A DNA stretch of 32,000 bases from Vulcanisaeta distributa DSM 14429 (GTDB lineage Archaea > Thermoproteota > Thermoprotei > Thermoproteales > Thermocladiaceae): assembly GCF_000148385.1 (NCBI RefSeq), contig NC_014537.1, forward strand, positions 1,440,001 through 1,472,000, in the 5' to 3' direction. The notes under the pieces were generated by a model. It ran no database searches. It saw only the letters and a list, made by a program, of their open reading frames with translations, and was not told the origin of the DNA. How positions within the stretch are numbered: position 1 is the stretch's first letter; each line of letters begins with the position of its first letter. This document shows positions 1 through 32,000 of this stretch, one piece after another. The translations under genes and the position numbers were made by a program.

Positions 1-1777
1 ACATCTCGAGTATCTCATCAACCGTTGTGGCCTGCTCAGGCGATTTATCGGTCCTGTAACGTCCAGTGAACCTTGGGAACCTAATGGCTAGTCCAACGCC
101 AGGTCTAATAGCGCCCATACAACAGGTGTGGAGTGGGCTTAGGGTTATTTCCGCGCCAATTATTTCAAGGACCACGGCTGGTACAAACCACACGTCAGGC
201 TCCATCTTGGAGACAACCCTTGGATGCTTATGCGGTATCCTATATGGATCAAGCATCTGCTTTAGCTTCACGAGATCCTCATCAGTAAATCCACTACCAA
301 CCTTACTCACAGTGTAGAACTGGTCCGTCTTAGGATCATAGGCAGCAATGAGTAGTGCGCCGTACGTGCCCGCCCTCTTACCACGACCCCAGAAGGCACC
401 AACGACCACCAGGTCAAGTGTATCCGTTAACTCACTCCTATAATCACGCTTATACTTAATCCAGAGCCAACCCCTGGCCCCCATTTCATATATCGAGTCA
501 GCCTTAATGGACTTGCACATGACCCCCTCACAACCATCGCTTATTGCCTCATGGAAGAATTTATCAAGCTCCTCTGCATCATTTATTATCCTCCACGTTG
601 CCAAGTGAACATACTCACTGGGCTTAAGAACCTCTAACAACTTCCTCTTCCTATCAATGAGCGGCAGGTTTGTTAAGTCCTGGCCATCAATATACATGAT
701 ATCAAACAGGAATATGTTAACCGGATATTCCTTCATCGCCTCCTTAATATCATGCTTCCTCTTCCTATGCATCAACTCCTGGAAGGGCCTAAACTCGCCC
801 GTGTCCGGGTCAATGGCTACTATCTCACCCTCCACTATGTACTCCTTGGCATCAATGGCCTCCTTAACATACTCAGCAACGTCCGGGTAGGCATGCGTTA
901 TATTCTCAAGCCTCCTGCTGAAAATCCTAATCTCCCCATCCCTCGTCTTATGTATTTGGGCCCTCTCCCCATCATACTTATACTCAACCATAGCAACACC
1001 CCCCAATTTGGCCAGAATCTCCGTAGATGTACTCAACCTTTCAGCGAGCATTGGTTGTATTGGTACGCCAGGTGTCACGTGGATCTTAGCTAGGGCGTTC
1101 TGACCCTCCTGAGCGACCATCTTAGCTATATAACCAAGGTCTGGGTAAATGTGATAGGCCCTCTCAAGGGCCTCCCTGGGCACCTTATACGCATCCGACA
1201 AAGCATCGAGAATCGTCATGTCAGCGACGCCAAGCCTCAACCTACCGATCACAAACCTGGCAATGTACTTAGCCTCCTCAGGCTTAGCCCTTGAGAATAA
1301 GTACGTGAGGAGTTTAACCTTCGTATCCTGGGCACCCTCACCACTCGCCCTGGCTATCGACATCAACGTATCATAAACCTTACCCATTGTCAACTCCTCG
1401 CCACCCCCACCACCAAAGAACTCAAGTATTGACTTACCACCACCCTGCTGCGGCTTACTACTCATTATCCTCCTGGCGGTCTCACCAACATCCCCAAGCC
1501 TCTTATAGAGGTCCTCAATCTGCTTAATGGGCGCTCCAGTGGCGTTGGCGATAGCCCTGAAGGTGAGCTTCTCAGCAACACCGAGTTCTACGCCCTCCCA
1601 GTCAGGCCTTAATTGACCGAGTATGAAGTAAATTACCTTATCAATAACGTTAGGTGGGGTCTTCTTAAGGAGTGATGAGAGTAGCTTAGCCATGACAGTC
1701 CTCTGGGTAGTTGCCTCAATACTCTCAAGCGCCTTCACCACATCGATGAACTTAATGTCATTACTGCCTGTGGACAT
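1..1777 (-). CDS. lig: ATP-dependent DNA ligase; the C-terminal end runs off the window start
   Basis: Absent from the ORF track because it is open to the window edge. My minus-strand translation from the ATG at 1777 gives [24 protein letters not shown]... It contains the adenylation motif [12 protein letters not shown], then [18 protein letters not shown], and an OB-fold-region [16 protein letters not shown]. There is no stop before position 1. Confidence 0.9.
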
Positions 1778-1862
1778 CAACTTACACACTCTATAAGAGA
1801 TTAATTAAACCACCGCTCCGTAATACCCTAAGAATAAGGTTGGTTAGATAGGGCATTAAAGC

Positions 1863-1869
1863 TTTAATA
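1863..1869 (+). promoter_or_regulatory. TATA-like box (tttaata) about 26 nt upstream of the glyA ATG; implies a leaderless or near-leaderless transcript
   Basis: AT-rich heptamer at the spacing typical of archaeal TATA to TSS, in the 114-bp divergent lig/glyA spacer. Confidence 0.4.
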
Positions 1870-1891
1870 GATTATCGTTAAACCTTAGTAA

Positions 1892-3184
1892 ATGCCATTA
1901 GACCCGGACTCAGTATTAAACGATGTATTAAATATAGTGAAAACGCATAATAAATGGCGTAGGTTAGAGACGATAAACCTCATACCTAGCGAGAATGTGA
2001 TGTCGCCATTGGCTGAGTATATTTACCTAAATGATATGGAGGGCAGGTACGCCGAGGGTACGCTAGGCAGTAGGTATTATCAAGGAACTAAGTACATCGA
2101 TAAGCTTGAGGGTCTCCTTGCAAACTTAATGGGTGAGCTGTTTCACGCGAAATTTGTAGATGTCAGACCCATTTCAGGCACCATAGCCAATGCAGCGGTC
2201 TATGCGGCGTTGACGCAGCCTGGTGATACGATAATGTCAGTACCACTTAACTCAGGGGGTCACATAAGCCATAAAACAACGGGTGCACCTGGAATTCTCA
2301 AGTTGAAGGTTGTAGATCTGCCCTGGGATAATAATGAGTTTAATGTTGATGTTGATGAAAGTATTAAGTTAATTAGGGAAGTTAAACCGAAGATCATTAT
2401 ACTCGGCGGTTCTGTATATCTATTTCCACACCCCGTTAAGGAGCTCCTTGAGGCTGCTCATGAGGTCAATGCGGTGCTGCTTCACGATTCGGCCCACGTA
2501 CTTGGCTTAATCGCTGGTGGGGCATTCCCGAACCCACTTGACCTGGGCGCCGATGTTATGACATCATCAACACATAAAACATTCCCAGGCCCCCAGGGCG
2601 GCGTTGTCTTCACTAATAGGGAGGATTTATTTAAGGTAATTCAAAGGGCGGTGTTTCCTGGGCTTACCTCGAATTACCATCACCATAGGTATGCCGCGAC
2701 TGCCGTGACGGCAATCGAAATGATGAAGTTCGGTAAGGCTTACGCGGAGCAAGTCGTCAGTAATGCAAGGGCATTGGCTGAGGAATTACATGCATTGGGG
2801 TTCAAGGTCATTGCCGAGAATAAGGGGTTCACGAGGACTCATCAGGTACTTATTGATGTATCTAATGTTGGTGGTGGCAGTAAATCGGCAGTATTACTTG
2901 AGGAGGCGAACATAATTGTGAATAAGAATGCGCTCCCCTGGGATAGGGGCTTTAGGGATCCGAGTGGTCTTAGGCTTGGCGTTCAGGAGATGACTAGGTT
3001 TGGCATGGGTAAGGATGAAATGAGGGTTATTGCGGAGTTTATGGCGCGCGTCCTCATAAGGAAGGAAGACCCCAGTAGCATTAGGAAGGAGGTTATTGAG
3101 TTTAGGAGGGAGTTTACCCAGGTTAGGTATGGTTTAACACCGAGGGATATTGGCATTGATATTAACATAAGCATGTTAATGTAA
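1892..3184 (+). CDS. glyA: Serine hydroxymethyltransferase
   Basis: 430 aa. Contains NLIPSEN, the GSRYYQG motif, and the PLP-lysine region [14 protein letters not shown]. Confidence 0.93.
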
Positions 3185-3216
3185 TGAGTCGATTAATTCT
3201 ATGACTTAAGATTACC

Positions 3217-3870
3217 ATGCGCGGCGGTGTTGTTTTTGACCCGATGGAATGGTTATTAGTTAGGAGTTACTACATGGCACTACTCCCCCAGTTGAACTTT
3301 AGGGGTGATTACCTTGCAGCTGAGCTGGCACCAAGCTTTTGTAACTACGATGGCGATTTAAGAGAGTTTAGGTGGGACGTCGTTAACATAGTAATGCCGC
3401 CAGCTGAAGTGAAACCCAGTGATGATGGTTTATTAATTGCCGTTGAGGGGTACTCCGTTAAGCTTCTTCGTGATTGGGGATTAAGCCCCGATATCGTTGT
3501 CACAGACTTCGACTTCAGCCCTGAGGAGGTAATTAACTGTGATTGTTTAGTGCTTGGCCATGCACATGGCGACAACATTGCCTATTATCCCAAGTACGCG
3601 TCTAGAGTTAGGAGGTTATTACCCACGGTTCAGGTATGGCCTAGGGGTTGTTCATTGCTAGTTCCTGGATTTACCGATGGTGATAGGGCCGTTTACCTAG
3701 CCTACTACATGGGTGCTAAGGAGATTAGGATTTACGGCTTTAATCCAGGTAAGGTCGTGAAAAGAGACGATGAGATTAAGAGAATGAAGTTAGAGATTGC
3801 TAGGACGTTGATTAATAGGATTATGCGAAAGGCCGTGAGTAATAATGCCGCGATGATTAATCTTATTTAG
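3217..3870 (+). CDS. MptE-like 6-hydroxymethylpterin diphosphokinase (DUF115/PF01973-type)
   Basis: Motifs VVTDFD, GHAHGDN and GFTDGDRAVYLA match what I recall of the archaeal MptE/DUF115 family. It lies immediately downstream of glyA. The true start may be an internal Met (MEWLL). Confidence 0.6.
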   Translation: MRGGVVFDPMEWLLVRSYYMALLPQLNFRGDYLAAELAPSFCNYDGDLREFRWDVVNIVMPPAEVKPSDDGLLIAVEGYSVKLLRDWGLSPDIVVTDFDFSPEEVINCDCLVLGHAHGDNIAYYPKYASRVRRLLPTVQVWPRGCSLLVPGFTDGDRAVYLAYYMGAKEIRIYGFNPGKVVKRDDEIKRMKLEIARTLINRIMRKAVSNNAAMINLI

Positions 3871-3873
3871 ACA

Positions 3874-4617
3874 TTACTGAGACTGAGTTGACTGTTGTGG
3901 TGCGATTGTTATTAGGGGTTTTTCTTTACCCACTGCGAATAGGTAATCCACTATTGTCCTGACCTCCTTACCCTCATTCGTTATTATCTTTACTGTGGAT
4001 TCTCTCTTCCTGTAGGTCTGTACTATCTCAGTTATCTTTCCGTAGTAACCCACGTTCTTTCCATCAACGATTAATCCAAGCGAGCCTAGTTCCAATTTCA
4101 CGTAATCAACGATCTTATTCTCGGCGATATCAATTAGCACTGAATCAAGCGTATCATACTTACTGCCCTCCTCATAGGGTAATTGTATGTTCCTGCCATC
4201 ATGCAGGTTAAGCTGTATTTGCCCGCCCTTAACCATGGTCTTATTCTCAATCCTGCAAAGCTTATACCTAGCCTCCTCCTGGCTTATTAGTACTGGCCAC
4301 AGGAACTTAGTTGGGTGTGGAACCATTCGGTAAACCTCATTAGTTGGCACAATCTCAACAACGTCCATTAAACCCACTGGGTACTTATAATCCCTCCTAA
4401 CCTTACCATCAACCTTAATCAATCCCTTACCAATGACGTACCTAGCCTCCCTAAGCGTCTTCGCGTATCTAAGGACATCCCTGACAAGCAATGCCAGTGG
4501 TAAAGACTTAGCCAATGGATGCGGTCCAGGGCTTGGCCTAACAACCCACACAGCCTCCTTAGTGGATATCGGCCACCACTCAGGCGCTTGGTAACGCCTT
4601 AAGTGCCTACTGGGCAT
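3874..4617 (-). CDS. rps4e: 30S ribosomal protein S4e
   Basis: The N-terminus HLRRYQAPEWWPI...WVVRPSPGPH and KVDGKVRRDYKYPVGLMDVV are typical of eS4. Confidence 0.93.
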   Translation of the reverse strand: MPSRHLRRYQAPEWWPISTKEAVWVVRPSPGPHPLAKSLPLALLVRDVLRYAKTLREARYVIGKGLIKVDGKVRRDYKYPVGLMDVVEIVPTNEVYRMVPHPTKFLWPVLISQEEARYKLCRIENKTMVKGGQIQLNLHDGRNIQLPYEEGSKYDTLDSVLIDIAENKIVDYVKLELGSLGLIVDGKNVGYYGKITEIVQTYRKRESTVKIITNEGKEVRTIVDYLFAVGKEKPLITIAPQQSTQSQ

Positions 4618-4650
4618 TAGGCATCACCGTGGGGAACCCCATTTAAAGGC

Positions 4651-5136
4651 TTACTGCTGCTTCTGTTCACCGCCACTGCCCTGACCACCAACGACGATTA
4701 CCTCAGGCTTCCTCAATGCCCTAGCCTCCTTAACCTCCTCAAGCTTCTTTAAGTACTCCTCACGCTGCTTCCTAGCCCTCTCAATCGCCTCCAGCCTCCT
4801 CTTATCGCTGGTGTCCAACTCGACAATCATTACCTTTGATGGGTGTATTGGGTAGTAAACGGTTTCACCACTAGGTTTCTTCAAGGTTGCATTCTCCACG
4901 TAGATCCTCATCTTCCTTAAATCAACCTCAACCACCTTACCCCTAACGCCCTTGAAATCACCCCTCAGTATGAGCACGGTATCGCCCTTCCTAACCGGCA
5001 ATCTCTTAACGCCATACTGCCTTTGTAAATCCTCACTAAGCCGAGCTGTCATTAACCTATGCCTAACATGGAGTGGCGCATTGAATAGTGCCTTCCTCTG
5101 CTTCCTCGGTTGTTTAGACCTTGTTAATGTGACCAT
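4651..5136 (-). CDS. rpl24: 50S ribosomal protein L24 (uL24) with a charged, Gly-rich C-terminal extension
   Basis: [27 protein letters not shown]...[25 protein letters not shown] (KOW motif). At 161 aa it is longer than I expect for uL24. Confidence 0.9.
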
Positions 5137-5160
5137 GCAAGAACCCGCTTAAGCTAATTA

Positions 5161-5178
5161 CTTAAAAATTTTAATATA
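5161..5178 (-). promoter_or_regulatory. AT-rich TATA-like region upstream of the L24-S4e pair
   Basis: The minus strand reads tatattaaaatttttaag about 25-40 nt upstream of the L24 ATG at 5136. Confidence 0.3.
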
Positions 5179-5192
5179 CCAAGGGGCTACGG

Positions 5193-6053
5193 TCAGGTTG
5201 AGGCGAGGTAAATGCCAACAAACATTATCACAGAGCCTATGATCTCCGGTACGGTTGGCTGAATACCCATTATTAAGTAGTTAAGCGTAAGTGTTAATGC
5301 AGGTACCGTGAATATGTAAGGCGTCGAGTTGGCAACACCAATTGTATTAACGAGCAAGTACCAGACGAGGAATAGGACTGCACCACCGACTATGGATGTA
5401 CCCAATAAATTACCAATGAACCCAGGCACCCACTCAATGCCGGTGAACTCCCTAAGACCATCAACTAGCAATCCCATCGCAGTAAGTATCGCTGAACCGA
5501 CGATGAACATGTTAGACACTACAATTAAGCCATCATTATTACCCAACTTTCTGAAGTATATACTGTACAGAGCCCAAAATATGGCGTTTATCATAGTAAG
5601 TAATGTCCCAATCAGCGAGACGCCCCTAATTATTGAGGAGACTCCATAAATAATAACCCCAACAAACCCAATAAGTGCGCCAATTACATTGAGCGTCCTT
5701 GGCTTTTCATGGATGAGTAGGATCGATAGTGGTATTGCAAATAGGGGCATTGTGTAGCCAAATATGGCCGACGAGCCTGGGTCGATATAAACCAGTCCAT
5801 AGGCCCAAAGCGCCGTGCTTAATGAGGAAAATAAACTCAGGAGAGCTAAGTCCCTATTTAGTATTATGTAGTATTTACCGTTAATTAATACGGCAGCCAG
5901 AGCTAATAGGGCTCCGGCTATTGCGTACCTAATTGCCATGTAACCCAGTGGCGTTGCATATCTTAATCCGAATTTTACGAAGAAGTAATTAAATGATGCC
6001 GAGAATACGTAGATTAATAAGTAACTAATGAATAGTGATTTTCTCATCAACAA
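5193..6053 (-). CDS. EamA/DMT-superfamily permease
   Basis: 286 aa with about 10 hydrophobic helices arranged as two repeated halves, typical of EamA-domain transporters. Confidence 0.8.
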   Translation of the reverse strand: MLMRKSLFISYLLIYVFSASFNYFFVKFGLRYATPLGYMAIRYAIAGALLALAAVLINGKYYIILNRDLALLSLFSSLSTALWAYGLVYIDPGSSAIFGYTMPLFAIPLSILLIHEKPRTLNVIGALIGFVGVIIYGVSSIIRGVSLIGTLLTMINAIFWALYSIYFRKLGNNDGLIVVSNMFIVGSAILTAMGLLVDGLREFTGIEWVPGFIGNLLGTSIVGGAVLFLVWYLLVNTIGVANSTPYIFTVPALTLTLNYLIMGIQPTVPEIIGSVIMFVGIYLAST

Positions 6054-6140
6054 TGCCGGGTTATGGTGTGCTTAAAAACCGTTCTTCCTGGAAATAATGA
6101 AAGGGATAAAAGGCTTGTTCCTGGGGATCTTTAGAGTATA

Positions 6141-6737
6141 ATGCATTATTACGATAGGGAACCCGTCTTTAAGGAGATGAGGGTTAGGAGAATCCATACG
6201 GTGATTAGGGGATTTCCATTGACCTTCGTGTTAGCCCCTGGGGTCTTCTCGAGCGAGGATGTGGATGCAGGGACTAGGTTGTTGGCTGAGAATATGGTTA
6301 TAATGAATGATTGGGACATACTCGACATGGGCTGTGGTTACGGCGTTCTCGGTATTGTAGCGGCGAAACTGGCGCCGAGGGGTAGGGTGGTCATGGTTGA
6401 TATAAATAAACTCGCGGTTAAGTTAGCAGCCATAAACATTAAAATTAATAGGGTAAGTAATGCTGAGGTCCGATTAAGCGACTTATATAATGCGGTTCAG
6501 GGCGAGAAGTTTAATACGATAATTTCGAATCCACCAATAACGGCGGGTCTCGATTTAAATAGGAGATTGATAATTGAGGCTAAGAACCACTTAAAGCCTG
6601 GCGGTCTCCTTCAAATTGTTGTACCGAAGAAGTTGAGGTCGAGGTTTGAGGAGATTTTATACGGTAATTACGACATTGTGGAGAGATTGGCTAAGTCAGG
6701 TAATTACATAGCCTACGTGGCCAAGGTCATGGGTTAG
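6141..6737 (+). CDS. Class I SAM-dependent methyltransferase, RsmC/RlmG-like small-domain type (PF05175-like)
   Basis: SAM motif I is ILDMGCGYGVLGI. The NPPI tetrad (ISNPPITAG) is typical of amino-group (N6-A/N2-G) methyltransferases. Confidence 0.75.
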   Translation: MHYYDREPVFKEMRVRRIHTVIRGFPLTFVLAPGVFSSEDVDAGTRLLAENMVIMNDWDILDMGCGYGVLGIVAAKLAPRGRVVMVDINKLAVKLAAINIKINRVSNAEVRLSDLYNAVQGEKFNTIISNPPITAGLDLNRRLIIEAKNHLKPGGLLQIVVPKKLRSRFEEILYGNYDIVERLAKSGNYIAYVAKVMG

Positions 6738-9256
6738 CCCTTCGCCTCCATCCTACCTAGCCTATCCATAATCCTCCTCTGCTCCTCTCTAATCCTCTCA
6801 ATCTCCTCCCTCAACCTCGCATACTCCACGCCCCTCTGCATCTGCTCCCTAATCTTTCTGGCGACATCCCTCGCATAACGCCTAATACGACCATCCAAGT
6901 CCCTACTAGCCAAGTCATCTAGCGCATCCAGGAACCTTGGATCCAGGGAACTCTCCACGGCAGCCACTGCGGCATACCTAACCCTGTAATACGGGTCCTT
7001 AAGCAACTCCCTAATCCTATCATAAACCCTCCTAATACCCACGAACTTACCCAGGGACTGGGTTGCGACCATCCTAACGAGGGTTGGTTTACCAAGCTCC
7101 GTGTACTTAATGAGCGTATCCACGGCCTCATCAGTGCCTAACTCGGAAAGTCCCTGTAGTGCGCCCTGGGTTATTACGTGGTTATGGCTTGGATAATTAA
7201 GGGCCTTAATGAGTTCCCCTGCGTAATCCATCATCCCCAACTTACCAAGTGATTGAGCAGCCTTTGACCTGACGTAGTAACTCTCGGATGTGTTTTCAAG
7301 GATTGATGTAAGGACTCTAGCTGCATCCCCATTACCTTTAAAGTTACCCAAAGCCTCCGCAATGGCTTGTCTAACCCTCGGGTGTCTCTCATTATTCAAT
7401 GCGTTGAGTAACGCCTTGAGCGCGTCATCCGTACCTACTCTACCGAGTGCCCTGGCAGCCTCAGCTCTAACGCCCCAGAATGGGTCATTCATCAATGCCT
7501 TGCTTAACCCCTCAACAGCCCTGGCACTACCATCCCTCGCCAATGCATCAATAGCCTCTAACCTGCACATTATGTTATCACTACCTAACTCAGCGATGGC
7601 CTCCTCAACACCCTTATCACTACTCACTGACTTAACACCCACCTTAAACTGAGGATCTATGCACACGTACTGCGGCCTCTCGCTGGCTGGTACGTATATC
7701 GTGACCTCTCTCTCATTTAGTTCGATTCTAAGTAGGTCAACCTTACCGCTTGGGTATTTAATCTCAAATTCAAGGGGTAGCCTATAAATTGGGTATGAGT
7801 CATCGCCCTGTGCCTGGCTAATACTCAATTTAATGAACTTATTGCCTGGGTCGTAACTCCAGGAATACTTAATGACCGGGTGGCCAGATGAGTAAACGAA
7901 TTGCGTGAAAAACCAATCAAGTGGTTGCCCAGAAACCTCCTCAAGCGCCTTCCTGAGGTCCTCCGTATCTGCATTACCATGGGCATGCCGTGTTAAGTAT
8001 AGGTTTATACCCTTCTGGAAGACTTCATCACCGAGTAAATTACGGAGTGTGTGAAGGACAAGGCTTCCCTTCTCATATGTATGCCTATCAAACATCTCCT
8101 CAGGGTCCTTATACATCCTCGTGACTATCGGCCTCGCGTACCTATTGCCATACTCATTGAGGTAACTCCTAAGGTTTTGGTACAACTCGTACAAGAACTC
8201 ATCACGTCCCTTGGCACGCTCCGTGTAAAGCGCCTCGAAGTACGTGGCGAACGCCTCATTAAGCCAGATATTAGCCCAGTCCTTAGTCGTCACATAATCA
8301 CCAAACCACTGATGGGCGAGTTCGTGAGCTACCAAGCCATCTGACGTGAAGTCCTCCATACCTGGGCATGGGAATCTAGACCCGGGACAATGGGCATGTT
8401 CATCATGTAGCGTTGTGTCTGTGACTATGGTTATCGTTGTGTTCTCCATACCGCCATAAATAAATTCACTAACGGCAACATGCTTATAATTAGGCCATGG
8501 ATACCTAACACCCGTGTACTCACTGTAAAACCTTATCATGTCGCAAGTCCTATAGAAACTAAACCTAGCCCTATCGCCGAATCCTCTTGGCACGTAATGC
8601 TCAATGGTTATCCCATCACAATCCTCCCTAACAACCTCGAACTCGCCGGCTGCAAAGGCTACGAGATACGCCGAGTGGGGCTTGTCTAACCGCCAGTGCC
8701 ACAGTACCTCATCACCGAGATCCTTAGTCTCCACTAGAATGCCGTTTGAAACCGCGGTCCAGGTCTTCGGAACTATTATTAATAACTCGCTCGTGAATTT
8801 AACATTAGGGTAATCGGGCATTGGTATCCAGTAATGATTATCCTCACTCTCACCCTGTGTCCAGACCATGGGCACTCTATCCCTGTAATGCTCGTCCGGC
8901 AATATGAAATAGAGGCCCTTCCTGGGTTTCGTTTCGTAGTTCACCTGCACTGTGTGATTCCCTGGACTGATGTATACCCTGAGTACCCTGCCATCGTACT
9001 CAAACTTTGTGTCCTGCCCATTCACCTTAACGGATATTATCTTCATCTCTGCCGCATCAAGCTCGATATAGTCCCTGCCAGGTGGCACATCAATACTGTA
9101 CTCTGCTAACCCCTCGATCGCCCTCTCGCTAGTCTTAACCCGTATTTGGGCCCTTAAGTGCTTTAGGGCGTAGCCGTAATGTTTAGGAAATTGAGGCCTG
9201 TAGTCAGGGTATACGAAGTTCCTACCAATTAAGTAGCCAGCCTTGTCAAAGGACAC
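6734..9256 (-). CDS. M1-family zinc aminopeptidase fused to C-terminal HEAT-like repeats (GTG start)
   Basis: Contains GGMEN, the zinc site HELAHQWFGD...WLNEAFATY, and a C-terminal third with repeated ...VRxxAAxALG... HEAT/PBS-lyase-type units. Confidence 0.88.
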   Translation of the reverse strand: MSFDKAGYLIGRNFVYPDYRPQFPKHYGYALKHLRAQIRVKTSERAIEGLAEYSIDVPPGRDYIELDAAEMKIISVKVNGQDTKFEYDGRVLRVYISPGNHTVQVNYETKPRKGLYFILPDEHYRDRVPMVWTQGESEDNHYWIPMPDYPNVKFTSELLIIVPKTWTAVSNGILVETKDLGDEVLWHWRLDKPHSAYLVAFAAGEFEVVREDCDGITIEHYVPRGFGDRARFSFYRTCDMIRFYSEYTGVRYPWPNYKHVAVSEFIYGGMENTTITIVTDTTLHDEHAHCPGSRFPCPGMEDFTSDGLVAHELAHQWFGDYVTTKDWANIWLNEAFATYFEALYTERAKGRDEFLYELYQNLRSYLNEYGNRYARPIVTRMYKDPEEMFDRHTYEKGSLVLHTLRNLLGDEVFQKGINLYLTRHAHGNADTEDLRKALEEVSGQPLDWFFTQFVYSSGHPVIKYSWSYDPGNKFIKLSISQAQGDDSYPIYRLPLEFEIKYPSGKVDLLRIELNEREVTIYVPASERPQYVCIDPQFKVGVKSVSSDKGVEEAIAELGSDNIMCRLEAIDALARDGSARAVEGLSKALMNDPFWGVRAEAARALGRVGTDDALKALLNALNNERHPRVRQAIAEALGNFKGNGDAARVLTSILENTSESYYVRSKAAQSLGKLGMMDYAGELIKALNYPSHNHVITQGALQGLSELGTDEAVDTLIKYTELGKPTLVRMVATQSLGKFVGIRRVYDRIRELLKDPYYRVRYAAVAAVESSLDPRFLDALDDLASRDLDGRIRRYARDVARKIREQMQRGVEYARLREEIERIREEQRRIMDRLGRMEAKG

Positions 9257-9304
9257 ATGGTTGGGATTAAACGAAAATTAATATGTATTACCTTAATTAC
9301 CTTG

Positions 9305-9544
9305 TTAGAAGAACCTTACCTTGAGGACCGATAATTTATAGACCTTGTTCTGTTCCTCAGTCTTAATGACCCTCTGACCAAGCAGTGGGAATAGTCTCTT
9401 TAATGTTAGGTAGCACTCCTCGTCATCGAGTATGAACGTTATAACAGAACCCACTGGCGCATCGCGGAAGTTCTGTATGGCCAGTGTACTACCGTATGGG
9501 CAACCAATACCCCTTAAATCAACTGTTAACTCGCCAACCCTCAC
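9305..9544 (-). CDS. TusA/SirA-like small sulfur-carrier protein
   Basis: 79 aa. VDLRGIGCPYGSTL resembles the TusA Cys motif (usually CPxP; here CPYG). Confidence 0.55.
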   Translation of the reverse strand: MRVGELTVDLRGIGCPYGSTLAIQNFRDAPVGSVITFILDDEECYLTLKRLFPLLGQRVIKTEEQNKVYKLSVLKVRFF

Positions 9545-9685
9545 AGGTTACCAATGAGTATTGGTATACTTTAGGCATAATGCACTGCGCATTTTTTGCA
9601 TAGGTCTCTGCCACATGGCGTTAATCCATTTAGGTAATAAGCCTAAGGAGGATTTATAAGCCTCGGAATTAATAATTATAAGTTC

Positions 9686-10264
9686 ATGTCCGCAGGTAGG
9701 GACTTTATTAACCAGGTGATTATGGAGATCGAGAATTCAATCCTAAAACCCCTCGAGGATATTGAAAGCAGCGCTGAGGGAATCCTTGAGAACTTGTCGG
9801 AAAGCATGAATATCGAGAAGCCCAAGGTAATAGCCACGGTGAATCCCACGAATGAGTGCATTGAGTACGTGGATAAGAATCAACAATGCCAGGTAATTAC
9901 CGGTAAGTACTTCCCTGAGGAATCAATAATACTCATTAATTATAGAATTGACATGAACACACTTCTCCATCTATTCGCCCATCACGTACATGCGGTGGAG
10001 ATGGGTAAGGCTAAGTATGTCAGGGTTAGGAGACTAGAGGAGTTGAGACTTCCCTGGGAGTTAAGGCCCACCGAAATTGTGGCTATGTACAGGACCGCGC
10101 AATTAGTACGTATGCTCCAGCCCAGGGCCTGGAGGATCTATAATGAGGAGATCAAGCCCAGGATTAAGGAGATTGATGAGAAATTCAATAGTGTGAGGTT
10201 TACGGTGAATTACATAGAGAGGCAGGTGGAGCACATACTGAGTAGTAGAAGGTCTATTCAGTAA
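9686..10264 (+). CDS. Hypothetical protein with a His-rich patch LLHLFAHHVHAVEMG
   Basis: 192-aa ORF with a TATA-like tttataa about 30 nt upstream. I recognise no family. Confidence 0.4.
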   Translation: MSAGRDFINQVIMEIENSILKPLEDIESSAEGILENLSESMNIEKPKVIATVNPTNECIEYVDKNQQCQVITGKYFPEESIILINYRIDMNTLLHLFAHHVHAVEMGKAKYVRVRRLEELRLPWELRPTEIVAMYRTAQLVRMLQPRAWRIYNEEIKPRIKEIDEKFNSVRFTVNYIERQVEHILSSRRSIQ

Positions 10265-10333
10265 TATTTGTACTAATTATAATATAACTAAATTATATAT
10301 CTGAATACTATCGTTTTATATTTTTATAATAAT

Positions 10334-12388
10334 GTGATAAAACTTATAAAACCCTATAGCTTAATATTGCTTTGTATGTCGGTAACATGGGCTCTACCCT
10401 TTAAAGAGAAAATAATCCCCGAGCTTGGGAAGGAGAGGACTGTCGATCCTGAGGAGTACAGGAGAATTCATCAGGAGAGTCTTAAGGACATTGAGGCCTT
10501 TTGGTCAAATGTTGCCAGGGAGCTTGAGTGGTTTAAGCCCTGGGACAAAGTACTTGTCGCCGATCCACAGCCCCCGTTCTATAAGTGGTTTGTCGGTGGT
10601 AAGTTGAACGCATCATACCTAGCCCTGGATAGGCATGTTAAGGGTGGTAGGAAGAATAAGGTGGCCATTATTTGGGAGGGCGAGCCAGTTGATCAAAATG
10701 GTAATCCGCTTGAGGTTCGTAAACTCACGTATTATGACCTATGGCGCGAGGTCAATAGGCTCGCCTACGTGCTTAAGAATAAGTTCGGCCTTAAGAAGGG
10801 TGATACCATAGGCATTTACCTACCCATGATACCCGAGCTCCCAATAGCAATGCTCGCAGCCGCAAGGCTCGGCGTCATATTCACAGTGGTCTTCAGTGGA
10901 TTCACGGCGCAGGCCCTGGCTGATAGGCTTAATGATGCGGAGGCTAAGCTTGTGATAACGGCTGATGGCGGTTATAGGCGTGGTAGGGTAATTAGGCTCA
11001 AGGACATTGTTGATAAGGCCCTTGAGCAGTCACCTACAGTTAAGAACGTAATTGTCTACAGGAGGGTTGGTCTTAATGACGTTAACATGGTTAAGGGTAG
11101 GGATTACTGGTGGCATGAGTTAATGAGTGACGTACCAATGAATACTTATGTAGAGCCTGAGCCAGTGGAGAGTGAGCACCCATTATATATACTATACACG
11201 TCAGGCACTACGGGTAAGCCCAAGGGTATTGTTCACGACACGGGCGGATACATGGTGCTACTCCACGCAACCATGAAGTGGGTATTCGATGCCAGGGAGG
11301 ACGACATCCACTTCTGCACTGCGGACATTGGCTGGGTAACCGGGCATAGCTACATAGTATTTGGGCCGCTCCTTGAGGGCATGACGACTATAATGTATGA
11401 GGGTGCGCCTGACTACCCGAACCCGGACCGTTGGTGGGCGATTGTGGAGAGGTACGGAGCTACAATACTGTACACCAGCCCAACGGGTATAAGGACACTA
11501 ATGAGGTTTGGCGATGACTGGGTTAAGAAGCACGACCTCAGTACAATAAGGCTCATGCACTCAGTTGGTGAGCCAATAAACCCAGAGGCCTGGAGGTGGC
11601 TTTGGAAGTTGGCGGGTAGGGAGAAGGTGCCCTTTGGCTCCACCTGGTGGATGACAGAGACAGGGGGCATACTAATATCCCACGCACCGGGTCTCGCCCT
11701 GGTACCGCTTAAACCAGGTACCAATGGACCACCATTACCTGGCGTCGATGCGGACGTCGTTGATGATAATGGTAACCCGGTACAGCCAGGACAGAGGGGT
11801 TACCTCGTAATTAAGAGGCCCTGGCCAGGTATGCTATTGACAATTTGGAAGGACCCAGACAGGTATGTTAAGACTTATTGGAGTAAATTCCCTGGAATGT
11901 TCTACGCAGGTGATTACGCGGTTAAAGATGAGGACGGCTACTTATGGATACTCGGTAGGGCTGATGAGGTAATTAAGGTTGCAGGACACAGGCTCGGCAC
12001 GTACGAACTCGAGTCAGCATTAATACAACACCCGGCAGTGGCTGAGGCCGCCGTCGTTGGCGTACCAGACCAAGTTAAGGGTGAGGTTCCAGTGGCCTAC
12101 GTGGTCCTTAGACAGGGTTATCAGCCCTCTGAACAGTTGAAGGCTGAGTTGAATAATAAAGTTAGGGAGCTTGTAGGTCCAATAGCCACATTATCGAACA
12201 TATTCTTCGTGACTAAACTACCAAAGACCAGGAGTGGCAAGATAATGAGGAGGCTCGTTAAGGCCGTGGTCACGGGCCAACCACTGGGTGATGTGACGAC
12301 GCTTGAGGACGAGGCTAGTGTTGAGGAGGTTAAGAGGGCCTACGAGGAGTTTAAGGCTGAGTTGGAAAAACTTGGTAAGCAAGGGTGA
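10334..12388 (+). CDS. acs: Acetyl-CoA synthetase (AMP-forming); probable true start at 10376
   Basis: Contains YTSGTTGKPKG (AMP-binding motif), WWMTETGG, and the C-terminal LPKTRSGKIMRR. Confidence 0.93.
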   Translation: MIKLIKPYSLILLCMSVTWALPFKEKIIPELGKERTVDPEEYRRIHQESLKDIEAFWSNVARELEWFKPWDKVLVADPQPPFYKWFVGGKLNASYLALDRHVKGGRKNKVAIIWEGEPVDQNGNPLEVRKLTYYDLWREVNRLAYVLKNKFGLKKGDTIGIYLPMIPELPIAMLAAARLGVIFTVVFSGFTAQALADRLNDAEAKLVITADGGYRRGRVIRLKDIVDKALEQSPTVKNVIVYRRVGLNDVNMVKGRDYWWHELMSDVPMNTYVEPEPVESEHPLYILYTSGTTGKPKGIVHDTGGYMVLLHATMKWVFDAREDDIHFCTADIGWVTGHSYIVFGPLLEGMTTIMYEGAPDYPNPDRWWAIVERYGATILYTSPTGIRTLMRFGDDWVKKHDLSTIRLMHSVGEPINPEAWRWLWKLAGREKVPFGSTWWMTETGGILISHAPGLALVPLKPGTNGPPLPGVDADVVDDNGNPVQPGQRGYLVIKRPWPGMLLTIWKDPDRYVKTYWSKFPGMFYAGDYAVKDEDGYLWILGRADEVIKVAGHRLGTYELESALIQHPAVAEAAVVGVPDQVKGEVPVAYVVLRQGYQPSEQLKAELNNKVRELVGPIATLSNIFFVTKLPKTRSGKIMRRLVKAVVTGQPLGDVTTLEDEASVEEVKRAYEEFKAELEKLGKQG
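10344..10351 (+). promoter_or_regulatory. TATA box (ttataaaa) about 29 nt upstream of the likely true acs ATG at 10376
   Basis: This places the TATA box inside the ORF-track GTG-extended N-terminus (10334). That argues the real start is ATG 10376 (MSVTWALPFKEK...). Confidence 0.45.
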
Positions 12389-12392
12389 GTAA

Positions 12393-12959
12393 ATGCCTGA
12401 GAAAGCGGCCAACCCAGCACCACTTGGGCTCTCGGGCTTCGCATTAACTACGCTAGTCCTAAGTCTATTCAATGCACACATAATAACCGCGGGTTCAGAC
12501 GTTGTGGTCGGCCTAGCGGCGTTTTATGGAGGTTTGGCTCAAATAGTCGCGGGTTTATACGAATGGAGGAGTGGAAACACCTTCGGCTATGCCGCGTTCT
12601 TTACATATGGCGCGTTTTGGGAGTGGTACTTCATAACGGTGTTGCTCCTTGATATGCACACCATCTCCGTTACATCGGCCGCCATAAGCGCGGTTCTGGC
12701 TGCTTTCGGGATTTTCACATTCATTTTCTGGATATATACCTTCAGGCTTAATTGGGCGCTATGGCTAGTATTCCTAACGCTTTGGTTAACCTTCTTCCTA
12801 CTCGCCGCAGGCTTAACAATAGTGGGCGGCTACGTCGGCATAATAACAGCATTACTAGCCTGGTACACAGCATTCGCAATGGTGTATCAAGAGATATTTA
12901 ATAGGCCAGCACCGTTACTAAACTCACAGCCAATAAAGGCAAAGGCGGCAATGGCATAG
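12393..12959 (+). CDS. satP: GPR1/FUN34/YaaH-family acetate (succinate-acetate) channel
   Basis: Has the N-terminal signature [14 protein letters not shown] and 6 TM helices. It starts 4 nt after the acs stop. Confidence 0.85.
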
Positions 12960-13042
12960 ATAAGGTTAATTATAGTCTATTTATATTTAAAACAGTCATT
13001 TGTACATTTATATTTAATAACTTTTAACTAAATTATCTCTAA

Positions 13043-13789
13043 ACCATAGTATTAATAGATGGTGGTGAGTACTACTTCATGGGTGAGAAGGTTACTGAGG
13101 ATAGGATACCCTGGGTTAGGCAGCAGGTCGCCATGGTATTCCAAAATCCATATAGTTCACTTAACCCGAGACTATCCGTTAAGGAGATAATCTCAGAACC
13201 ACTTGGGTGTTTTGATGAGGATAGGGTTAGGGAGGCCATGGAGATGGTTGGCCTTAACTATAGGGAGCATGGCAATAAGAGACCTAGGGAGTTAAGTGGT
13301 GGTCAGGTCCAGAGGGTTGCTATTGCGAGGGCCATTGTTAAGAGGCCGAGGTTTATAGTCCTTGATGAACCAACCTCAGCTCTAAATGCGTCACTGCAGG
13401 CCCAGGTGCTTAACCTATTGATGGACCTTAAGGAGCAGTTGAAGCTGACTTATCTATTCATAACCCATAACATAGCCGTGGCGTATTACATATCTAATAG
13501 GGTCGCCATTATGTATGCGGGTAAGATAGTGGAGATGGGAGACGTAGATGAGGTATTCAAGAAGCCGATGCACCCATACACGCAGTTATTACTTAAGTCG
13601 GTGCCAACAATCGGCAAGAAGGAATTGGAGCCACCAACCGGTGAGGTGCCGAGCCTAGTTAATCCACCGCCTGGCTGTAGGTTCCACCCGAGATGCCCGT
13701 ACGTGATGAGTATTTGTAAGGAGAAGGAGCCGCAGTTGGTTATGGTCAATAATAGGCAGGTTGCCTGCTGGCTATATCAACAGCAGTAA
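13043..13789 (+). pseudogene. 5'-truncated oligopeptide/dipeptide ABC transporter ATPase (OppF/DppF-like) remnant
   Basis: It retains the Q-loop region MVFQNPYSSLNPR, the signature LSGGQVQRVAIARA, Walker B FIVLDEPTSALN, the H-loop ITHN, and the C-terminal Opp-type Cys cluster GCRFHPRCP. The roughly 60-70 aa N-terminus carrying Walker A is missing. Homology (IDGGEYYFMGEKV) runs back to an in-frame stop at 13040-13042. No partner permease or binding-protein genes are nearby. Confidence 0.75.
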
Positions 13790-13842
13790 TACCTCTTAAT
13801 TTATCCCTACCCAGTTTTATTCAGGGTTGCCGGTTTATAAGC

Positions 13843-14631
13843 GTGCAGGAGGTAAAGGTAAATGTGGTTAACATAATTAAACCAAGGGTTGAACTCGTAC
13901 TCACCTGGGGTAGTGAGGAGCTTGTCACTGCAATGACCGACGTTGTTTATAGGGCCTACTCAATCGAGGATGCGCTAAAGAGAGTTAGGGAGAAGCCCGA
14001 GTTGGTTGTTAGGAGGATAACGGGCTTCCTTAGGGATGGGCACCACAGCGTCCTTGAGTTTATGGGTGCGAGCTGGCTTGTTGAGGGTAGTAGGGCATTC
14101 ACGCATGAACTCGTTAGGCATAGGATAGCGAGTTACTGGCAGGAGAGTCAGAGGTACGTGGACTACACCAAGGGGCAGCTACGCTACGTACTACCACCAG
14201 GCCTAGCCAGCCAGTGGGCCGGCCACCTGGATGGTGTATCGCAGGCCTATGTGAAGGCTAGGGAGGGCTTCGCACCCGAGGACGCCAGGTACTTGCTCCC
14301 AAATGCCATGGCAAGTAGGGTTTGGGTTCAGATGAATGCGAGGGAGTTCTTCCTGAACTTCATACCGCTTAGGACGGGCTTGGGCGCCTTCCACGAGATT
14401 AGGCTCATTGCCTGGCTCATGTTCGACACATTGATTGATAAATTCCCAATAATCGCCAGGTGGGTGTGGGACAACCTACCCAAGCTACACCCAGACTACT
14501 GCAGGGGCATTGATAAGCTTGACAGCGCCTACGGAACAAGCGACTGCAGGATAGTGAGCATAAAGGACGCCTTCAACAAGTGGGGGATGGAGATCCCAAG
14601 GAGAATCACCGAACTCATCACTCACTCTTAA
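13843..14631 (+). CDS. thyX: FAD-dependent thymidylate synthase
   Basis: Contains the ThyX motif RHRIASYWQESQRY. GTG start. Confidence 0.9.
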   Translation: MQEVKVNVVNIIKPRVELVLTWGSEELVTAMTDVVYRAYSIEDALKRVREKPELVVRRITGFLRDGHHSVLEFMGASWLVEGSRAFTHELVRHRIASYWQESQRYVDYTKGQLRYVLPPGLASQWAGHLDGVSQAYVKAREGFAPEDARYLLPNAMASRVWVQMNAREFFLNFIPLRTGLGAFHEIRLIAWLMFDTLIDKFPIIARWVWDNLPKLHPDYCRGIDKLDSAYGTSDCRIVSIKDAFNKWGMEIPRRITELITHS

Positions 14632-16087
14632 TGAATGGTGTTATCATCGGTCTCGCAAATCCAGGGACTTGGTTAATCAGGGACCTAGGCAGTGGCTTGA
14701 ATATGTAGAGGGCCGCGATCAACACGGCTATGTTTATTAACTGTATTAATGGCCAGGTGATTGGCAGGTCGGAGATCAGTAACGTGCAGGAGGAGATCAG
14801 GGTCAGTACCAGGGATAAGCCAATAACCAAAACATCAATGCTTCGAATGCTCCACCGCTCACTAAACCAGAAGACCACTAAAGTTAATGCATATATTAAG
14901 TAATTACTGGCTATGGCCATGTAAATACCGAGGGAGTGAAAGAGTACGTATGCGAGTATGCCAAGGCCCAGGCCGGCGATGTTTGCGATTAATGCATACC
15001 AACCCCTACCAACGACCCAGTAGTAGGATGTGTATATATTGACTATGACGGCCAACGGCGTGTAACCGAGCAGTACCGAGGCGTAGGGTATTGACTTAAC
15101 ATACCCACCACTAATAATCCCTATGGTCGGCAGAATAGGCAGGGCAAGGACTATTAGCTGGGCGAGGAGGGATGCGGCTATGAAGGATGGTATTGCGTAG
15201 TCACGGAAAGTCCTACTAACGTCAATACCAATACCGAGCCCTTGGGACAACCTACTATTCATCACGGTGGATACGGCAGGGCCCAAGGCAGTTACGGCAT
15301 TAGCAATTGCGGATGCTAATCCATATATACCCGTGAATTCAGGGCCAAGGTATACATAGACAAGGTACATCAGTAAGTTATAGCTTAAGGTACCCATGTA
15401 GCCTAGTAACCACGATTGAAAACCAAACTCAAGAAACCCCTTTATCCTATTTTTCACGACGCCAACCCCAGCCAGTGGATCGGCAATGCCCCTAACAATA
15501 CCCAGGTAGTAAATGAACTGCGCCAGGGAGCCCAGGAACACGGATATGGCTAACGCATAGACGTTACGCATTATGATTATTAATAGTACTTGCATTACTC
15601 TCATGGCAAGTATGTTGATCGTCAAGCCCATGCCTTGAGACGCAACCCTACCCACTAACCATAGGTAGAGACCCAGGGCGCCCGCGATTGATTGAATGAA
15701 AACAACGCCCACGTATATATATGCCGTACCGAGCATCCACCTGGGTATACCATTACCAATGTAGAATGGCGTTGCCAACGCAATTAGTAGTCCGTAAATC
15801 ACGGCCATGATCAATGACATGAAGACCATGGCGGAGAAGTAAGGCTTAACGTCACCACCTCTGGCATACTCAATGGCGCCCTCCCTGGCAATGGCGCCCG
15901 ATATGCCGGGTATCGGTATTAAGGCACCTATTGAGTTTATTATGGCAAAGAGCGCGTTGTAGTATCCGTACTGCGTCAGTGGTATGTACCTGGTTAAGAC
16001 AACTATGTACGCAATGGCTAATGCGTAATTAGCCGCGGTAGGTAGGTAATTCAATACGACAGCTAAAACCGTGTTTTCCCTAACCAT
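14618..16087 (-). CDS. MOP-superfamily (Wzx-like) oligosaccharide/polysaccharide flippase
   Basis: 489 aa with about 14 TM helices and a Polysacc_synt-like layout. It sits next to sugar-nucleotide genes. Confidence 0.65.
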   Translation of the reverse strand: MVRENTVLAVVLNYLPTAANYALAIAYIVVLTRYIPLTQYGYYNALFAIINSIGALIPIPGISGAIAREGAIEYARGGDVKPYFSAMVFMSLIMAVIYGLLIALATPFYIGNGIPRWMLGTAYIYVGVVFIQSIAGALGLYLWLVGRVASQGMGLTINILAMRVMQVLLIIIMRNVYALAISVFLGSLAQFIYYLGIVRGIADPLAGVGVVKNRIKGFLEFGFQSWLLGYMGTLSYNLLMYLVYVYLGPEFTGIYGLASAIANAVTALGPAVSTVMNSRLSQGLGIGIDVSRTFRDYAIPSFIAASLLAQLIVLALPILPTIGIISGGYVKSIPYASVLLGYTPLAVIVNIYTSYYWVVGRGWYALIANIAGLGLGILAYVLFHSLGIYMAIASNYLIYALTLVVFWFSERWSIRSIDVLVIGLSLVLTLISSCTLLISDLPITWPLIQLINIAVLIAALYIFKPLPRSLINQVPGFARPMITPFIKSE

Positions 16088-16150
16088 TCACGAGAGTGCC
16101 ATTACTAACATTATTAAATATTAAGTATTATGCATGTATTAGTTTAAACC

Positions 16151-16158
16151 TTATAAAA
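16151..16158 (+). promoter_or_regulatory. TATA box (ttataaaa) 26 nt upstream of the ATG at 16181
   Basis: The same octamer occurs upstream of acs, at canonical leaderless spacing. Confidence 0.45.
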
Positions 16159-16180
16159 TCATTTTTGACACAGAGTATTA

Positions 16181-17248
16181 ATGTCAGTGAGTGGTGTCGT
16201 ACTTGTCGCTGGTGAAGGGACGAGGCTTAGGCCATTAACGTATACATTGCCAAAGCCATTAATACCAATAATGGGTAGGCCCCTGGTCACGAGGATAATA
16301 GAAGAGCTAATGGGTAATGGTATTAACAACATACATGTGGTTGTTGGTCACCTCGGCTTTCTATTTAAGCAGGTGCTTGGTGATGGGTCGGGTTTAGGCG
16401 TGAATATTAGGTATGTTGAGCAGAGGGAGAGGCTTGGTATTGCCCACGCGATACATAGGGCTGTTGAGGATGGGGCGGTCGGCGAATTAGTAGTTCACCT
16501 TGGCGATAACTACTTCGGCGAAGGGTTAGGTAGGTTCATTCGTGAGTTTAGGGAGGGGGATTACGACGTGTACGTTGTCCTAACAAGGCATAGGGACCCC
16601 ACTAGGTTTGGTAATGCCGTGATTAAGGATGGCAGGATAGTGAAACTCATTGAGAAGCCCAGGGAACCACCGCCAAATAGCTTCGTAATGACCGGGATAT
16701 ACATGTTCAGGGATTCCCACGACGTAGAGAGGGCTTTCAGCACGCTTAAGCCATCGGCTAGGGGTGAGTATGAGATAACAGACTTGATCCAGTGGTTCAT
16801 TGATAATGGCAGGAGGGTGGGTTACTCAATAACCAATAGTTGGTGGAAGGACATGGGGACTCCTCAGGACATACTTGACCTACTTTACCTAATGCTTGAT
16901 GAGGTCAAGCCAAGGATTGAGGGTGAGGTTAGGGGTGAGGTTAATGGCAGGGTTGTTGTGGAGCGCGGGGCGGTGATTGAGGGTAGGGTCCACGGACCAG
17001 CCTACATAGGTAAGGGCTCAATGGTTGGTAAGGACACCGTGATTGAGCACTACGTCGATATTGAATCAAACGTATCAATAAACGGCGGTAGTTTGAGCAG
17101 GTCACTGGTGCTCAGTGATGCATCGCTTGAGTTGGGTAGGGCTAGGCTCGTTGATAGTATTATTGGTCCTAAATCAAGGGTTAGGCTTAGCGGTGGTAAT
17201 TATAGTTTAATACTTGGTGAGGGTAACAGTATAATCAGCATTGCTTAA
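16181..17248 (+). CDS. Sugar-1-phosphate nucleotidyltransferase with a C-terminal left-handed beta-helix domain (RmlA/GlmU-like)
   Basis: N-terminal VLVAGEGTRLRPLTYTLPKPLIPI, with hexapeptide-repeat-like sequence in the C-terminal third. Confidence 0.85.
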   Translation: MSVSGVVLVAGEGTRLRPLTYTLPKPLIPIMGRPLVTRIIEELMGNGINNIHVVVGHLGFLFKQVLGDGSGLGVNIRYVEQRERLGIAHAIHRAVEDGAVGELVVHLGDNYFGEGLGRFIREFREGDYDVYVVLTRHRDPTRFGNAVIKDGRIVKLIEKPREPPPNSFVMTGIYMFRDSHDVERAFSTLKPSARGEYEITDLIQWFIDNGRRVGYSITNSWWKDMGTPQDILDLLYLMLDEVKPRIEGEVRGEVNGRVVVERGAVIEGRVHGPAYIGKGSMVGKDTVIEHYVDIESNVSINGGSLSRSLVLSDASLELGRARLVDSIIGPKSRVRLSGGNYSLILGEGNSIISIA

Positions 17249-18258
17249 TAACTATCCAGCAACTTTGGATTCTGCTCAAGGAGCTTCTTATACCACCTAA
17301 CAGTGAACCACCTATCCTCAGGCCTTAGGTGGCCGGTGAGTAATTCGTGGTATACCTGCTTAACACCATCATCCACATTATAAAGCACGGAGAAGTTCAG
17401 CACCTCCCTAATACGCTTAAAGCTAACTCTATAACTCCTGGCATCAACCATACCCCTAAACCTAACCTCACCACCAACGATGCCCTGCACAATCCTAGCC
17501 ATGTCAATAACTCTAAAGTTCTGCTCATCAGAGCCAACATTAAATACCATGCCATTAACCCTATCACTCGGTGCCTCAAGCACGGTATTAATGGCCCTAA
17601 CGACATCCATAACATGGACGAGAGGCCTCTCCTGCATGCCATCACCCTCAACGTAGATGACCCCCTCCGTGAATGCCGATAACGTCATGGCATTTATCAC
17701 CAGGTCAAACCTCATCCTAATCGATGGCCCGTAGACGGTGGCAAACCTCAATGCAGTCACAGTAAACCTATTACTTGCCAGGGGAAGCACATCCTTCTCA
17801 GCCAATAGGTTAGCCTTGGCGTAGGTCGTTAATGGGTTTGGCTCGGTATTCTCATCAGCAATACCACTCTGCCTACCATAGACACTACAGCTTGAGGCGA
17901 GTACGTACCTAGAGACCCCAACCTCACTGGCAAGCTTAGCCAACCTAGCCCTAGCCCTATAATTAATGTCGAGCGTCCACTGAGGATTCAACTCGCCAGC
18001 AGGGTCATTAGACAATGCCGCAAGATCCACAACAGCGTCAATGCCGTTAAGTACGTCCTTACTTATTGACCTGGTATCGGCTTTAACGAGTTCGAAGTTC
18101 CTCTCACCAATTACGTGCTTAAGCACATCATCGCCAAAAAACAACCTATCAACGCACCTAACGCCATAACCCTTCCTAAGTAGGTATGGCGTTAATAACG
18201 TGCCTATATAACCACCACACCCAGTGATCAGGACCTTCATGTTAATATTAACGTTCAC
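17245..18258 (-). CDS. NAD-dependent nucleoside-diphosphate-sugar epimerase/dehydratase (extended SDR)
   Basis: Rossmann motif VLITGCGGYIGT. 337 aa. Confidence 0.85.
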   Translation of the reverse strand: MNVNINMKVLITGCGGYIGTLLTPYLLRKGYGVRCVDRLFFGDDVLKHVIGERNFELVKADTRSISKDVLNGIDAVVDLAALSNDPAGELNPQWTLDINYRARARLAKLASEVGVSRYVLASSCSVYGRQSGIADENTEPNPLTTYAKANLLAEKDVLPLASNRFTVTALRFATVYGPSIRMRFDLVINAMTLSAFTEGVIYVEGDGMQERPLVHVMDVVRAINTVLEAPSDRVNGMVFNVGSDEQNFRVIDMARIVQGIVGGEVRFRGMVDARSYRVSFKRIREVLNFSVLYNVDDGVKQVYHELLTGHLRPEDRWFTVRWYKKLLEQNPKLLDSY

Positions 18259-18334
18259 ATTTTACTTTTAAGGATTTTCCAAGACGGGATTAGCAATCCA
18301 CATTATGTATATGCGCTTGATAGCGTGATAAGGT

Positions 18335-18346
18335 ATTTATATTTAA
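18335..18346 (+). promoter_or_regulatory. TATA-like 12-mer ATTTATATTTAA upstream of the coiled-coil gene
   Basis: Lies 29-40 nt upstream of the TTG start at 18375. The identical 12-mer also occurs at 12979 and 13006. Confidence 0.4.
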
Positions 18347-18374
18347 TATATCACCACATAATGAGGTGTAGGCT

Positions 18375-19205
18375 TTGGTTGATGTTATTACGATAATCGC
18401 GGTGATAGTGAGCGTAGCATCATCAACGGCATCCCTAGCCTACTGGCTCGGCGGGAGGTTCACGGAGATAGAGTCCAGGTTTGGTCATGTTGATTCAAGG
18501 CTTGGTCAAATCGAGGATAGATTTAATAAAATTGAGAATAGATTTGATAAAATCGAGAATAGGATTAATGTAATCGAAGGTAGAATTAATGGAGTTGAGG
18601 AGAGGGTTAATAGAATTGAGGAAAGGATTGGTAAGGTCGAGGAGAGAATTATTAACATTGAGAATAGAATTGAAAAGATCGAGAACGGACTTAGTGGGAT
18701 TGAGGATAGAGTTAGTAAAATTGAGGACAGAATTAATAGAATTGAAGATAGAATTAATAAGATTGAGGATAGGATCAGTAACATTGAGAATAGAATTAGC
18801 GGAGTGGAAAATAGGATTAATAGTCTTGAGATTAGGATTGAAAGACTTGAAAACGCGTTCAAGCAGTTCTCCGAGGTTCTCATAACGGCATTGGAATCCA
18901 AGGGCATATTTACATCGACGGAGGCCCTGACCCTCAGGAGCATGGTGAAGACACTGCTGCCGGTGCCAAGGACTAAGTACTACACGTGGGAGGTCTATGA
19001 GAGGCTCAGGCAGTTGCTTGATAAGGACCCAAATGAATACACTATGGCCGATATTGAGCAATTGAATGATATCGCAGATTTAATAGAGAAGGAGGGCTTT
19101 GAAGCAAATAGGAGGGACCTAATAGAGTACGCCTGGAAACTCAGGTACTACGCAATGGTCGCCAAGGTGGTCTTCGTATACCCAAAGCTAAGACAACAAA
19201 AATAA
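18375..19205 (+). CDS. Membrane-anchored coiled-coil protein: N-terminal TM helix, 19 perfect heptads, and a roughly 110-aa C-terminal helical domain
   Basis: The TM helix is VDVITIIAVIVSVASSTASLAYWLGG. From residue 32 the sequence runs IESRFGH VDSRLGQ IEDRFNK IENRFDK IENRINV ... LENAFKQ without a stutter. Confidence 0.7.
   Translation: MVDVITIIAVIVSVASSTASLAYWLGGRFTEIESRFGHVDSRLGQIEDRFNKIENRFDKIENRINVIEGRINGVEERVNRIEERIGKVEERIINIENRIEKIENGLSGIEDRVSKIEDRINRIEDRINKIEDRISNIENRISGVENRINSLEIRIERLENAFKQFSEVLITALESKGIFTSTEALTLRSMVKTLLPVPRTKYYTWEVYERLRQLLDKDPNEYTMADIEQLNDIADLIEKEGFEANRRDLIEYAWKLRYYAMVAKVVFVYPKLRQQK
18468..18866 (+). repeat. 21-bp-periodic coding tandem repeat (19 units) encoding the IExRIxx heptads
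   Basis: Examples of the repeated units are attgaggatagaattaataga, attgaagatagaattaataag and attgaggataggatcagtaac. The repeat also generates stop-free spurious ORFs in other frames and on the opposite strand. Confidence 0.85.
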
Positions 19206-19378
19206 TGATGCACCAACCCCGGTGCTAAACCCCACCATTAACCTTCAAGTTCTCATCATTAGTTTTAACCACGAGGTCACTAAAACGCCCCATACGGCAG
19301 TTTTCGACACATACTGACAAGAGACTCAAGTGCTAATTTAAACTGGACGTGAGCACACCAAACATCAGCTCAAGTAAG

Positions 19379-19385
19379 TATTTAA
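19379..19385 (+). promoter_or_regulatory. TATA-like box (tatttaa) of the PaREP1 gene
   Basis: Lies 32-38 nt upstream of the GTG at 19417. A homologous gtttaag precedes the PaREP1 relic at 21254. Confidence 0.4.
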
Positions 19386-19396
19386 GGGGGGGGGGG
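19386..19396 (+). repeat. G11 mononucleotide tract between the TATA box and the PaREP1 start codon
   Basis: Direct count gives g at every position from 19386 to 19396. Confidence 0.95.
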
Positions 19397-19416
19397 ATTA
19401 ATACTAATCCTGAACT

Positions 19417-19980
19417 GTGAACACGGAAACCCTCGAGAAGCCATTGCCTAAGCCTTCCATGGAGGATTACGTGAACGCAAGGCTACTAGAAGCTTTAGTC
19501 GAGGCCAGACTTGCCCTCGAGTTCCTTGGTAGGGGTTTGGTTAGGAATGCAGCTGGCAAGGCTTTCCAGTCCTGGAGAGCTTTGCTCGCGGCATTACTGA
19601 GGCTTGAGCTTGATAGGTTAATGCAGGTAGTTAAGACCGATGAGGAGCGTAGGTGGCTAATGGAGAGAGCAATACCCAGAGTCCCAACGAGCAGGATGAT
19701 GGCGTTATCCAAAATGCTCAGTGACATTGGGCATGCCGGGTTATTACCTGACACCGCATTAGCCCTGAGCCTGCACGATTATCAGTATAATGGGCCAGAC
19801 CCCGACATGGCACTGTCGAAGTTTAGGAGTAGGAGTGACGCCGCAGCGGCGGTCCTGGAGCTTATTAGCGAGGTGGTTAGGCGTATTGAGGAGCTGAAGC
19901 CAAGAATCAAGTGGGGTAATGAGCTTGAGGAGGCTCTCAGGGAGCTTAAGGATGAGCTTAACAGGGTAGGGAAATCCTAA
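19417..19980 (+). CDS. PaREP1-family protein (PF05942-like, function unknown)
   Basis: 187 aa, all-helical. The ...LEFLGRGLVRNAAGKAFQSWRALLAAL... block matches my recollection of the PaREP1 signature. GTG start. Confidence 0.65.
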   Translation: MNTETLEKPLPKPSMEDYVNARLLEALVEARLALEFLGRGLVRNAAGKAFQSWRALLAALLRLELDRLMQVVKTDEERRWLMERAIPRVPTSRMMALSKMLSDIGHAGLLPDTALALSLHDYQYNGPDPDMALSKFRSRSDAAAAVLELISEVVRRIEELKPRIKWGNELEEALRELKDELNRVGKS

Positions 19981-20039
19981 GATCTGCCAGAGACGTCACT
20001 CCATCCACGCCTCAATCCATTATTAAGGCATGATAAACA

Positions 20040-20045
20040 TTTTTT
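20040..20045 (+). terminator. Oligo-T (T6) candidate terminator after PaREP1
   Basis: The T6 run lies 60 nt downstream of the stop. Archaeal termination commonly uses oligo-T. Confidence 0.25.
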
Positions 20046-20072
20046 AGGAACCCACGCATAATCGCGGACTCA

Positions 20073-20180
20073 GAAACACTTGATAAACCACTGCCTAAAC
20101 TGAATGCTAGAGATTGCATGAGCGTCAGCTACTTAAGACCTTAGTCAAGGCTAAATTAGTCCTGGAATCCTCAGTGAGGG
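20073..20180 (+). pseudogene. Decayed 5' fragment of a PaREP1 gene immediately upstream of the ATPase gene
   Basis: gaaacacttgataaaccactgcctaaac...ttagtcaaggctaaattagtcctgg aligns by eye with the intact copy gaaaccctcgagaagccattgcctaagcc...ttagtcgaggccagacttgccctcg at roughly two-thirds identity. It is interrupted by stops. Confidence 0.5.
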
Positions 20181-20199
20181 CTAAGTGCCGTGTTGAGTT

Positions 20200-21252
20200 G
20201 TGATAAGGCTAATAAGGAGGAGGATGGGGGTCTACGTCGTGGGGAGGGTTAGGCTGGGCTTTGCTAATTTAACGATTGAATTCGTGGATAGGGACCTCGC
20301 CCTTAAACTCATTGATGAATGGGCCGAGAAAAGCACCTTCCCAGTCCAAGTCATCTATGGACCAGAGGGTTGTGGTAAGACTGCGTGGCTTCTGCAGTCA
20401 GTGGAGTTGCTTAGGGATTACGGGTTCGAGGTTGTTTATGTGAATCCAATCAATAGGCTTGCCTTTGCTGAGGTAAGCATCAGTAGCCTTAGGGAGGAGT
20501 TCTTCAAGCTGGTTAAGGAGGCTATTGCACAAAGTGCGTTGGCTAGAATCGCATGGATAGCGTACAACGTGGTTTATGACGTAATCAAGGCGACCAGGGG
20601 AAAAATAGCCATCATCGTTGACGACGCATTCCAGGTAATCGGCATCAAGGAGTCCGCATTATACGTGAAGGCACTGCTAAACCTCATTGAGTACCCACCC
20701 GAGCATTATGAGAGGATAGTCACGATAGCAGCAACGAGCGAGGGCGTGTCGAGGAGAGAAATAGGAAGACACACGTGGGCTTGGATAATACCCATGTGGA
20801 ATATGCCGAAGAACGGGTTCAAGCAACTTTATGATCAAATACCGGGCAAGAAGCCGGACCTCGAAGAGGTCTGGCGGTTGACTGGGGGTAATCCGAGGAT
20901 GCTTGAGGAATTGTATAAAGCCAATTGGGATGCTGATAGGGTGATTGGGGAGTTGATTAAGGGTAAGGGCGTTGATGTTTTTGTAAGCTCGCTAAGTGAT
21001 AGTGAGAGGCGCATGTTGGCTAGGGCTGTTGAAGATCCAGACGTGCTATTCACGAGGGAGGGAATACCACTAATGAGCAAATTAATCGAGCTAAACCTGG
21101 TACTCGACATATCGGACAGGAAGCCATACCTATGGATAGACCAACCACCACCTGAGAAAGATGAGGAACTCGGGATTGGCAGGCGCGTCGCGTGGCAATC
21201 ACCACTGCATAGAGAAGCCGTGAGGAGGATGCTTGAAGCGCAATCTCAATAA
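20200..21252 (+). CDS. P-loop NTPase of an uncharacterised archaeal ATPase family (paralog A); likely true start at ATG 20224
   Basis: Walker A is YGPEGCGKTAWLLQ and Walker B-like is IAIIVDDAFQ. The C-terminal domain ends ...WQSPLHREAVRRMLE. About 55% aa identity by eye to the ORF at 30520-31530. Confidence 0.75.
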   Translation: MIRLIRRRMGVYVVGRVRLGFANLTIEFVDRDLALKLIDEWAEKSTFPVQVIYGPEGCGKTAWLLQSVELLRDYGFEVVYVNPINRLAFAEVSISSLREEFFKLVKEAIAQSALARIAWIAYNVVYDVIKATRGKIAIIVDDAFQVIGIKESALYVKALLNLIEYPPEHYERIVTIAATSEGVSRREIGRHTWAWIIPMWNMPKNGFKQLYDQIPGKKPDLEEVWRLTGGNPRMLEELYKANWDADRVIGELIKGKGVDVFVSSLSDSERRMLARAVEDPDVLFTREGIPLMSKLIELNLVLDISDRKPYLWIDQPPPEKDEELGIGRRVAWQSPLHREAVRRMLEAQSQ

Positions 21253-21283
21253 GTGTTTAAGGGAGGGATGCAGTGAATTAGCC

Positions 21284-21525
21284 GTGGATGCGGAGACCCT
21301 TGAGAGACCCCTACCTAAGCCAACCATGGAGAACTACATCATGTGAGGCTCCTGGATCATTGATTGAAGCCAAGCTATCCCTTAAATTCCTCAGCAAGGG
21401 CTTGGTTAGGGATGTCGCGGGTTGATGAGGAGAATTGAGGAACTGAAACCAAGAATCAAGTGGAGTGATGACTTGGAGAGTACGTTAAAGCCTTGAAGGA
21501 GGAGGCAGGTGTTGGTAAAAGTTAA
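21284..21525 (+). pseudogene. PaREP1 pseudogene with an internal deletion of about 0.3 kb plus stops and frameshifts
   Basis: VDAETLERPLPKPTMENYIM* and ...KLSLKFLSKGLVRDVAG match the PaREP1 N-terminus. The sequence then jumps directly to RRIEELKPRIKWSDDLE, which matches the C-terminus VRRIEELKPRIKWGNELE. The promoter-like gtttaagggaggg is retained at 21254-21267. Confidence 0.7.
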
Positions 21526-21554
21526 ACAATTCAATACTGATTTAGGGAGTCGAA

Positions 21555-22625
21555 ATGAGGGTATGCATACTTGAGGAATTCACAAGGCTTGGTGGCGGGC
21601 AGGTATATGCACTGCAGATGGCTAGGGCGTTAACGGAGCTTGGGCACTCCGTGGAGTTCGTGGTCACTGGTGACATCAAGGTTGACCCCAAATACCCAGT
21701 GAGGCACGTGGACGTGGGTTTCAAGGCGTCCTACGACCCAGCCTCACTACTCATTAACTACATAAACCATAGGAGGTTAAGGAGACTGCTGGGTAGGTAT
21801 GTCGATGACTGTGACCTAGTCATAAATAATCACCCAAACTACATACCATACAACAAAGGCCCAATAGTGCTTCACGGGCTCTCCTTCGTGGACTTCATAA
21901 TCGATGAGAATGGGAACATAAGAAACCAACTACTGTTTTGGGTACTCTCGAGGATTTACAGGATGTACGATGGCTCATACATGATCTACAACTCAAGGTA
22001 CACAATGAACCTAGCCAAGAAACTACTGCCAAAAATGGGCATAGAACCAAGGCTCGAGTACGTACTAAGCCCACACTACACAATAAGCACAGACAAGATA
22101 CCGGAGAAGGAGGACTACGTACTAACCCTGGGAAGACTCGAGTGGAGCAAGGGCTACAGGGAACTAATAAAGATAGCACCAAGAATAGGAAAGAGAATAA
22201 TTGTGGCAGGCAGGGCAGACGCGAGGGAATCAAGGGAGGTAATAAGGGCTCTCAGGGGCGTTAAAAACATAGACGTGATGCCGGACATAGACGAAAAGAC
22301 GAAGGAGGAACTATACAAACACGCATCAATATACCTACACCTCAAACCAAACGAGCACTTCGGGATAGCGGTACTAGACGCCATAGCCACGGCAACAATA
22401 CCAATAGTACCAAGGACAGGAGGACCTTGGACAGACATAGTGGAGGAGGGAAAATACGGACTAGGATACACAAACACCGAGGAAATACCACAACTAATAA
22501 ACAAAGCCGAAGAAATCAACAGAGAAAAGATATTCAAAGGCAGGGAAAGGTATAGCCCAGAGAACTTCAGGAGGAAACTCATAAAGGCATTATCAATGGC
22601 AATACACAGTAAAGATGCGGAATGA
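21555..22625 (+). CDS. GT4-family (group 1) glycosyltransferase
   Basis: N-terminal MRVCILEEFTRLGGGQVYALQMARAL, with the C-terminal motif EHFGIAVLDAIATATIPIV. Confidence 0.8.
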   Translation: MRVCILEEFTRLGGGQVYALQMARALTELGHSVEFVVTGDIKVDPKYPVRHVDVGFKASYDPASLLINYINHRRLRRLLGRYVDDCDLVINNHPNYIPYNKGPIVLHGLSFVDFIIDENGNIRNQLLFWVLSRIYRMYDGSYMIYNSRYTMNLAKKLLPKMGIEPRLEYVLSPHYTISTDKIPEKEDYVLTLGRLEWSKGYRELIKIAPRIGKRIIVAGRADARESREVIRALRGVKNIDVMPDIDEKTKEELYKHASIYLHLKPNEHFGIAVLDAIATATIPIVPRTGGPWTDIVEEGKYGLGYTNTEEIPQLINKAEEINREKIFKGRERYSPENFRRKLIKALSMAIHSKDAE

Positions 22626-22692
22626 ATTTAAGAATGGATGCTTGTGAATAATACTTAAATAATGATATTAGTATTGAAAATTACTACGCAAC

Positions 22693-25332
22693 ATGCAGTC
22701 AATCAATAGGCACGTCATTATTAATGAGATTGAAAAAAGGAAAATCATCATTAAATTGTTCTCTTTACCGTTATTAATTCAATTCTACATAGTATTTACA
22801 CTCGGCTACCTAAACATAACGCCACGGCTATATAATTATGAAGTAATACACATATCAGCAATAGCGTTCACGGTCGGGTTCTTTCTGTTCATGACACCAA
22901 CAATAACAAATCAAGTAAGGCAGGCAATAAACGACAAATACTACGCAGCAACACTACTAATATTCCTGGCAATAACCTACGAACTAACCTACCTAGCCAC
23001 AGTACCACCATACTACGGACTAAGCCTAGGGGCAAGCCTGGACACGGCAACTTACTTACAATCCTTCGCTTCATTAACATACTACAGGCAATTCCTGGTA
23101 AGCTTCGTAGGACCATTCTTTAGTGTTCACGCATCACCAATACTACTCCTAATATACCCAATCTACGAGGTATACCCATCAATATTCACATTAATGACAA
23201 TACAAGTCGTAATACTAATGCTACCAATACCACTAATGTATAAACTAGGCATGAAAATACTCAACAACCCAAAGCATGCACTGGCCACAGCACTACTATA
23301 CATACTATACCCATGGATAATAACCGCATACGCACCATTCGAAGTAGTCACGTTGGCAGGGTCATTCATGGCGATGACACTAATAACCATGTACCTAAAT
23401 GACAAAAAGGCTTATTGGGCATCATTAACCCTAGCCATGGCATCGATAGAATACGTACCATTATTCGGCATCGGACTAAGCATATACCAAGCACTATCAA
23501 AGGAACATAGAAAACTAGCCCTACTAACATTCATATACTCGATAGCATGGTTAATAGCTGACTACTACCTGGTAATGTACTTCAGTGGGCGGACACATAA
23601 CATATTCTCAAATCTATACGGAGCAGCCCTAAGCTCACTACTAACAAACATAACAAACAAACTACTAAACCCCAACACCACTAAGGCGCTTACTATAGAT
23701 CCACAAACGCGCACGGTCATGGACACAACCAACGTATTAAACGGCATAATTCAACAAGCCACCTCTCAATACAACATAAAGGTCCAATACGTGATAGAGG
23801 TATTTGGACCCCTGGCATTCATAAACTTCCTCGAACCACAAACAATACTACTAATGCCCTGGCTAGCGGCATTACTAACAAACTTCACACCATACTACAT
23901 ACCAAACGTATACTACACAATCCTCATAAGCGCAGTCGCACTGCCGGCAACAATATGGGCACTAAGGAGGCTAAAGATTGAAACGAGGAAAAGGGCACTA
24001 ACGGCACTACTAATAATAAACACAATAACGGGACTACTCACGGGACCACTAACACCACTCTCCGGGCTATACTACGGAAACACAATACCAAACTGGAACG
24101 CACCAGTGGCCAACCAATACGACTTAGCCATGATACAACTAGCCAATTATATACCATGGAACGCATCAGTGGCCGTACCAGCCACGGCAGTCCCCTGGTA
24201 CTCAATAACAAGGTATGGATGGGGAAACCACGGAGTACCATTCCTCGGACCAAACAGTAATACCCAGTACGTGGTTTATTCACCACTCGTGCCAACGGGA
24301 TACCCATACAACACAGGAGGTAGTGAATATGGCCCATATGCCTTTGATGATGGTGCATGGATACTGAAGGCAAACTACACAGGGCCAATAAAGATAATCA
24401 ACGGGTTCTACTACGAGAACACCTACATAATAAACCCAGTACTGCCAGGTACGTGGCAATACCCAATAGCCCAAATACCACCAACAAACATAACAATACA
24501 AATAACCACAGAAACAAAACCACAACAAGCAATAACACTACTAAACACAACACTACTCAAAACACAACTACAACAACCCCAAGGAATAGCCTGCGGAATA
24601 GGGCCTGGCGAAGTAATCATACCTGGAGGCACTTACATCGCACAACCAGTAACCATAAACGAAACAACAAGAATAAGCTCAATAACGGTATTCACATCAT
24701 ATGAGACCAACCTGGCCACAGCAGAATTAATAATATCAACAACACCAACACCTAACCAAAAAAGCACTATATACACATATACCTTTGGAACGCCATGGTG
24801 GTGCTCACCGCATTCCTGGACAACACCAATAACAGCAAACCCAGACATAACCCTAAAACCAGGAACATACTACATAATACTGACATTCCCAATACAAGGA
24901 CAAACAATATGCGAACAAATACCAAACACACCAAAGGCACTACTCATAAACGCAACAACAGGACAAATAATAAAACAACTACCATGCACCCTAGGAACAA
25001 TAATAACAACAAACCCACGAAGTAGTTTCAAGGTATCATTATCTAATGTAATAATAAATATATTAAGCAATGAAATACAGATAAATGGAAATGAAGAAAT
25101 AATGATAAGTACCGTAGTTAAAAATGTGTCAGGGCTTGTACTAACAATAAACTCACAAAATACACAATCTAATATTCAATTAACTATAAAACTAAAGGTA
25201 ATGACTCAAAACGCATCAGGCCCATTAATACCATGGTACTTAATACCTATCATAGGACTAATACCTGAGTACGTACTTCTTGCTCTAGCAATGTTAATGC
25301 TAGTTCCTAACCTAAGGAATTTAAGGTGGTAA
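22693..25332 (+). CDS. Large polytopic membrane protein: DUF2079-like (GT-C-type) N-terminal domain, a Thr/Asn/Pro/Gln-rich sequon-rich ectodomain, and a C-terminal TM anchor
   Basis: About 12-13 TM helices. The VHASPILLLIYPIYEVYPS...QVVILMLPIPLMY block resembles the DUF2079 core as I recall it. The distal half has at least 11 N-x-S/T sequons. The last roughly 35 aa form a hydrophobic anchor (WYLIPIIGLIPEYVLLALAMLMLV). Confidence 0.55.
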   Translation: MQSINRHVIINEIEKRKIIIKLFSLPLLIQFYIVFTLGYLNITPRLYNYEVIHISAIAFTVGFFLFMTPTITNQVRQAINDKYYAATLLIFLAITYELTYLATVPPYYGLSLGASLDTATYLQSFASLTYYRQFLVSFVGPFFSVHASPILLLIYPIYEVYPSIFTLMTIQVVILMLPIPLMYKLGMKILNNPKHALATALLYILYPWIITAYAPFEVVTLAGSFMAMTLITMYLNDKKAYWASLTLAMASIEYVPLFGIGLSIYQALSKEHRKLALLTFIYSIAWLIADYYLVMYFSGRTHNIFSNLYGAALSSLLTNITNKLLNPNTTKALTIDPQTRTVMDTTNVLNGIIQQATSQYNIKVQYVIEVFGPLAFINFLEPQTILLMPWLAALLTNFTPYYIPNVYYTILISAVALPATIWALRRLKIETRKRALTALLIINTITGLLTGPLTPLSGLYYGNTIPNWNAPVANQYDLAMIQLANYIPWNASVAVPATAVPWYSITRYGWGNHGVPFLGPNSNTQYVVYSPLVPTGYPYNTGGSEYGPYAFDDGAWILKANYTGPIKIINGFYYENTYIINPVLPGTWQYPIAQIPPTNITIQITTETKPQQAITLLNTTLLKTQLQQPQGIACGIGPGEVIIPGGTYIAQPVTINETTRISSITVFTSYETNLATAELIISTTPTPNQKSTIYTYTFGTPWWCSPHSWTTPITANPDITLKPGTYYIILTFPIQGQTICEQIPNTPKALLINATTGQIIKQLPCTLGTIITTNPRSSFKVSLSNVIINILSNEIQINGNEEIMISTVVKNVSGLVLTINSQNTQSNIQLTIKLKVMTQNASGPLIPWYLIPIIGLIPEYVLLALAMLMLVPNLRNLRW

Positions 25333-26105
25333 TTTTTAAATGTTATAAGGCTATACTTGATATTATGGCAAATATTATAATCAATTGCAGAAATAACCCT
25401 GTGGGATTAATTAAGAGAGCATTTATTTTCTTCATTAACGTTAAAGGTATTACATTTTATGACGAACTTCGTCTCTTAATAGCTGTATTAATATTTATAT
25501 ATTATATATTACGTAGGCTATTAAGGTTAGAAAATAAGGTTTATAACCTTTCGTATTACATACCAGGTAAAGATTCAGTATTAATAAGGTACCGTGATGA
25601 AGAATACGATGTGAAATTCATAATTAGACCTCGTAGTGGGGATTTCTACGATATATTAGGAGAACATTATGAATTAAATCATTGGCTAGCCTTAGTACTT
25701 AACACCACTAAACATGCTGTGATTGTTGATGTTGGTGCTTATATAGGTGGTTATACCGTTAGGGCTTGTAAAAAGGCTAAGCGAGTAATTGCCATTGAAC
25801 CCTTAGAAAGCGCCGCAACTCTACTCCGTAAGAACGTAGAACTTAATAATTGTAATAACGTAGTATTAATAAAAAAGGCCGTATGGAAGGAACAAGGCAA
25901 GGTTCCTATGAAAATTGTTGAGTTTAATGAAGAAGAATCAAGGATAGATCATAATGGTAACATAATCATTGAAGCAGATACTCTCGATAATATAATAAAG
26001 GAATTGGGGATTGACCGCATAGACTTTCTAAAAATTGATATTGAGGGTGCCGAGGCAGAGGCAATACATGGAATGAAAGAAACCTTAAAAATACGAATTA
26101 TCTAA
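25326..26105 (+). CDS. FkbM-family SAM methyltransferase, N-terminal 259 aa, interrupted at an A5 run; likely true start at the internal Met MANIIINC
   Basis: VIVDVGAYIGGYTV (SAM motif) and IDFLKIDIEGAEAEAI are FkbM/Methyltransf_21 hallmarks. The ORF ends prematurely at the TAA at 26103-26105. Confidence 0.7.
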   Translation: MVIFKCYKAILDIMANIIINCRNNPVGLIKRAFIFFINVKGITFYDELRLLIAVLIFIYYILRRLLRLENKVYNLSYYIPGKDSVLIRYRDEEYDVKFIIRPRSGDFYDILGEHYELNHWLALVLNTTKHAVIVDVGAYIGGYTVRACKKAKRVIAIEPLESAATLLRKNVELNNCNNVVLIKKAVWKEQGKVPMKIVEFNEEESRIDHNGNIIIEADTLDNIIKELGIDRIDFLKIDIEGAEAEAIHGMKETLKIRII

Positions 26106-26248
26106 TGATAGAGCTAAGACCTAGCACATTATGGTTAATTAATGAGTTAAATAAGTTAGGGTTTAAGGTATTAGATTGTGTAAATTATGGCAACTTTATT
26201 AACGTGTTTCTACACAATGAGGGTAAACTAAATAGTACACACTTATAA
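26105..26248 (+). CDS. 46-aa continuation of the FkbM methyltransferase in the -1 frame (MIELRPSTLWLINELNKLGFKVLDCVNYGNFINVFLHNEGKLNSTHL)
   Basis: This is my own translation; the ORF is below the ORF-track size cutoff. The sequence looks like the usual FkbM C-terminal strand-helix-strand. Its ATG overlaps the upstream TAA (taATG). Confidence 0.55.
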   Translation: MIELRPSTLWLINELNKLGFKVLDCVNYGNFINVFLHNEGKLNSTHL

Positions 26249-26278
26249 ACTTAATATAATCTTAGTATTAGTAAGCCC

Positions 26279-27265
26279 ATGCCATCCTACGGATTACTAA
26301 TATTTAATAGGAATGAAGTAGTTGGTACGCTTCGCCTCATTAAGTTACTTAATAATACCGTAGATGAAATCGTGATTATAGACTCATCTGACCCACCCAA
26401 GTATAGGGAGCTCATGGATCGATTAATGAAGTATGGCTCAAAGATAATAGTATTCAAGACTATACCATTAGGACATGTAGAGCCGCTTAGAATGTATGGA
26501 TTAAGTAAAATAAGTACTGACTACGTGTTACTTCTCGATACTGATGAAATACCTAATGATAAGCTTATCATTAATTTAAGGCGATATAATGAATATGATG
26601 GGTATATAATTAATAGATACGAGGTTGCTCTTAGAACTATTAGTGAGCAAGTACGGTTATTTAAACGAAATAAAGTACTATTTAGAGGCATAATTCACGA
26701 AAATCCAGAAATACTAGGTAGCAAGGCCAAGCTTTCTAACGGTGAGTATATAATCCATTTAGCTGGTAAACTTAATGCATCAGCATCTAATTATAGCAAG
26801 TACATTATAATAGAGTTATTTTCAAGATATCCTTACTTACTTAATAATCTATTAATTAATAGATTTAAAAGGAAAACCTATTATAAAAGTACGACAATCG
26901 TTCATGTACTTAATGCTATTTTAATATTAATTTACTTTAAAGCCATGAGTTTATTAAAGCCAGGAGATGCCGAGATGTGGTTTTCTTATTTTATGGATTT
27001 ACTTAAAATATTCATAAATATCCCCAGTAAATATAGAAAAATCTTGATGAATATTTCTCAGGAAATATACGAAAATAATGGCATCATTAATTATCTATGT
27101 TTAAACAACCCAAACATCGTTGAATCATTGACTGGAACATATACATGGGATATACCTGGGCATAAAGTCTTTCAGTACCTCATACTCTATAGGTATAAGT
27201 ATAAAAAGTGCGCACAGGATTTTAATGATGTCCTTAATGCCTTTCACCTAAAACCTCATAAATAA
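26279..27265 (+). CDS. GT2-family glycosyltransferase with an uncharacterised C-terminal half
   Basis: LLIFNRNE...EIVIIDSSDP and the DxD-type LLLDTDEIP. Confidence 0.7.
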   Translation: MPSYGLLIFNRNEVVGTLRLIKLLNNTVDEIVIIDSSDPPKYRELMDRLMKYGSKIIVFKTIPLGHVEPLRMYGLSKISTDYVLLLDTDEIPNDKLIINLRRYNEYDGYIINRYEVALRTISEQVRLFKRNKVLFRGIIHENPEILGSKAKLSNGEYIIHLAGKLNASASNYSKYIIIELFSRYPYLLNNLLINRFKRKTYYKSTTIVHVLNAILILIYFKAMSLLKPGDAEMWFSYFMDLLKIFINIPSKYRKILMNISQEIYENNGIINYLCLNNPNIVESLTGTYTWDIPGHKVFQYLILYRYKYKKCAQDFNDVLNAFHLKPHK

Positions 27266-28514
27266 AATCCAGGGTTTCCTGAGCAACCTTCTCCCACGAA
27301 TCATGCTCCTTCAAGAACCTTCTCGTTCTCTCATCCTCATGTTCCTTAACATACTCATCAATACTCATGTTAATTATTCTTTTCGTTTCATGAGCTAAAC
27401 TACTTATATCGTACTCACGAACCATGTGTACAGGCTTTAATCCACCATACACGAGCCTTATTGCCGGTATATCATAAGCAACGGCAGACGTACCTAACGC
27501 GATCGTCTCAAGAATAACTAATGGAAACGAATCGACGTGGGAAGGATATATTAAAGCCTTTGCGCGTGCTACATAATCGTACAATTCATTAATGGGTCTA
27601 TAACCCATGTACTTCAAGTTATTAGGTAAATTACGTAAAAATCTATCCCTTATTCTATTAGATATCGGGCCAAAGACTAGAATATTAATATCATGCAAAT
27701 ACTTAGCCACCTTTATTATGTCCCATGCACCCTTAGCAGGGGTTAATCTCCCAAAGAAAACGGCGTAATCCCTCTTATCATAGATGTTACGGTATCTATA
27801 GATTAAGTCCTTATCGAAGGCATTGCCGTAACGATAAATTCTTAACTTAACTCCATACTTATTCGATAATTTTTCAATATTCGAATAGTAAATAGGTACT
27901 TGCGAAACAGATGCTATGCCACGAAGCATGCCGCCCTTCATAGCCATACTGTAAATGGCTTTAGTAAGTCTATGTTCTAAAAATACGTATGAATCCTCAA
28001 GCAACCCATAAATACCATCAACATGCCTATACCCTCTTCCAAACCATTTAAAGGTCCTAAAGGGTTCATTTTGAAGAACCTTTATTATCGGGACATTTAA
28101 CTTCTTAGCAAGGTATAAGGCATATACAAGTGAGATACCACTTTCATGAACATCTAATATTACATCAAACTTAATGTTATTATGCATTAAATCATTAGTT
28201 AACTCATTGATTATAAATTTACAGTAAACTTCATTATTAATTAAAAATTTATATAATGCCATGAGCATCTTTGATATATTATTACTATAATTAAGGCATA
28301 GCTCTTGAAAACGATAATTAATGTCATGAACCATTAATCCATATTTTCTAATTTCATCCAATGAATTAGACGTAAAATGAAATGGTTCTTCAAATACTAA
28401 AATATCATGTCCATAAATGTTTGTTAATATTTTTAATACCTCAACAGCATGCCTATGTGAACCACCAGGTAAGCCATCAATTATTGCAAGTATTTTCATA
28501 ACCGTTATCTTCAA
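27234..28514 (-). CDS. GT4-family (group 1) glycosyltransferase; likely true start at ATG 28499 (MKILAII)
   Basis: FFGRLTPAKGAWDIIKVAK...PSHVDSFPLVILETIALGTSAVAYDIPA. Confidence 0.8.
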   Translation of the reverse strand: MKITVMKILAIIDGLPGGSHRHAVEVLKILTNIYGHDILVFEEPFHFTSNSLDEIRKYGLMVHDINYRFQELCLNYSNNISKMLMALYKFLINNEVYCKFIINELTNDLMHNNIKFDVILDVHESGISLVYALYLAKKLNVPIIKVLQNEPFRTFKWFGRGYRHVDGIYGLLEDSYVFLEHRLTKAIYSMAMKGGMLRGIASVSQVPIYYSNIEKLSNKYGVKLRIYRYGNAFDKDLIYRYRNIYDKRDYAVFFGRLTPAKGAWDIIKVAKYLHDINILVFGPISNRIRDRFLRNLPNNLKYMGYRPINELYDYVARAKALIYPSHVDSFPLVILETIALGTSAVAYDIPAIRLVYGGLKPVHMVREYDISSLAHETKRIINMSIDEYVKEHEDERTRRFLKEHDSWEKVAQETLDFIYEVLGERH

Positions 28515-28708
28515 ACTATTTCATATTCATATGGGTATTTAATTCTTTCGTATTGTTTATGCAGTGTTATAATTTTTAATTTATATTTTTGTTGGTATTA
28601 TGTCTAGTTTCTGGCTATTTCACAGATCATATTTATGACTTTCTTTGAAGCATTCATTAGTTTATATTTTCACTTTAGGTAATTCTTTTAAGTTATGCTT
28701 TTTGGTCA

Positions 28709-30517
28709 TTGGTAATGATTGTTGTTGGTTTTAATTGGCCTGTGGAGCATGATCATTCTGTTGCGGTTATTGTTGATGGTGAGCTTGTCTTTGCCAGTGA
28801 GGAGGAGAGGTGGACAAGGCATAAGCACTCACCCGGAGAGCCACCAATAAACGCATTGAAGCAAGCCTTCAAATACCTAGAGAATAAATACGGAATCAAG
28901 CCAAAGGATGTTGATGCATACGCAGTGAACTTTGACCCCAAATTAATGCCACATAAATTAGGCTGGTTCCTTAATGATACTCTGGATTTGCTTGGTATTA
29001 GGAGGTTTAGGGCTTATTGGTATGAGGGTAAGTCTATTATTAGTTCTGGTCTTGAATTACTTAGTTACATTATTCGTGGTGATTATTTGTCGTTTGTTGA
29101 GCATATGATTAGGTTTGTTGTTCATGATCTTGGTGAGGAGGTTCTGGGTGAGGTTAGGGTTGTTCCTGTTCCTCATCATCTTGCCCATGCTGCCTCTGCC
29201 TACTACTTCAGTGGTTTCACTAATGCCACTGTATTGACTGTTGATGGTTATGGCGAATATGAGTCTACGGTTGTTTGGAGGGTGAAGAACGGTGAGTTTG
29301 AGAAGGTGACGTCATTACCAACTTATTATGGTTCTATTGGACTTCTCTATGAGGAGGTTTCCTGGACTATTGGTTATGATCATCTTGAGGGCCCTGGTAA
29401 GGTCATGGGGTTGGCGCCCTACGGTCAGAGGTCGAAGTATTACGAGAAGTTGAGGTCTTACTTTAGGTTTGATGATGGTGATTACCCGTACTACATAACT
29501 GTTGATGGTTCTAGGCCTAGGGTTGTTAAGGGTGGTGATGCTGTTTATAGGAGGCCTTACCGCCTTATTGCTGATTCCCTCTTTCCTGGTCGTGTTCCCT
29601 GGGATCCCCGTGGTGATCTTAATCGTGATGCTGTTGACTTGGCTTGGGCTGTTCAGGCAATTACCGAGGAGGCCATGCTTAGGCTTGCTGAGTGGGCTAG
29701 GGGGCACACTAATGAGCAGAATCTTGCCCTCGCCGGTGGTGTGGCTCTTAATGCCAAGGCTAACATGGTTATTCACTACTCCAAATTATTCAGTGACATG
29801 TTCATATTCCCAGCAGCCAATGATGCTGGGACAACGGTTGGCGCCGCTGCCTATGTTTACGAGCATGTCCTTGGTGGTAGGATGAGGAGGGGGAGGCTTA
29901 GGACTGTTTATTTGGGTCCGGAGTATGGTGATGATGAGGTTAGGAAGGTCGTTGAGCGTAGCCGATTCAATGCAGAATACATTGGTGATGATGTTAATGA
30001 GGTTGCCGACTTAGTCGCCAAGGGCTATGTGGTTGCTTGGTACCAGGGTAGGGCTGAGCTTGGGCCAAGGGCACTCGGCAATAGATCCATTGTGGCTGAC
30101 CCTAGGAGAGCCGACATGTGGAGGGTGGTAAATAACATTAAGGGCCGTGAGTGGTGGAGACCACTCGCCCCATCACTACTCGTTGAAGATGCCAGTAAGT
30201 ACTTCATTGATCCGGTGCCGCATCAATTCATGATACTGATGTTCAGGTTTAGGGAGGGAATGAAGGAAGTCGTGCCAGCCGTATACCACGTTGATGGGAC
30301 TGCAAGGCCGCAGACGGTTGCCAAGGACGAGAACCCAACTTGGTACGAACTCATAAAGGCGTTTAAGGACATAACAGGCGAGGGAATAATACTGAACACA
30401 AGCTTCAACCTAGCAGGAGAACCACTGGTGGAGACCCCACAGGACGCCTTGAAATCCTTCGCCCTCGGAGGACTAGACGCAATATACATACAGGGCTGGC
30501 TAATAAGGAAGAGGTGA
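28709..30517 (+). CDS. NodU/CmcH-family carbamoyltransferase; likely true start at ATG 28715
   Basis: HDHSVAVIVDGELVFASEEERWTRHKH, PHHLAHAASAYYFSGF, and GRAELGPRALGNRSIVADP...NTSFNLAGEPLV are hallmark blocks of the Carbam_trans_N and Carbam_trans_C domains. Confidence 0.9.
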   Translation: MVMIVVGFNWPVEHDHSVAVIVDGELVFASEEERWTRHKHSPGEPPINALKQAFKYLENKYGIKPKDVDAYAVNFDPKLMPHKLGWFLNDTLDLLGIRRFRAYWYEGKSIISSGLELLSYIIRGDYLSFVEHMIRFVVHDLGEEVLGEVRVVPVPHHLAHAASAYYFSGFTNATVLTVDGYGEYESTVVWRVKNGEFEKVTSLPTYYGSIGLLYEEVSWTIGYDHLEGPGKVMGLAPYGQRSKYYEKLRSYFRFDDGDYPYYITVDGSRPRVVKGGDAVYRRPYRLIADSLFPGRVPWDPRGDLNRDAVDLAWAVQAITEEAMLRLAEWARGHTNEQNLALAGGVALNAKANMVIHYSKLFSDMFIFPAANDAGTTVGAAAYVYEHVLGGRMRRGRLRTVYLGPEYGDDEVRKVVERSRFNAEYIGDDVNEVADLVAKGYVVAWYQGRAELGPRALGNRSIVADPRRADMWRVVNNIKGREWWRPLAPSLLVEDASKYFIDPVPHQFMILMFRFREGMKEVVPAVYHVDGTARPQTVAKDENPTWYELIKAFKDITGEGIILNTSFNLAGEPLVETPQDALKSFALGGLDAIYIQGWLIRKR

Positions 30518-30519
30518 GG

Positions 30520-31530
30520 TTAATCCCCTTCTTTTAGCGTTCTTCTCACGGCTTCTCTGTGTAGTGGTGTTTGCCAGGCTAGGTCTTTTCCTATCCCTAG
30601 TTCTGGGTCTTTTTGTGGTGGCGGTTCCCCTGTCCAGTACCATGGGTCTCTCCACTCCGGTATTTCCATGATTAGGTTTTGCTCGATTAGTTTATTCATG
30701 AGTGGTATGCCGTCCCTGGTCATGAGTGTGTCTGGGTCTTCAATTGCCTTAATTAGTAATTGCCTCTCTCCATTGCTTAGTGATGCTGTGAATGTCTTGA
30801 GGTTTTTGCTCATTATTAGGTCGCTGATTACCTTCTCGGTATCCCAACCAGCCCTGTATAGTTCCACCAGCATCTTTGGGTTTCCACCTGTGATTCTCCA
30901 AATAACGTCGAAGTTAGGCTTATCGCCGGGTAATTGATTGTATAACTGCTTGAATCCCTCCCTCGGCATGTTCCACATGGGCCTCATGTCTGCCCATCTG
31001 TGGCGCTCAATCTCGCGTCTCGAAACTCCCTCACTCGTGGCTACCACCGCAATGACTATGTCGTATGTCCTTGGCGGGTATTCAATCAAACCCAGCAGGC
31101 CCTTCACGTAAATCGCCGCCTTGTCTAGACCTATTGCCTGGAACACGTCGTCGGCCAGTACCGCCACCTTCTTTGCGCCTGCCTTCATGATTTCCTTAGC
31201 AATGTCCACCACGGCCCATGCAACCCTCACCCAGGTATCGGCCGTGGCTTCCCTGAGTATTTCCATTAGCCTTGCCTTGACATCTGTTATTCCGGTTTCC
31301 GCCATTACCTCCTTCTCGACTGGATTTACATAAACCACATCGAAGCTCAACTCCTTAAGTAACTCAACGGATTGTTTTAGCCATGTCGTTTTCCCACAAC
31401 CCTCAGGTCCATAAACTACCTGAACCGGGTATGTACCCTTATCGGCCTATTCCTTAACACGTCTCATTATTAGGTCTCTGTCCACTAACTCGACCGCTAG
31501 ATTTGCGAAGTTTAGCTTGATCCTTCTCAC
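30520..31530 (-). pseudogene. P-loop ATPase paralog B, disrupted by an in-frame TAG at 31447-31449
   Basis: The ORF track gives only 30520-31350 (TTG-initiated, no P-loop). My translation further upstream in the same frame gives VRRIKLNFANLAVELVDRDLIMRRVKE*ADKGTYPVQVVYGPEGCGKTTWLKQSVELLKEL. This is collinear with paralog A (VGRVRLGFANLTIEFVDRDLALKLIDEWAEKSTFPVQVIYGPEGCGKTAWLLQ). The stop sits where paralog A has Trp. Confidence 0.8.
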
Positions 31531-32000
31531 TGTGTTTGATAGGTTGTTCTTTGTTTATTTTTCTTTCCTGTCTTAGGTTTTGGTGTCGTCATGTTCCTTA
31601 GTGTAGTTATTGATGCGTGGTTTCATGTATTTGCCATTCTATTACCGCTCCGTATATTGTGCATGTGTTCAGTTCTTGGCTCTCCTGTGTCTCCTTGTCC
31701 GTGTTCACGTCAACGGCCAGGCTTCTCAGTCGTTCATTAAGCACCATCTATAGTCACAAACTCACATAAACCTCAAATATAGAATATTATTTTAAAATGG
31801 ATTTCGTTTGGTTCATGTCCATGATTTTTCGTTATGTGGTACGTGCTGTGTCTGAAGCAGATGGTAGGTATGGTTAAATCCTTAATAGGTGTCAGATTAC
31901 TGGGTTCGATGATGACAAAGCTTTATTGGTATTTAATAACTTGGTGAATGGGATCAGTGGTATAGTGGAGCTTTATCATCCTGTTGCGCCCTGATACTTA

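What the first reader, a model, noticed from the sequence alone, without database searches (positions are those of the whole stretch)
19379..21525. Recurrent PaREP1 -> P-loop ATPase module of unknown function, caught in several stages of decay
Within 2.1 kb there are four related elements:
- An intact PaREP1 gene (19417-19980).
- A decayed PaREP1 5' fragment abutting the ATPase start (20073-20180).
- The ATPase itself (20200-21252).
- A third PaREP1 copy with its central ~0.3 kb deleted (21284-21525), which still carries its own TATA/G-rich promoter remnant.

The second ATPase paralog at 30520-31530 also seems to have a PaREP1-like start upstream. This repeated juxtaposition suggests a two-gene functional unit: a small helical protein plus an NTPase. 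That layout resembles toxin-antitoxin or defence-type modules, and the unit appears to duplicate and erode rapidly. PaREP1 is a family without an assigned function, so the pairing itself is the lead.
Basis: partly seen in the sequence, partly recalled or inferred. Interest (0 to 1): 0.68.

Follow-up and report, generated by a model that had tools for sequence, protein, structure and literature searches.

The report
Decaying HEPN-ATPase gene cassette in Vulcanisaeta
A small HEPN-fold gene (PaREP1) and an Orc/STAND-like ATPase gene lie side by side far more often than chance allows in Pyrobaculum and a few relatives. This window holds one partly decayed copy of that pair, which makes the ATPase a candidate for the still unknown partner of PaREP1, although no functional link has been shown.

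Summary
The four elements at 19379-21525 are real:
- An intact PaREP1 gene (19417-19980).
- A PaREP1 5' remnant (20073-20180).
- An ATPase_2 gene (best start 20239, ends 21252).
- A PaREP1 pseudogene (21284-21518) with a 323-bp internal deletion and two frameshifts. The syntenic Vulcanisaeta souniana locus still has this copy intact.

The claim of a PaREP1-like start upstream of the second ATPase fails. That gene is on the minus strand and carries a nonsense codon, and only an 11-nt chance-level match lies upstream.

The pairing is non-random but restricted to certain lineages:
- 17 of 26 Pyrobaculum ATPases have PaREP1 within 350 bp.
- 18 of 57 PaREP1 genes have the ATPase within 300 bp.
- None of 40 ATPases in other orders are paired.

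The duplicated unit is ATPase→PaREP1, not the reverse, and each gene has its own TATA box.

PaREP1 is already published as a non-canonical HEPN family whose partner is unknown. The ATPase has an Orc1/Cdc6- or STAND-like fold.

The most likely reading is a chromosomal conflict-type cassette in which an NTPase switch works with a HEPN-fold effector. It spreads by duplication and paralog gene conversion and decays quickly. The functional link is inferred, not shown.

This is a moderately interesting new variant of a known kind.

The parts
19379..19396 (+). Promoter region of PaREP1 #1. It contains a TATA-like box, TATTTAAG (19379-19386), followed by an 11-G run (19386-19396).
   Evidence: Sequence read. 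A TATA-like hexamer peaks 20-29 nt upstream of the start in at least 73 of 106 distinct PaREP1 upstream regions, against 15 of 106 in a control window. V. souniana has GGGG here and an ATG start.
19417..19980 (+). Intact PaREP1 gene #1, 187 aa with a GTG start. It has a HEPN-T fold.
   Evidence: PF05942 at E=1e-26. It is 97% identical to the V. souniana ortholog, with dN/dS 0.17. The AlphaFold model has pLDDT 91 and its best PDB match is 2q00.
20073..20180 (+). Decayed PaREP1 5' fragment (codons about 3-40) in the spacer before the ATPase.
   Evidence: The DNA alignment to 19425-19534 scores 37, against 18.6±2.2 for shuffles; 0 of 500 shuffles reached it. tblastn gives weak hits. The fragment is conserved in V. 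souniana.
20210..20217 (+). TATA-like TAATAAGG, 22-29 nt upstream of GTG 20239. This is a possible promoter for the ATPase itself (inferred).
   Evidence: Sequence read. TATA-like hexamers peak at the same distance upstream of ATPase homologs, in at least 30 of 113 regions against 6 of 113 in the control window.
20239..21252 (+). ATPase_2 gene, 337 aa. The ORF is open from 20200. It has a P-loop nucleotide-binding domain, a helical lid and a winged-helix-like C-terminal domain.
   Evidence: PF01637 at E=4.8e-70. The Walker A motif GPEGCGKT and the Walker B DD are invariant in 24 homologs. The model has pLDDT 90 and matches Orc1/Cdc6, DnaA, Avs3, Apaf-1 and NLR proteins. dN/dS against V. souniana is 0.20.
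20396..20995 (+). Mosaic central segment of the ATPase, replaced by gene conversion between paralogs.
   Evidence: This segment is 58-87% identical in nucleotides to V. souniana, while the flanks are 97-100% identical. The window protein is 90-100% identical over aa 1-180 to paralog P0003 from the same genome, and 97-100% identical over aa 151-330 to P0005.
21256..21261 (+). TATA-like TTTAAG retained upstream of the PaREP1 #3 remnant.
   Evidence: Sequence read. It is conserved in V. souniana upstream of the intact gene.
21284..21518 (+). PaREP1 #3 pseudogene. It has two 1-nt deletions in the 5' part and a 323-bp internal deletion, with the junction at 21414-21422. The 3' end is retained.
   Evidence: tblastn and HMM pieces. 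A direct repeat links 21417-21478 to 19868-19929 at 79% identity. V. souniana has an intact 183-aa PaREP1 at L159 7867-8418.
30520..31533 (-). Second ATPase paralog, 54% identical and inactivated by a TGG→TAG nonsense codon at 31449-31447, upstream of the Walker A motif. It has no PaREP1 partner.

Best explanation
The locus is one copy of a multi-copy chromosomal cassette found in Thermoproteales. In the cassette an Orc1/Cdc6- or STAND-like P-loop ATPase gene (an ATPase_2 subfamily) is followed 45-95 bp downstream by a PaREP1 gene encoding a non-canonical HEPN-fold protein. In this window the cassette is additionally preceded by another PaREP1 gene.

Shown:
- The two families are tightly and non-randomly adjacent.
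- The ATPase→PaREP1 pair is copied as one block.
- Adjacent partners co-diverge.
- Both intact genes here are under purifying selection.
- Copies decay by frameshift, deletion and nonsense mutation.
- ATPase paralogs exchange segments.

Inferred mechanism:
- The ATPase acts as a nucleotide-dependent switch or sensor.
- It gates, or is gated by, a PaREP1 dimer that serves as an RNA-directed (or RNA-binding) effector. This would be analogous to NTPase-regulated HEPN systems.
- Each gene is made from its own TATA promoter as a leaderless or near-leaderless mRNA.
- Partners may also work in trans among the many paralogs in a genome.

In this window the canonical downstream PaREP1 is dead. The ATPase and the upstream PaREP1 are still intact.
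For: Adjacency:
- In ATPase-anchored genome loci, 19 of 36 PaREP1 hits lie within 120 bp of an ATPase. Ten are ATPase→PaREP1 co-oriented, five are PaREP1→ATPase and four are convergent.
- In PaREP1-anchored metagenome loci, 18 of 57 PaREP1 genes have the ATPase within 300 bp. Gaps cluster at 60-93 bp upstream, and at 5-8 or 110-142 bp downstream.
- The density of ATPase gene edges is 0.66 per kb in the first 300 bp and 0.116 per kb beyond (p about 2e-12).
- In Pyrobaculum 17 of 26 ATPases are paired. Under a generous assumed genome-wide null, this has p about 1e-18.

Inheritance as a unit:
- Contiguous self-alignments run across the ATPase, the spacer and PaREP1. An example is L016 7528-9093 against 10405-11970, 74% identical over 1569 bp. 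L141, L107 and L054 show the same.
- Mantel tests of PaREP1 against ATPase distances give r=0.73 (n=13) and r=0.78 (n=6).
- The linkage appears in several separate clades of both trees and in at least four fixed geometries.

Links to other HEPN-type contexts:
- ATPase→MNT→PaREP1 triplets occur, where MNT is a minimal nucleotidyltransferase (L115, L125, L145).
- In lineages without PaREP1, the same ATPase neighbours classical HEPN (PF05168), RHH (ribbon-helix-helix)-PaREP8-like and MNT genes.

Folds and selection:
- PaREP1's best PDB match is 2q00, followed by other HEPN structures.
- The ATPase matches Orc1/Cdc6, DnaA, Avs3, Apaf-1 and NLR proteins.
- dN/dS is 0.17 for PaREP1 and 0.20 for the ATPase.
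- The orthologous V. souniana locus has the intact trio PaREP1-ATPase-PaREP1.

Literature: PaREP1 is a HEPN family not linked to MNT, with an unidentified partner (PMC3632139).
Against: - No experiment or complex prediction shows that the proteins interact.
- The link is not obligatory. About two thirds of PaREP1 genes lack the ATPase, and solitary PaREP1 genes sit among housekeeping genes.
- The ATPase family thrives without PaREP1 outside Pyrobaculum: 0/40 in other orders, 0/11 in Thermoproteus/Thermoproteaceae and 0/9 in Thermoproteales MAGs (metagenome-assembled genomes) are paired, and 1/25 in Vulcanisaeta/Caldivirga.
- Each gene tends to have its own TATA box, so co-transcription is not required.
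- PaREP1 lacks the Arg of the catalytic Rx4-6H motif (PMC3710099). It is unusually conserved for a toxin, at 65-70% identity across genera.
- No PaREP1-ATPase fusion appeared among the best 150 of 253 representatives, all of which are 243 aa or shorter.
- Neither protein has a significant PADLOC match; the only listed hit is a weak Cas3d match at E=0.054.
- The co-divergence test is confounded by organism phylogeny.
Confidence: 0.45

Rival explanations
1. Linkage by descent only. PaREP1 and this ATPase are two independently acting, highly amplified gene families that live in the same variable genome islands. A founder pair was copied repeatedly by tandem duplication, so adjacency reflects history and not a shared function.
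For: - ATPase density is already high (about 0.1 per kb) throughout the 5-kb flanks of PaREP1, which indicates island-level clustering.
- Tandem ATPase arrays occur without PaREP1 (L011, L037, L067).
- Pairs are copied as blocks.
- Each gene has its own promoter.
- Neither family needs the other in most lineages.
- paREP genes mark indel and inversion regions in Pyrobaculum oguniense (PMC3558965).
Against: - Adjacency persists although the paralogous units have diverged to about 70-74% nucleotide identity, and adjacent ATPases differ at about 40% of amino-acid positions on average.
- It occurs in several separate clades of both gene trees and in at least four different fixed geometries, including convergent pairs 8 bp apart. 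One founder event does not easily explain this.
- The same ATPase neighbours other HEPN-superfamily genes where PaREP1 is absent.
Confidence: 0.3
2. PaREP1 is a self-contained, promoter-carrying gene cassette that spreads by recombination. It lands preferentially next to the conserved 3' end of these ATPase genes. On this reading the ATPase is a landing site or homology arm, not a partner.
For: - PaREP1 carries its own positioned TATA box, and promoter-proximal DNA is conserved among copies whether or not they are linked to an ATPase.
- Solitary copies sit between housekeeping genes.
- The ATPase 3' end is highly conserved, and the spacer to PaREP1 is tightly sized at 45-95 bp.
- The ATPase between two PaREP1 genes in this window is a recombination mosaic.
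Against: - No integrase, transposase, terminal repeats or target duplications were seen.
- The families are absent from viral, phage and plasmid collections.
- The mosaic breakpoints lie inside the ATPase gene, not in the PaREP1 genes.
- PaREP1 also occurs upstream of, and convergent to, the ATPase.
Confidence: 0.1
3. Classical toxin-antitoxin (TA) pair. PaREP1 is a HEPN RNase toxin and the ATPase replaces MNT as its antitoxin, or the roles are reversed. Both are expressed from one autoregulated operon and act as an addiction module.
For: - HEPN proteins are toxins in HEPN/MNT systems, and PaREP1's partner is unknown (PMC3632139).
- One PaREP1 clade does pair with MNT.
- In three loci PaREP1 and the ATPase are only 5 bp apart (L056, L075, L112).
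Against: - Most pairs have 45-140 bp spacers with a separate TATA box for the second gene.
- Neither gene is small and labile in the way typical antitoxins are.
- The catalytic Arg is missing.
- Intact PaREP1 genes persist next to dead ATPases, as in L039 and L054. An intact ATPase persists here next to a dead PaREP1 without apparent cost.
- The ATPase occurs widely without any PaREP1.
Confidence: 0.1

Closest known systems
PaREP1/PaREP8 family (PF05942), the HEPN-T clade of the HEPN superfamily (Anantharaman et al. 2013, PMC3710099; structure 2q00)
   Same: The small gene is a bona fide member. It has a Pfam hit above the cut-off, a helical fold whose best PDB match is 2q00, a conserved His without the Arg of Rx4-6H, and many copies per genome in Thermoproteales.
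   Different: Published neighbours are tandem PaREP genes, or MNT plus a DUF1626 nuclease. The ATPase_2 neighbour seen here is not mentioned in the papers I could read.
HEPN/MNT toxin-antitoxin modules (type VII TA)
   Same: They use a HEPN-fold protein paired with a nucleotide-using enzyme, occur in many copies and sit in variable regions. One PaREP1 clade does sit next to an MNT, sometimes with the ATPase just upstream.
   Different: The window has no MNT. The partner is a 337-aa AAA+/STAND-like ATPase. The genes have separate promoters, and the catalytic Arg is absent.
NTPase-regulated HEPN nucleases: PrrC and RloC anticodon nucleases, and bacterial HEPN-STAND fusions (the fusions are noted in PMC3710099; the PrrC/RloC architecture is from my own knowledge)
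   Same: The logic is the same: a P-loop NTPase module controls a HEPN effector in a conflict system.
   Different: In those systems the domains are fused in one polypeptide, and the NTPases are of other types (ABC/Rad50-like, or long STAND proteins with repeat sensors). Here there are two separate genes, and no fusions were found.
ATPase_2 (PF01637, COG1672), the 'ATPase domain predominantly from Archaea'
   Same: The large gene is a clear member (E=4.8e-70), with Walker A and B motifs, a lid and a winged-helix-like C-terminal domain.
   Different: This subfamily's C-terminal domain has its own invariant W...PPPEKD..LGIG..AWQ.PLHREA motif. No additional Pfam nuclease domain was detected in it. 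The family as a whole has no tested function.
Orc1/Cdc6, DnaA and STAND (Avs, Apaf-1, NLR) nucleotide-binding cores
   Same: They are the best structural matches (Foldseek probability 1.0, E 4e-6 to 2e-4), with the same domain order of nucleotide-binding, helical and winged-helix domains.
   Different: Sequence-model scores are far below the family cut-offs (TIGR02928 14 bits against 181; nSTAND5 22.6 against 34). TM-scores are low (0.3-0.5). There are no sensor repeats and no fused effector.

Membership tests
PaREP1/PaREP8 (PF05942) | Match to the Pfam model above the gathering score | tested here: met
   93.5 bits against a cut-off of 24.4, E=1e-26.
PaREP1/PaREP8 (PF05942) | HEPN-type helical fold like 2q00 | tested here: met
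   The model has pLDDT 91. The top PDB hit is 2q00_A, with probability 1.0 and TM-score 0.70 on the target. However, E is only 0.028 and no PDB match reached E<=0.001. Other HEPN structures (1wol, 2hsb, 1o3u, AbiV) score much lower, with probability 0.54-0.69 and E 0.36-1.0.
PaREP1/PaREP8 (PF05942) | Conserved His but no Arg 4-6 residues before it | tested here: met
   In the LHDYQYNGPDPD motif, H120 is conserved in at least 90% of 26 sequences, and no Arg lies in the preceding six positions. This agrees with PMC3710099.
Catalytic HEPN RNases | Rx4-6H active-site motif | tested here: not met
   The Arg is absent. Whether other conserved basic residues (R43, K48, R88) substitute for it was not testable.
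HEPN/MNT toxin-antitoxin | Adjacent minimal nucleotidyltransferase gene | tested here: not met
   The window has no MNT hit. An MNT is present next to a different PaREP1 clade in six loci.
Classical type II TA operon | Two small genes, overlapping or nearly so, transcribed from one promoter | tested here: not met
   Gaps are mostly 45-140 bp, and a positioned TATA box precedes the second gene. Transcription itself was not measured.
ATPase_2 (PF01637) | Match to the Pfam model above the gathering score, with intact Walker A and B motifs | tested here: met
   236.3 bits against a cut-off of 33.2. G41-K47 and D128-D129 are invariant.
STAND NTPases (Avs/NLR-like) | Nucleotide-binding, helical and winged-helix core, plus C-terminal repeat sensor and an effector domain | tested here: inconclusive
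   The core fold matches Avs3, Apaf-1 and NLR proteins. However, nSTAND5 scores 22.6 bits against a cut-off of 34, and the 337-aa protein has no sensor repeats or effector.
Orc1/Cdc6 replication initiators | Match to the Orc1/Cdc6 family model | tested here: not met
   TIGR02928 scores 14.1 bits against a cut-off of 181.3. Only the fold is similar.
Known anti-phage defence systems (PADLOC-DB v2) | Match to any component model | tested here: not met
   There is no hit for PaREP1, and only a weak Cas3d hit (E=0.054) for the ATPase.
Virus, plasmid or transposon cargo | Presence on viral or plasmid records, or next to mobility genes | tested here: not met
   There are no relatives in IMG/VR apart from one 37-aa P-loop match. 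INPHARED and PLSDB gave none. The window has no mobility gene nearby.
Fused NTPase-HEPN nucleases (PrrC/RloC type) | ATPase and HEPN domains in one polypeptide | tested here: not met
   All of the best 150 PaREP1-profile representatives, out of 253, are 243 aa or shorter.

The most novel reading that the evidence does not exclude
This ATPase_2 subfamily is the long-sought partner of the PaREP1 HEPN proteins. On this reading, a free-standing Orc/STAND-like ATP switch controls a non-canonical HEPN effector that lacks the catalytic Arg. The two are encoded as separately promoted neighbours that can also pair in trans. This would define a new two-component conflict or immunity system specific to hyperthermophilic Thermoproteota. 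The ATPase would diversify by gene conversion between paralogs.
Probability: 0.25. Interest if true: 0.65.

Novelty: new variant of a known kind. Interest (0 to 1): 0.5.

Why it matters
PaREP1 is one of the largest lineage-specific gene expansions in Thermoproteales. It is a HEPN family for which comparative genomicists explicitly left the partner, an "unidentified antitoxin", open (PMC3632139).

A reproducible, tightly spaced link to one ATPase subfamily gives a concrete and testable candidate. It also suggests that a minimal Orc/STAND-like ATPase can work with a separately encoded HEPN protein.

If the link is functional, it would add an archaeal two-gene NTPase-HEPN system to the list of conflict modules. 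It would also help explain the indel and inversion hotspots marked by paREP genes.

If it is not functional, the locus is still a clean example of birth and death of paralogous cassettes, with gene conversion between paralogs.

Tried and rejected
- **PaREP1 remnant upstream of the second ATPase.** Rejected. Only an 11-nt match was found, at chance level.
- **PaREP1→ATPase as the unit.** Rejected in favour of ATPase→PaREP1, based on block self-alignments and gap statistics.
- **Mobile-element origin.** No viral, phage or plasmid relatives were found, and no tRNA lies in the window.
- **Structured RNA in the spacers.** No Rfam match at E<=0.1.
- **Known defence system.** No PADLOC hits.
- **Rosetta-stone fusion of the two families.** None was seen.
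- **Homology between the upstream coiled-coil gene and the coiled-coil/nuclease-like PaREP1 neighbour seen in metagenomes.** Not supported.
- **Profile comparison of PaREP1 with a classical HEPN, to place the His.** Uninformative, with probability 0.6%.
- **Direct PDB sequence searches.** They gave nothing useful.
- **Four exact-protein look-ups of Vulcanisaeta ATPases.** They returned nothing on record.
- **The sigma-70 promoter and terminator scan.** It is not applicable to archaea and gave chance-level counts.
Full report
**What is in the window**

The ORF at 19417-19980 (+) is a PaREP1 protein. It matches PF05942 at E=1e-26.

The ORF at 20200-21252 (+) is an ATPase_2 protein. It matches PF01637 at E=4.8e-70. 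The database protein and the family consensus begin at GTG 20239, giving 337 aa.

A PaREP1 remnant lies downstream of the ATPase.
- Codons 1-47 are at 21284-21421 and are broken by two single-base deletions.
- Codons about 153-175 are at 21422-21490.
- The original stop codon is at 21516-21518.

A shorter remnant of the PaREP1 5' end lies in the 258-bp spacer at 20073-20180. Its local alignment score is 37, against 18.6±2.2 for shuffles, and 0 of 500 shuffles reached it.

A second ATPase paralog (54% identity) lies on the minus strand at 31533-30532. It carries a TAG codon where the family has a nearly invariant Trp, upstream of the Walker A motif, so it is a pseudogene. The PaREP1-like start claimed upstream of it reduces to an 11-nt identity that 66 of 500 shuffles match.

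**Source and orthologous locus**

The ATPase is 100% identical to a protein from a 2,374,137-bp contig. Several Vulcanisaeta distributa proteins come from a contig of the same length. I therefore infer that the window is from V. distributa.

The Vulcanisaeta souniana genome has a syntenic locus, L159. Its gene order is epimerase(-), coiled-coil protein, PaREP1 (187 aa), ATPase_2, PaREP1 (183 aa, intact), GT4 glycosyltransferase, DUF2079.

The window aligns to this locus on both sides but lacks L159 8000-8322. That is a 323-bp deletion inside the third PaREP1. The "stages of decay" reading is therefore directly verified. The spacer remnant is present in both species and so predates their split.

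The cassette sits inside a surface-glycan gene cluster containing a flippase, a sugar nucleotidyltransferase, an epimerase, several glycosyltransferases, an FkbM methyltransferase and a carbamoyltransferase.

**What the two proteins are**

PaREP1 is not an unclassified family.
- It was described as a HEPN family expanded in Thermoproteales that does not pair with MNT (PMC2701414).
- It was later placed in the HEPN-T clade. The His of the Rx4-6H motif is kept but the Arg is lost, and the representative structure is 2q00 (PMC3710099).
- Its partner was explicitly left open as a "still unidentified antitoxin" (PMC3632139).

My results agree with this.
- The model is confident (pLDDT 91) and all-helical.
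- Its best PDB match is 2q00, with probability 1.0 and E 0.028. Other HEPN structures follow at lower scores.
- H120, in the motif LHDYQYNGPDPD, is conserved in at least 90% of sequences with no Arg before it.

The subfamily is strikingly conserved, at 65-70% identity across Vulcanisaeta, Caldivirga, Pyrobaculum, Thermoproteus and Infirmifilum.

The ATPase has several clear features.
- Its Walker A (GPEGCGKT) and Walker B (DD) residues are invariant in 24 homologs.
- Its C-terminal motif is very conserved.
- The model (pLDDT 90) has a nucleotide-binding domain, a helical lid and a winged-helix-like domain.
- Its best structural matches are Orc1/Cdc6, DnaA, Avs3, Apaf-1 and plant NLR proteins.
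- The Orc1/Cdc6 and STAND sequence models score far below their cut-offs.

**Is the pairing real?**

I anchored one genome scan on the ATPase, which gave 78 loci. I anchored one metagenome scan on PaREP1, which gave 80 loci. I located both families with my own HMMs on six-frame translations.

*ATPase-anchored loci.* Nineteen of 36 PaREP1 hits lie within 120 bp of an ATPase.
- Ten are ATPase→PaREP1, co-oriented, with gaps of 45-95 bp.
- Five are PaREP1→ATPase, with gaps of 5 or about 115 bp.
- Four are convergent, with gaps of 8-35 bp.

*PaREP1-anchored loci.* Eighteen of 57 distinct PaREP1 genes with both flanks assessable have an ATPase within 300 bp. Upstream gaps cluster tightly at 60-93 bp.

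*Density.* ATPase gene edges occur at 0.66 per kb in the first 300 bp and 0.116 per kb at 0.3-4.9 kb. The Poisson p is about 2e-12. The local background is itself high, so both island-level clustering and immediate adjacency are present.

*By taxon.* The association is concentrated in one genus.

| Group | ATPases with PaREP1 within 350 bp |
|---|---|
| Pyrobaculum | 17/26 |
| Vulcanisaeta/Caldivirga | 1/25 (plus this locus and its ortholog) |
| Thermoproteus/Thermoproteaceae | 0/11 |
| Thermoproteales MAGs (metagenome-assembled genomes) | 0/9 |
| Other orders | 0/40 |

Solitary PaREP1 genes also sit among housekeeping genes in V. moutnovskia and P. arsenaticum.

**What is the unit?**

Self-alignments run without a break from the ATPase through the spacer into PaREP1.
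- L016 7528-9093 aligns to 10405-11970 at 74% identity over 1569 bp.
- L141, L107 and L054 show the same pattern.

In this window the canonical partner of the ATPase is the dead downstream copy.

Adjacent partners co-diverge. Mantel tests give r=0.73 (n=13) and r=0.78 (n=6), although organism phylogeny contributes to this correlation.

In the PaREP1 tree, genomic context is structured by clade. There are ATPase-linked clades, an MNT-linked clade and several solitary clades. In the ATPase tree, the linked genes fall in at least five separate clades.

Several fixed geometries spread over several clades are hard to derive from a single founder event. This is my main argument for selection on the linkage.

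**Transcription signals**

A TATA-like hexamer peaks 20-29 nt upstream of the start codon.
- For PaREP1 it is present in at least 73 of 106 distinct upstream regions, against 15 of 106 in a control window.
- For the ATPase it is present in at least 30 of 113, against 6 of 113.

The genes therefore look individually promoted and leaderless. This fits established crenarchaeal promoter architecture (my own knowledge) and argues against a classical autoregulated two-gene operon. Only the 5-bp PaREP1→ATPase pairs leave no room for a separate intergenic promoter (L056, L075, L112).

**Other neighbours**

One PaREP1 clade is preceded by a minimal nucleotidyltransferase (MNT; Polbeta family, PF18765). 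In L115, L125 and L145 the ATPase lies just upstream of that MNT.

Where PaREP1 is absent, the same ATPase neighbours other gene types:
- classical HEPN (PF05168);
- RHH (ribbon-helix-helix)-PaREP8-like proteins;
- MNT;
- retropepsin-like proteases;
- an unknown 149-aa protein.

Of 91 intact ATPases, 23 have a HEPN-superfamily neighbour within 350 bp, and 28 have another ATPase copy adjacent. The ATPase thus keeps company with HEPN-type genes more generally.

**Decay and diversification**

The window shows a deletion, frameshifts and a nonsense mutation. It also shows recombination.

Between the window and V. souniana, synonymous divergence (dS) is 0.07-0.09 for the epimerase, the coiled-coil gene, PaREP1 #1 and GT4. 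For the ATPase it is 0.61.
- A sliding window places the divergent block inside the ATPase gene at about 20396-20995. The flanks are 97-100% identical.
- The window protein is 90-100% identical over residues 1-180 to paralog P0003 from the same genome. It is 97-100% identical over residues 151-330 to another protein, P0005.
- This pattern indicates segmental gene conversion between paralogs.

Both intact genes are under purifying selection, with dN/dS 0.17 and 0.20.

One caveat applies to pseudogene counts. Many frameshifted ATPases come from draft Vulcanisaeta assemblies, where sequencing error cannot be excluded.

**Mechanism**

The shown facts are linkage, block inheritance, purifying selection, the two folds, and decay.

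The inferred mechanism is that the ATPase is a nucleotide-dependent switch working with a PaREP1 dimer as an RNA-directed or RNA-binding effector. This would be analogous to NTPase-controlled HEPN systems. I put this at 0.45.

Rival explanations:
- Hitch-hiking of two amplified families in variable islands (0.3).
- PaREP1 as a promoter-carrying cassette that lands beside the ATPase (0.1).
- A classical TA operon (0.1).

The evidence against any functional link is substantial.
- The association is facultative.
- The promoters are separate.
- The catalytic Arg is missing.
- No fusion proteins appeared among the best 150 of 253 PaREP1-profile representatives.
- Neither protein has a significant PADLOC match; the only listed hit is a weak Cas3d match at E=0.054.

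**Comparison and novelty**

The parts are members of known families, PF05942 and PF01637. The combination resembles HEPN/MNT modules and the fused NTPase-HEPN nucleases PrrC, RloC and HEPN-STAND. It meets the defining features of none of them.

I found no paper in the searchable library that links PF01637/COG1672 to PaREP1. The published PaREP1 neighbours are tandem PaREP genes, or MNT plus DUF1626 (PMC3710099).

I rate this a new variant of a known kind, of moderate interest. It turns an explicitly open question, the partner of PaREP1, into a testable one. The present evidence is comparative only.

Noticed in passing
window 19386-19396 and 19417: The promoter of the intact PaREP1 carries an 11-G run between the TATA box and the start codon, where V. 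souniana has GGGG. The start codon is GTG here and ATG there. The 7 extra bases shift the TATA-to-start spacing from 25 to 32 nt. This may be an early step of decay or a slippage-prone expression switch.
   Followed up: partly
window 20396-20995: The central third of the ATPase gene is only 58-87% identical to the V. souniana ortholog, while both flanks are 97-100% identical. Different halves of the protein are near-identical to different paralogs (P0003, P0005). This indicates gene conversion between paralogs.
   Followed up: partly
window 18375-19205 (repeat at 18508-18798): The gene just upstream of PaREP1 encodes a coiled-coil protein built from about 14 tandem 21-nt (heptad) repeats. V. 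souniana keeps it at the same position but with a length difference (276 against 269 aa). It is not homologous to the coiled-coil/nuclease-like PaREP1 neighbour seen in metagenomes.
   Followed up: partly
window 13843-30517: The cassette is embedded in a surface-glycan biosynthesis cluster. Synonymous divergence (dS) from V. souniana is strongly mosaic across it: flippase 1.83, NTP-transferase 0.63, epimerase 0.075. The whole region therefore appears to be a recombination hotspot. In four metagenome loci (L115, L125, L143, L145) a PaREP1 gene is also followed by an epimerase gene.
   Followed up: partly
L115 3-2240; L125 2291-5549; L145 3107-5326: These loci carry ATPase→MNT→PaREP1 triplets. 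A minimal nucleotidyltransferase (MNT) sits between the ATPase and a distinct PaREP1 clade. This links the ATPase to a HEPN/MNT-type pair.
   Followed up: partly
L022 3480-3908, L023 3556-3912, L006 1402-1752, L009 3077-3361; also L091, L114, L126, L129: Small retropepsin-like aspartyl protease genes (PF13650/PF13975) recur immediately upstream of both the ATPase and PaREP1, in different lineages.
   Followed up: no
L011 5995-13196; L015; L037; L067: Head-to-tail arrays of up to about eight ATPase copies occur in Vulcanisaeta and Thermoproteaceae. Many are broken into two to four frame pieces. In the draft JCM assemblies, some of these breaks may be sequencing errors.
   Followed up: no
L124 5864-6619, L131 890-1639, L151 4676-5383, L088 1540-2244 and others: An unannotated protein of about 250 aa with no Pfam match is the commonest non-ATPase neighbour of PaREP1. 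It forms a cluster of 10 neighbour ORFs and is co-oriented with PaREP1 in all the members listed.
   Followed up: no
(representative library): About half of the 150 best PaREP1-profile representatives are shorter than 110 aa and match only part of the profile. This fits with many truncated PaREP1 gene fragments in public assemblies. Some of them will be partial genes at contig edges.
   Followed up: no

What the first reader, a model, noticed from the sequence alone, without database searches (positions are those of the whole stretch)
20200..31530. Accessory glycan-assembly island bracketed by inverted, diverged copies of one P-loop ATPase gene
Seven glycan genes occupy 21555-30517: a GT4, a DUF2079-like membrane protein, a split FkbM methyltransferase, a GT2, a second GT4, and a carbamoyltransferase. 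Directly on either side are two paralogs of the same uncharacterised ATPase, 20200-21252 (+) and 30520-31530 (-). They face inward as a roughly 1-kb inverted pair, and each has PaREP1-derived debris on its outer or inner flank. The enclosed DNA has a very different composition from 1-21 kb. This resembles a composite or cassette structure. However, synonymous sites in the two ATPase copies are heavily diverged: compare gcaacgagcgagggcgtgtcgagg with gccacgagtgagggagtttcgaga, both encoding TSEGVSRR. Any recombination between them is therefore ancient, or the copies arrived independently.
Basis: partly seen in the sequence, partly recalled or inferred. Interest (0 to 1): 0.7.

Follow-up and report, generated by a model that had tools for sequence, protein, structure and literature searches.

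The report
Strain-variable glycan island with ATPase borders
This is the strain-variable core of a surface-sugar biosynthesis locus in the hot-spring archaeon Vulcanisaeta distributa; its two edges carry fast-recombining members of a large ATPase gene family rather than a matched pair of repeats, and the same layout recurs in another archaeal genus.

Summary
The window is Vulcanisaeta distributa DSM 14429. All gene calls hold. Two inward-facing PF01637 ATPase paralogs flank seven glycan genes. Copy 2 carries an in-frame TAG, so it is a pseudogene. Low GC is confined to about 22.7-28.5 kb. PaREP1 debris flanks copy 1 only.

The two copies are not a repeat pair:
- 53% amino-acid and 66-69% nucleotide identity, with no exact match longer than 11 nt.
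- Synonymous sites are saturated.
- They fall in different deep clades.

Four other Vulcanisaeta genomes keep the same chromosomal site. ATPase/PaREP1 genes sit at every border that was recovered, and both borders were seen only in the closest relative. The interior differs in every genome. That relative, 93% identical, lacks 5.2 kb: FkbM, GT2, GT4b and most of the carbamoyltransferase.

I read this as a replacement-type glycan island with old ATPase/PaREP1 borders, not a composite cassette.

The border genes themselves recombine:
- The first ~130 codons of copy 1 are 93-98% identical to a third paralog in the same genome.
- The right border holds from one to at least eight ATPase copies.

PaREP1 (a HEPN protein) and this ATPase are linked in both directions. 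Pyrobaculum oguniense has the same bracket around glycan genes that overlap a published strain-specific region. Moderately interesting.

The parts
14618..16087 (-). Wzx-like polysaccharide flippase. Part of the conserved left portion of the glycan locus.
   Evidence: PF01943 at 29.9 bits against a cut-off of 28.2. Orthologues are 74-90% identical in L044, L078 and L164.
16181..17248 (+). Glucose-1-phosphate thymidylyltransferase (RmlA, long form)
   Evidence: TIGR01208 at 354 bits against a cut-off of 320. PF00483.
17245..18258 (-). NAD-dependent sugar epimerase/dehydratase
   Evidence: PF01370 E=2e-39. 98% aa identity in L164 and about 90% in L078. JCM 16159 has a 26%-identical gene in its place.
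18375..19205 (+). Membrane-anchored coiled-coil protein built from 21-nt (heptad) tandem repeats. It keeps its position but varies in sequence between strains.
   Evidence: 14 copies of a 21-nt period. Only coiled-coil Pfam hits. 58-78% aa identity in relatives.
19417..19980 (+). Intact PaREP1 gene (HEPN-T clade), left border module
   Evidence: PF05942 E=1e-26. His120 is invariant across the 21 PaREP1 sequences aligned. The HEPN assignment is from PMC3710099.
20060..20170 (+). Degraded N-terminal remnant of a second PaREP1 gene, frameshifted
   Evidence: Translations show SETLDKPLPK and LLKTLVKAKLVLE. 84% nt identity over 51 nt to the start of the second PaREP1 of JCM 11216 (L078 9045-9095). 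tblastn gave only E=0.11, so this is a weak call.
20200..21252 (+). ATPase copy 1 (PF01637; AAA+/Orc1-like with a C-terminal winged helix). Intact. The database start is probably 20239. The gene is a chimera.
   Evidence: Pfam 236 bits. Identical to P0001, V. distributa. AF2 pLDDT 89, with Foldseek hits to Orc1/Cdc6, DnaA, Avs3 and Apaf-1. Residues 1-130 are 93-98% identical to paralog P0003 of the same genome. Residues 131-337 are 96-99% identical to the positional orthologue in GCA_001316145.
21273..21490 (+). Internally deleted PaREP1 remnant: residues 1-47 joined to residues 153-175
   Evidence: tblastn E=1e-5 and 1e-4. HMM E=8e-4. A 62-nt direct repeat, 79% identical to 19868-19929. The gene is intact at this position in L044 and L078.
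21555..22625 (+). GT4 glycosyltransferase (GT4a), normal GC
   Evidence: PF00534 and PF13439. 81% aa in JCM 16159, 94-95% in L164, about 79% (fragmented) in JCM 14467.
22693..25332 (+). DUF2079 membrane protein with a long Thr/Asn/Pro-rich C-terminal domain. Candidate membrane glycosyltransferase or polymerase.
   Evidence: PF09852 E=1.9e-21. GC3 0.38. Homology with L164 ends at 25112.
25326..26248 (+). FkbM-family methyltransferase, frameshifted (259-aa plus 47-aa ORFs), low GC
   Evidence: PF05050 covers profile positions 1-138 of 173. The C-terminus continues in another frame after an A5 run. GC3 0.27. The read assembly that spans it (L001) is 100% identical.
26279..27265 (+). GT2 glycosyltransferase, low GC
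   Evidence: PF00535. GC3 0.30. Absent from L164.
27234..28514 (-). GT4 glycosyltransferase (GT4b), low GC
   Evidence: PF00534. GC3 0.32. After three unnamed hits at 70-73%, the next homologues are unnamed sequences and Sulfolobales proteins at 40-45%.
28709..30517 (+). NodU/CmcH-type carbamoyltransferase, normal GC
   Evidence: PF02543 and PF16861. On the opposite strand relative to the left flank in JCM 11216 (L078 13876-12000, 79% nt). Only the last 77 codons survive in L164.
30520..31530 (-). ATPase copy 2, a pseudogene. In-frame TAG at 31449-31447 upstream of Walker A, and a 5' end of different origin.
   Evidence: Translation. The residual 276-aa ORF scores PF01637 E=1.3e-44. The orthologue in L164 is 95% identical and has TGG at that codon. 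Homology with L164 collapses upstream of about 31425-31455. The closest relatives are members of the 8-copy right-border array of JCM 14467, at 74%.

Best explanation
The 21.5-30.5 kb block is the exchangeable core of a Wzx-type surface-glycan biosynthesis locus.

Position. The locus occupies one fixed chromosomal site in Vulcanisaeta. On the left are thyX, then Wzx, RmlA and the epimerase; what lies upstream of thyX varies between strains. On the right are a HEPN/MNT pair, a proteasome subunit and thiI.

Division of labour. The conserved left part supplies the flippase and an activated sugar. The variable part supplies glycosyltransferases and modifying enzymes (methyl, carbamoyl). It is partly low in GC, and one gene in it has its closest named homologues in Sulfolobales. 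Between strains it is remodelled by deletion, replacement and at least one orientation change. It therefore behaves like the 'replacement flexible genomic islands' that encode exposed glycans in bacteria.

Borders. Both edges of the variable part are occupied by a large, fast-turning-over family of AAA+/Orc1-like ATPases (PF01637). These usually sit next to PaREP1 (HEPN-clade) genes. The two ATPase genes in this window are independent paralogs. Each is inherited at its own border. They are not the arms of a mobile or invertible cassette.

Turnover of the border genes.
- At the left border a different paralog occupies the same slot in other strains.
- The first ~130 codons of copy 1 nearly match (93-98% aa) a third paralog of the same genome, which I read as recent gene conversion.
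- The right border holds from one (here, inactivated) to at least eight copies.

Shown versus inferred. Shown: gene identities, synteny, interior variability, paralog relationships, the chimeric structure and the PaREP1-ATPase linkage. Inferred: that the product is a surface glycan, that variation is selected by viruses, that exchange occurs by homologous recombination in or next to the border modules, and that PaREP1 plus ATPase act as a selfish or defence-type pair.
For: Organism and family:
- Copy 1 is 100% identical to a V. distributa protein from a 2,374,137-bp record. GT4b is named to strain DSM 14429.

Same site, different interior:
- JCM 16159 (L044) keeps the left flank, PaREP1, an ATPase, PaREP1, GT4a, DUF2079, a 43%-identical FkbM, GT2 and GT4b. 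Other GT genes follow where this strain has the carbamoyltransferase.
- JCM 11216 (L078) keeps the left flank, PaREP1 x2, an ATPase and PaREP1. Next comes the carbamoyltransferase on the opposite strand and an unrelated FkbM.
- JCM 14467 (L011, L027) keeps the right flank, followed by 8 tandem ATPases. A separate contig carries a different GT set ending in GT4a and PaREP1.
- GCA_001316145 (L164) is 93-97% identical in nucleotides and has both ATPases in the same inverted layout. It lacks window 25113-30283.

The two copies are not a pair:
- 66-69% nucleotide identity, longest exact match 11 nt. pS=0.75. Different deep clades.
- Each has its own orthologue in L164: 87.6% aa for copy 1 and 95% for copy 2.

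Border turnover:
- The left-border ATPases of L044 and L078 are 93% identical to each other but 54% to copy 1.
- Copy 1 is chimeric.
- Copy 2 has a nonsense codon and a foreign 5' end.
- dN/dS is about 0.2 for both copies, so the pseudogenisation is recent.

Composition: GC3 is 0.27-0.38 for four interior genes only. The interiors of L044 and L027 are also low in GC. GT4b's closest named homologues are Sulfolobales proteins.

PaREP1-ATPase linkage:
- 29 of 150 ORFs flanking ATPase arrays are PaREP1. PaREP1 did not reach the listed families (at most one member) among 136 ORFs lying 5 kb or more away.
- In reverse, 26 of 49 PaREP1 genes in PaREP1-anchored metagenome contigs have this ATPase within 600 bp.

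Recurrence:
- P. oguniense has inward-facing ATPases at 1.7765 Mb (+) and 1.8034 Mb (-). They enclose DUF1616, an epimerase, GT2, two GT4, UDP-GlcNAc 2-epimerase and PaREP1. The interval overlaps the 1,780-1,795 kb region published as absent from P. arsenaticum (PMC3558965).
- A second Vulcanisaeta locus reads ATPase x6, PaREP1, glycan cluster.

No mobility signatures: no tRNA, no Rfam match, and no ATPase relatives in viral contigs.
Against: - No glycan product or phenotype is known; function rests on Pfam and NCBIfam matches.
- The Wzx call is only just above its cut-off.
- No oligosaccharyltransferase or Wzy was found in the window.
- Four of the five comparison genomes are error-prone drafts with frameshifts and contig breaks inside ATPase arrays. 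The joins L011+L027 and L006+L012 are therefore inferred.
- The JCM 11216 contig ends 1.1 kb after the carbamoyltransferase, so I cannot tell whether a whole-block inversion or a different assembly of genes explains its orientation.
- GT genes are as common 5-10 kb from these ATPases (7 of 136) as right next to them (11 of 150). I could not measure a genome-wide background. The ATPase-glycan association is thus shown by examples, not by a statistic.
- The paralog P0003 is known only as a protein. The direction and exact tract of the presumed gene conversion were not seen at DNA level.
- All three read-assembly contigs retrieved with GT4a start at 21180, inside copy 1, and this is unexplained.
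Confidence: 0.7

Rival explanations
1. Composite or invertible cassette. The two inward-facing ATPase genes act as inverted-repeat arms, and recombination between them inverts or mobilises the enclosed glycan genes.
For: The orientation is inverted. The conserved 3' ends form a 106-nt imperfect inverted repeat (72%). The carbamoyltransferase lies in the opposite orientation next to the left-border module in JCM 11216. Inversions between inverted duplications, one involving a paREP-associated gene, are documented in P. oguniense (PMC3558965). The P. oguniense bracketing pair is closer, at 74% nt with a 47-nt exact match. Copy 1 has nearly the same first 130 residues as another paralog, which suggests recent exchange.
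Against: 66-69% nt identity with no exact match longer than 11 nt, and saturated synonymous sites. The copies lie in different clades, and each has its own orthologue in the sister strain. No recombinase or transposase turned up among the proteins scanned. The locus is at the same chromosomal site in five genomes. One read contig runs unbroken from 21180 across copy 2. The JCM 11216 arrangement also differs in gene content, so it is not a simple inversion.
Confidence: 0.05
2. The ATPases (with PaREP1) are functional parts of glycan production, for example regulators or assembly factors of the neighbouring cluster. That would explain why they sit beside it.
For: Glycan clusters adjoin ATPase/PaREP1 modules at three separate loci in two genera. 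Glycosyltransferases are the second most frequent neighbours, at 11 of 150. The fold includes an Orc1-like winged helix, which is compatible with DNA binding.
Against: Copy 2 is a pseudogene. Copy number runs from 1 to at least 8. A non-orthologous paralog fills the same slot in other strains. GT frequency is the same 5-10 kb away. Most family members have non-glycan neighbours. The specific partner is PaREP1, a HEPN-clade protein typical of conflict systems.
Confidence: 0.1
3. Coincidence. A multi-copy family simply has two members about 9 kb apart, with no relation to the glycan genes or to variability.
For: At least 10-12 copies per genome in the JCM drafts. Copies tend to cluster. Random placement of 12 copies in 2.4 Mb already gives about 0.5 expected pairs within 10 kb. 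In P. oguniense 3 of 5 recovered copies lie within 10 kb of a published variable-region boundary, but the chance probability of that is about 0.1.
Against: ATPases occupy the same border positions wherever a border was recovered across the five Vulcanisaeta genomes, while the interior changes. The bracket recurs around glycan genes overlapping a published strain-specific region in P. oguniense.
Confidence: 0.1

Closest known systems
Replacement flexible genomic islands (glycan or 'glycotype' islands; O-antigen and capsule loci) - Lopez-Perez et al. 2014, PMC4033161
   Same: Fixed chromosomal position. Encodes synthesis of an exposed glycan (flippase, NDP-sugar enzymes, GTs, modifying enzymes). 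Gene content differs between even close strains. The core is low in GC. Divergence peaks next to the exchanged segment: 24.7% in 20223-20622 against 2-7% nearby.
   Different: This is a crenarchaeon. The borders are not housekeeping genes but arrays of PaREP1/ATPase paralogs that are themselves exchanged. The divergence peak in copy 1 is explained by conversion from a paralog in the same genome, not obviously by import from another strain. The glycan and its role as a virus receptor are untested.
paREP-associated strain-specific regions and inversions in Pyrobaculum (Bernick et al. 2012, PMC3558965)
   Same: PaREP1 genes mark regions that are present in one strain and absent in a close relative. 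My data place PF01637 ATPases on both sides of their 1,780-1,795 kb region and glycan genes in the bracketed interval around it.
   Different: That paper does not mention the ATPase family or the glycan content. Its documented inversions end in near-identical duplications, which the two copies here are not.
Composite transposons and invertible segments bounded by inverted repeats
   Same: Two homologous genes in inverted orientation bracket a block of accessory genes.
   Different: The arms are 66-69% identical. There is no transposase or recombinase, no target duplication, and no change of location between genomes. One arm is a pseudogene.
HEPN-based conflict modules (HEPN-MNT toxin-antitoxin pairs; ATPase-regulated HEPN nucleases such as PrrC/RloC - the latter comparison is from my own knowledge)
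   Same: PaREP1 is a HEPN-T clade protein (PMC3710099). It is tightly and reciprocally linked to an NTPase. Both families are lineage-expanded and fast-evolving, and they sit among TA and defence-like genes (HEPN/MNT; AriA/GajA-like ATPase).
   Different: No MNT partner. PaREP1 lacks the canonical Arg of the Rx4-6H motif (PMC3710099). There are no PADLOC or PHROG matches. The linkage is frequent (about half of cases) but not obligate. Neither toxicity nor defence has been tested.

Membership tests
PF01637 'ATPase domain predominantly from Archaea' (AAA+) | Pfam model score above the gathering cut-off | tested here: met
   Copy 1: 236.3 bits. Copy 2 residual ORF: 153.1 bits. Cut-off 33.2.
PF01637 'ATPase domain predominantly from Archaea' (AAA+) | Walker A (GxxxxGKT) and Walker B (hhhhDD) motifs in an intact reading frame | tested here: inconclusive
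   Both copies encode GPEGCGKT, plus IIVDDAF or VLADDVF. Copy 1 is intact. In copy 2 a TAG at 31449-31447 separates the start from Walker A, and no in-frame start codon follows before the motif.
PF01637 'ATPase domain predominantly from Archaea' (AAA+) | AAA+/Orc1-Cdc6-like fold: P-loop domain, helical lid and C-terminal winged helix | tested here: met
   AF2 model with pLDDT 89.3 and pTM 0.87. Best PDB matches are Orc1/Cdc6, DnaA, Avs3 and Apaf-1, probability 1.0. TM-scores are only 0.35-0.46, which suggests different domain orientations.
Composite transposon / repeat-bounded mobile cassette | Near-identical terminal repeat copies | tested here: not met
   66-69% nt identity, longest exact match 11 nt, pS 0.75.
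Composite transposon / repeat-bounded mobile cassette | Transposase or integrase, and a target-site duplication or att site | tested here: not met
   No such Pfam domain in any gene scanned between 6.7 and 31.5 kb or in the 10-kb right flank. No tRNA. No flanking direct repeats beyond short chance matches.
Composite transposon / repeat-bounded mobile cassette | Found at different genomic locations in different genomes | tested here: not met
   Same flanks in five Vulcanisaeta genomes. No relatives of the ATPase in 2.9 million viral contigs.
Invertible DNA segment | Both orientations coexist in one population | not testable with these tools
One read-assembly contig is continuous from 21180 across copy 2 into the right flank. 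Between strains, only the carbamoyltransferase of JCM 11216 is reversed.
Replacement flexible genomic island (glycan island) | Same chromosomal position in all strains, with conserved flanks | tested here: met
   Left flank conserved from thyX inward in L044, L078 and L164 (acs adjoins thyX only in L044 and L078). Right flank conserved in L011 and L164.
Replacement flexible genomic island (glycan island) | Different gene content with a similar function between strains | tested here: met
   Interiors of L044, L078, L027 and L164 all differ, and all are made of GT, methyltransferase or carbamoyltransferase genes.
Replacement flexible genomic island (glycan island) | Encodes an exposed cell-surface structure | not testable with these tools
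   Inferred from Wzx, RmlA, GT4, GT2 and DUF2079. No biochemical data.
Replacement flexible genomic island (glycan island) | Peaks of mainly synonymous divergence at the island borders (recombination scars) | tested here: inconclusive
   dS is 0.33 in copy 1 against 0.03-0.23 in neighbouring genes, with dN/dS 0.20. The peak is confined to 20223-20622. That tract matches a paralog of the same genome, so the cause is intragenomic conversion rather than demonstrated import.
Classical integrative genomic island | tRNA target, integrase and flanking direct repeats | tested here: not met
PaREP1/8 (HEPN-T clade) | Pfam PF05942 match and the conserved histidine | tested here: met
   E=1e-26. H120 is invariant across the 21 aligned sequences. 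The clade assignment is from PMC3710099.
Two-gene toxin-antitoxin or defence module (PaREP1 + ATPase) | Conserved adjacency, tested from both partners | tested here: met
   29 of 150 flanking ORFs are PaREP1, against at most 1 of 136 distal ORFs. 26 of 49 PaREP1 genes have the ATPase within 600 bp, and 30 of 37 adjacent pairs are on the same strand.
Two-gene toxin-antitoxin or defence module (PaREP1 + ATPase) | Match to a known defence-system model, or demonstrated toxicity or immunity | tested here: not met
   No PADLOC, NCBIfam or PHROG hit for either protein. Toxicity is not testable here.
Wzx/Wzy-type glycan assembly pathway | Flippase, NDP-sugar synthesis and glycosyltransferases | tested here: met
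   PF01943 (weak, 29.9 vs 28.2), TIGR01208 (354 vs 320), PF01370, PF00534 x2 and PF00535.
Wzx/Wzy-type glycan assembly pathway | Polymerase, ligase or oligosaccharyltransferase | tested here: inconclusive
   None recognised in the window. The DUF2079 membrane protein is a candidate only.

The most novel reading that the evidence does not exclude
PaREP1 (HEPN) and PF01637 ATPase modules may form a dedicated, recombining border system for surface-glycan diversity loci in Thermoproteales.
- Arrays of diverged paralogs would mark both ends of glycan islands. This is seen at two Vulcanisaeta loci and one Pyrobaculum locus.
- They exchange segments with one another by gene conversion. They could thereby supply portable homology that drives cassette replacement, deletion and inversion of the enclosed genes.
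- The pair may also act as the long-sought functional partnership for the 'orphan' paREP1 HEPN proteins.
Probability: 0.15. Interest if true: 0.75.

Novelty: new variant of a known kind. Interest (0 to 1): 0.5.

Why it matters
- Surface glycans are the likely first contact for archaeal viruses. How hyperthermophilic Crenarchaeota diversify them is hardly documented. This locus gives a concrete case across five genomes, with an indel resolved at 93% identity.
- It ties the enigmatic paREP repeats of Thermoproteales to a specific partner gene, the PF01637 ATPase. Earlier comparative work left open what PaREP1 HEPN proteins pair with (PMC3632139).
- It places both gene families at the edges of strain-specific glycan gene blocks in two genera.
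- If the border modules do promote exchange, they would be a new kind of recombination scaffold. If they do not, the result is still a clean archaeal example of a replacement-type glycan island, and it shows that an apparent 'inverted repeat pair' can be two unrelated paralogs.

Tried and rejected
- Exact-protein look-ups for P0001, P0002, P0003 and my first ATPase ORF call found nothing on record. I therefore could not read the DSM 14429 or V. souniana genomes beyond the read-assembly contigs. The context of paralog P0003 remains unknown.
- The single genome scan did not return DSM 14429, V. souniana, V. moutnovskia or Caldivirga maquilingensis.
- PADLOC, NCBIfam and PHROGs gave nothing for the ATPase or PaREP1.
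- Rfam, tRNA and terminator scans gave nothing. The sigma-70 promoter scan does not apply to archaea.
- There are no ATPase relatives in viral contigs.
- Sensitive HMM searches found no PaREP1 remnant beside copy 2 and no ATPase remnant between PaREP1 and the carbamoyltransferase in JCM 11216.
- phmmer with the window's GTs was too insensitive to label GT neighbours, so I used Pfam instead.
- GT genes specifically adjacent to the ATPases: 11 of 150 adjacent against 7 of 136 distal. This is not different, so I dropped specific adjacency.
- P. oguniense ATPase positions against the 16 published variable regions: 3 of 5 lie within 10 kb of a boundary, chance probability about 0.1. Inconclusive.
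- I considered relaxed selection as the cause of copy 1's fast divergence. I rejected it because dN/dS is 0.20 and the divergence is confined to one 400-bp tract.

Full report
**Identity and observation.**
The window comes from Vulcanisaeta distributa DSM 14429. ATPase copy 1 is 100% identical to a V. distributa protein from a 2,374,137-bp record. GT4b is named to that strain. Three independent read assemblies are 100% identical to 21180-32000.

- epimerase 17245-18258
- PaREP1 19417-19980
- PF01637 ATPase 20200-21252
- GT4, DUF2079, FkbM, GT2, GT4 and carbamoyltransferase across 21555-30517
- a second PF01637 gene at 30520-31530 on the other strand

The two ATPases are 53% identical (E=7e-114). 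The quoted codon strings are real, and synonymous sites are saturated (pS 0.75). FkbM is frameshifted at an A5 run.

Five points needed correction:
1. Copy 2 carries an in-frame TAG at 31449-31447, upstream of its Walker A motif.
2. Low GC is confined to DUF2079, FkbM, GT2 and GT4b (GC3 0.27-0.38). GT4a and the carbamoyltransferase are ordinary.
3. PaREP1 remnants lie on both sides of copy 1, at about 20060-20170 and 21273-21490. None lies beside copy 2.
4. The glycan locus begins left of copy 1, with a Wzx-like flippase, RmlA (TIGR01208, above cut-off) and the epimerase.
5. The ATPase belongs to a very large family (1519 hits at E<=1e-10) with several paralogs in this genome.

**The two copies are not a repeat pair.**
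At DNA level they are 66-69% identical, with no exact match longer than 11 nt. In a tree of Vulcanisaeta family members they fall in different deep clades. Copy 1 groups with a paralog elsewhere in the same genome (P0003, 82%) and with a V. souniana protein. Copy 2 groups with members of an eight-copy array in strain JCM 14467.

The window has no tRNA, and no transposase or integrase turned up among the proteins scanned. There is no Rfam match, and the repeat scan found no flanking direct repeats of note. No relatives of the ATPase occur in viral contigs.

**Synteny.**
A scan of species-representative genomes with an ATPase alignment returned 77 loci. tblastn and blastn with the window's genes identified the orthologous site in four other Vulcanisaeta genomes.

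- *Left flank.* In JCM 16159 and JCM 11216 the left flank runs acs, thyX, Wzx, RmlA, (epimerase), coiled-coil gene, at 80-97% aa identity. It is followed by PaREP1, an ATPase and PaREP1.
- *Left-border ATPases.* Those two ATPases are 93% identical to each other but only 54% to copy 1.
- *JCM 16159.* After the border come GT4a, DUF2079, a 43%-identical FkbM, GT2 and GT4b. Other GT genes follow in place of the carbamoyltransferase.
- *JCM 11216.* After the border comes the carbamoyltransferase on the opposite strand and an unrelated FkbM. The contig then ends.
- *JCM 14467.* The right flank (thiI, proteasome, three unknown genes, MNT, HEPN) is conserved. Eight tandem ATPase genes follow it directly. 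A second contig begins with an ATPase and carries a different GT set, ending in GT4a and PaREP1.
- *GCA_001316145.* This is the closest relative, 93-97% identical in nucleotides. It has both ATPases in the same inverted layout. Window 25113-30283 is missing (the end of DUF2079, FkbM, GT2, GT4b and carbamoyltransferase codons 1-525). In its place is 0.7 kb of 30%-GC DNA holding an inverted FkbM fragment. It also lacks a 3.8-kb block of six small ORFs that lies just right of copy 2 in DSM 14429.

So the site is fixed, the interior is fluid, and ATPase/PaREP1 genes sit at every junction that was recovered.

**The border genes are recombination-active.**
Between the window and GCA_001316145, divergence is 2-7% along most of the 12-kb collinear stretch. 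It jumps to 24.7% in 20223-20622, the 5' third of copy 1, and returns to 3-5% in the rest of the gene.

Segment identities explain the jump:
- Residues 1-130 of copy 1 are 93-98% identical to P0003, a paralog elsewhere in the same genome.
- Residues 131-337 are 96-99% identical to the positional orthologue.

Copy 1 is thus a recent chimera. I read this as gene conversion between dispersed paralogs.

Copy 2 likewise loses homology to its 95%-identical orthologue upstream of about 31425-31455. That orthologue has TGG where DSM 14429 has TAG. dN/dS is about 0.2 for both genes, so both were under purifying selection until recently.

Arrays of 3-8 tandem copies occur in several genomes. One array in JCM 16161 has an inserted defence-type ABC ATPase resembling AriA, PD-T4-4 and GajA.

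**What the ATPase and PaREP1 are.**
An AlphaFold model of copy 1 (pLDDT 89) matches Orc1/Cdc6, DnaA and STAND NTPases such as Avs3 and Apaf-1. It is an AAA+-type NTPase with a helical lid and a C-terminal winged helix.

PaREP1 is classed as a HEPN-T clade protein that keeps the catalytic His but not the Arg (PMC3710099). Makarova et al. noted that it lacks the usual MNT partner and that its partner was unknown (PMC3632139).

- In my sample, 29 of 150 ORFs flanking ATPase arrays are PaREP1. PaREP1 did not reach the listed families (at most one member) among 136 ORFs lying 5 kb or more away.
- In the reverse test, 26 of 49 PaREP1 genes in PaREP1-anchored metagenome contigs have this ATPase within 600 bp, mostly on the same strand.

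I found no paper in the searchable library that describes this pairing. I cannot exclude that it is recorded elsewhere.

**Recurrence with glycan genes.**
- A second Vulcanisaeta locus (JCM 16161, orthologous in JCM 11216) reads ATPase x6, PaREP1, then methyltransferase, GT2, GT4, epimerase and further GTs.
- In Pyrobaculum oguniense TE7, two ATPases that are 77% identical face inward at 1,776.5 kb (+) and 1,803.4 kb (-). They enclose DUF1616, an epimerase, GT2, two GT4, UDP-GlcNAc 2-epimerase and PaREP1.
- Bernick et al. list 1,780-1,795 kb (paREP1) among the largest regions present in P. oguniense and absent from P. arsenaticum. The recovered glycan genes lie partly inside that region and partly just beyond its right edge.

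However, GT genes are no more frequent immediately beside ATPases (11 of 150) than 5-10 kb away (7 of 136). I had no genome-wide background. The association therefore rests on repeated examples, not on a statistic.

**Interpretation.**
The best fit is a replacement-type flexible genomic island for an exposed glycan, as described for aquatic bacteria and one archaeon (PMC4033161). It has a fixed position, a similar function, different genes, a low-GC core and divergence scars at the edge.

The low-GC genes may come from Sulfolobales-like donors. After three close unnamed hits, GT4b's next homologues are unnamed sequences and Sulfolobales proteins at 40-45%.

The distinctive feature is the borders. 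They are made of PaREP1/ATPase modules that are old residents of both edges and that turn over by paralog replacement, array expansion, decay and gene conversion.

The fallback that the copies arrived independently is supported. The broader suggestion that this family marks variable-region boundaries is supported by example.

**Caveats.**
- Four comparison genomes are frameshift-rich drafts whose contigs break in ATPase arrays.
- The organism name of GCA_001316145 was not given by the tools.
- The glycan product, any virus link and any activity of PaREP1 or the ATPase are inferred.
- The break of three read assemblies at 21180 is unexplained.

Noticed in passing
window 19417-21490; loci L004-L163: PaREP1 (a HEPN-T protein whose partner was reported as unknown) is reciprocally linked to this PF01637 ATPase clade. 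29 of 150 ORFs flanking ATPase arrays are PaREP1, against at most 1 of 136 distal ORFs. 26 of 49 PaREP1 genes in metagenome contigs have the ATPase within 600 bp. A repeated ATPase-PaREP1 unit of about 1.6 kb is visible in P. oguniense (L033 7111-8678 vs L042 10006-11572).
   Followed up: yes
L033 and L042 (Pyrobaculum oguniense TE7, CP003316.1, 1,776-1,804 kb): Two inward-facing ATPase paralogs (77% aa, longest exact match 47 nt) enclose glycan genes. The interval overlaps a region published as absent from P. arsenaticum. This is the same layout as the finding, in another genus.
   Followed up: partly
L166 (Vulcanisaeta sp. JCM 16161, 1,963,605-1,984,624) and L012 (JCM 11216): A second, non-orthologous locus: six tandem ATPases, then PaREP1, then a glycan cluster. 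The array is interrupted by a defence-type ABC ATPase (AriA/PD-T4-4/GajA-like) plus a 128-aa ORF. The genes nearest PaREP1 differ between the two strains.
   Followed up: partly
window 12387-13741: A YaaH/SatP-type acetate channel gene and an N-terminally truncated peptide-ABC ATPase fragment sit between acs and thyX. In JCM 16159 and JCM 11216, acs abuts thyX directly. In GCA_001316145 a full peptide ABC operon abuts thyX. This is a second rearrangement point, left of the glycan locus.
   Followed up: partly
window 18375-19205: A coiled-coil protein encoded by at least 14 tandem 21-nt (heptad) repeats, with an N-terminal hydrophobic segment. It keeps its position next to PaREP1 but is only 58-78% identical between strains. 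The antisense ORFs listed there are repeat artefacts.
   Followed up: no
L081 6053-9860 (= just right of the window, about 31491-35298 in window numbering): Six small ORFs (71-162 aa) lie between the HEPN/MNT pair and copy 2. They are absent from GCA_001316145 and JCM 14467. One (91 aa) matches a phage/archaeal-virus family of unknown function (phrog_26591, E=5e-15). This may be a remnant of an integrated element abutting the broken 5' end of copy 2.
   Followed up: partly
window 21180, 28707-28712 and 31774: Independent read assemblies break at the same positions. All three contigs retrieved with GT4a start at 21180, inside the 3' part of copy 1. This may reflect k-mers shared with other ATPase paralogs, but it is unexplained.
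   Followed up: no
window 17245-18258 vs L044 7377-8087: The epimerase is 98% and about 90% conserved in two strains. In JCM 16159 an only 26%-identical epimerase-like gene sits at the same position. Even the 'conserved' left part of the locus has been partly replaced.
   Followed up: no
window 15858-16257: A second sharp divergence peak against the 93%-identical strain: 16.8% here against 1-7% nearby. It lies over the Wzx 5' end and the Wzx-RmlA intergenic region, and may be another recombination scar.
   Followed up: no

What the first reader, a model, noticed from the sequence alone, without database searches (positions are those of the whole stretch)
21830..25020. 3.2-kb block whose + strand is starved of T (and locally of G), with a knife-edge end inside an ORF
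I counted bases by hand in 100-nt samples:

| Sample | Location | A | C | G | T |
|---|---|---|---|---|---|
| 24481-24580 | anomalous block | A+C = 89 | (with A) | 2 | 9 |
| 22021-22120 | anomalous block | 40 | 25 | 22 | 13 |
| 2101-2200 | glyA control | 25 | 23 | 25 | 27 |

The bias begins inside the GT4 gene at about 21.7-21.8 kb. It ends abruptly at about 25,020, which is 104 codons before the stop of the 879-aa ORF; from there ordinary AT-rich sequence resumes. Third codon positions are almost all A or C (ATA, CTA, ACA, CCA, GGA, AAC, TAC).

Possible explanations:
1. Foreign DNA from a replicon with extreme strand asymmetry.
2. Cumulative deamination of the complementary strand. C->U and A->hypoxanthine on that strand give G->A and T->C on the strand read here, which is exactly an A+C enrichment.
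3. Selection for an mRNA that cannot fold, since A and C do not pair.

I do not recognise this as a described property of such loci.
Basis: partly seen in the sequence, partly recalled or inferred. Interest (0 to 1): 0.72.

Follow-up and report, generated by a model that had tools for sequence, protein, structure and literature searches.

The report
Inherited A/C-ending codon block, glycan genes
Two neighbouring surface-sugar genes of the hot-spring archaeon Vulcanisaeta use almost only codons ending in A or C, the reverse of the rest of the genome. The oddity is inherited across the genus, ends exactly at a recombination junction, and is now slowly eroding rather than being made.

Summary

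**What it is**
- The window is Vulcanisaeta distributa DSM 14429.
- The block is the 3' three-quarters of a GT4 glycosyltransferase gene plus the core of a DUF2079 membrane-protein gene, inside a glycan-biosynthesis cluster.
- The bias is synonymous. Third codon positions are A53 C27 G14 T7, against A17 C21 G32 T28 in normal genes, and the shift appears in every codon family.
- It is not caused by amino-acid composition, by the replichore, or by high-expression codon usage.

**How old and how widespread**
- Every Vulcanisaeta orthologue has it. That includes a second allele type that is saturated at synonymous sites relative to the window type.
- Acidilobus homologues lack it.
- The same codon class occurs in glycosyltransferase genes of an unlinked V. 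souniana cluster and in V. thermophila.

**The knife-edge**
- The edge at 25,019-25,023 is a recombination junction.
- Identity to V. souniana falls there from 96-100% in the last 200 nt to about 64%.

**What drives it**
- Polarised substitutions run against the deamination idea: 157 A->G/C->T-type changes against 43 G->A/T->C-type.
- That ratio is close to neutral decay under the ordinary spectrum.

**Best reading (about 0.45):** a relic strand-asymmetric signature carried by an accessory glycan-gene pool, now decaying. Selection on codons (about 0.25) and past in-situ mutagenesis (about 0.15) remain open. No donor was found.

The parts
21555..22625 (+). GT4-family glycosyltransferase gene (356 aa). 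The first ~86 codons use ordinary codons; the rest use A/C-ending codons.
   Evidence: Pfam Glycos_transf_1 (E = 2.7e-17) and Glyco_transf_4 (E = 8e-10). The same profile along the gene is seen in five lineages.
21813..22625 (+). Biased part of GT4. It is T-starved and A-rich but keeps G.
   Evidence: Change point for A/C3 at codon 87 (0.47 to 0.70). Change point for T3 at codon 140 = 21,972 (0.17 to 0.03). Third positions in 21741-22625 are A40 C29 G24 T7.
22626..22770 (+). Unbiased AT-rich interruption: the 67-nt spacer plus the first 26 codons of the DUF2079 ORF.
   Evidence: Third positions of codons 1-36 are A33 C22 G19 T25. Change point at codon 27. In V. moutnovskia and V. thermophila the spacer is 600-700 nt and is also unbiased.
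22693..25332 (+). 879-aa ORF encoding a DUF2079 polytopic membrane protein. About 15 N-terminal helices, a beta-rich C-terminal domain and a C-terminal anchor helix.
   Evidence: Pfam PF09852, E = 1.9e-21, residues 113-494. Topology is taken from a low-confidence AlphaFold model, pLDDT 45. No relative with a solved structure.
22771..25019 (+). A/C-ending core of DUF2079, starved of both G and T at third positions. The bias is strongest in the last 550 nt.
   Evidence: Third positions A53 C27 G14 T7. 30-codon windows reach A+C 96-100% near 24,478-25,000. No run of four or more T in 2.2 kb.
25019..25023 (.). The knife-edge: junction between the conserved core and the variable tail plus cassette.
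   Evidence: Change points for C and T content fall at 25,019 and 25,023. Identity to V. souniana is 0.96-1.00 in 24,800-24,999 and 0.64 from 25,000. Nucleotide homology with V. thermophila ends at 25,014. Alignment of eight sequences.
25020..25332 (+). Variable C-terminal tail of the ORF (104 codons). It is AT-rich, with only 26-52% amino-acid identity between species.
25326..28514 (.). AT-rich cassette (GC about 30%): FkbM-type methyltransferase (25326-26105 +), GT2 (26279-27265 +), GT1-type (27234-28514 -).
   Evidence: Pfam. Composition. Kept in V. moutnovskia and JCM 16159. Replaced in V. souniana, in the L090 genome and in V. thermophila.
14618..18258 (.). Upstream part of the same glycan cluster, with ordinary codon usage: Polysacc_synt flippase (14618-16087 -), NTP transferase (16181-17248 +), epimerase (17245-18258 -).
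   Evidence: Pfam for the window flippase ORF. The NTP transferase and epimerase are named from the precomputed Pfam hits on their orthologues in V. moutnovskia and V. souniana. Composition.
21133..21238 (.). Left arm of an inverted repeat. Its partner is 30531-30636. The arms are the 3' ends of two ATPase_2 paralogues (20200-21252 + and 30520-31350 -) that bracket the 9.3-kb segment from GT4 to the carbamoyltransferase.
   Evidence: 106 nt, 72% complementary. Pfam ATPase_2.

Best explanation
**Shown**
- The block is the conserved core of a surface-glycan biosynthesis module in Vulcanisaeta distributa: the 3' three-quarters of a GT4 glycosyltransferase gene plus a DUF2079 membrane-protein gene.
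- Its A+C-rich sense strand comes from synonymous codon choice. A is preferred over G, and C over T, in every codon family.
- These genes belong to a distinct A/C-ending codon class. Other glycosyltransferase genes in Vulcanisaeta glycan clusters share it.
- The signature is inherited. It was already present, and probably more extreme, in the ancestor of the sampled Vulcanisaeta lineages.
- The abrupt 3' end is where homologous recombination joins this core to a hypervariable tail and downstream cassette.
- Present-day substitutions erode the bias, at roughly the ratio expected from the genome's ordinary spectrum. Nothing is now driving G->A or T->C here.

**Inferred**
- The signature was written earlier by a uniform, strongly strand-asymmetric nucleotide-level pressure.
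- That is the pattern produced when C and A are deaminated on a strand that spends long periods single-stranded, as in vertebrate mitochondrial DNA.
- It most likely arose while this accessory gene pool lived in another replicon or donor lineage of Vulcanisaeta-like hosts.
- It then spread and persisted through recombination among species.
For: **1. Synonymous, not amino-acid driven.** Shown.

**2. Not replichore-related and not a high-expression codon set.**
- Coding-strand A/C3 is equal for + and - genes.
- The ribosomal protein genes S4e and L24 in the window are G/T-ending.

**3. Inherited and syntenic.**
- All orthologues (V. souniana, V. moutnovskia, V. thermophila, JCM 11216, JCM 16159, L090, metagenome-assembled genomes) have T3 of 3-17%.
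- Synonymous divergence is like that of neighbouring genes.

**4. A second allele type also has it.**
- It sits in a Vulcanisaeta-like host: GT4 71% and flippase 63-67% identical to the window.
- Its DUF2079 is only 46% identical to the window and 55-59% identical to Acidilobus homologues.
- Its third positions are nevertheless A53 C28 G12 T7, with normal flanks.
- Four-fold sites between the two types are near saturation.
- Acidilobus copies use host codons.

**5. It is a codon class.**
- RSCU correlates at r = 0.80-0.87 among the DUF2079 core, the GT4 3' part, a GT4+GT2 pair in an unlinked V. souniana cluster, and a V. thermophila GT1-type gene.
- The DUF2079 core gives r = 0.22 with normal genes and 0.05 with the AT-rich island.

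**6. A uniform pressure on a host-type background.**
- The odds of A over G rise 2- to 7-fold, and of C over T 3- to 11-fold, in every family.
- Genome-specific preferences such as AGG >> AGA remain.
- There is no significant difference between conserved and variable amino-acid sites.

**7. A strand-level signature in one lineage.** In V. thermophila the convergent minus-strand FkbM gene next to DUF2079 is 88% G/T-ending. The + strand is therefore A+C-rich across both genes, 10,050-13,450.

**8. Decay.**
- V. distributa group: 157 changes away against 43 toward. p = 2e-16 against 1:1, and p = 0.07 against the neutral 5:1 expectation.
- Rare variants of the second allele type: 68 against 27.
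- Flanks are balanced.

**9. A recombination junction and recent exchange.** Window and V. souniana are about 95-100% identical over most of 19,300-25,000 (with a lower patch at 20,200-20,900), only 79% identical over 13.8-17.2 kb, and 64% identical beyond 25,000.

**10. Weaker analogues exist.**
- In Pyrobaculum spherical virus, minus-strand genes are A/C-ending (A34 C29 G20 T17) and + strand genes are G/T-ending.
- The mitochondrial precedent is reviewed in PMC3269012.
Against: - **No donor or element was found.** There are no homologues in IMG/VR, INPHARED phages or PLSDB plasmids. None of the 24 metagenome loci analysed, out of 79 recovered, shows the bias in its flanking genes as well.
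- **No mobility signs.** The window has no tRNA gene, and no integrase was recognised among the ORFs scanned.
- **Two saturated allele types share almost the same third-position composition.** That looks more like an equilibrium than two coincident stages of decay.
- **Selection is hinted at in the second allele type.** C->T per C site is 2.4-fold lower in the block than in flanking genes (p = 0.00045). The away:toward ratio falls with allele frequency, 39:16, then 21:12, then 8:10 (trend p = 0.05).
- **The bias respects reading frames.** It spares the spacer and the 5' ends of both genes, which a purely regional strand-level signature would not do unless those pieces were replaced later.
- **Decay is slower than expected.** The block has decayed about half as much as the neighbours' synonymous rate predicts. 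This needs either introgression or weak constraint.
Confidence: 0.45

Rival explanations
1. Selection maintains A/C-ending codons in this gene pair, and in other glycan-cluster genes of Vulcanisaeta.

Possible targets of selection:
- decoding only by the G34 and U34 tRNAs, avoiding wobble-read NNU codons and NNG codons that depend on C34;
- deliberately non-optimal, slow or low translation of a polytopic glycosyltransferase-like protein and its partner;
- a sense RNA free of T-tracts and structure.

On this view the excess of A->G and C->T changes on recent branches consists of slightly deleterious mutations that selection has not yet removed.
For: - The bias is bounded by reading frames. It ends at the stop codon in the second allele type, is absent from the spacer, and spares the first 26-86 codons of both genes.
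- Two allele types that are saturated relative to each other have the same composition, A53 C27 G14 T7 and A53 C28 G12 T7.
- C->T per C site is 0.093 in the block against 0.225 in flanking genes, p = 0.00045.
- The away:toward ratio falls with derived-allele frequency, p = 0.05.
- Four-fold sites evolve no faster, and perhaps slower, than in neighbouring genes.
- There is no run of four or more T in 2.2 kb of a gene rich in hydrophobic codons. Oligo-T acts as an archaeal termination signal (own knowledge).
Against: - Substitution flux is far from the 1:1 expected at equilibrium, on internal as well as terminal branches. It does not differ significantly from the neutral expectation.
- There is no significant excess of A/C-ending codons at conserved amino-acid sites (odds ratio 1.1-1.5, z <= 1.6).
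- Ribosomal protein genes use the opposite codons.
- In V. thermophila the adjacent opposite-strand gene carries the same DNA-strand polarity. Codon-level selection does not predict that.
- At 85 C predicted folding is negligible for all the mRNAs tested.
- The bias rises gradually across two genes towards the junction.
Confidence: 0.25
2. Strand-specific mutagenesis in place. The minus strand of this segment is, or was, preferentially single-stranded, so it lost C and A by deamination.

Possible causes:
- antisense transcription starting in the promoter-rich AT-rich DNA at the junction;
- the segment serving repeatedly as the resected homology arm during cassette exchange.

For: - The polarity and chemistry fit, and the odds shift is uniform over codon families.
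- The bias is strongest next to the junction and fades leftwards over 3.3 kb.
- TATA-like motifs are about 10 times denser in the AT-rich island than in the block, 5.9 against 0.5 per kb.
- In the V. souniana second cluster the A/C-ending genes also lie just upstream of an AT-rich gene.
- In V. thermophila a leftward-transcribed gene and the DUF2079 antisense strand share one polarity.
- The locus does recombine at this junction.
Against: - G->A and T->C are not elevated now. Per-site rates in the window/V. souniana pair are G->A 0.02, T->C 0.019, A->G 0.028 and C->T 0.077.
- In the second allele type, G->A and T->C rates equal those of flanking genes.
- The spacer is homologous among four species at 74-96% identity and is unbiased.
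- The co-oriented gene that overlaps the stop codon is unaffected.
- The same class occurs gene by gene in another locus, interleaved with normal genes.
- Ribosomal protein genes, which are presumably the most transcribed, show only modest skew. Transcription would therefore have to be extraordinarily strong here.
- My rough estimate, based on published deamination rates recalled from memory and not on any tool result, is far less than one deamination per kb per recombination event.
Confidence: 0.15
3. The block is a recently acquired foreign island that still carries its donor's codon usage.
For: - It has atypical composition and sits beside another atypical (AT-rich) block.
- The glycan cluster is bracketed by repeated ATPase_2 and PaREP1 genes.
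- DUF2079 has moved between Acidilobus and Vulcanisaeta.
Against: - The block is present, syntenic and biased in every Vulcanisaeta examined, at 65-97% amino-acid identity.
- Its synonymous divergence is like that of its neighbours.
- The left boundary inside GT4 is the same in five lineages.
Confidence: 0.03
4. The block is ordinary. It is a by-product of amino-acid composition (a Thr/Pro/Gln/Asn/Ile-rich membrane protein) or of a replichore-wide skew.
For: - Membrane-protein genes here are somewhat richer in A/C-ending codons, 0.54-0.64.
- The C-terminal domain is rich in Thr, Pro, Gln and Asn.
Against: - Every synonymous family shifts.
- The Acidilobus homologues have a broadly similar first- and second-position composition and no bias.
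- Neighbouring + strand genes are G/T-ending, and there is no strand effect across 93 genes.
Confidence: 0.02

Closest known systems
A+C-rich L strand (sense strand of most genes) of vertebrate mitochondrial DNA. It is attributed to deamination of C and A on the H strand while that strand is single-stranded during strand-displacement replication (PMC3269012).
   Same: - Same polarity and chemistry.
- The sense strand is rich in A and C.
- G and T are starved at third codon positions.
- Codon usage is reshaped in all families.
   Different: - Here it is a 3.2-kb patch, and a class of scattered genes, inside a 2.4-Mb archaeal chromosome, not a whole replicon.
- There is no present-day excess of G->A or T->C.
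- Reading-frame 5' ends and the spacer are spared.
Atypical-codon accessory genes of surface-polysaccharide loci. Examples are the 'class III' horizontally transferred genes of E. coli and O-antigen or capsule clusters (own knowledge), and the variable, recombining archaeal N-glycosylation clusters of Haloferax (PMC5867893).
   Same: - A glycan-biosynthesis cluster built as a mosaic of compositional classes.
- A hypervariable cassette next to a conserved core.
- Recombination breakpoints inside genes.
- Exchange between species.
   Different: - The known cases are simply AT-rich (low GC), close to strand parity. The adjacent island at 25,020-28,600 is of that kind.
- This class instead breaks strand parity strongly (A >> T, C > G) at nearly normal GC.
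- It is older than the species.
Strand-specific codon usage in genomes with strong replication skew, such as Borrelia burgdorferi. There leading-strand genes are G/T-ending and lagging-strand genes A/C-ending (own knowledge).
   Same: The same G/T-ending against A/C-ending axis of codon-usage variation between genes.
   Different: In the window and related loci, genes on both strands are G/T-ending on their own coding strand. The axis therefore does not follow replication direction.
Transcription-associated deamination of the non-template strand (own knowledge). The reviews seen were listed but not read.
   Same: It is a gene-scale, strand-asymmetric C->T and A->G process. It may explain the ordinary G/T-ending habit of Vulcanisaeta genes.
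   Different: It predicts a G+T-rich coding strand. The block has the opposite polarity, so dominant antisense transcription would be needed.
Strand-level keto skew of Pyrobaculum spherical virus (Globuloviridae), measured here.
   Same: It is a replicon of a Thermoproteales host. The few opposite-strand genes are A/C-ending (63%) and majority-strand genes are G/T-ending (60%).
   Different: - The skew is much weaker than 80-100%.
- There is no homologue of GT4 or DUF2079.
- It is not a demonstrated donor.

Membership tests
GT4 glycosyltransferase (GT-B fold, Pfam Glyco_transf_4 + Glycos_transf_1) | An N-terminal Glyco_transf_4 domain and a C-terminal Glycos_transf_1 domain, both above the curated cut-offs. 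| tested here: met
   63.3 bits (cut-off 26.4) and 39.4 bits (cut-off 28.5).
DUF2079 (PF09852) membrane protein | A Pfam match above the gathering score over the polytopic N-terminal domain. | tested here: met
   77.1 bits (cut-off 28.2), residues 113-494.
GT-C fold glycosyltransferase (my recollection of the Pfam clan of DUF2079) | A GT-C fold with an extracytoplasmic catalytic loop. | tested here: inconclusive
   The AlphaFold model is too poor for a fold search (pLDDT 45). No sequence relative has a solved structure. No other Pfam family matched at E <= 10.
Recently acquired genomic island | Absent from, or not syntenic in, close relatives. | tested here: not met
   present and collinear in all Vulcanisaeta examined.
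Recently acquired genomic island | A tRNA or integrase at the border, or direct-repeat attachment sites. | tested here: not met
   There is no tRNA in the window. The only repeats are ATPase_2 and PaREP1 gene remnants. No integrase appears among the Pfam hits.
Replication-associated (leading/lagging) strand skew | One DNA-strand polarity shared by neighbouring genes of both orientations and by non-coding DNA. | tested here: not met
   neighbours are G/T-ending on their own coding strand in both orientations, and the spacer is unbiased.
Single-strand deamination signature (mitochondrial type) | The sense strand is enriched in A and C, and depleted in G and T, at free sites in all codon families. 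| tested here: met
Single-strand deamination signature (mitochondrial type) | The polarity is a DNA-strand property, so opposite-strand genes are G/T-ending. | tested here: inconclusive
   This holds in V. thermophila, where the minus-strand FkbM gene is 88% G/T-ending. However, FkbM-like genes on the + strand of the second-allele contigs are also T-ending, and no other case was available.
Single-strand deamination signature (mitochondrial type) | An ongoing excess of G->A and T->C substitutions on the sense strand. | tested here: not met
   43 toward against 157 away.
Translationally optimal (high-expression) codon class | Codon usage shared with ribosomal protein genes. | tested here: not met
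   S4e and L24 have A/C3 of 41% and 32%. RSCU correlation of the DUF2079 core with the ribosomal protein genes is r = 0.34.
Codon bias maintained by accuracy selection (Akashi-type) | Preferred codons enriched at conserved amino-acid sites. | tested here: inconclusive
   Mantel-Haenszel odds ratios 1.10-1.46, z = 0.4-1.6.

The most novel reading that the evidence does not exclude
The A/C-ending class is not a passive relic. It is the footprint of a mechanism specific to hyperthermophilic archaea, in one of two forms.

**(a) An undiscovered replicon.** Vulcanisaeta glycan genes circulate on a virus or plasmid that replicates through long-lived single strands at 85-90 C. This writes a mitochondria-like signature onto the genes before they recombine into chromosomes.

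**(b) A recombination arm.**
- The conserved core is the homology arm for cassette exchange.
- Its G+T-rich complementary strand is the 3' tail left after resection of an incoming fragment.
- That tail is either damaged by deamination, or favoured because RecA/Rad51-family recombinases pair G+T-rich single strands best (own knowledge of in vitro work on RecA and yeast Rad51).

Either form would link surface-glycan diversification to a strand-asymmetric DNA transaction.
Probability: 0.15. Interest if true: 0.8.

Novelty: new variant of a known kind. Interest (0 to 1): 0.5.

Why it matters
- **Scale of the effect.** A genus-wide, gene-specific reversal of synonymous codon usage this large is uncommon. 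Third positions are 80-100% A/C in a genome whose genes average 44%. I found no description of it for Thermoproteales or for DUF2079.
- **A compositional marker.** It marks a pool of accessory glycan genes in Vulcanisaeta.
- **An ordinary explanation for the knife-edge.** The edge is a recombination junction. The locus is exchanged between species, so it is probably under diversifying pressure, for example from viruses.
- **A test bed.** Synonymous sites here are far from equilibrium. That makes the locus useful for separating mutation from selection at synonymous sites in a hyperthermophile.
- **If a donor replicon exists.** It would be a hyperthermophilic element with mitochondria-like strand asymmetry.
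- **If selection maintains the bias.** It would be a case of codon-level control of glycosylation genes in archaea.

Tried and rejected
- **Amino-acid composition as the cause.** Rejected by per-family codon tables.
- **Replichore or strand effect.** Rejected.
- **High-expression codon set.** Rejected using the two ribosomal protein genes in the window.
- **Recent horizontal transfer.** Rejected by synteny and synonymous divergence.
- **Acidilobus as the biased donor.** Rejected, because its copies use C/G-ending host codons.
- **Caldivirga as a genome with this usage.** Rejected on a 21-kb sample.
- **Viral or plasmid carriers.** Three IMG/VR scans and two tblastn searches found nothing.
- **A regional strand-level domain as a general rule.**
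  - Supported only in V. thermophila.
  - The minus-strand methyltransferase in L090 is ordinary AT-rich.
  - FkbM-like genes on the + strand are also T-ending.
- **Opposite skew of a 'right arm'.** The carbamoyltransferase gene is G/T-ending at 67%, but it is not an outlier at third positions.
- **Accuracy selection.** Not significant.
- **A-run or T-run statistics as a test of antisense read-through.** Uninformative.
- **Structure prediction for DUF2079.** Too poor to use, because the alignment had only 9 sequences.
- **Sampling other parts of the V. distributa genome.** Its proteins are not in the look-up collection.
- **Parsimony at deep nodes.** It is prone to bias under skewed composition, so I relied on the closer comparisons.

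Full report
**1. The observation**

Read codon by codon, the anomaly is a property of third positions.
- In 22801-25020 they are A53 C27 G14 T7.
- In the 3' part of the upstream gene (21741-22625) they are A40 C29 G24 T7.
- Ordinary genes of the window, on either strand, are about A17 C21 G32 T28 on their own coding strand.
- Block against nine + strand genes gives p = 1.7e-107.

Change-point fits place the boundaries as follows.
- Onset in the upstream gene: codon 87 (21,813) for A/C-ending codons and codon 140 (21,972) for loss of T.
- 5' limit in the 879-aa ORF: codon 27 (22,771).
- Right edge: 25,019-25,023.

The block is therefore two biased coding stretches, separated by 145 nt of ordinary AT-rich sequence.

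**2. What the genes are, and where the window comes from**

- The upstream gene is a GT4 glycosyltransferase.
- The 879-aa ORF is a DUF2079 polytopic membrane protein. It has a beta-rich C-terminal domain and a terminal anchor helix. The topology comes from a low-confidence model.
- Both lie in a glycan-biosynthesis cluster (the NTP transferase and epimerase are named from precomputed Pfam hits on their orthologues):
  - flippase, NTP transferase and epimerase upstream;
  - FkbM methyltransferase, GT2, GT1-type and carbamoyltransferase downstream.
- An ATPase_2 protein of the window is 100% identical to one of Vulcanisaeta distributa with a 2,374,137-bp genome, that is, DSM 14429.

**3. Ordinary explanations excluded**

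- **Amino-acid composition.** Every synonymous family shifts: ATA 90% against 38%, CTA 60% against 14%, CAA 94% against 30%, GAA 76% against 17%, GGA 55% against 10%, AAC 86% against 35%.
- **Replichore.** In 93 other Vulcanisaeta genes, coding-strand A/C3 is 0.444 for + genes and 0.437 for - genes. DUF2079 orthologues lie at 0.73-0.82, z = 3.0-4.1.
- **High expression.** The ribosomal protein genes S4e and L24 in the window are G/T-ending. Their RSCU correlates at 0.83 with normal genes and at 0.34 with the block.
- **mRNA folding.** The sense RNA folds half as strongly at 37 C. At 85 C all the mRNAs tested fold at about 0 to -3 kcal/mol per 150 nt.

**4. The bias is inherited**

- Orthologues in V. 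souniana, V. moutnovskia, V. thermophila (65% amino-acid identity), JCM 11216, JCM 16159, a further genome (L090) and metagenome-assembled genomes all carry it, in the same synteny.
- The profile along GT4 is the same in five lineages: codons 1-60 ordinary, 61-130 intermediate, the rest T-starved.
- Four-fold-site divergence of the block is similar to that of neighbouring genes.
- The block is therefore not a recent import.

**5. A second allele type**

- Yellowstone metagenome contigs (L007, L010-L015; 90-99% identical to each other) come from a Vulcanisaeta-like host.
  - GT4 is 71% identical to the window.
  - The flippase is 63-67% identical.
- Their DUF2079 is only 46% identical to the window's, and 55-59% identical to Acidilobus homologues.
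- Their third positions are nevertheless A53 C28 G12 T7, the GT4 is biased in the same way, and the flanks are normal.
- Four-fold sites between the two allele types are essentially saturated: 0.51-0.56 identical against 0.46-0.49 expected.
- Acidilobus copies use that host's C/G-ending codons.
- The signature therefore cannot be simple retention from the common ancestor of the two alleles under today's substitution regime. Either something maintained it for a long time, or it was written on both.

**6. It is a codon class, not a single locus**

- An unlinked glycan cluster of V. souniana contains these biased genes:
  - a GT4 gene with third positions A45 C33 G18 T4;
  - a GT2 gene at A/C3 0.72;
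  - a small ORF at 0.74.
- In that cluster the biased genes are interleaved with normal genes and one AT-rich gene.
- A V. thermophila GT1-type gene is at 0.73.
- RSCU correlations among these genes and the window block are 0.80-0.87. The DUF2079 core gives 0.22 with normal genes and 0.05 with the AT-rich island.
- Within the class the odds of A over G rise 2- to 7-fold, and of C over T 3- to 11-fold, in every family. Genome-specific preferences such as AGG >> AGA are kept.
- The bias is equally strong at conserved and variable amino-acid sites.
- This pattern points to a uniform nucleotide-level pressure acting on a Vulcanisaeta-type codon background.

**7. The knife-edge**

- Window and V. 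souniana are about 95-100% identical over most of 19,300-25,000, with a lower patch at 20,200-20,900 (down to 0.60) and dips at 22,800 and 24,700.
- They are only about 79% identical over 13.8-17.2 kb.
- Identity is 0.96-1.00 in 24,800-24,999 and falls to 0.64 from 25,000.
- Nucleotide homology with V. thermophila stops at 25,014.
- Amino-acid identity among orthologues falls there from 80-90% to 26-52%.
- The eight-sequence alignment shows the conserved ...CTACCATGCACCCTAGGAACAATAATAACAACAAAC giving way to unrelated sequence.
- The downstream cassette differs between V. distributa and V. souniana. It is shared with V. moutnovskia and JCM 16159.
- The edge is thus a recombination junction between a conserved core and a hypervariable tail plus cassette. 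The core itself has recently moved between species. Variable, recombining glycosylation clusters are known in Haloferax (PMC5867893).

**8.

Polarised third-position changes in the DUF2079 core. Polarity was assigned by the majority state among the five sequences, so the two stem counts assume that the root lies near the centre of this star-like tree:

| Lineage or branch | Away from A/C | Toward A/C |
|---|---|---|
| window | 15 | 1 |
| V. souniana | 12 | 2 |
| window + V. souniana stem | 20 | 4 |
| JCM 11216 | 32 | 10 |
| JCM 16159 | 20 | 10 |
| JCM 11216 + JCM 16159 stem | 12 | 8 |
| L090 | 46 | 8 |
| **Total** | **157** | **43** |

- The 'away' changes are mainly A->G and C->T.
- The total differs from 1:1 at p = 2e-16. 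It does not differ significantly from the 5:1 expected if the genome's ordinary spectrum acts on so biased a sequence, p = 0.07.
- Flanking genes are roughly balanced, 90 against 74.
- Among rare variants of the second allele type the ratio is 68:27.
- G->A and T->C are therefore not in excess. The bias is being eroded.
- A simple decay model is my own arithmetic on the figures. It fits an ancestor with nearly pure A/C third positions and about one third of sites hit per lineage since the V. thermophila split. That is about half the rate of neighbouring genes. Introgression or weak constraint would explain the difference.

**9. Evidence that keeps selection alive**

- In the second allele type, C->T per C site is 0.093 in the block against 0.225 in flanking genes, p = 0.00045.
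- The away:toward ratio falls with allele frequency: 39:16, then 21:12, then 8:10, trend p = 0.05.
- The bias respects reading frames and spares the spacer and the gene 5' ends.
- The two saturated allele types have nearly identical composition.

**10. Evidence for a DNA-strand-level origin**

- In V. thermophila the convergent minus-strand FkbM gene next to DUF2079 is 88% G/T-ending. The + strand is therefore A+C-rich continuously over 10,050-13,450.
- The polarity and end-state are those of single-strand deamination in vertebrate mtDNA (PMC3269012).
- A Thermoproteales virus, PSV, shows a weaker strand-level version: + genes A14 C26 G29 T31, minus-strand genes A34 C29 G20 T17.
- No carrier of these genes was found in viral, phage or plasmid collections.

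**11. Verdict**

| Reading | Weight | Comment |
|---|---|---|
| Amino-acid composition or replichore artefact | 0.02 | Refuted |
| Recent transfer | 0.03 | Refuted |
| Ongoing or past in-situ strand-specific mutagenesis | 0.15 | Ongoing complementary-strand deamination is refuted as a current process |
| Selection maintaining A/C-ending codons | 0.25 | Still open |
| Relic strand-asymmetric signature carried by an accessory glycan-gene class and spread by recombination, now decaying | 0.45 | Best reading |

The origin of the signature is inferred, not shown.

Noticed in passing
window 20200-21252 (+) and 30520-31350 (-); inverted repeat 21133-21238 / 30531-30636: Two ATPase_2 paralogues in inverted orientation bracket the 9.3-kb segment from GT4 to the carbamoyltransferase. 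In the second-allele contigs the flippase orthologue lies on the other side, inverted, which suggests inversion or shuffling through these repeats. The truncated right-hand copy is itself T3-poor (third positions A33 C24 G32 T11).
   Followed up: partly
window 21417-21478 and 19868-19929: A 62-nt direct repeat (79% identical). It is a remnant of a second PaREP1 3' end just upstream of GT4. V. souniana has an intact second PaREP1 gene there (L088 9413-9964).
   Followed up: partly
window 19,300-25,000 against L088 (V. souniana): A tract of about 5.7 kb that is 95-100% identical between two species over most of its length (lower at 20,200-20,900). Their flanking genes are 79-87% identical. This indicates recent interspecies recombination that ends exactly at the compositional edge.
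   Followed up: yes
window 25,020-28,600: An AT-rich island (GC 23-36%, third positions close to strand parity: A35 C14 G12 T38). It carries FkbM, GT2 and GT1-type genes. It is conserved in V. moutnovskia and JCM 16159 and replaced by unrelated cassettes in V. souniana, L090 and V. thermophila.
   Followed up: partly
whole window and related loci: Ordinary Vulcanisaeta genes break strand parity at third positions in the opposite sense (G > C, T > A on the coding strand), whichever strand they lie on. This could reflect transcription-linked mutation or translational preference. It was not investigated.
   Followed up: no
L005 (V. thermophila) 12594-13297 (-): An FkbM-type methyltransferase split into two ORFs in the draft assembly, with third positions A4 C8 G36 T52. 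This is the most extreme G/T-ending gene seen. It lies convergent to, and directly after, the A/C-ending DUF2079 gene.
   Followed up: partly
L093 (V. souniana, contig BMNM01000011) 2685-21005: A second large co-directional glycan cluster with five tandem ATPase_2 genes and two PaREP1 genes. It is a gene-by-gene mosaic of A/C-ending genes (12476-14381, 4313-4894), an AT-rich gene (14381-15568) and normal genes.
   Followed up: partly
L015 6022-8733 against L006, L008, L027 and L068: The DUF2079 of the Yellowstone Vulcanisaeta-like population is closer to Acidilobus proteins (55-59%) than to other Vulcanisaeta copies (43-46%). This indicates transfer of the gene between orders. Acidilobus carries many diverse copies of about 880 and about 1180 aa.
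   Followed up: partly
window 18375-19205 (+): A coiled-coil protein made of IEDRINKIENRI-like repeats. The DNA at 18,601-18,800 has only 9 C in 200 nt (GC skew 0.73). Long spurious ORFs lie on the opposite strand.
   Followed up: no
L002 and L090 (draft assemblies with JCM-type accessions): The DUF2079 and GT4 genes are broken into several ORFs in these drafts. These are probably sequencing frameshifts rather than pseudogenes.
   Followed up: no
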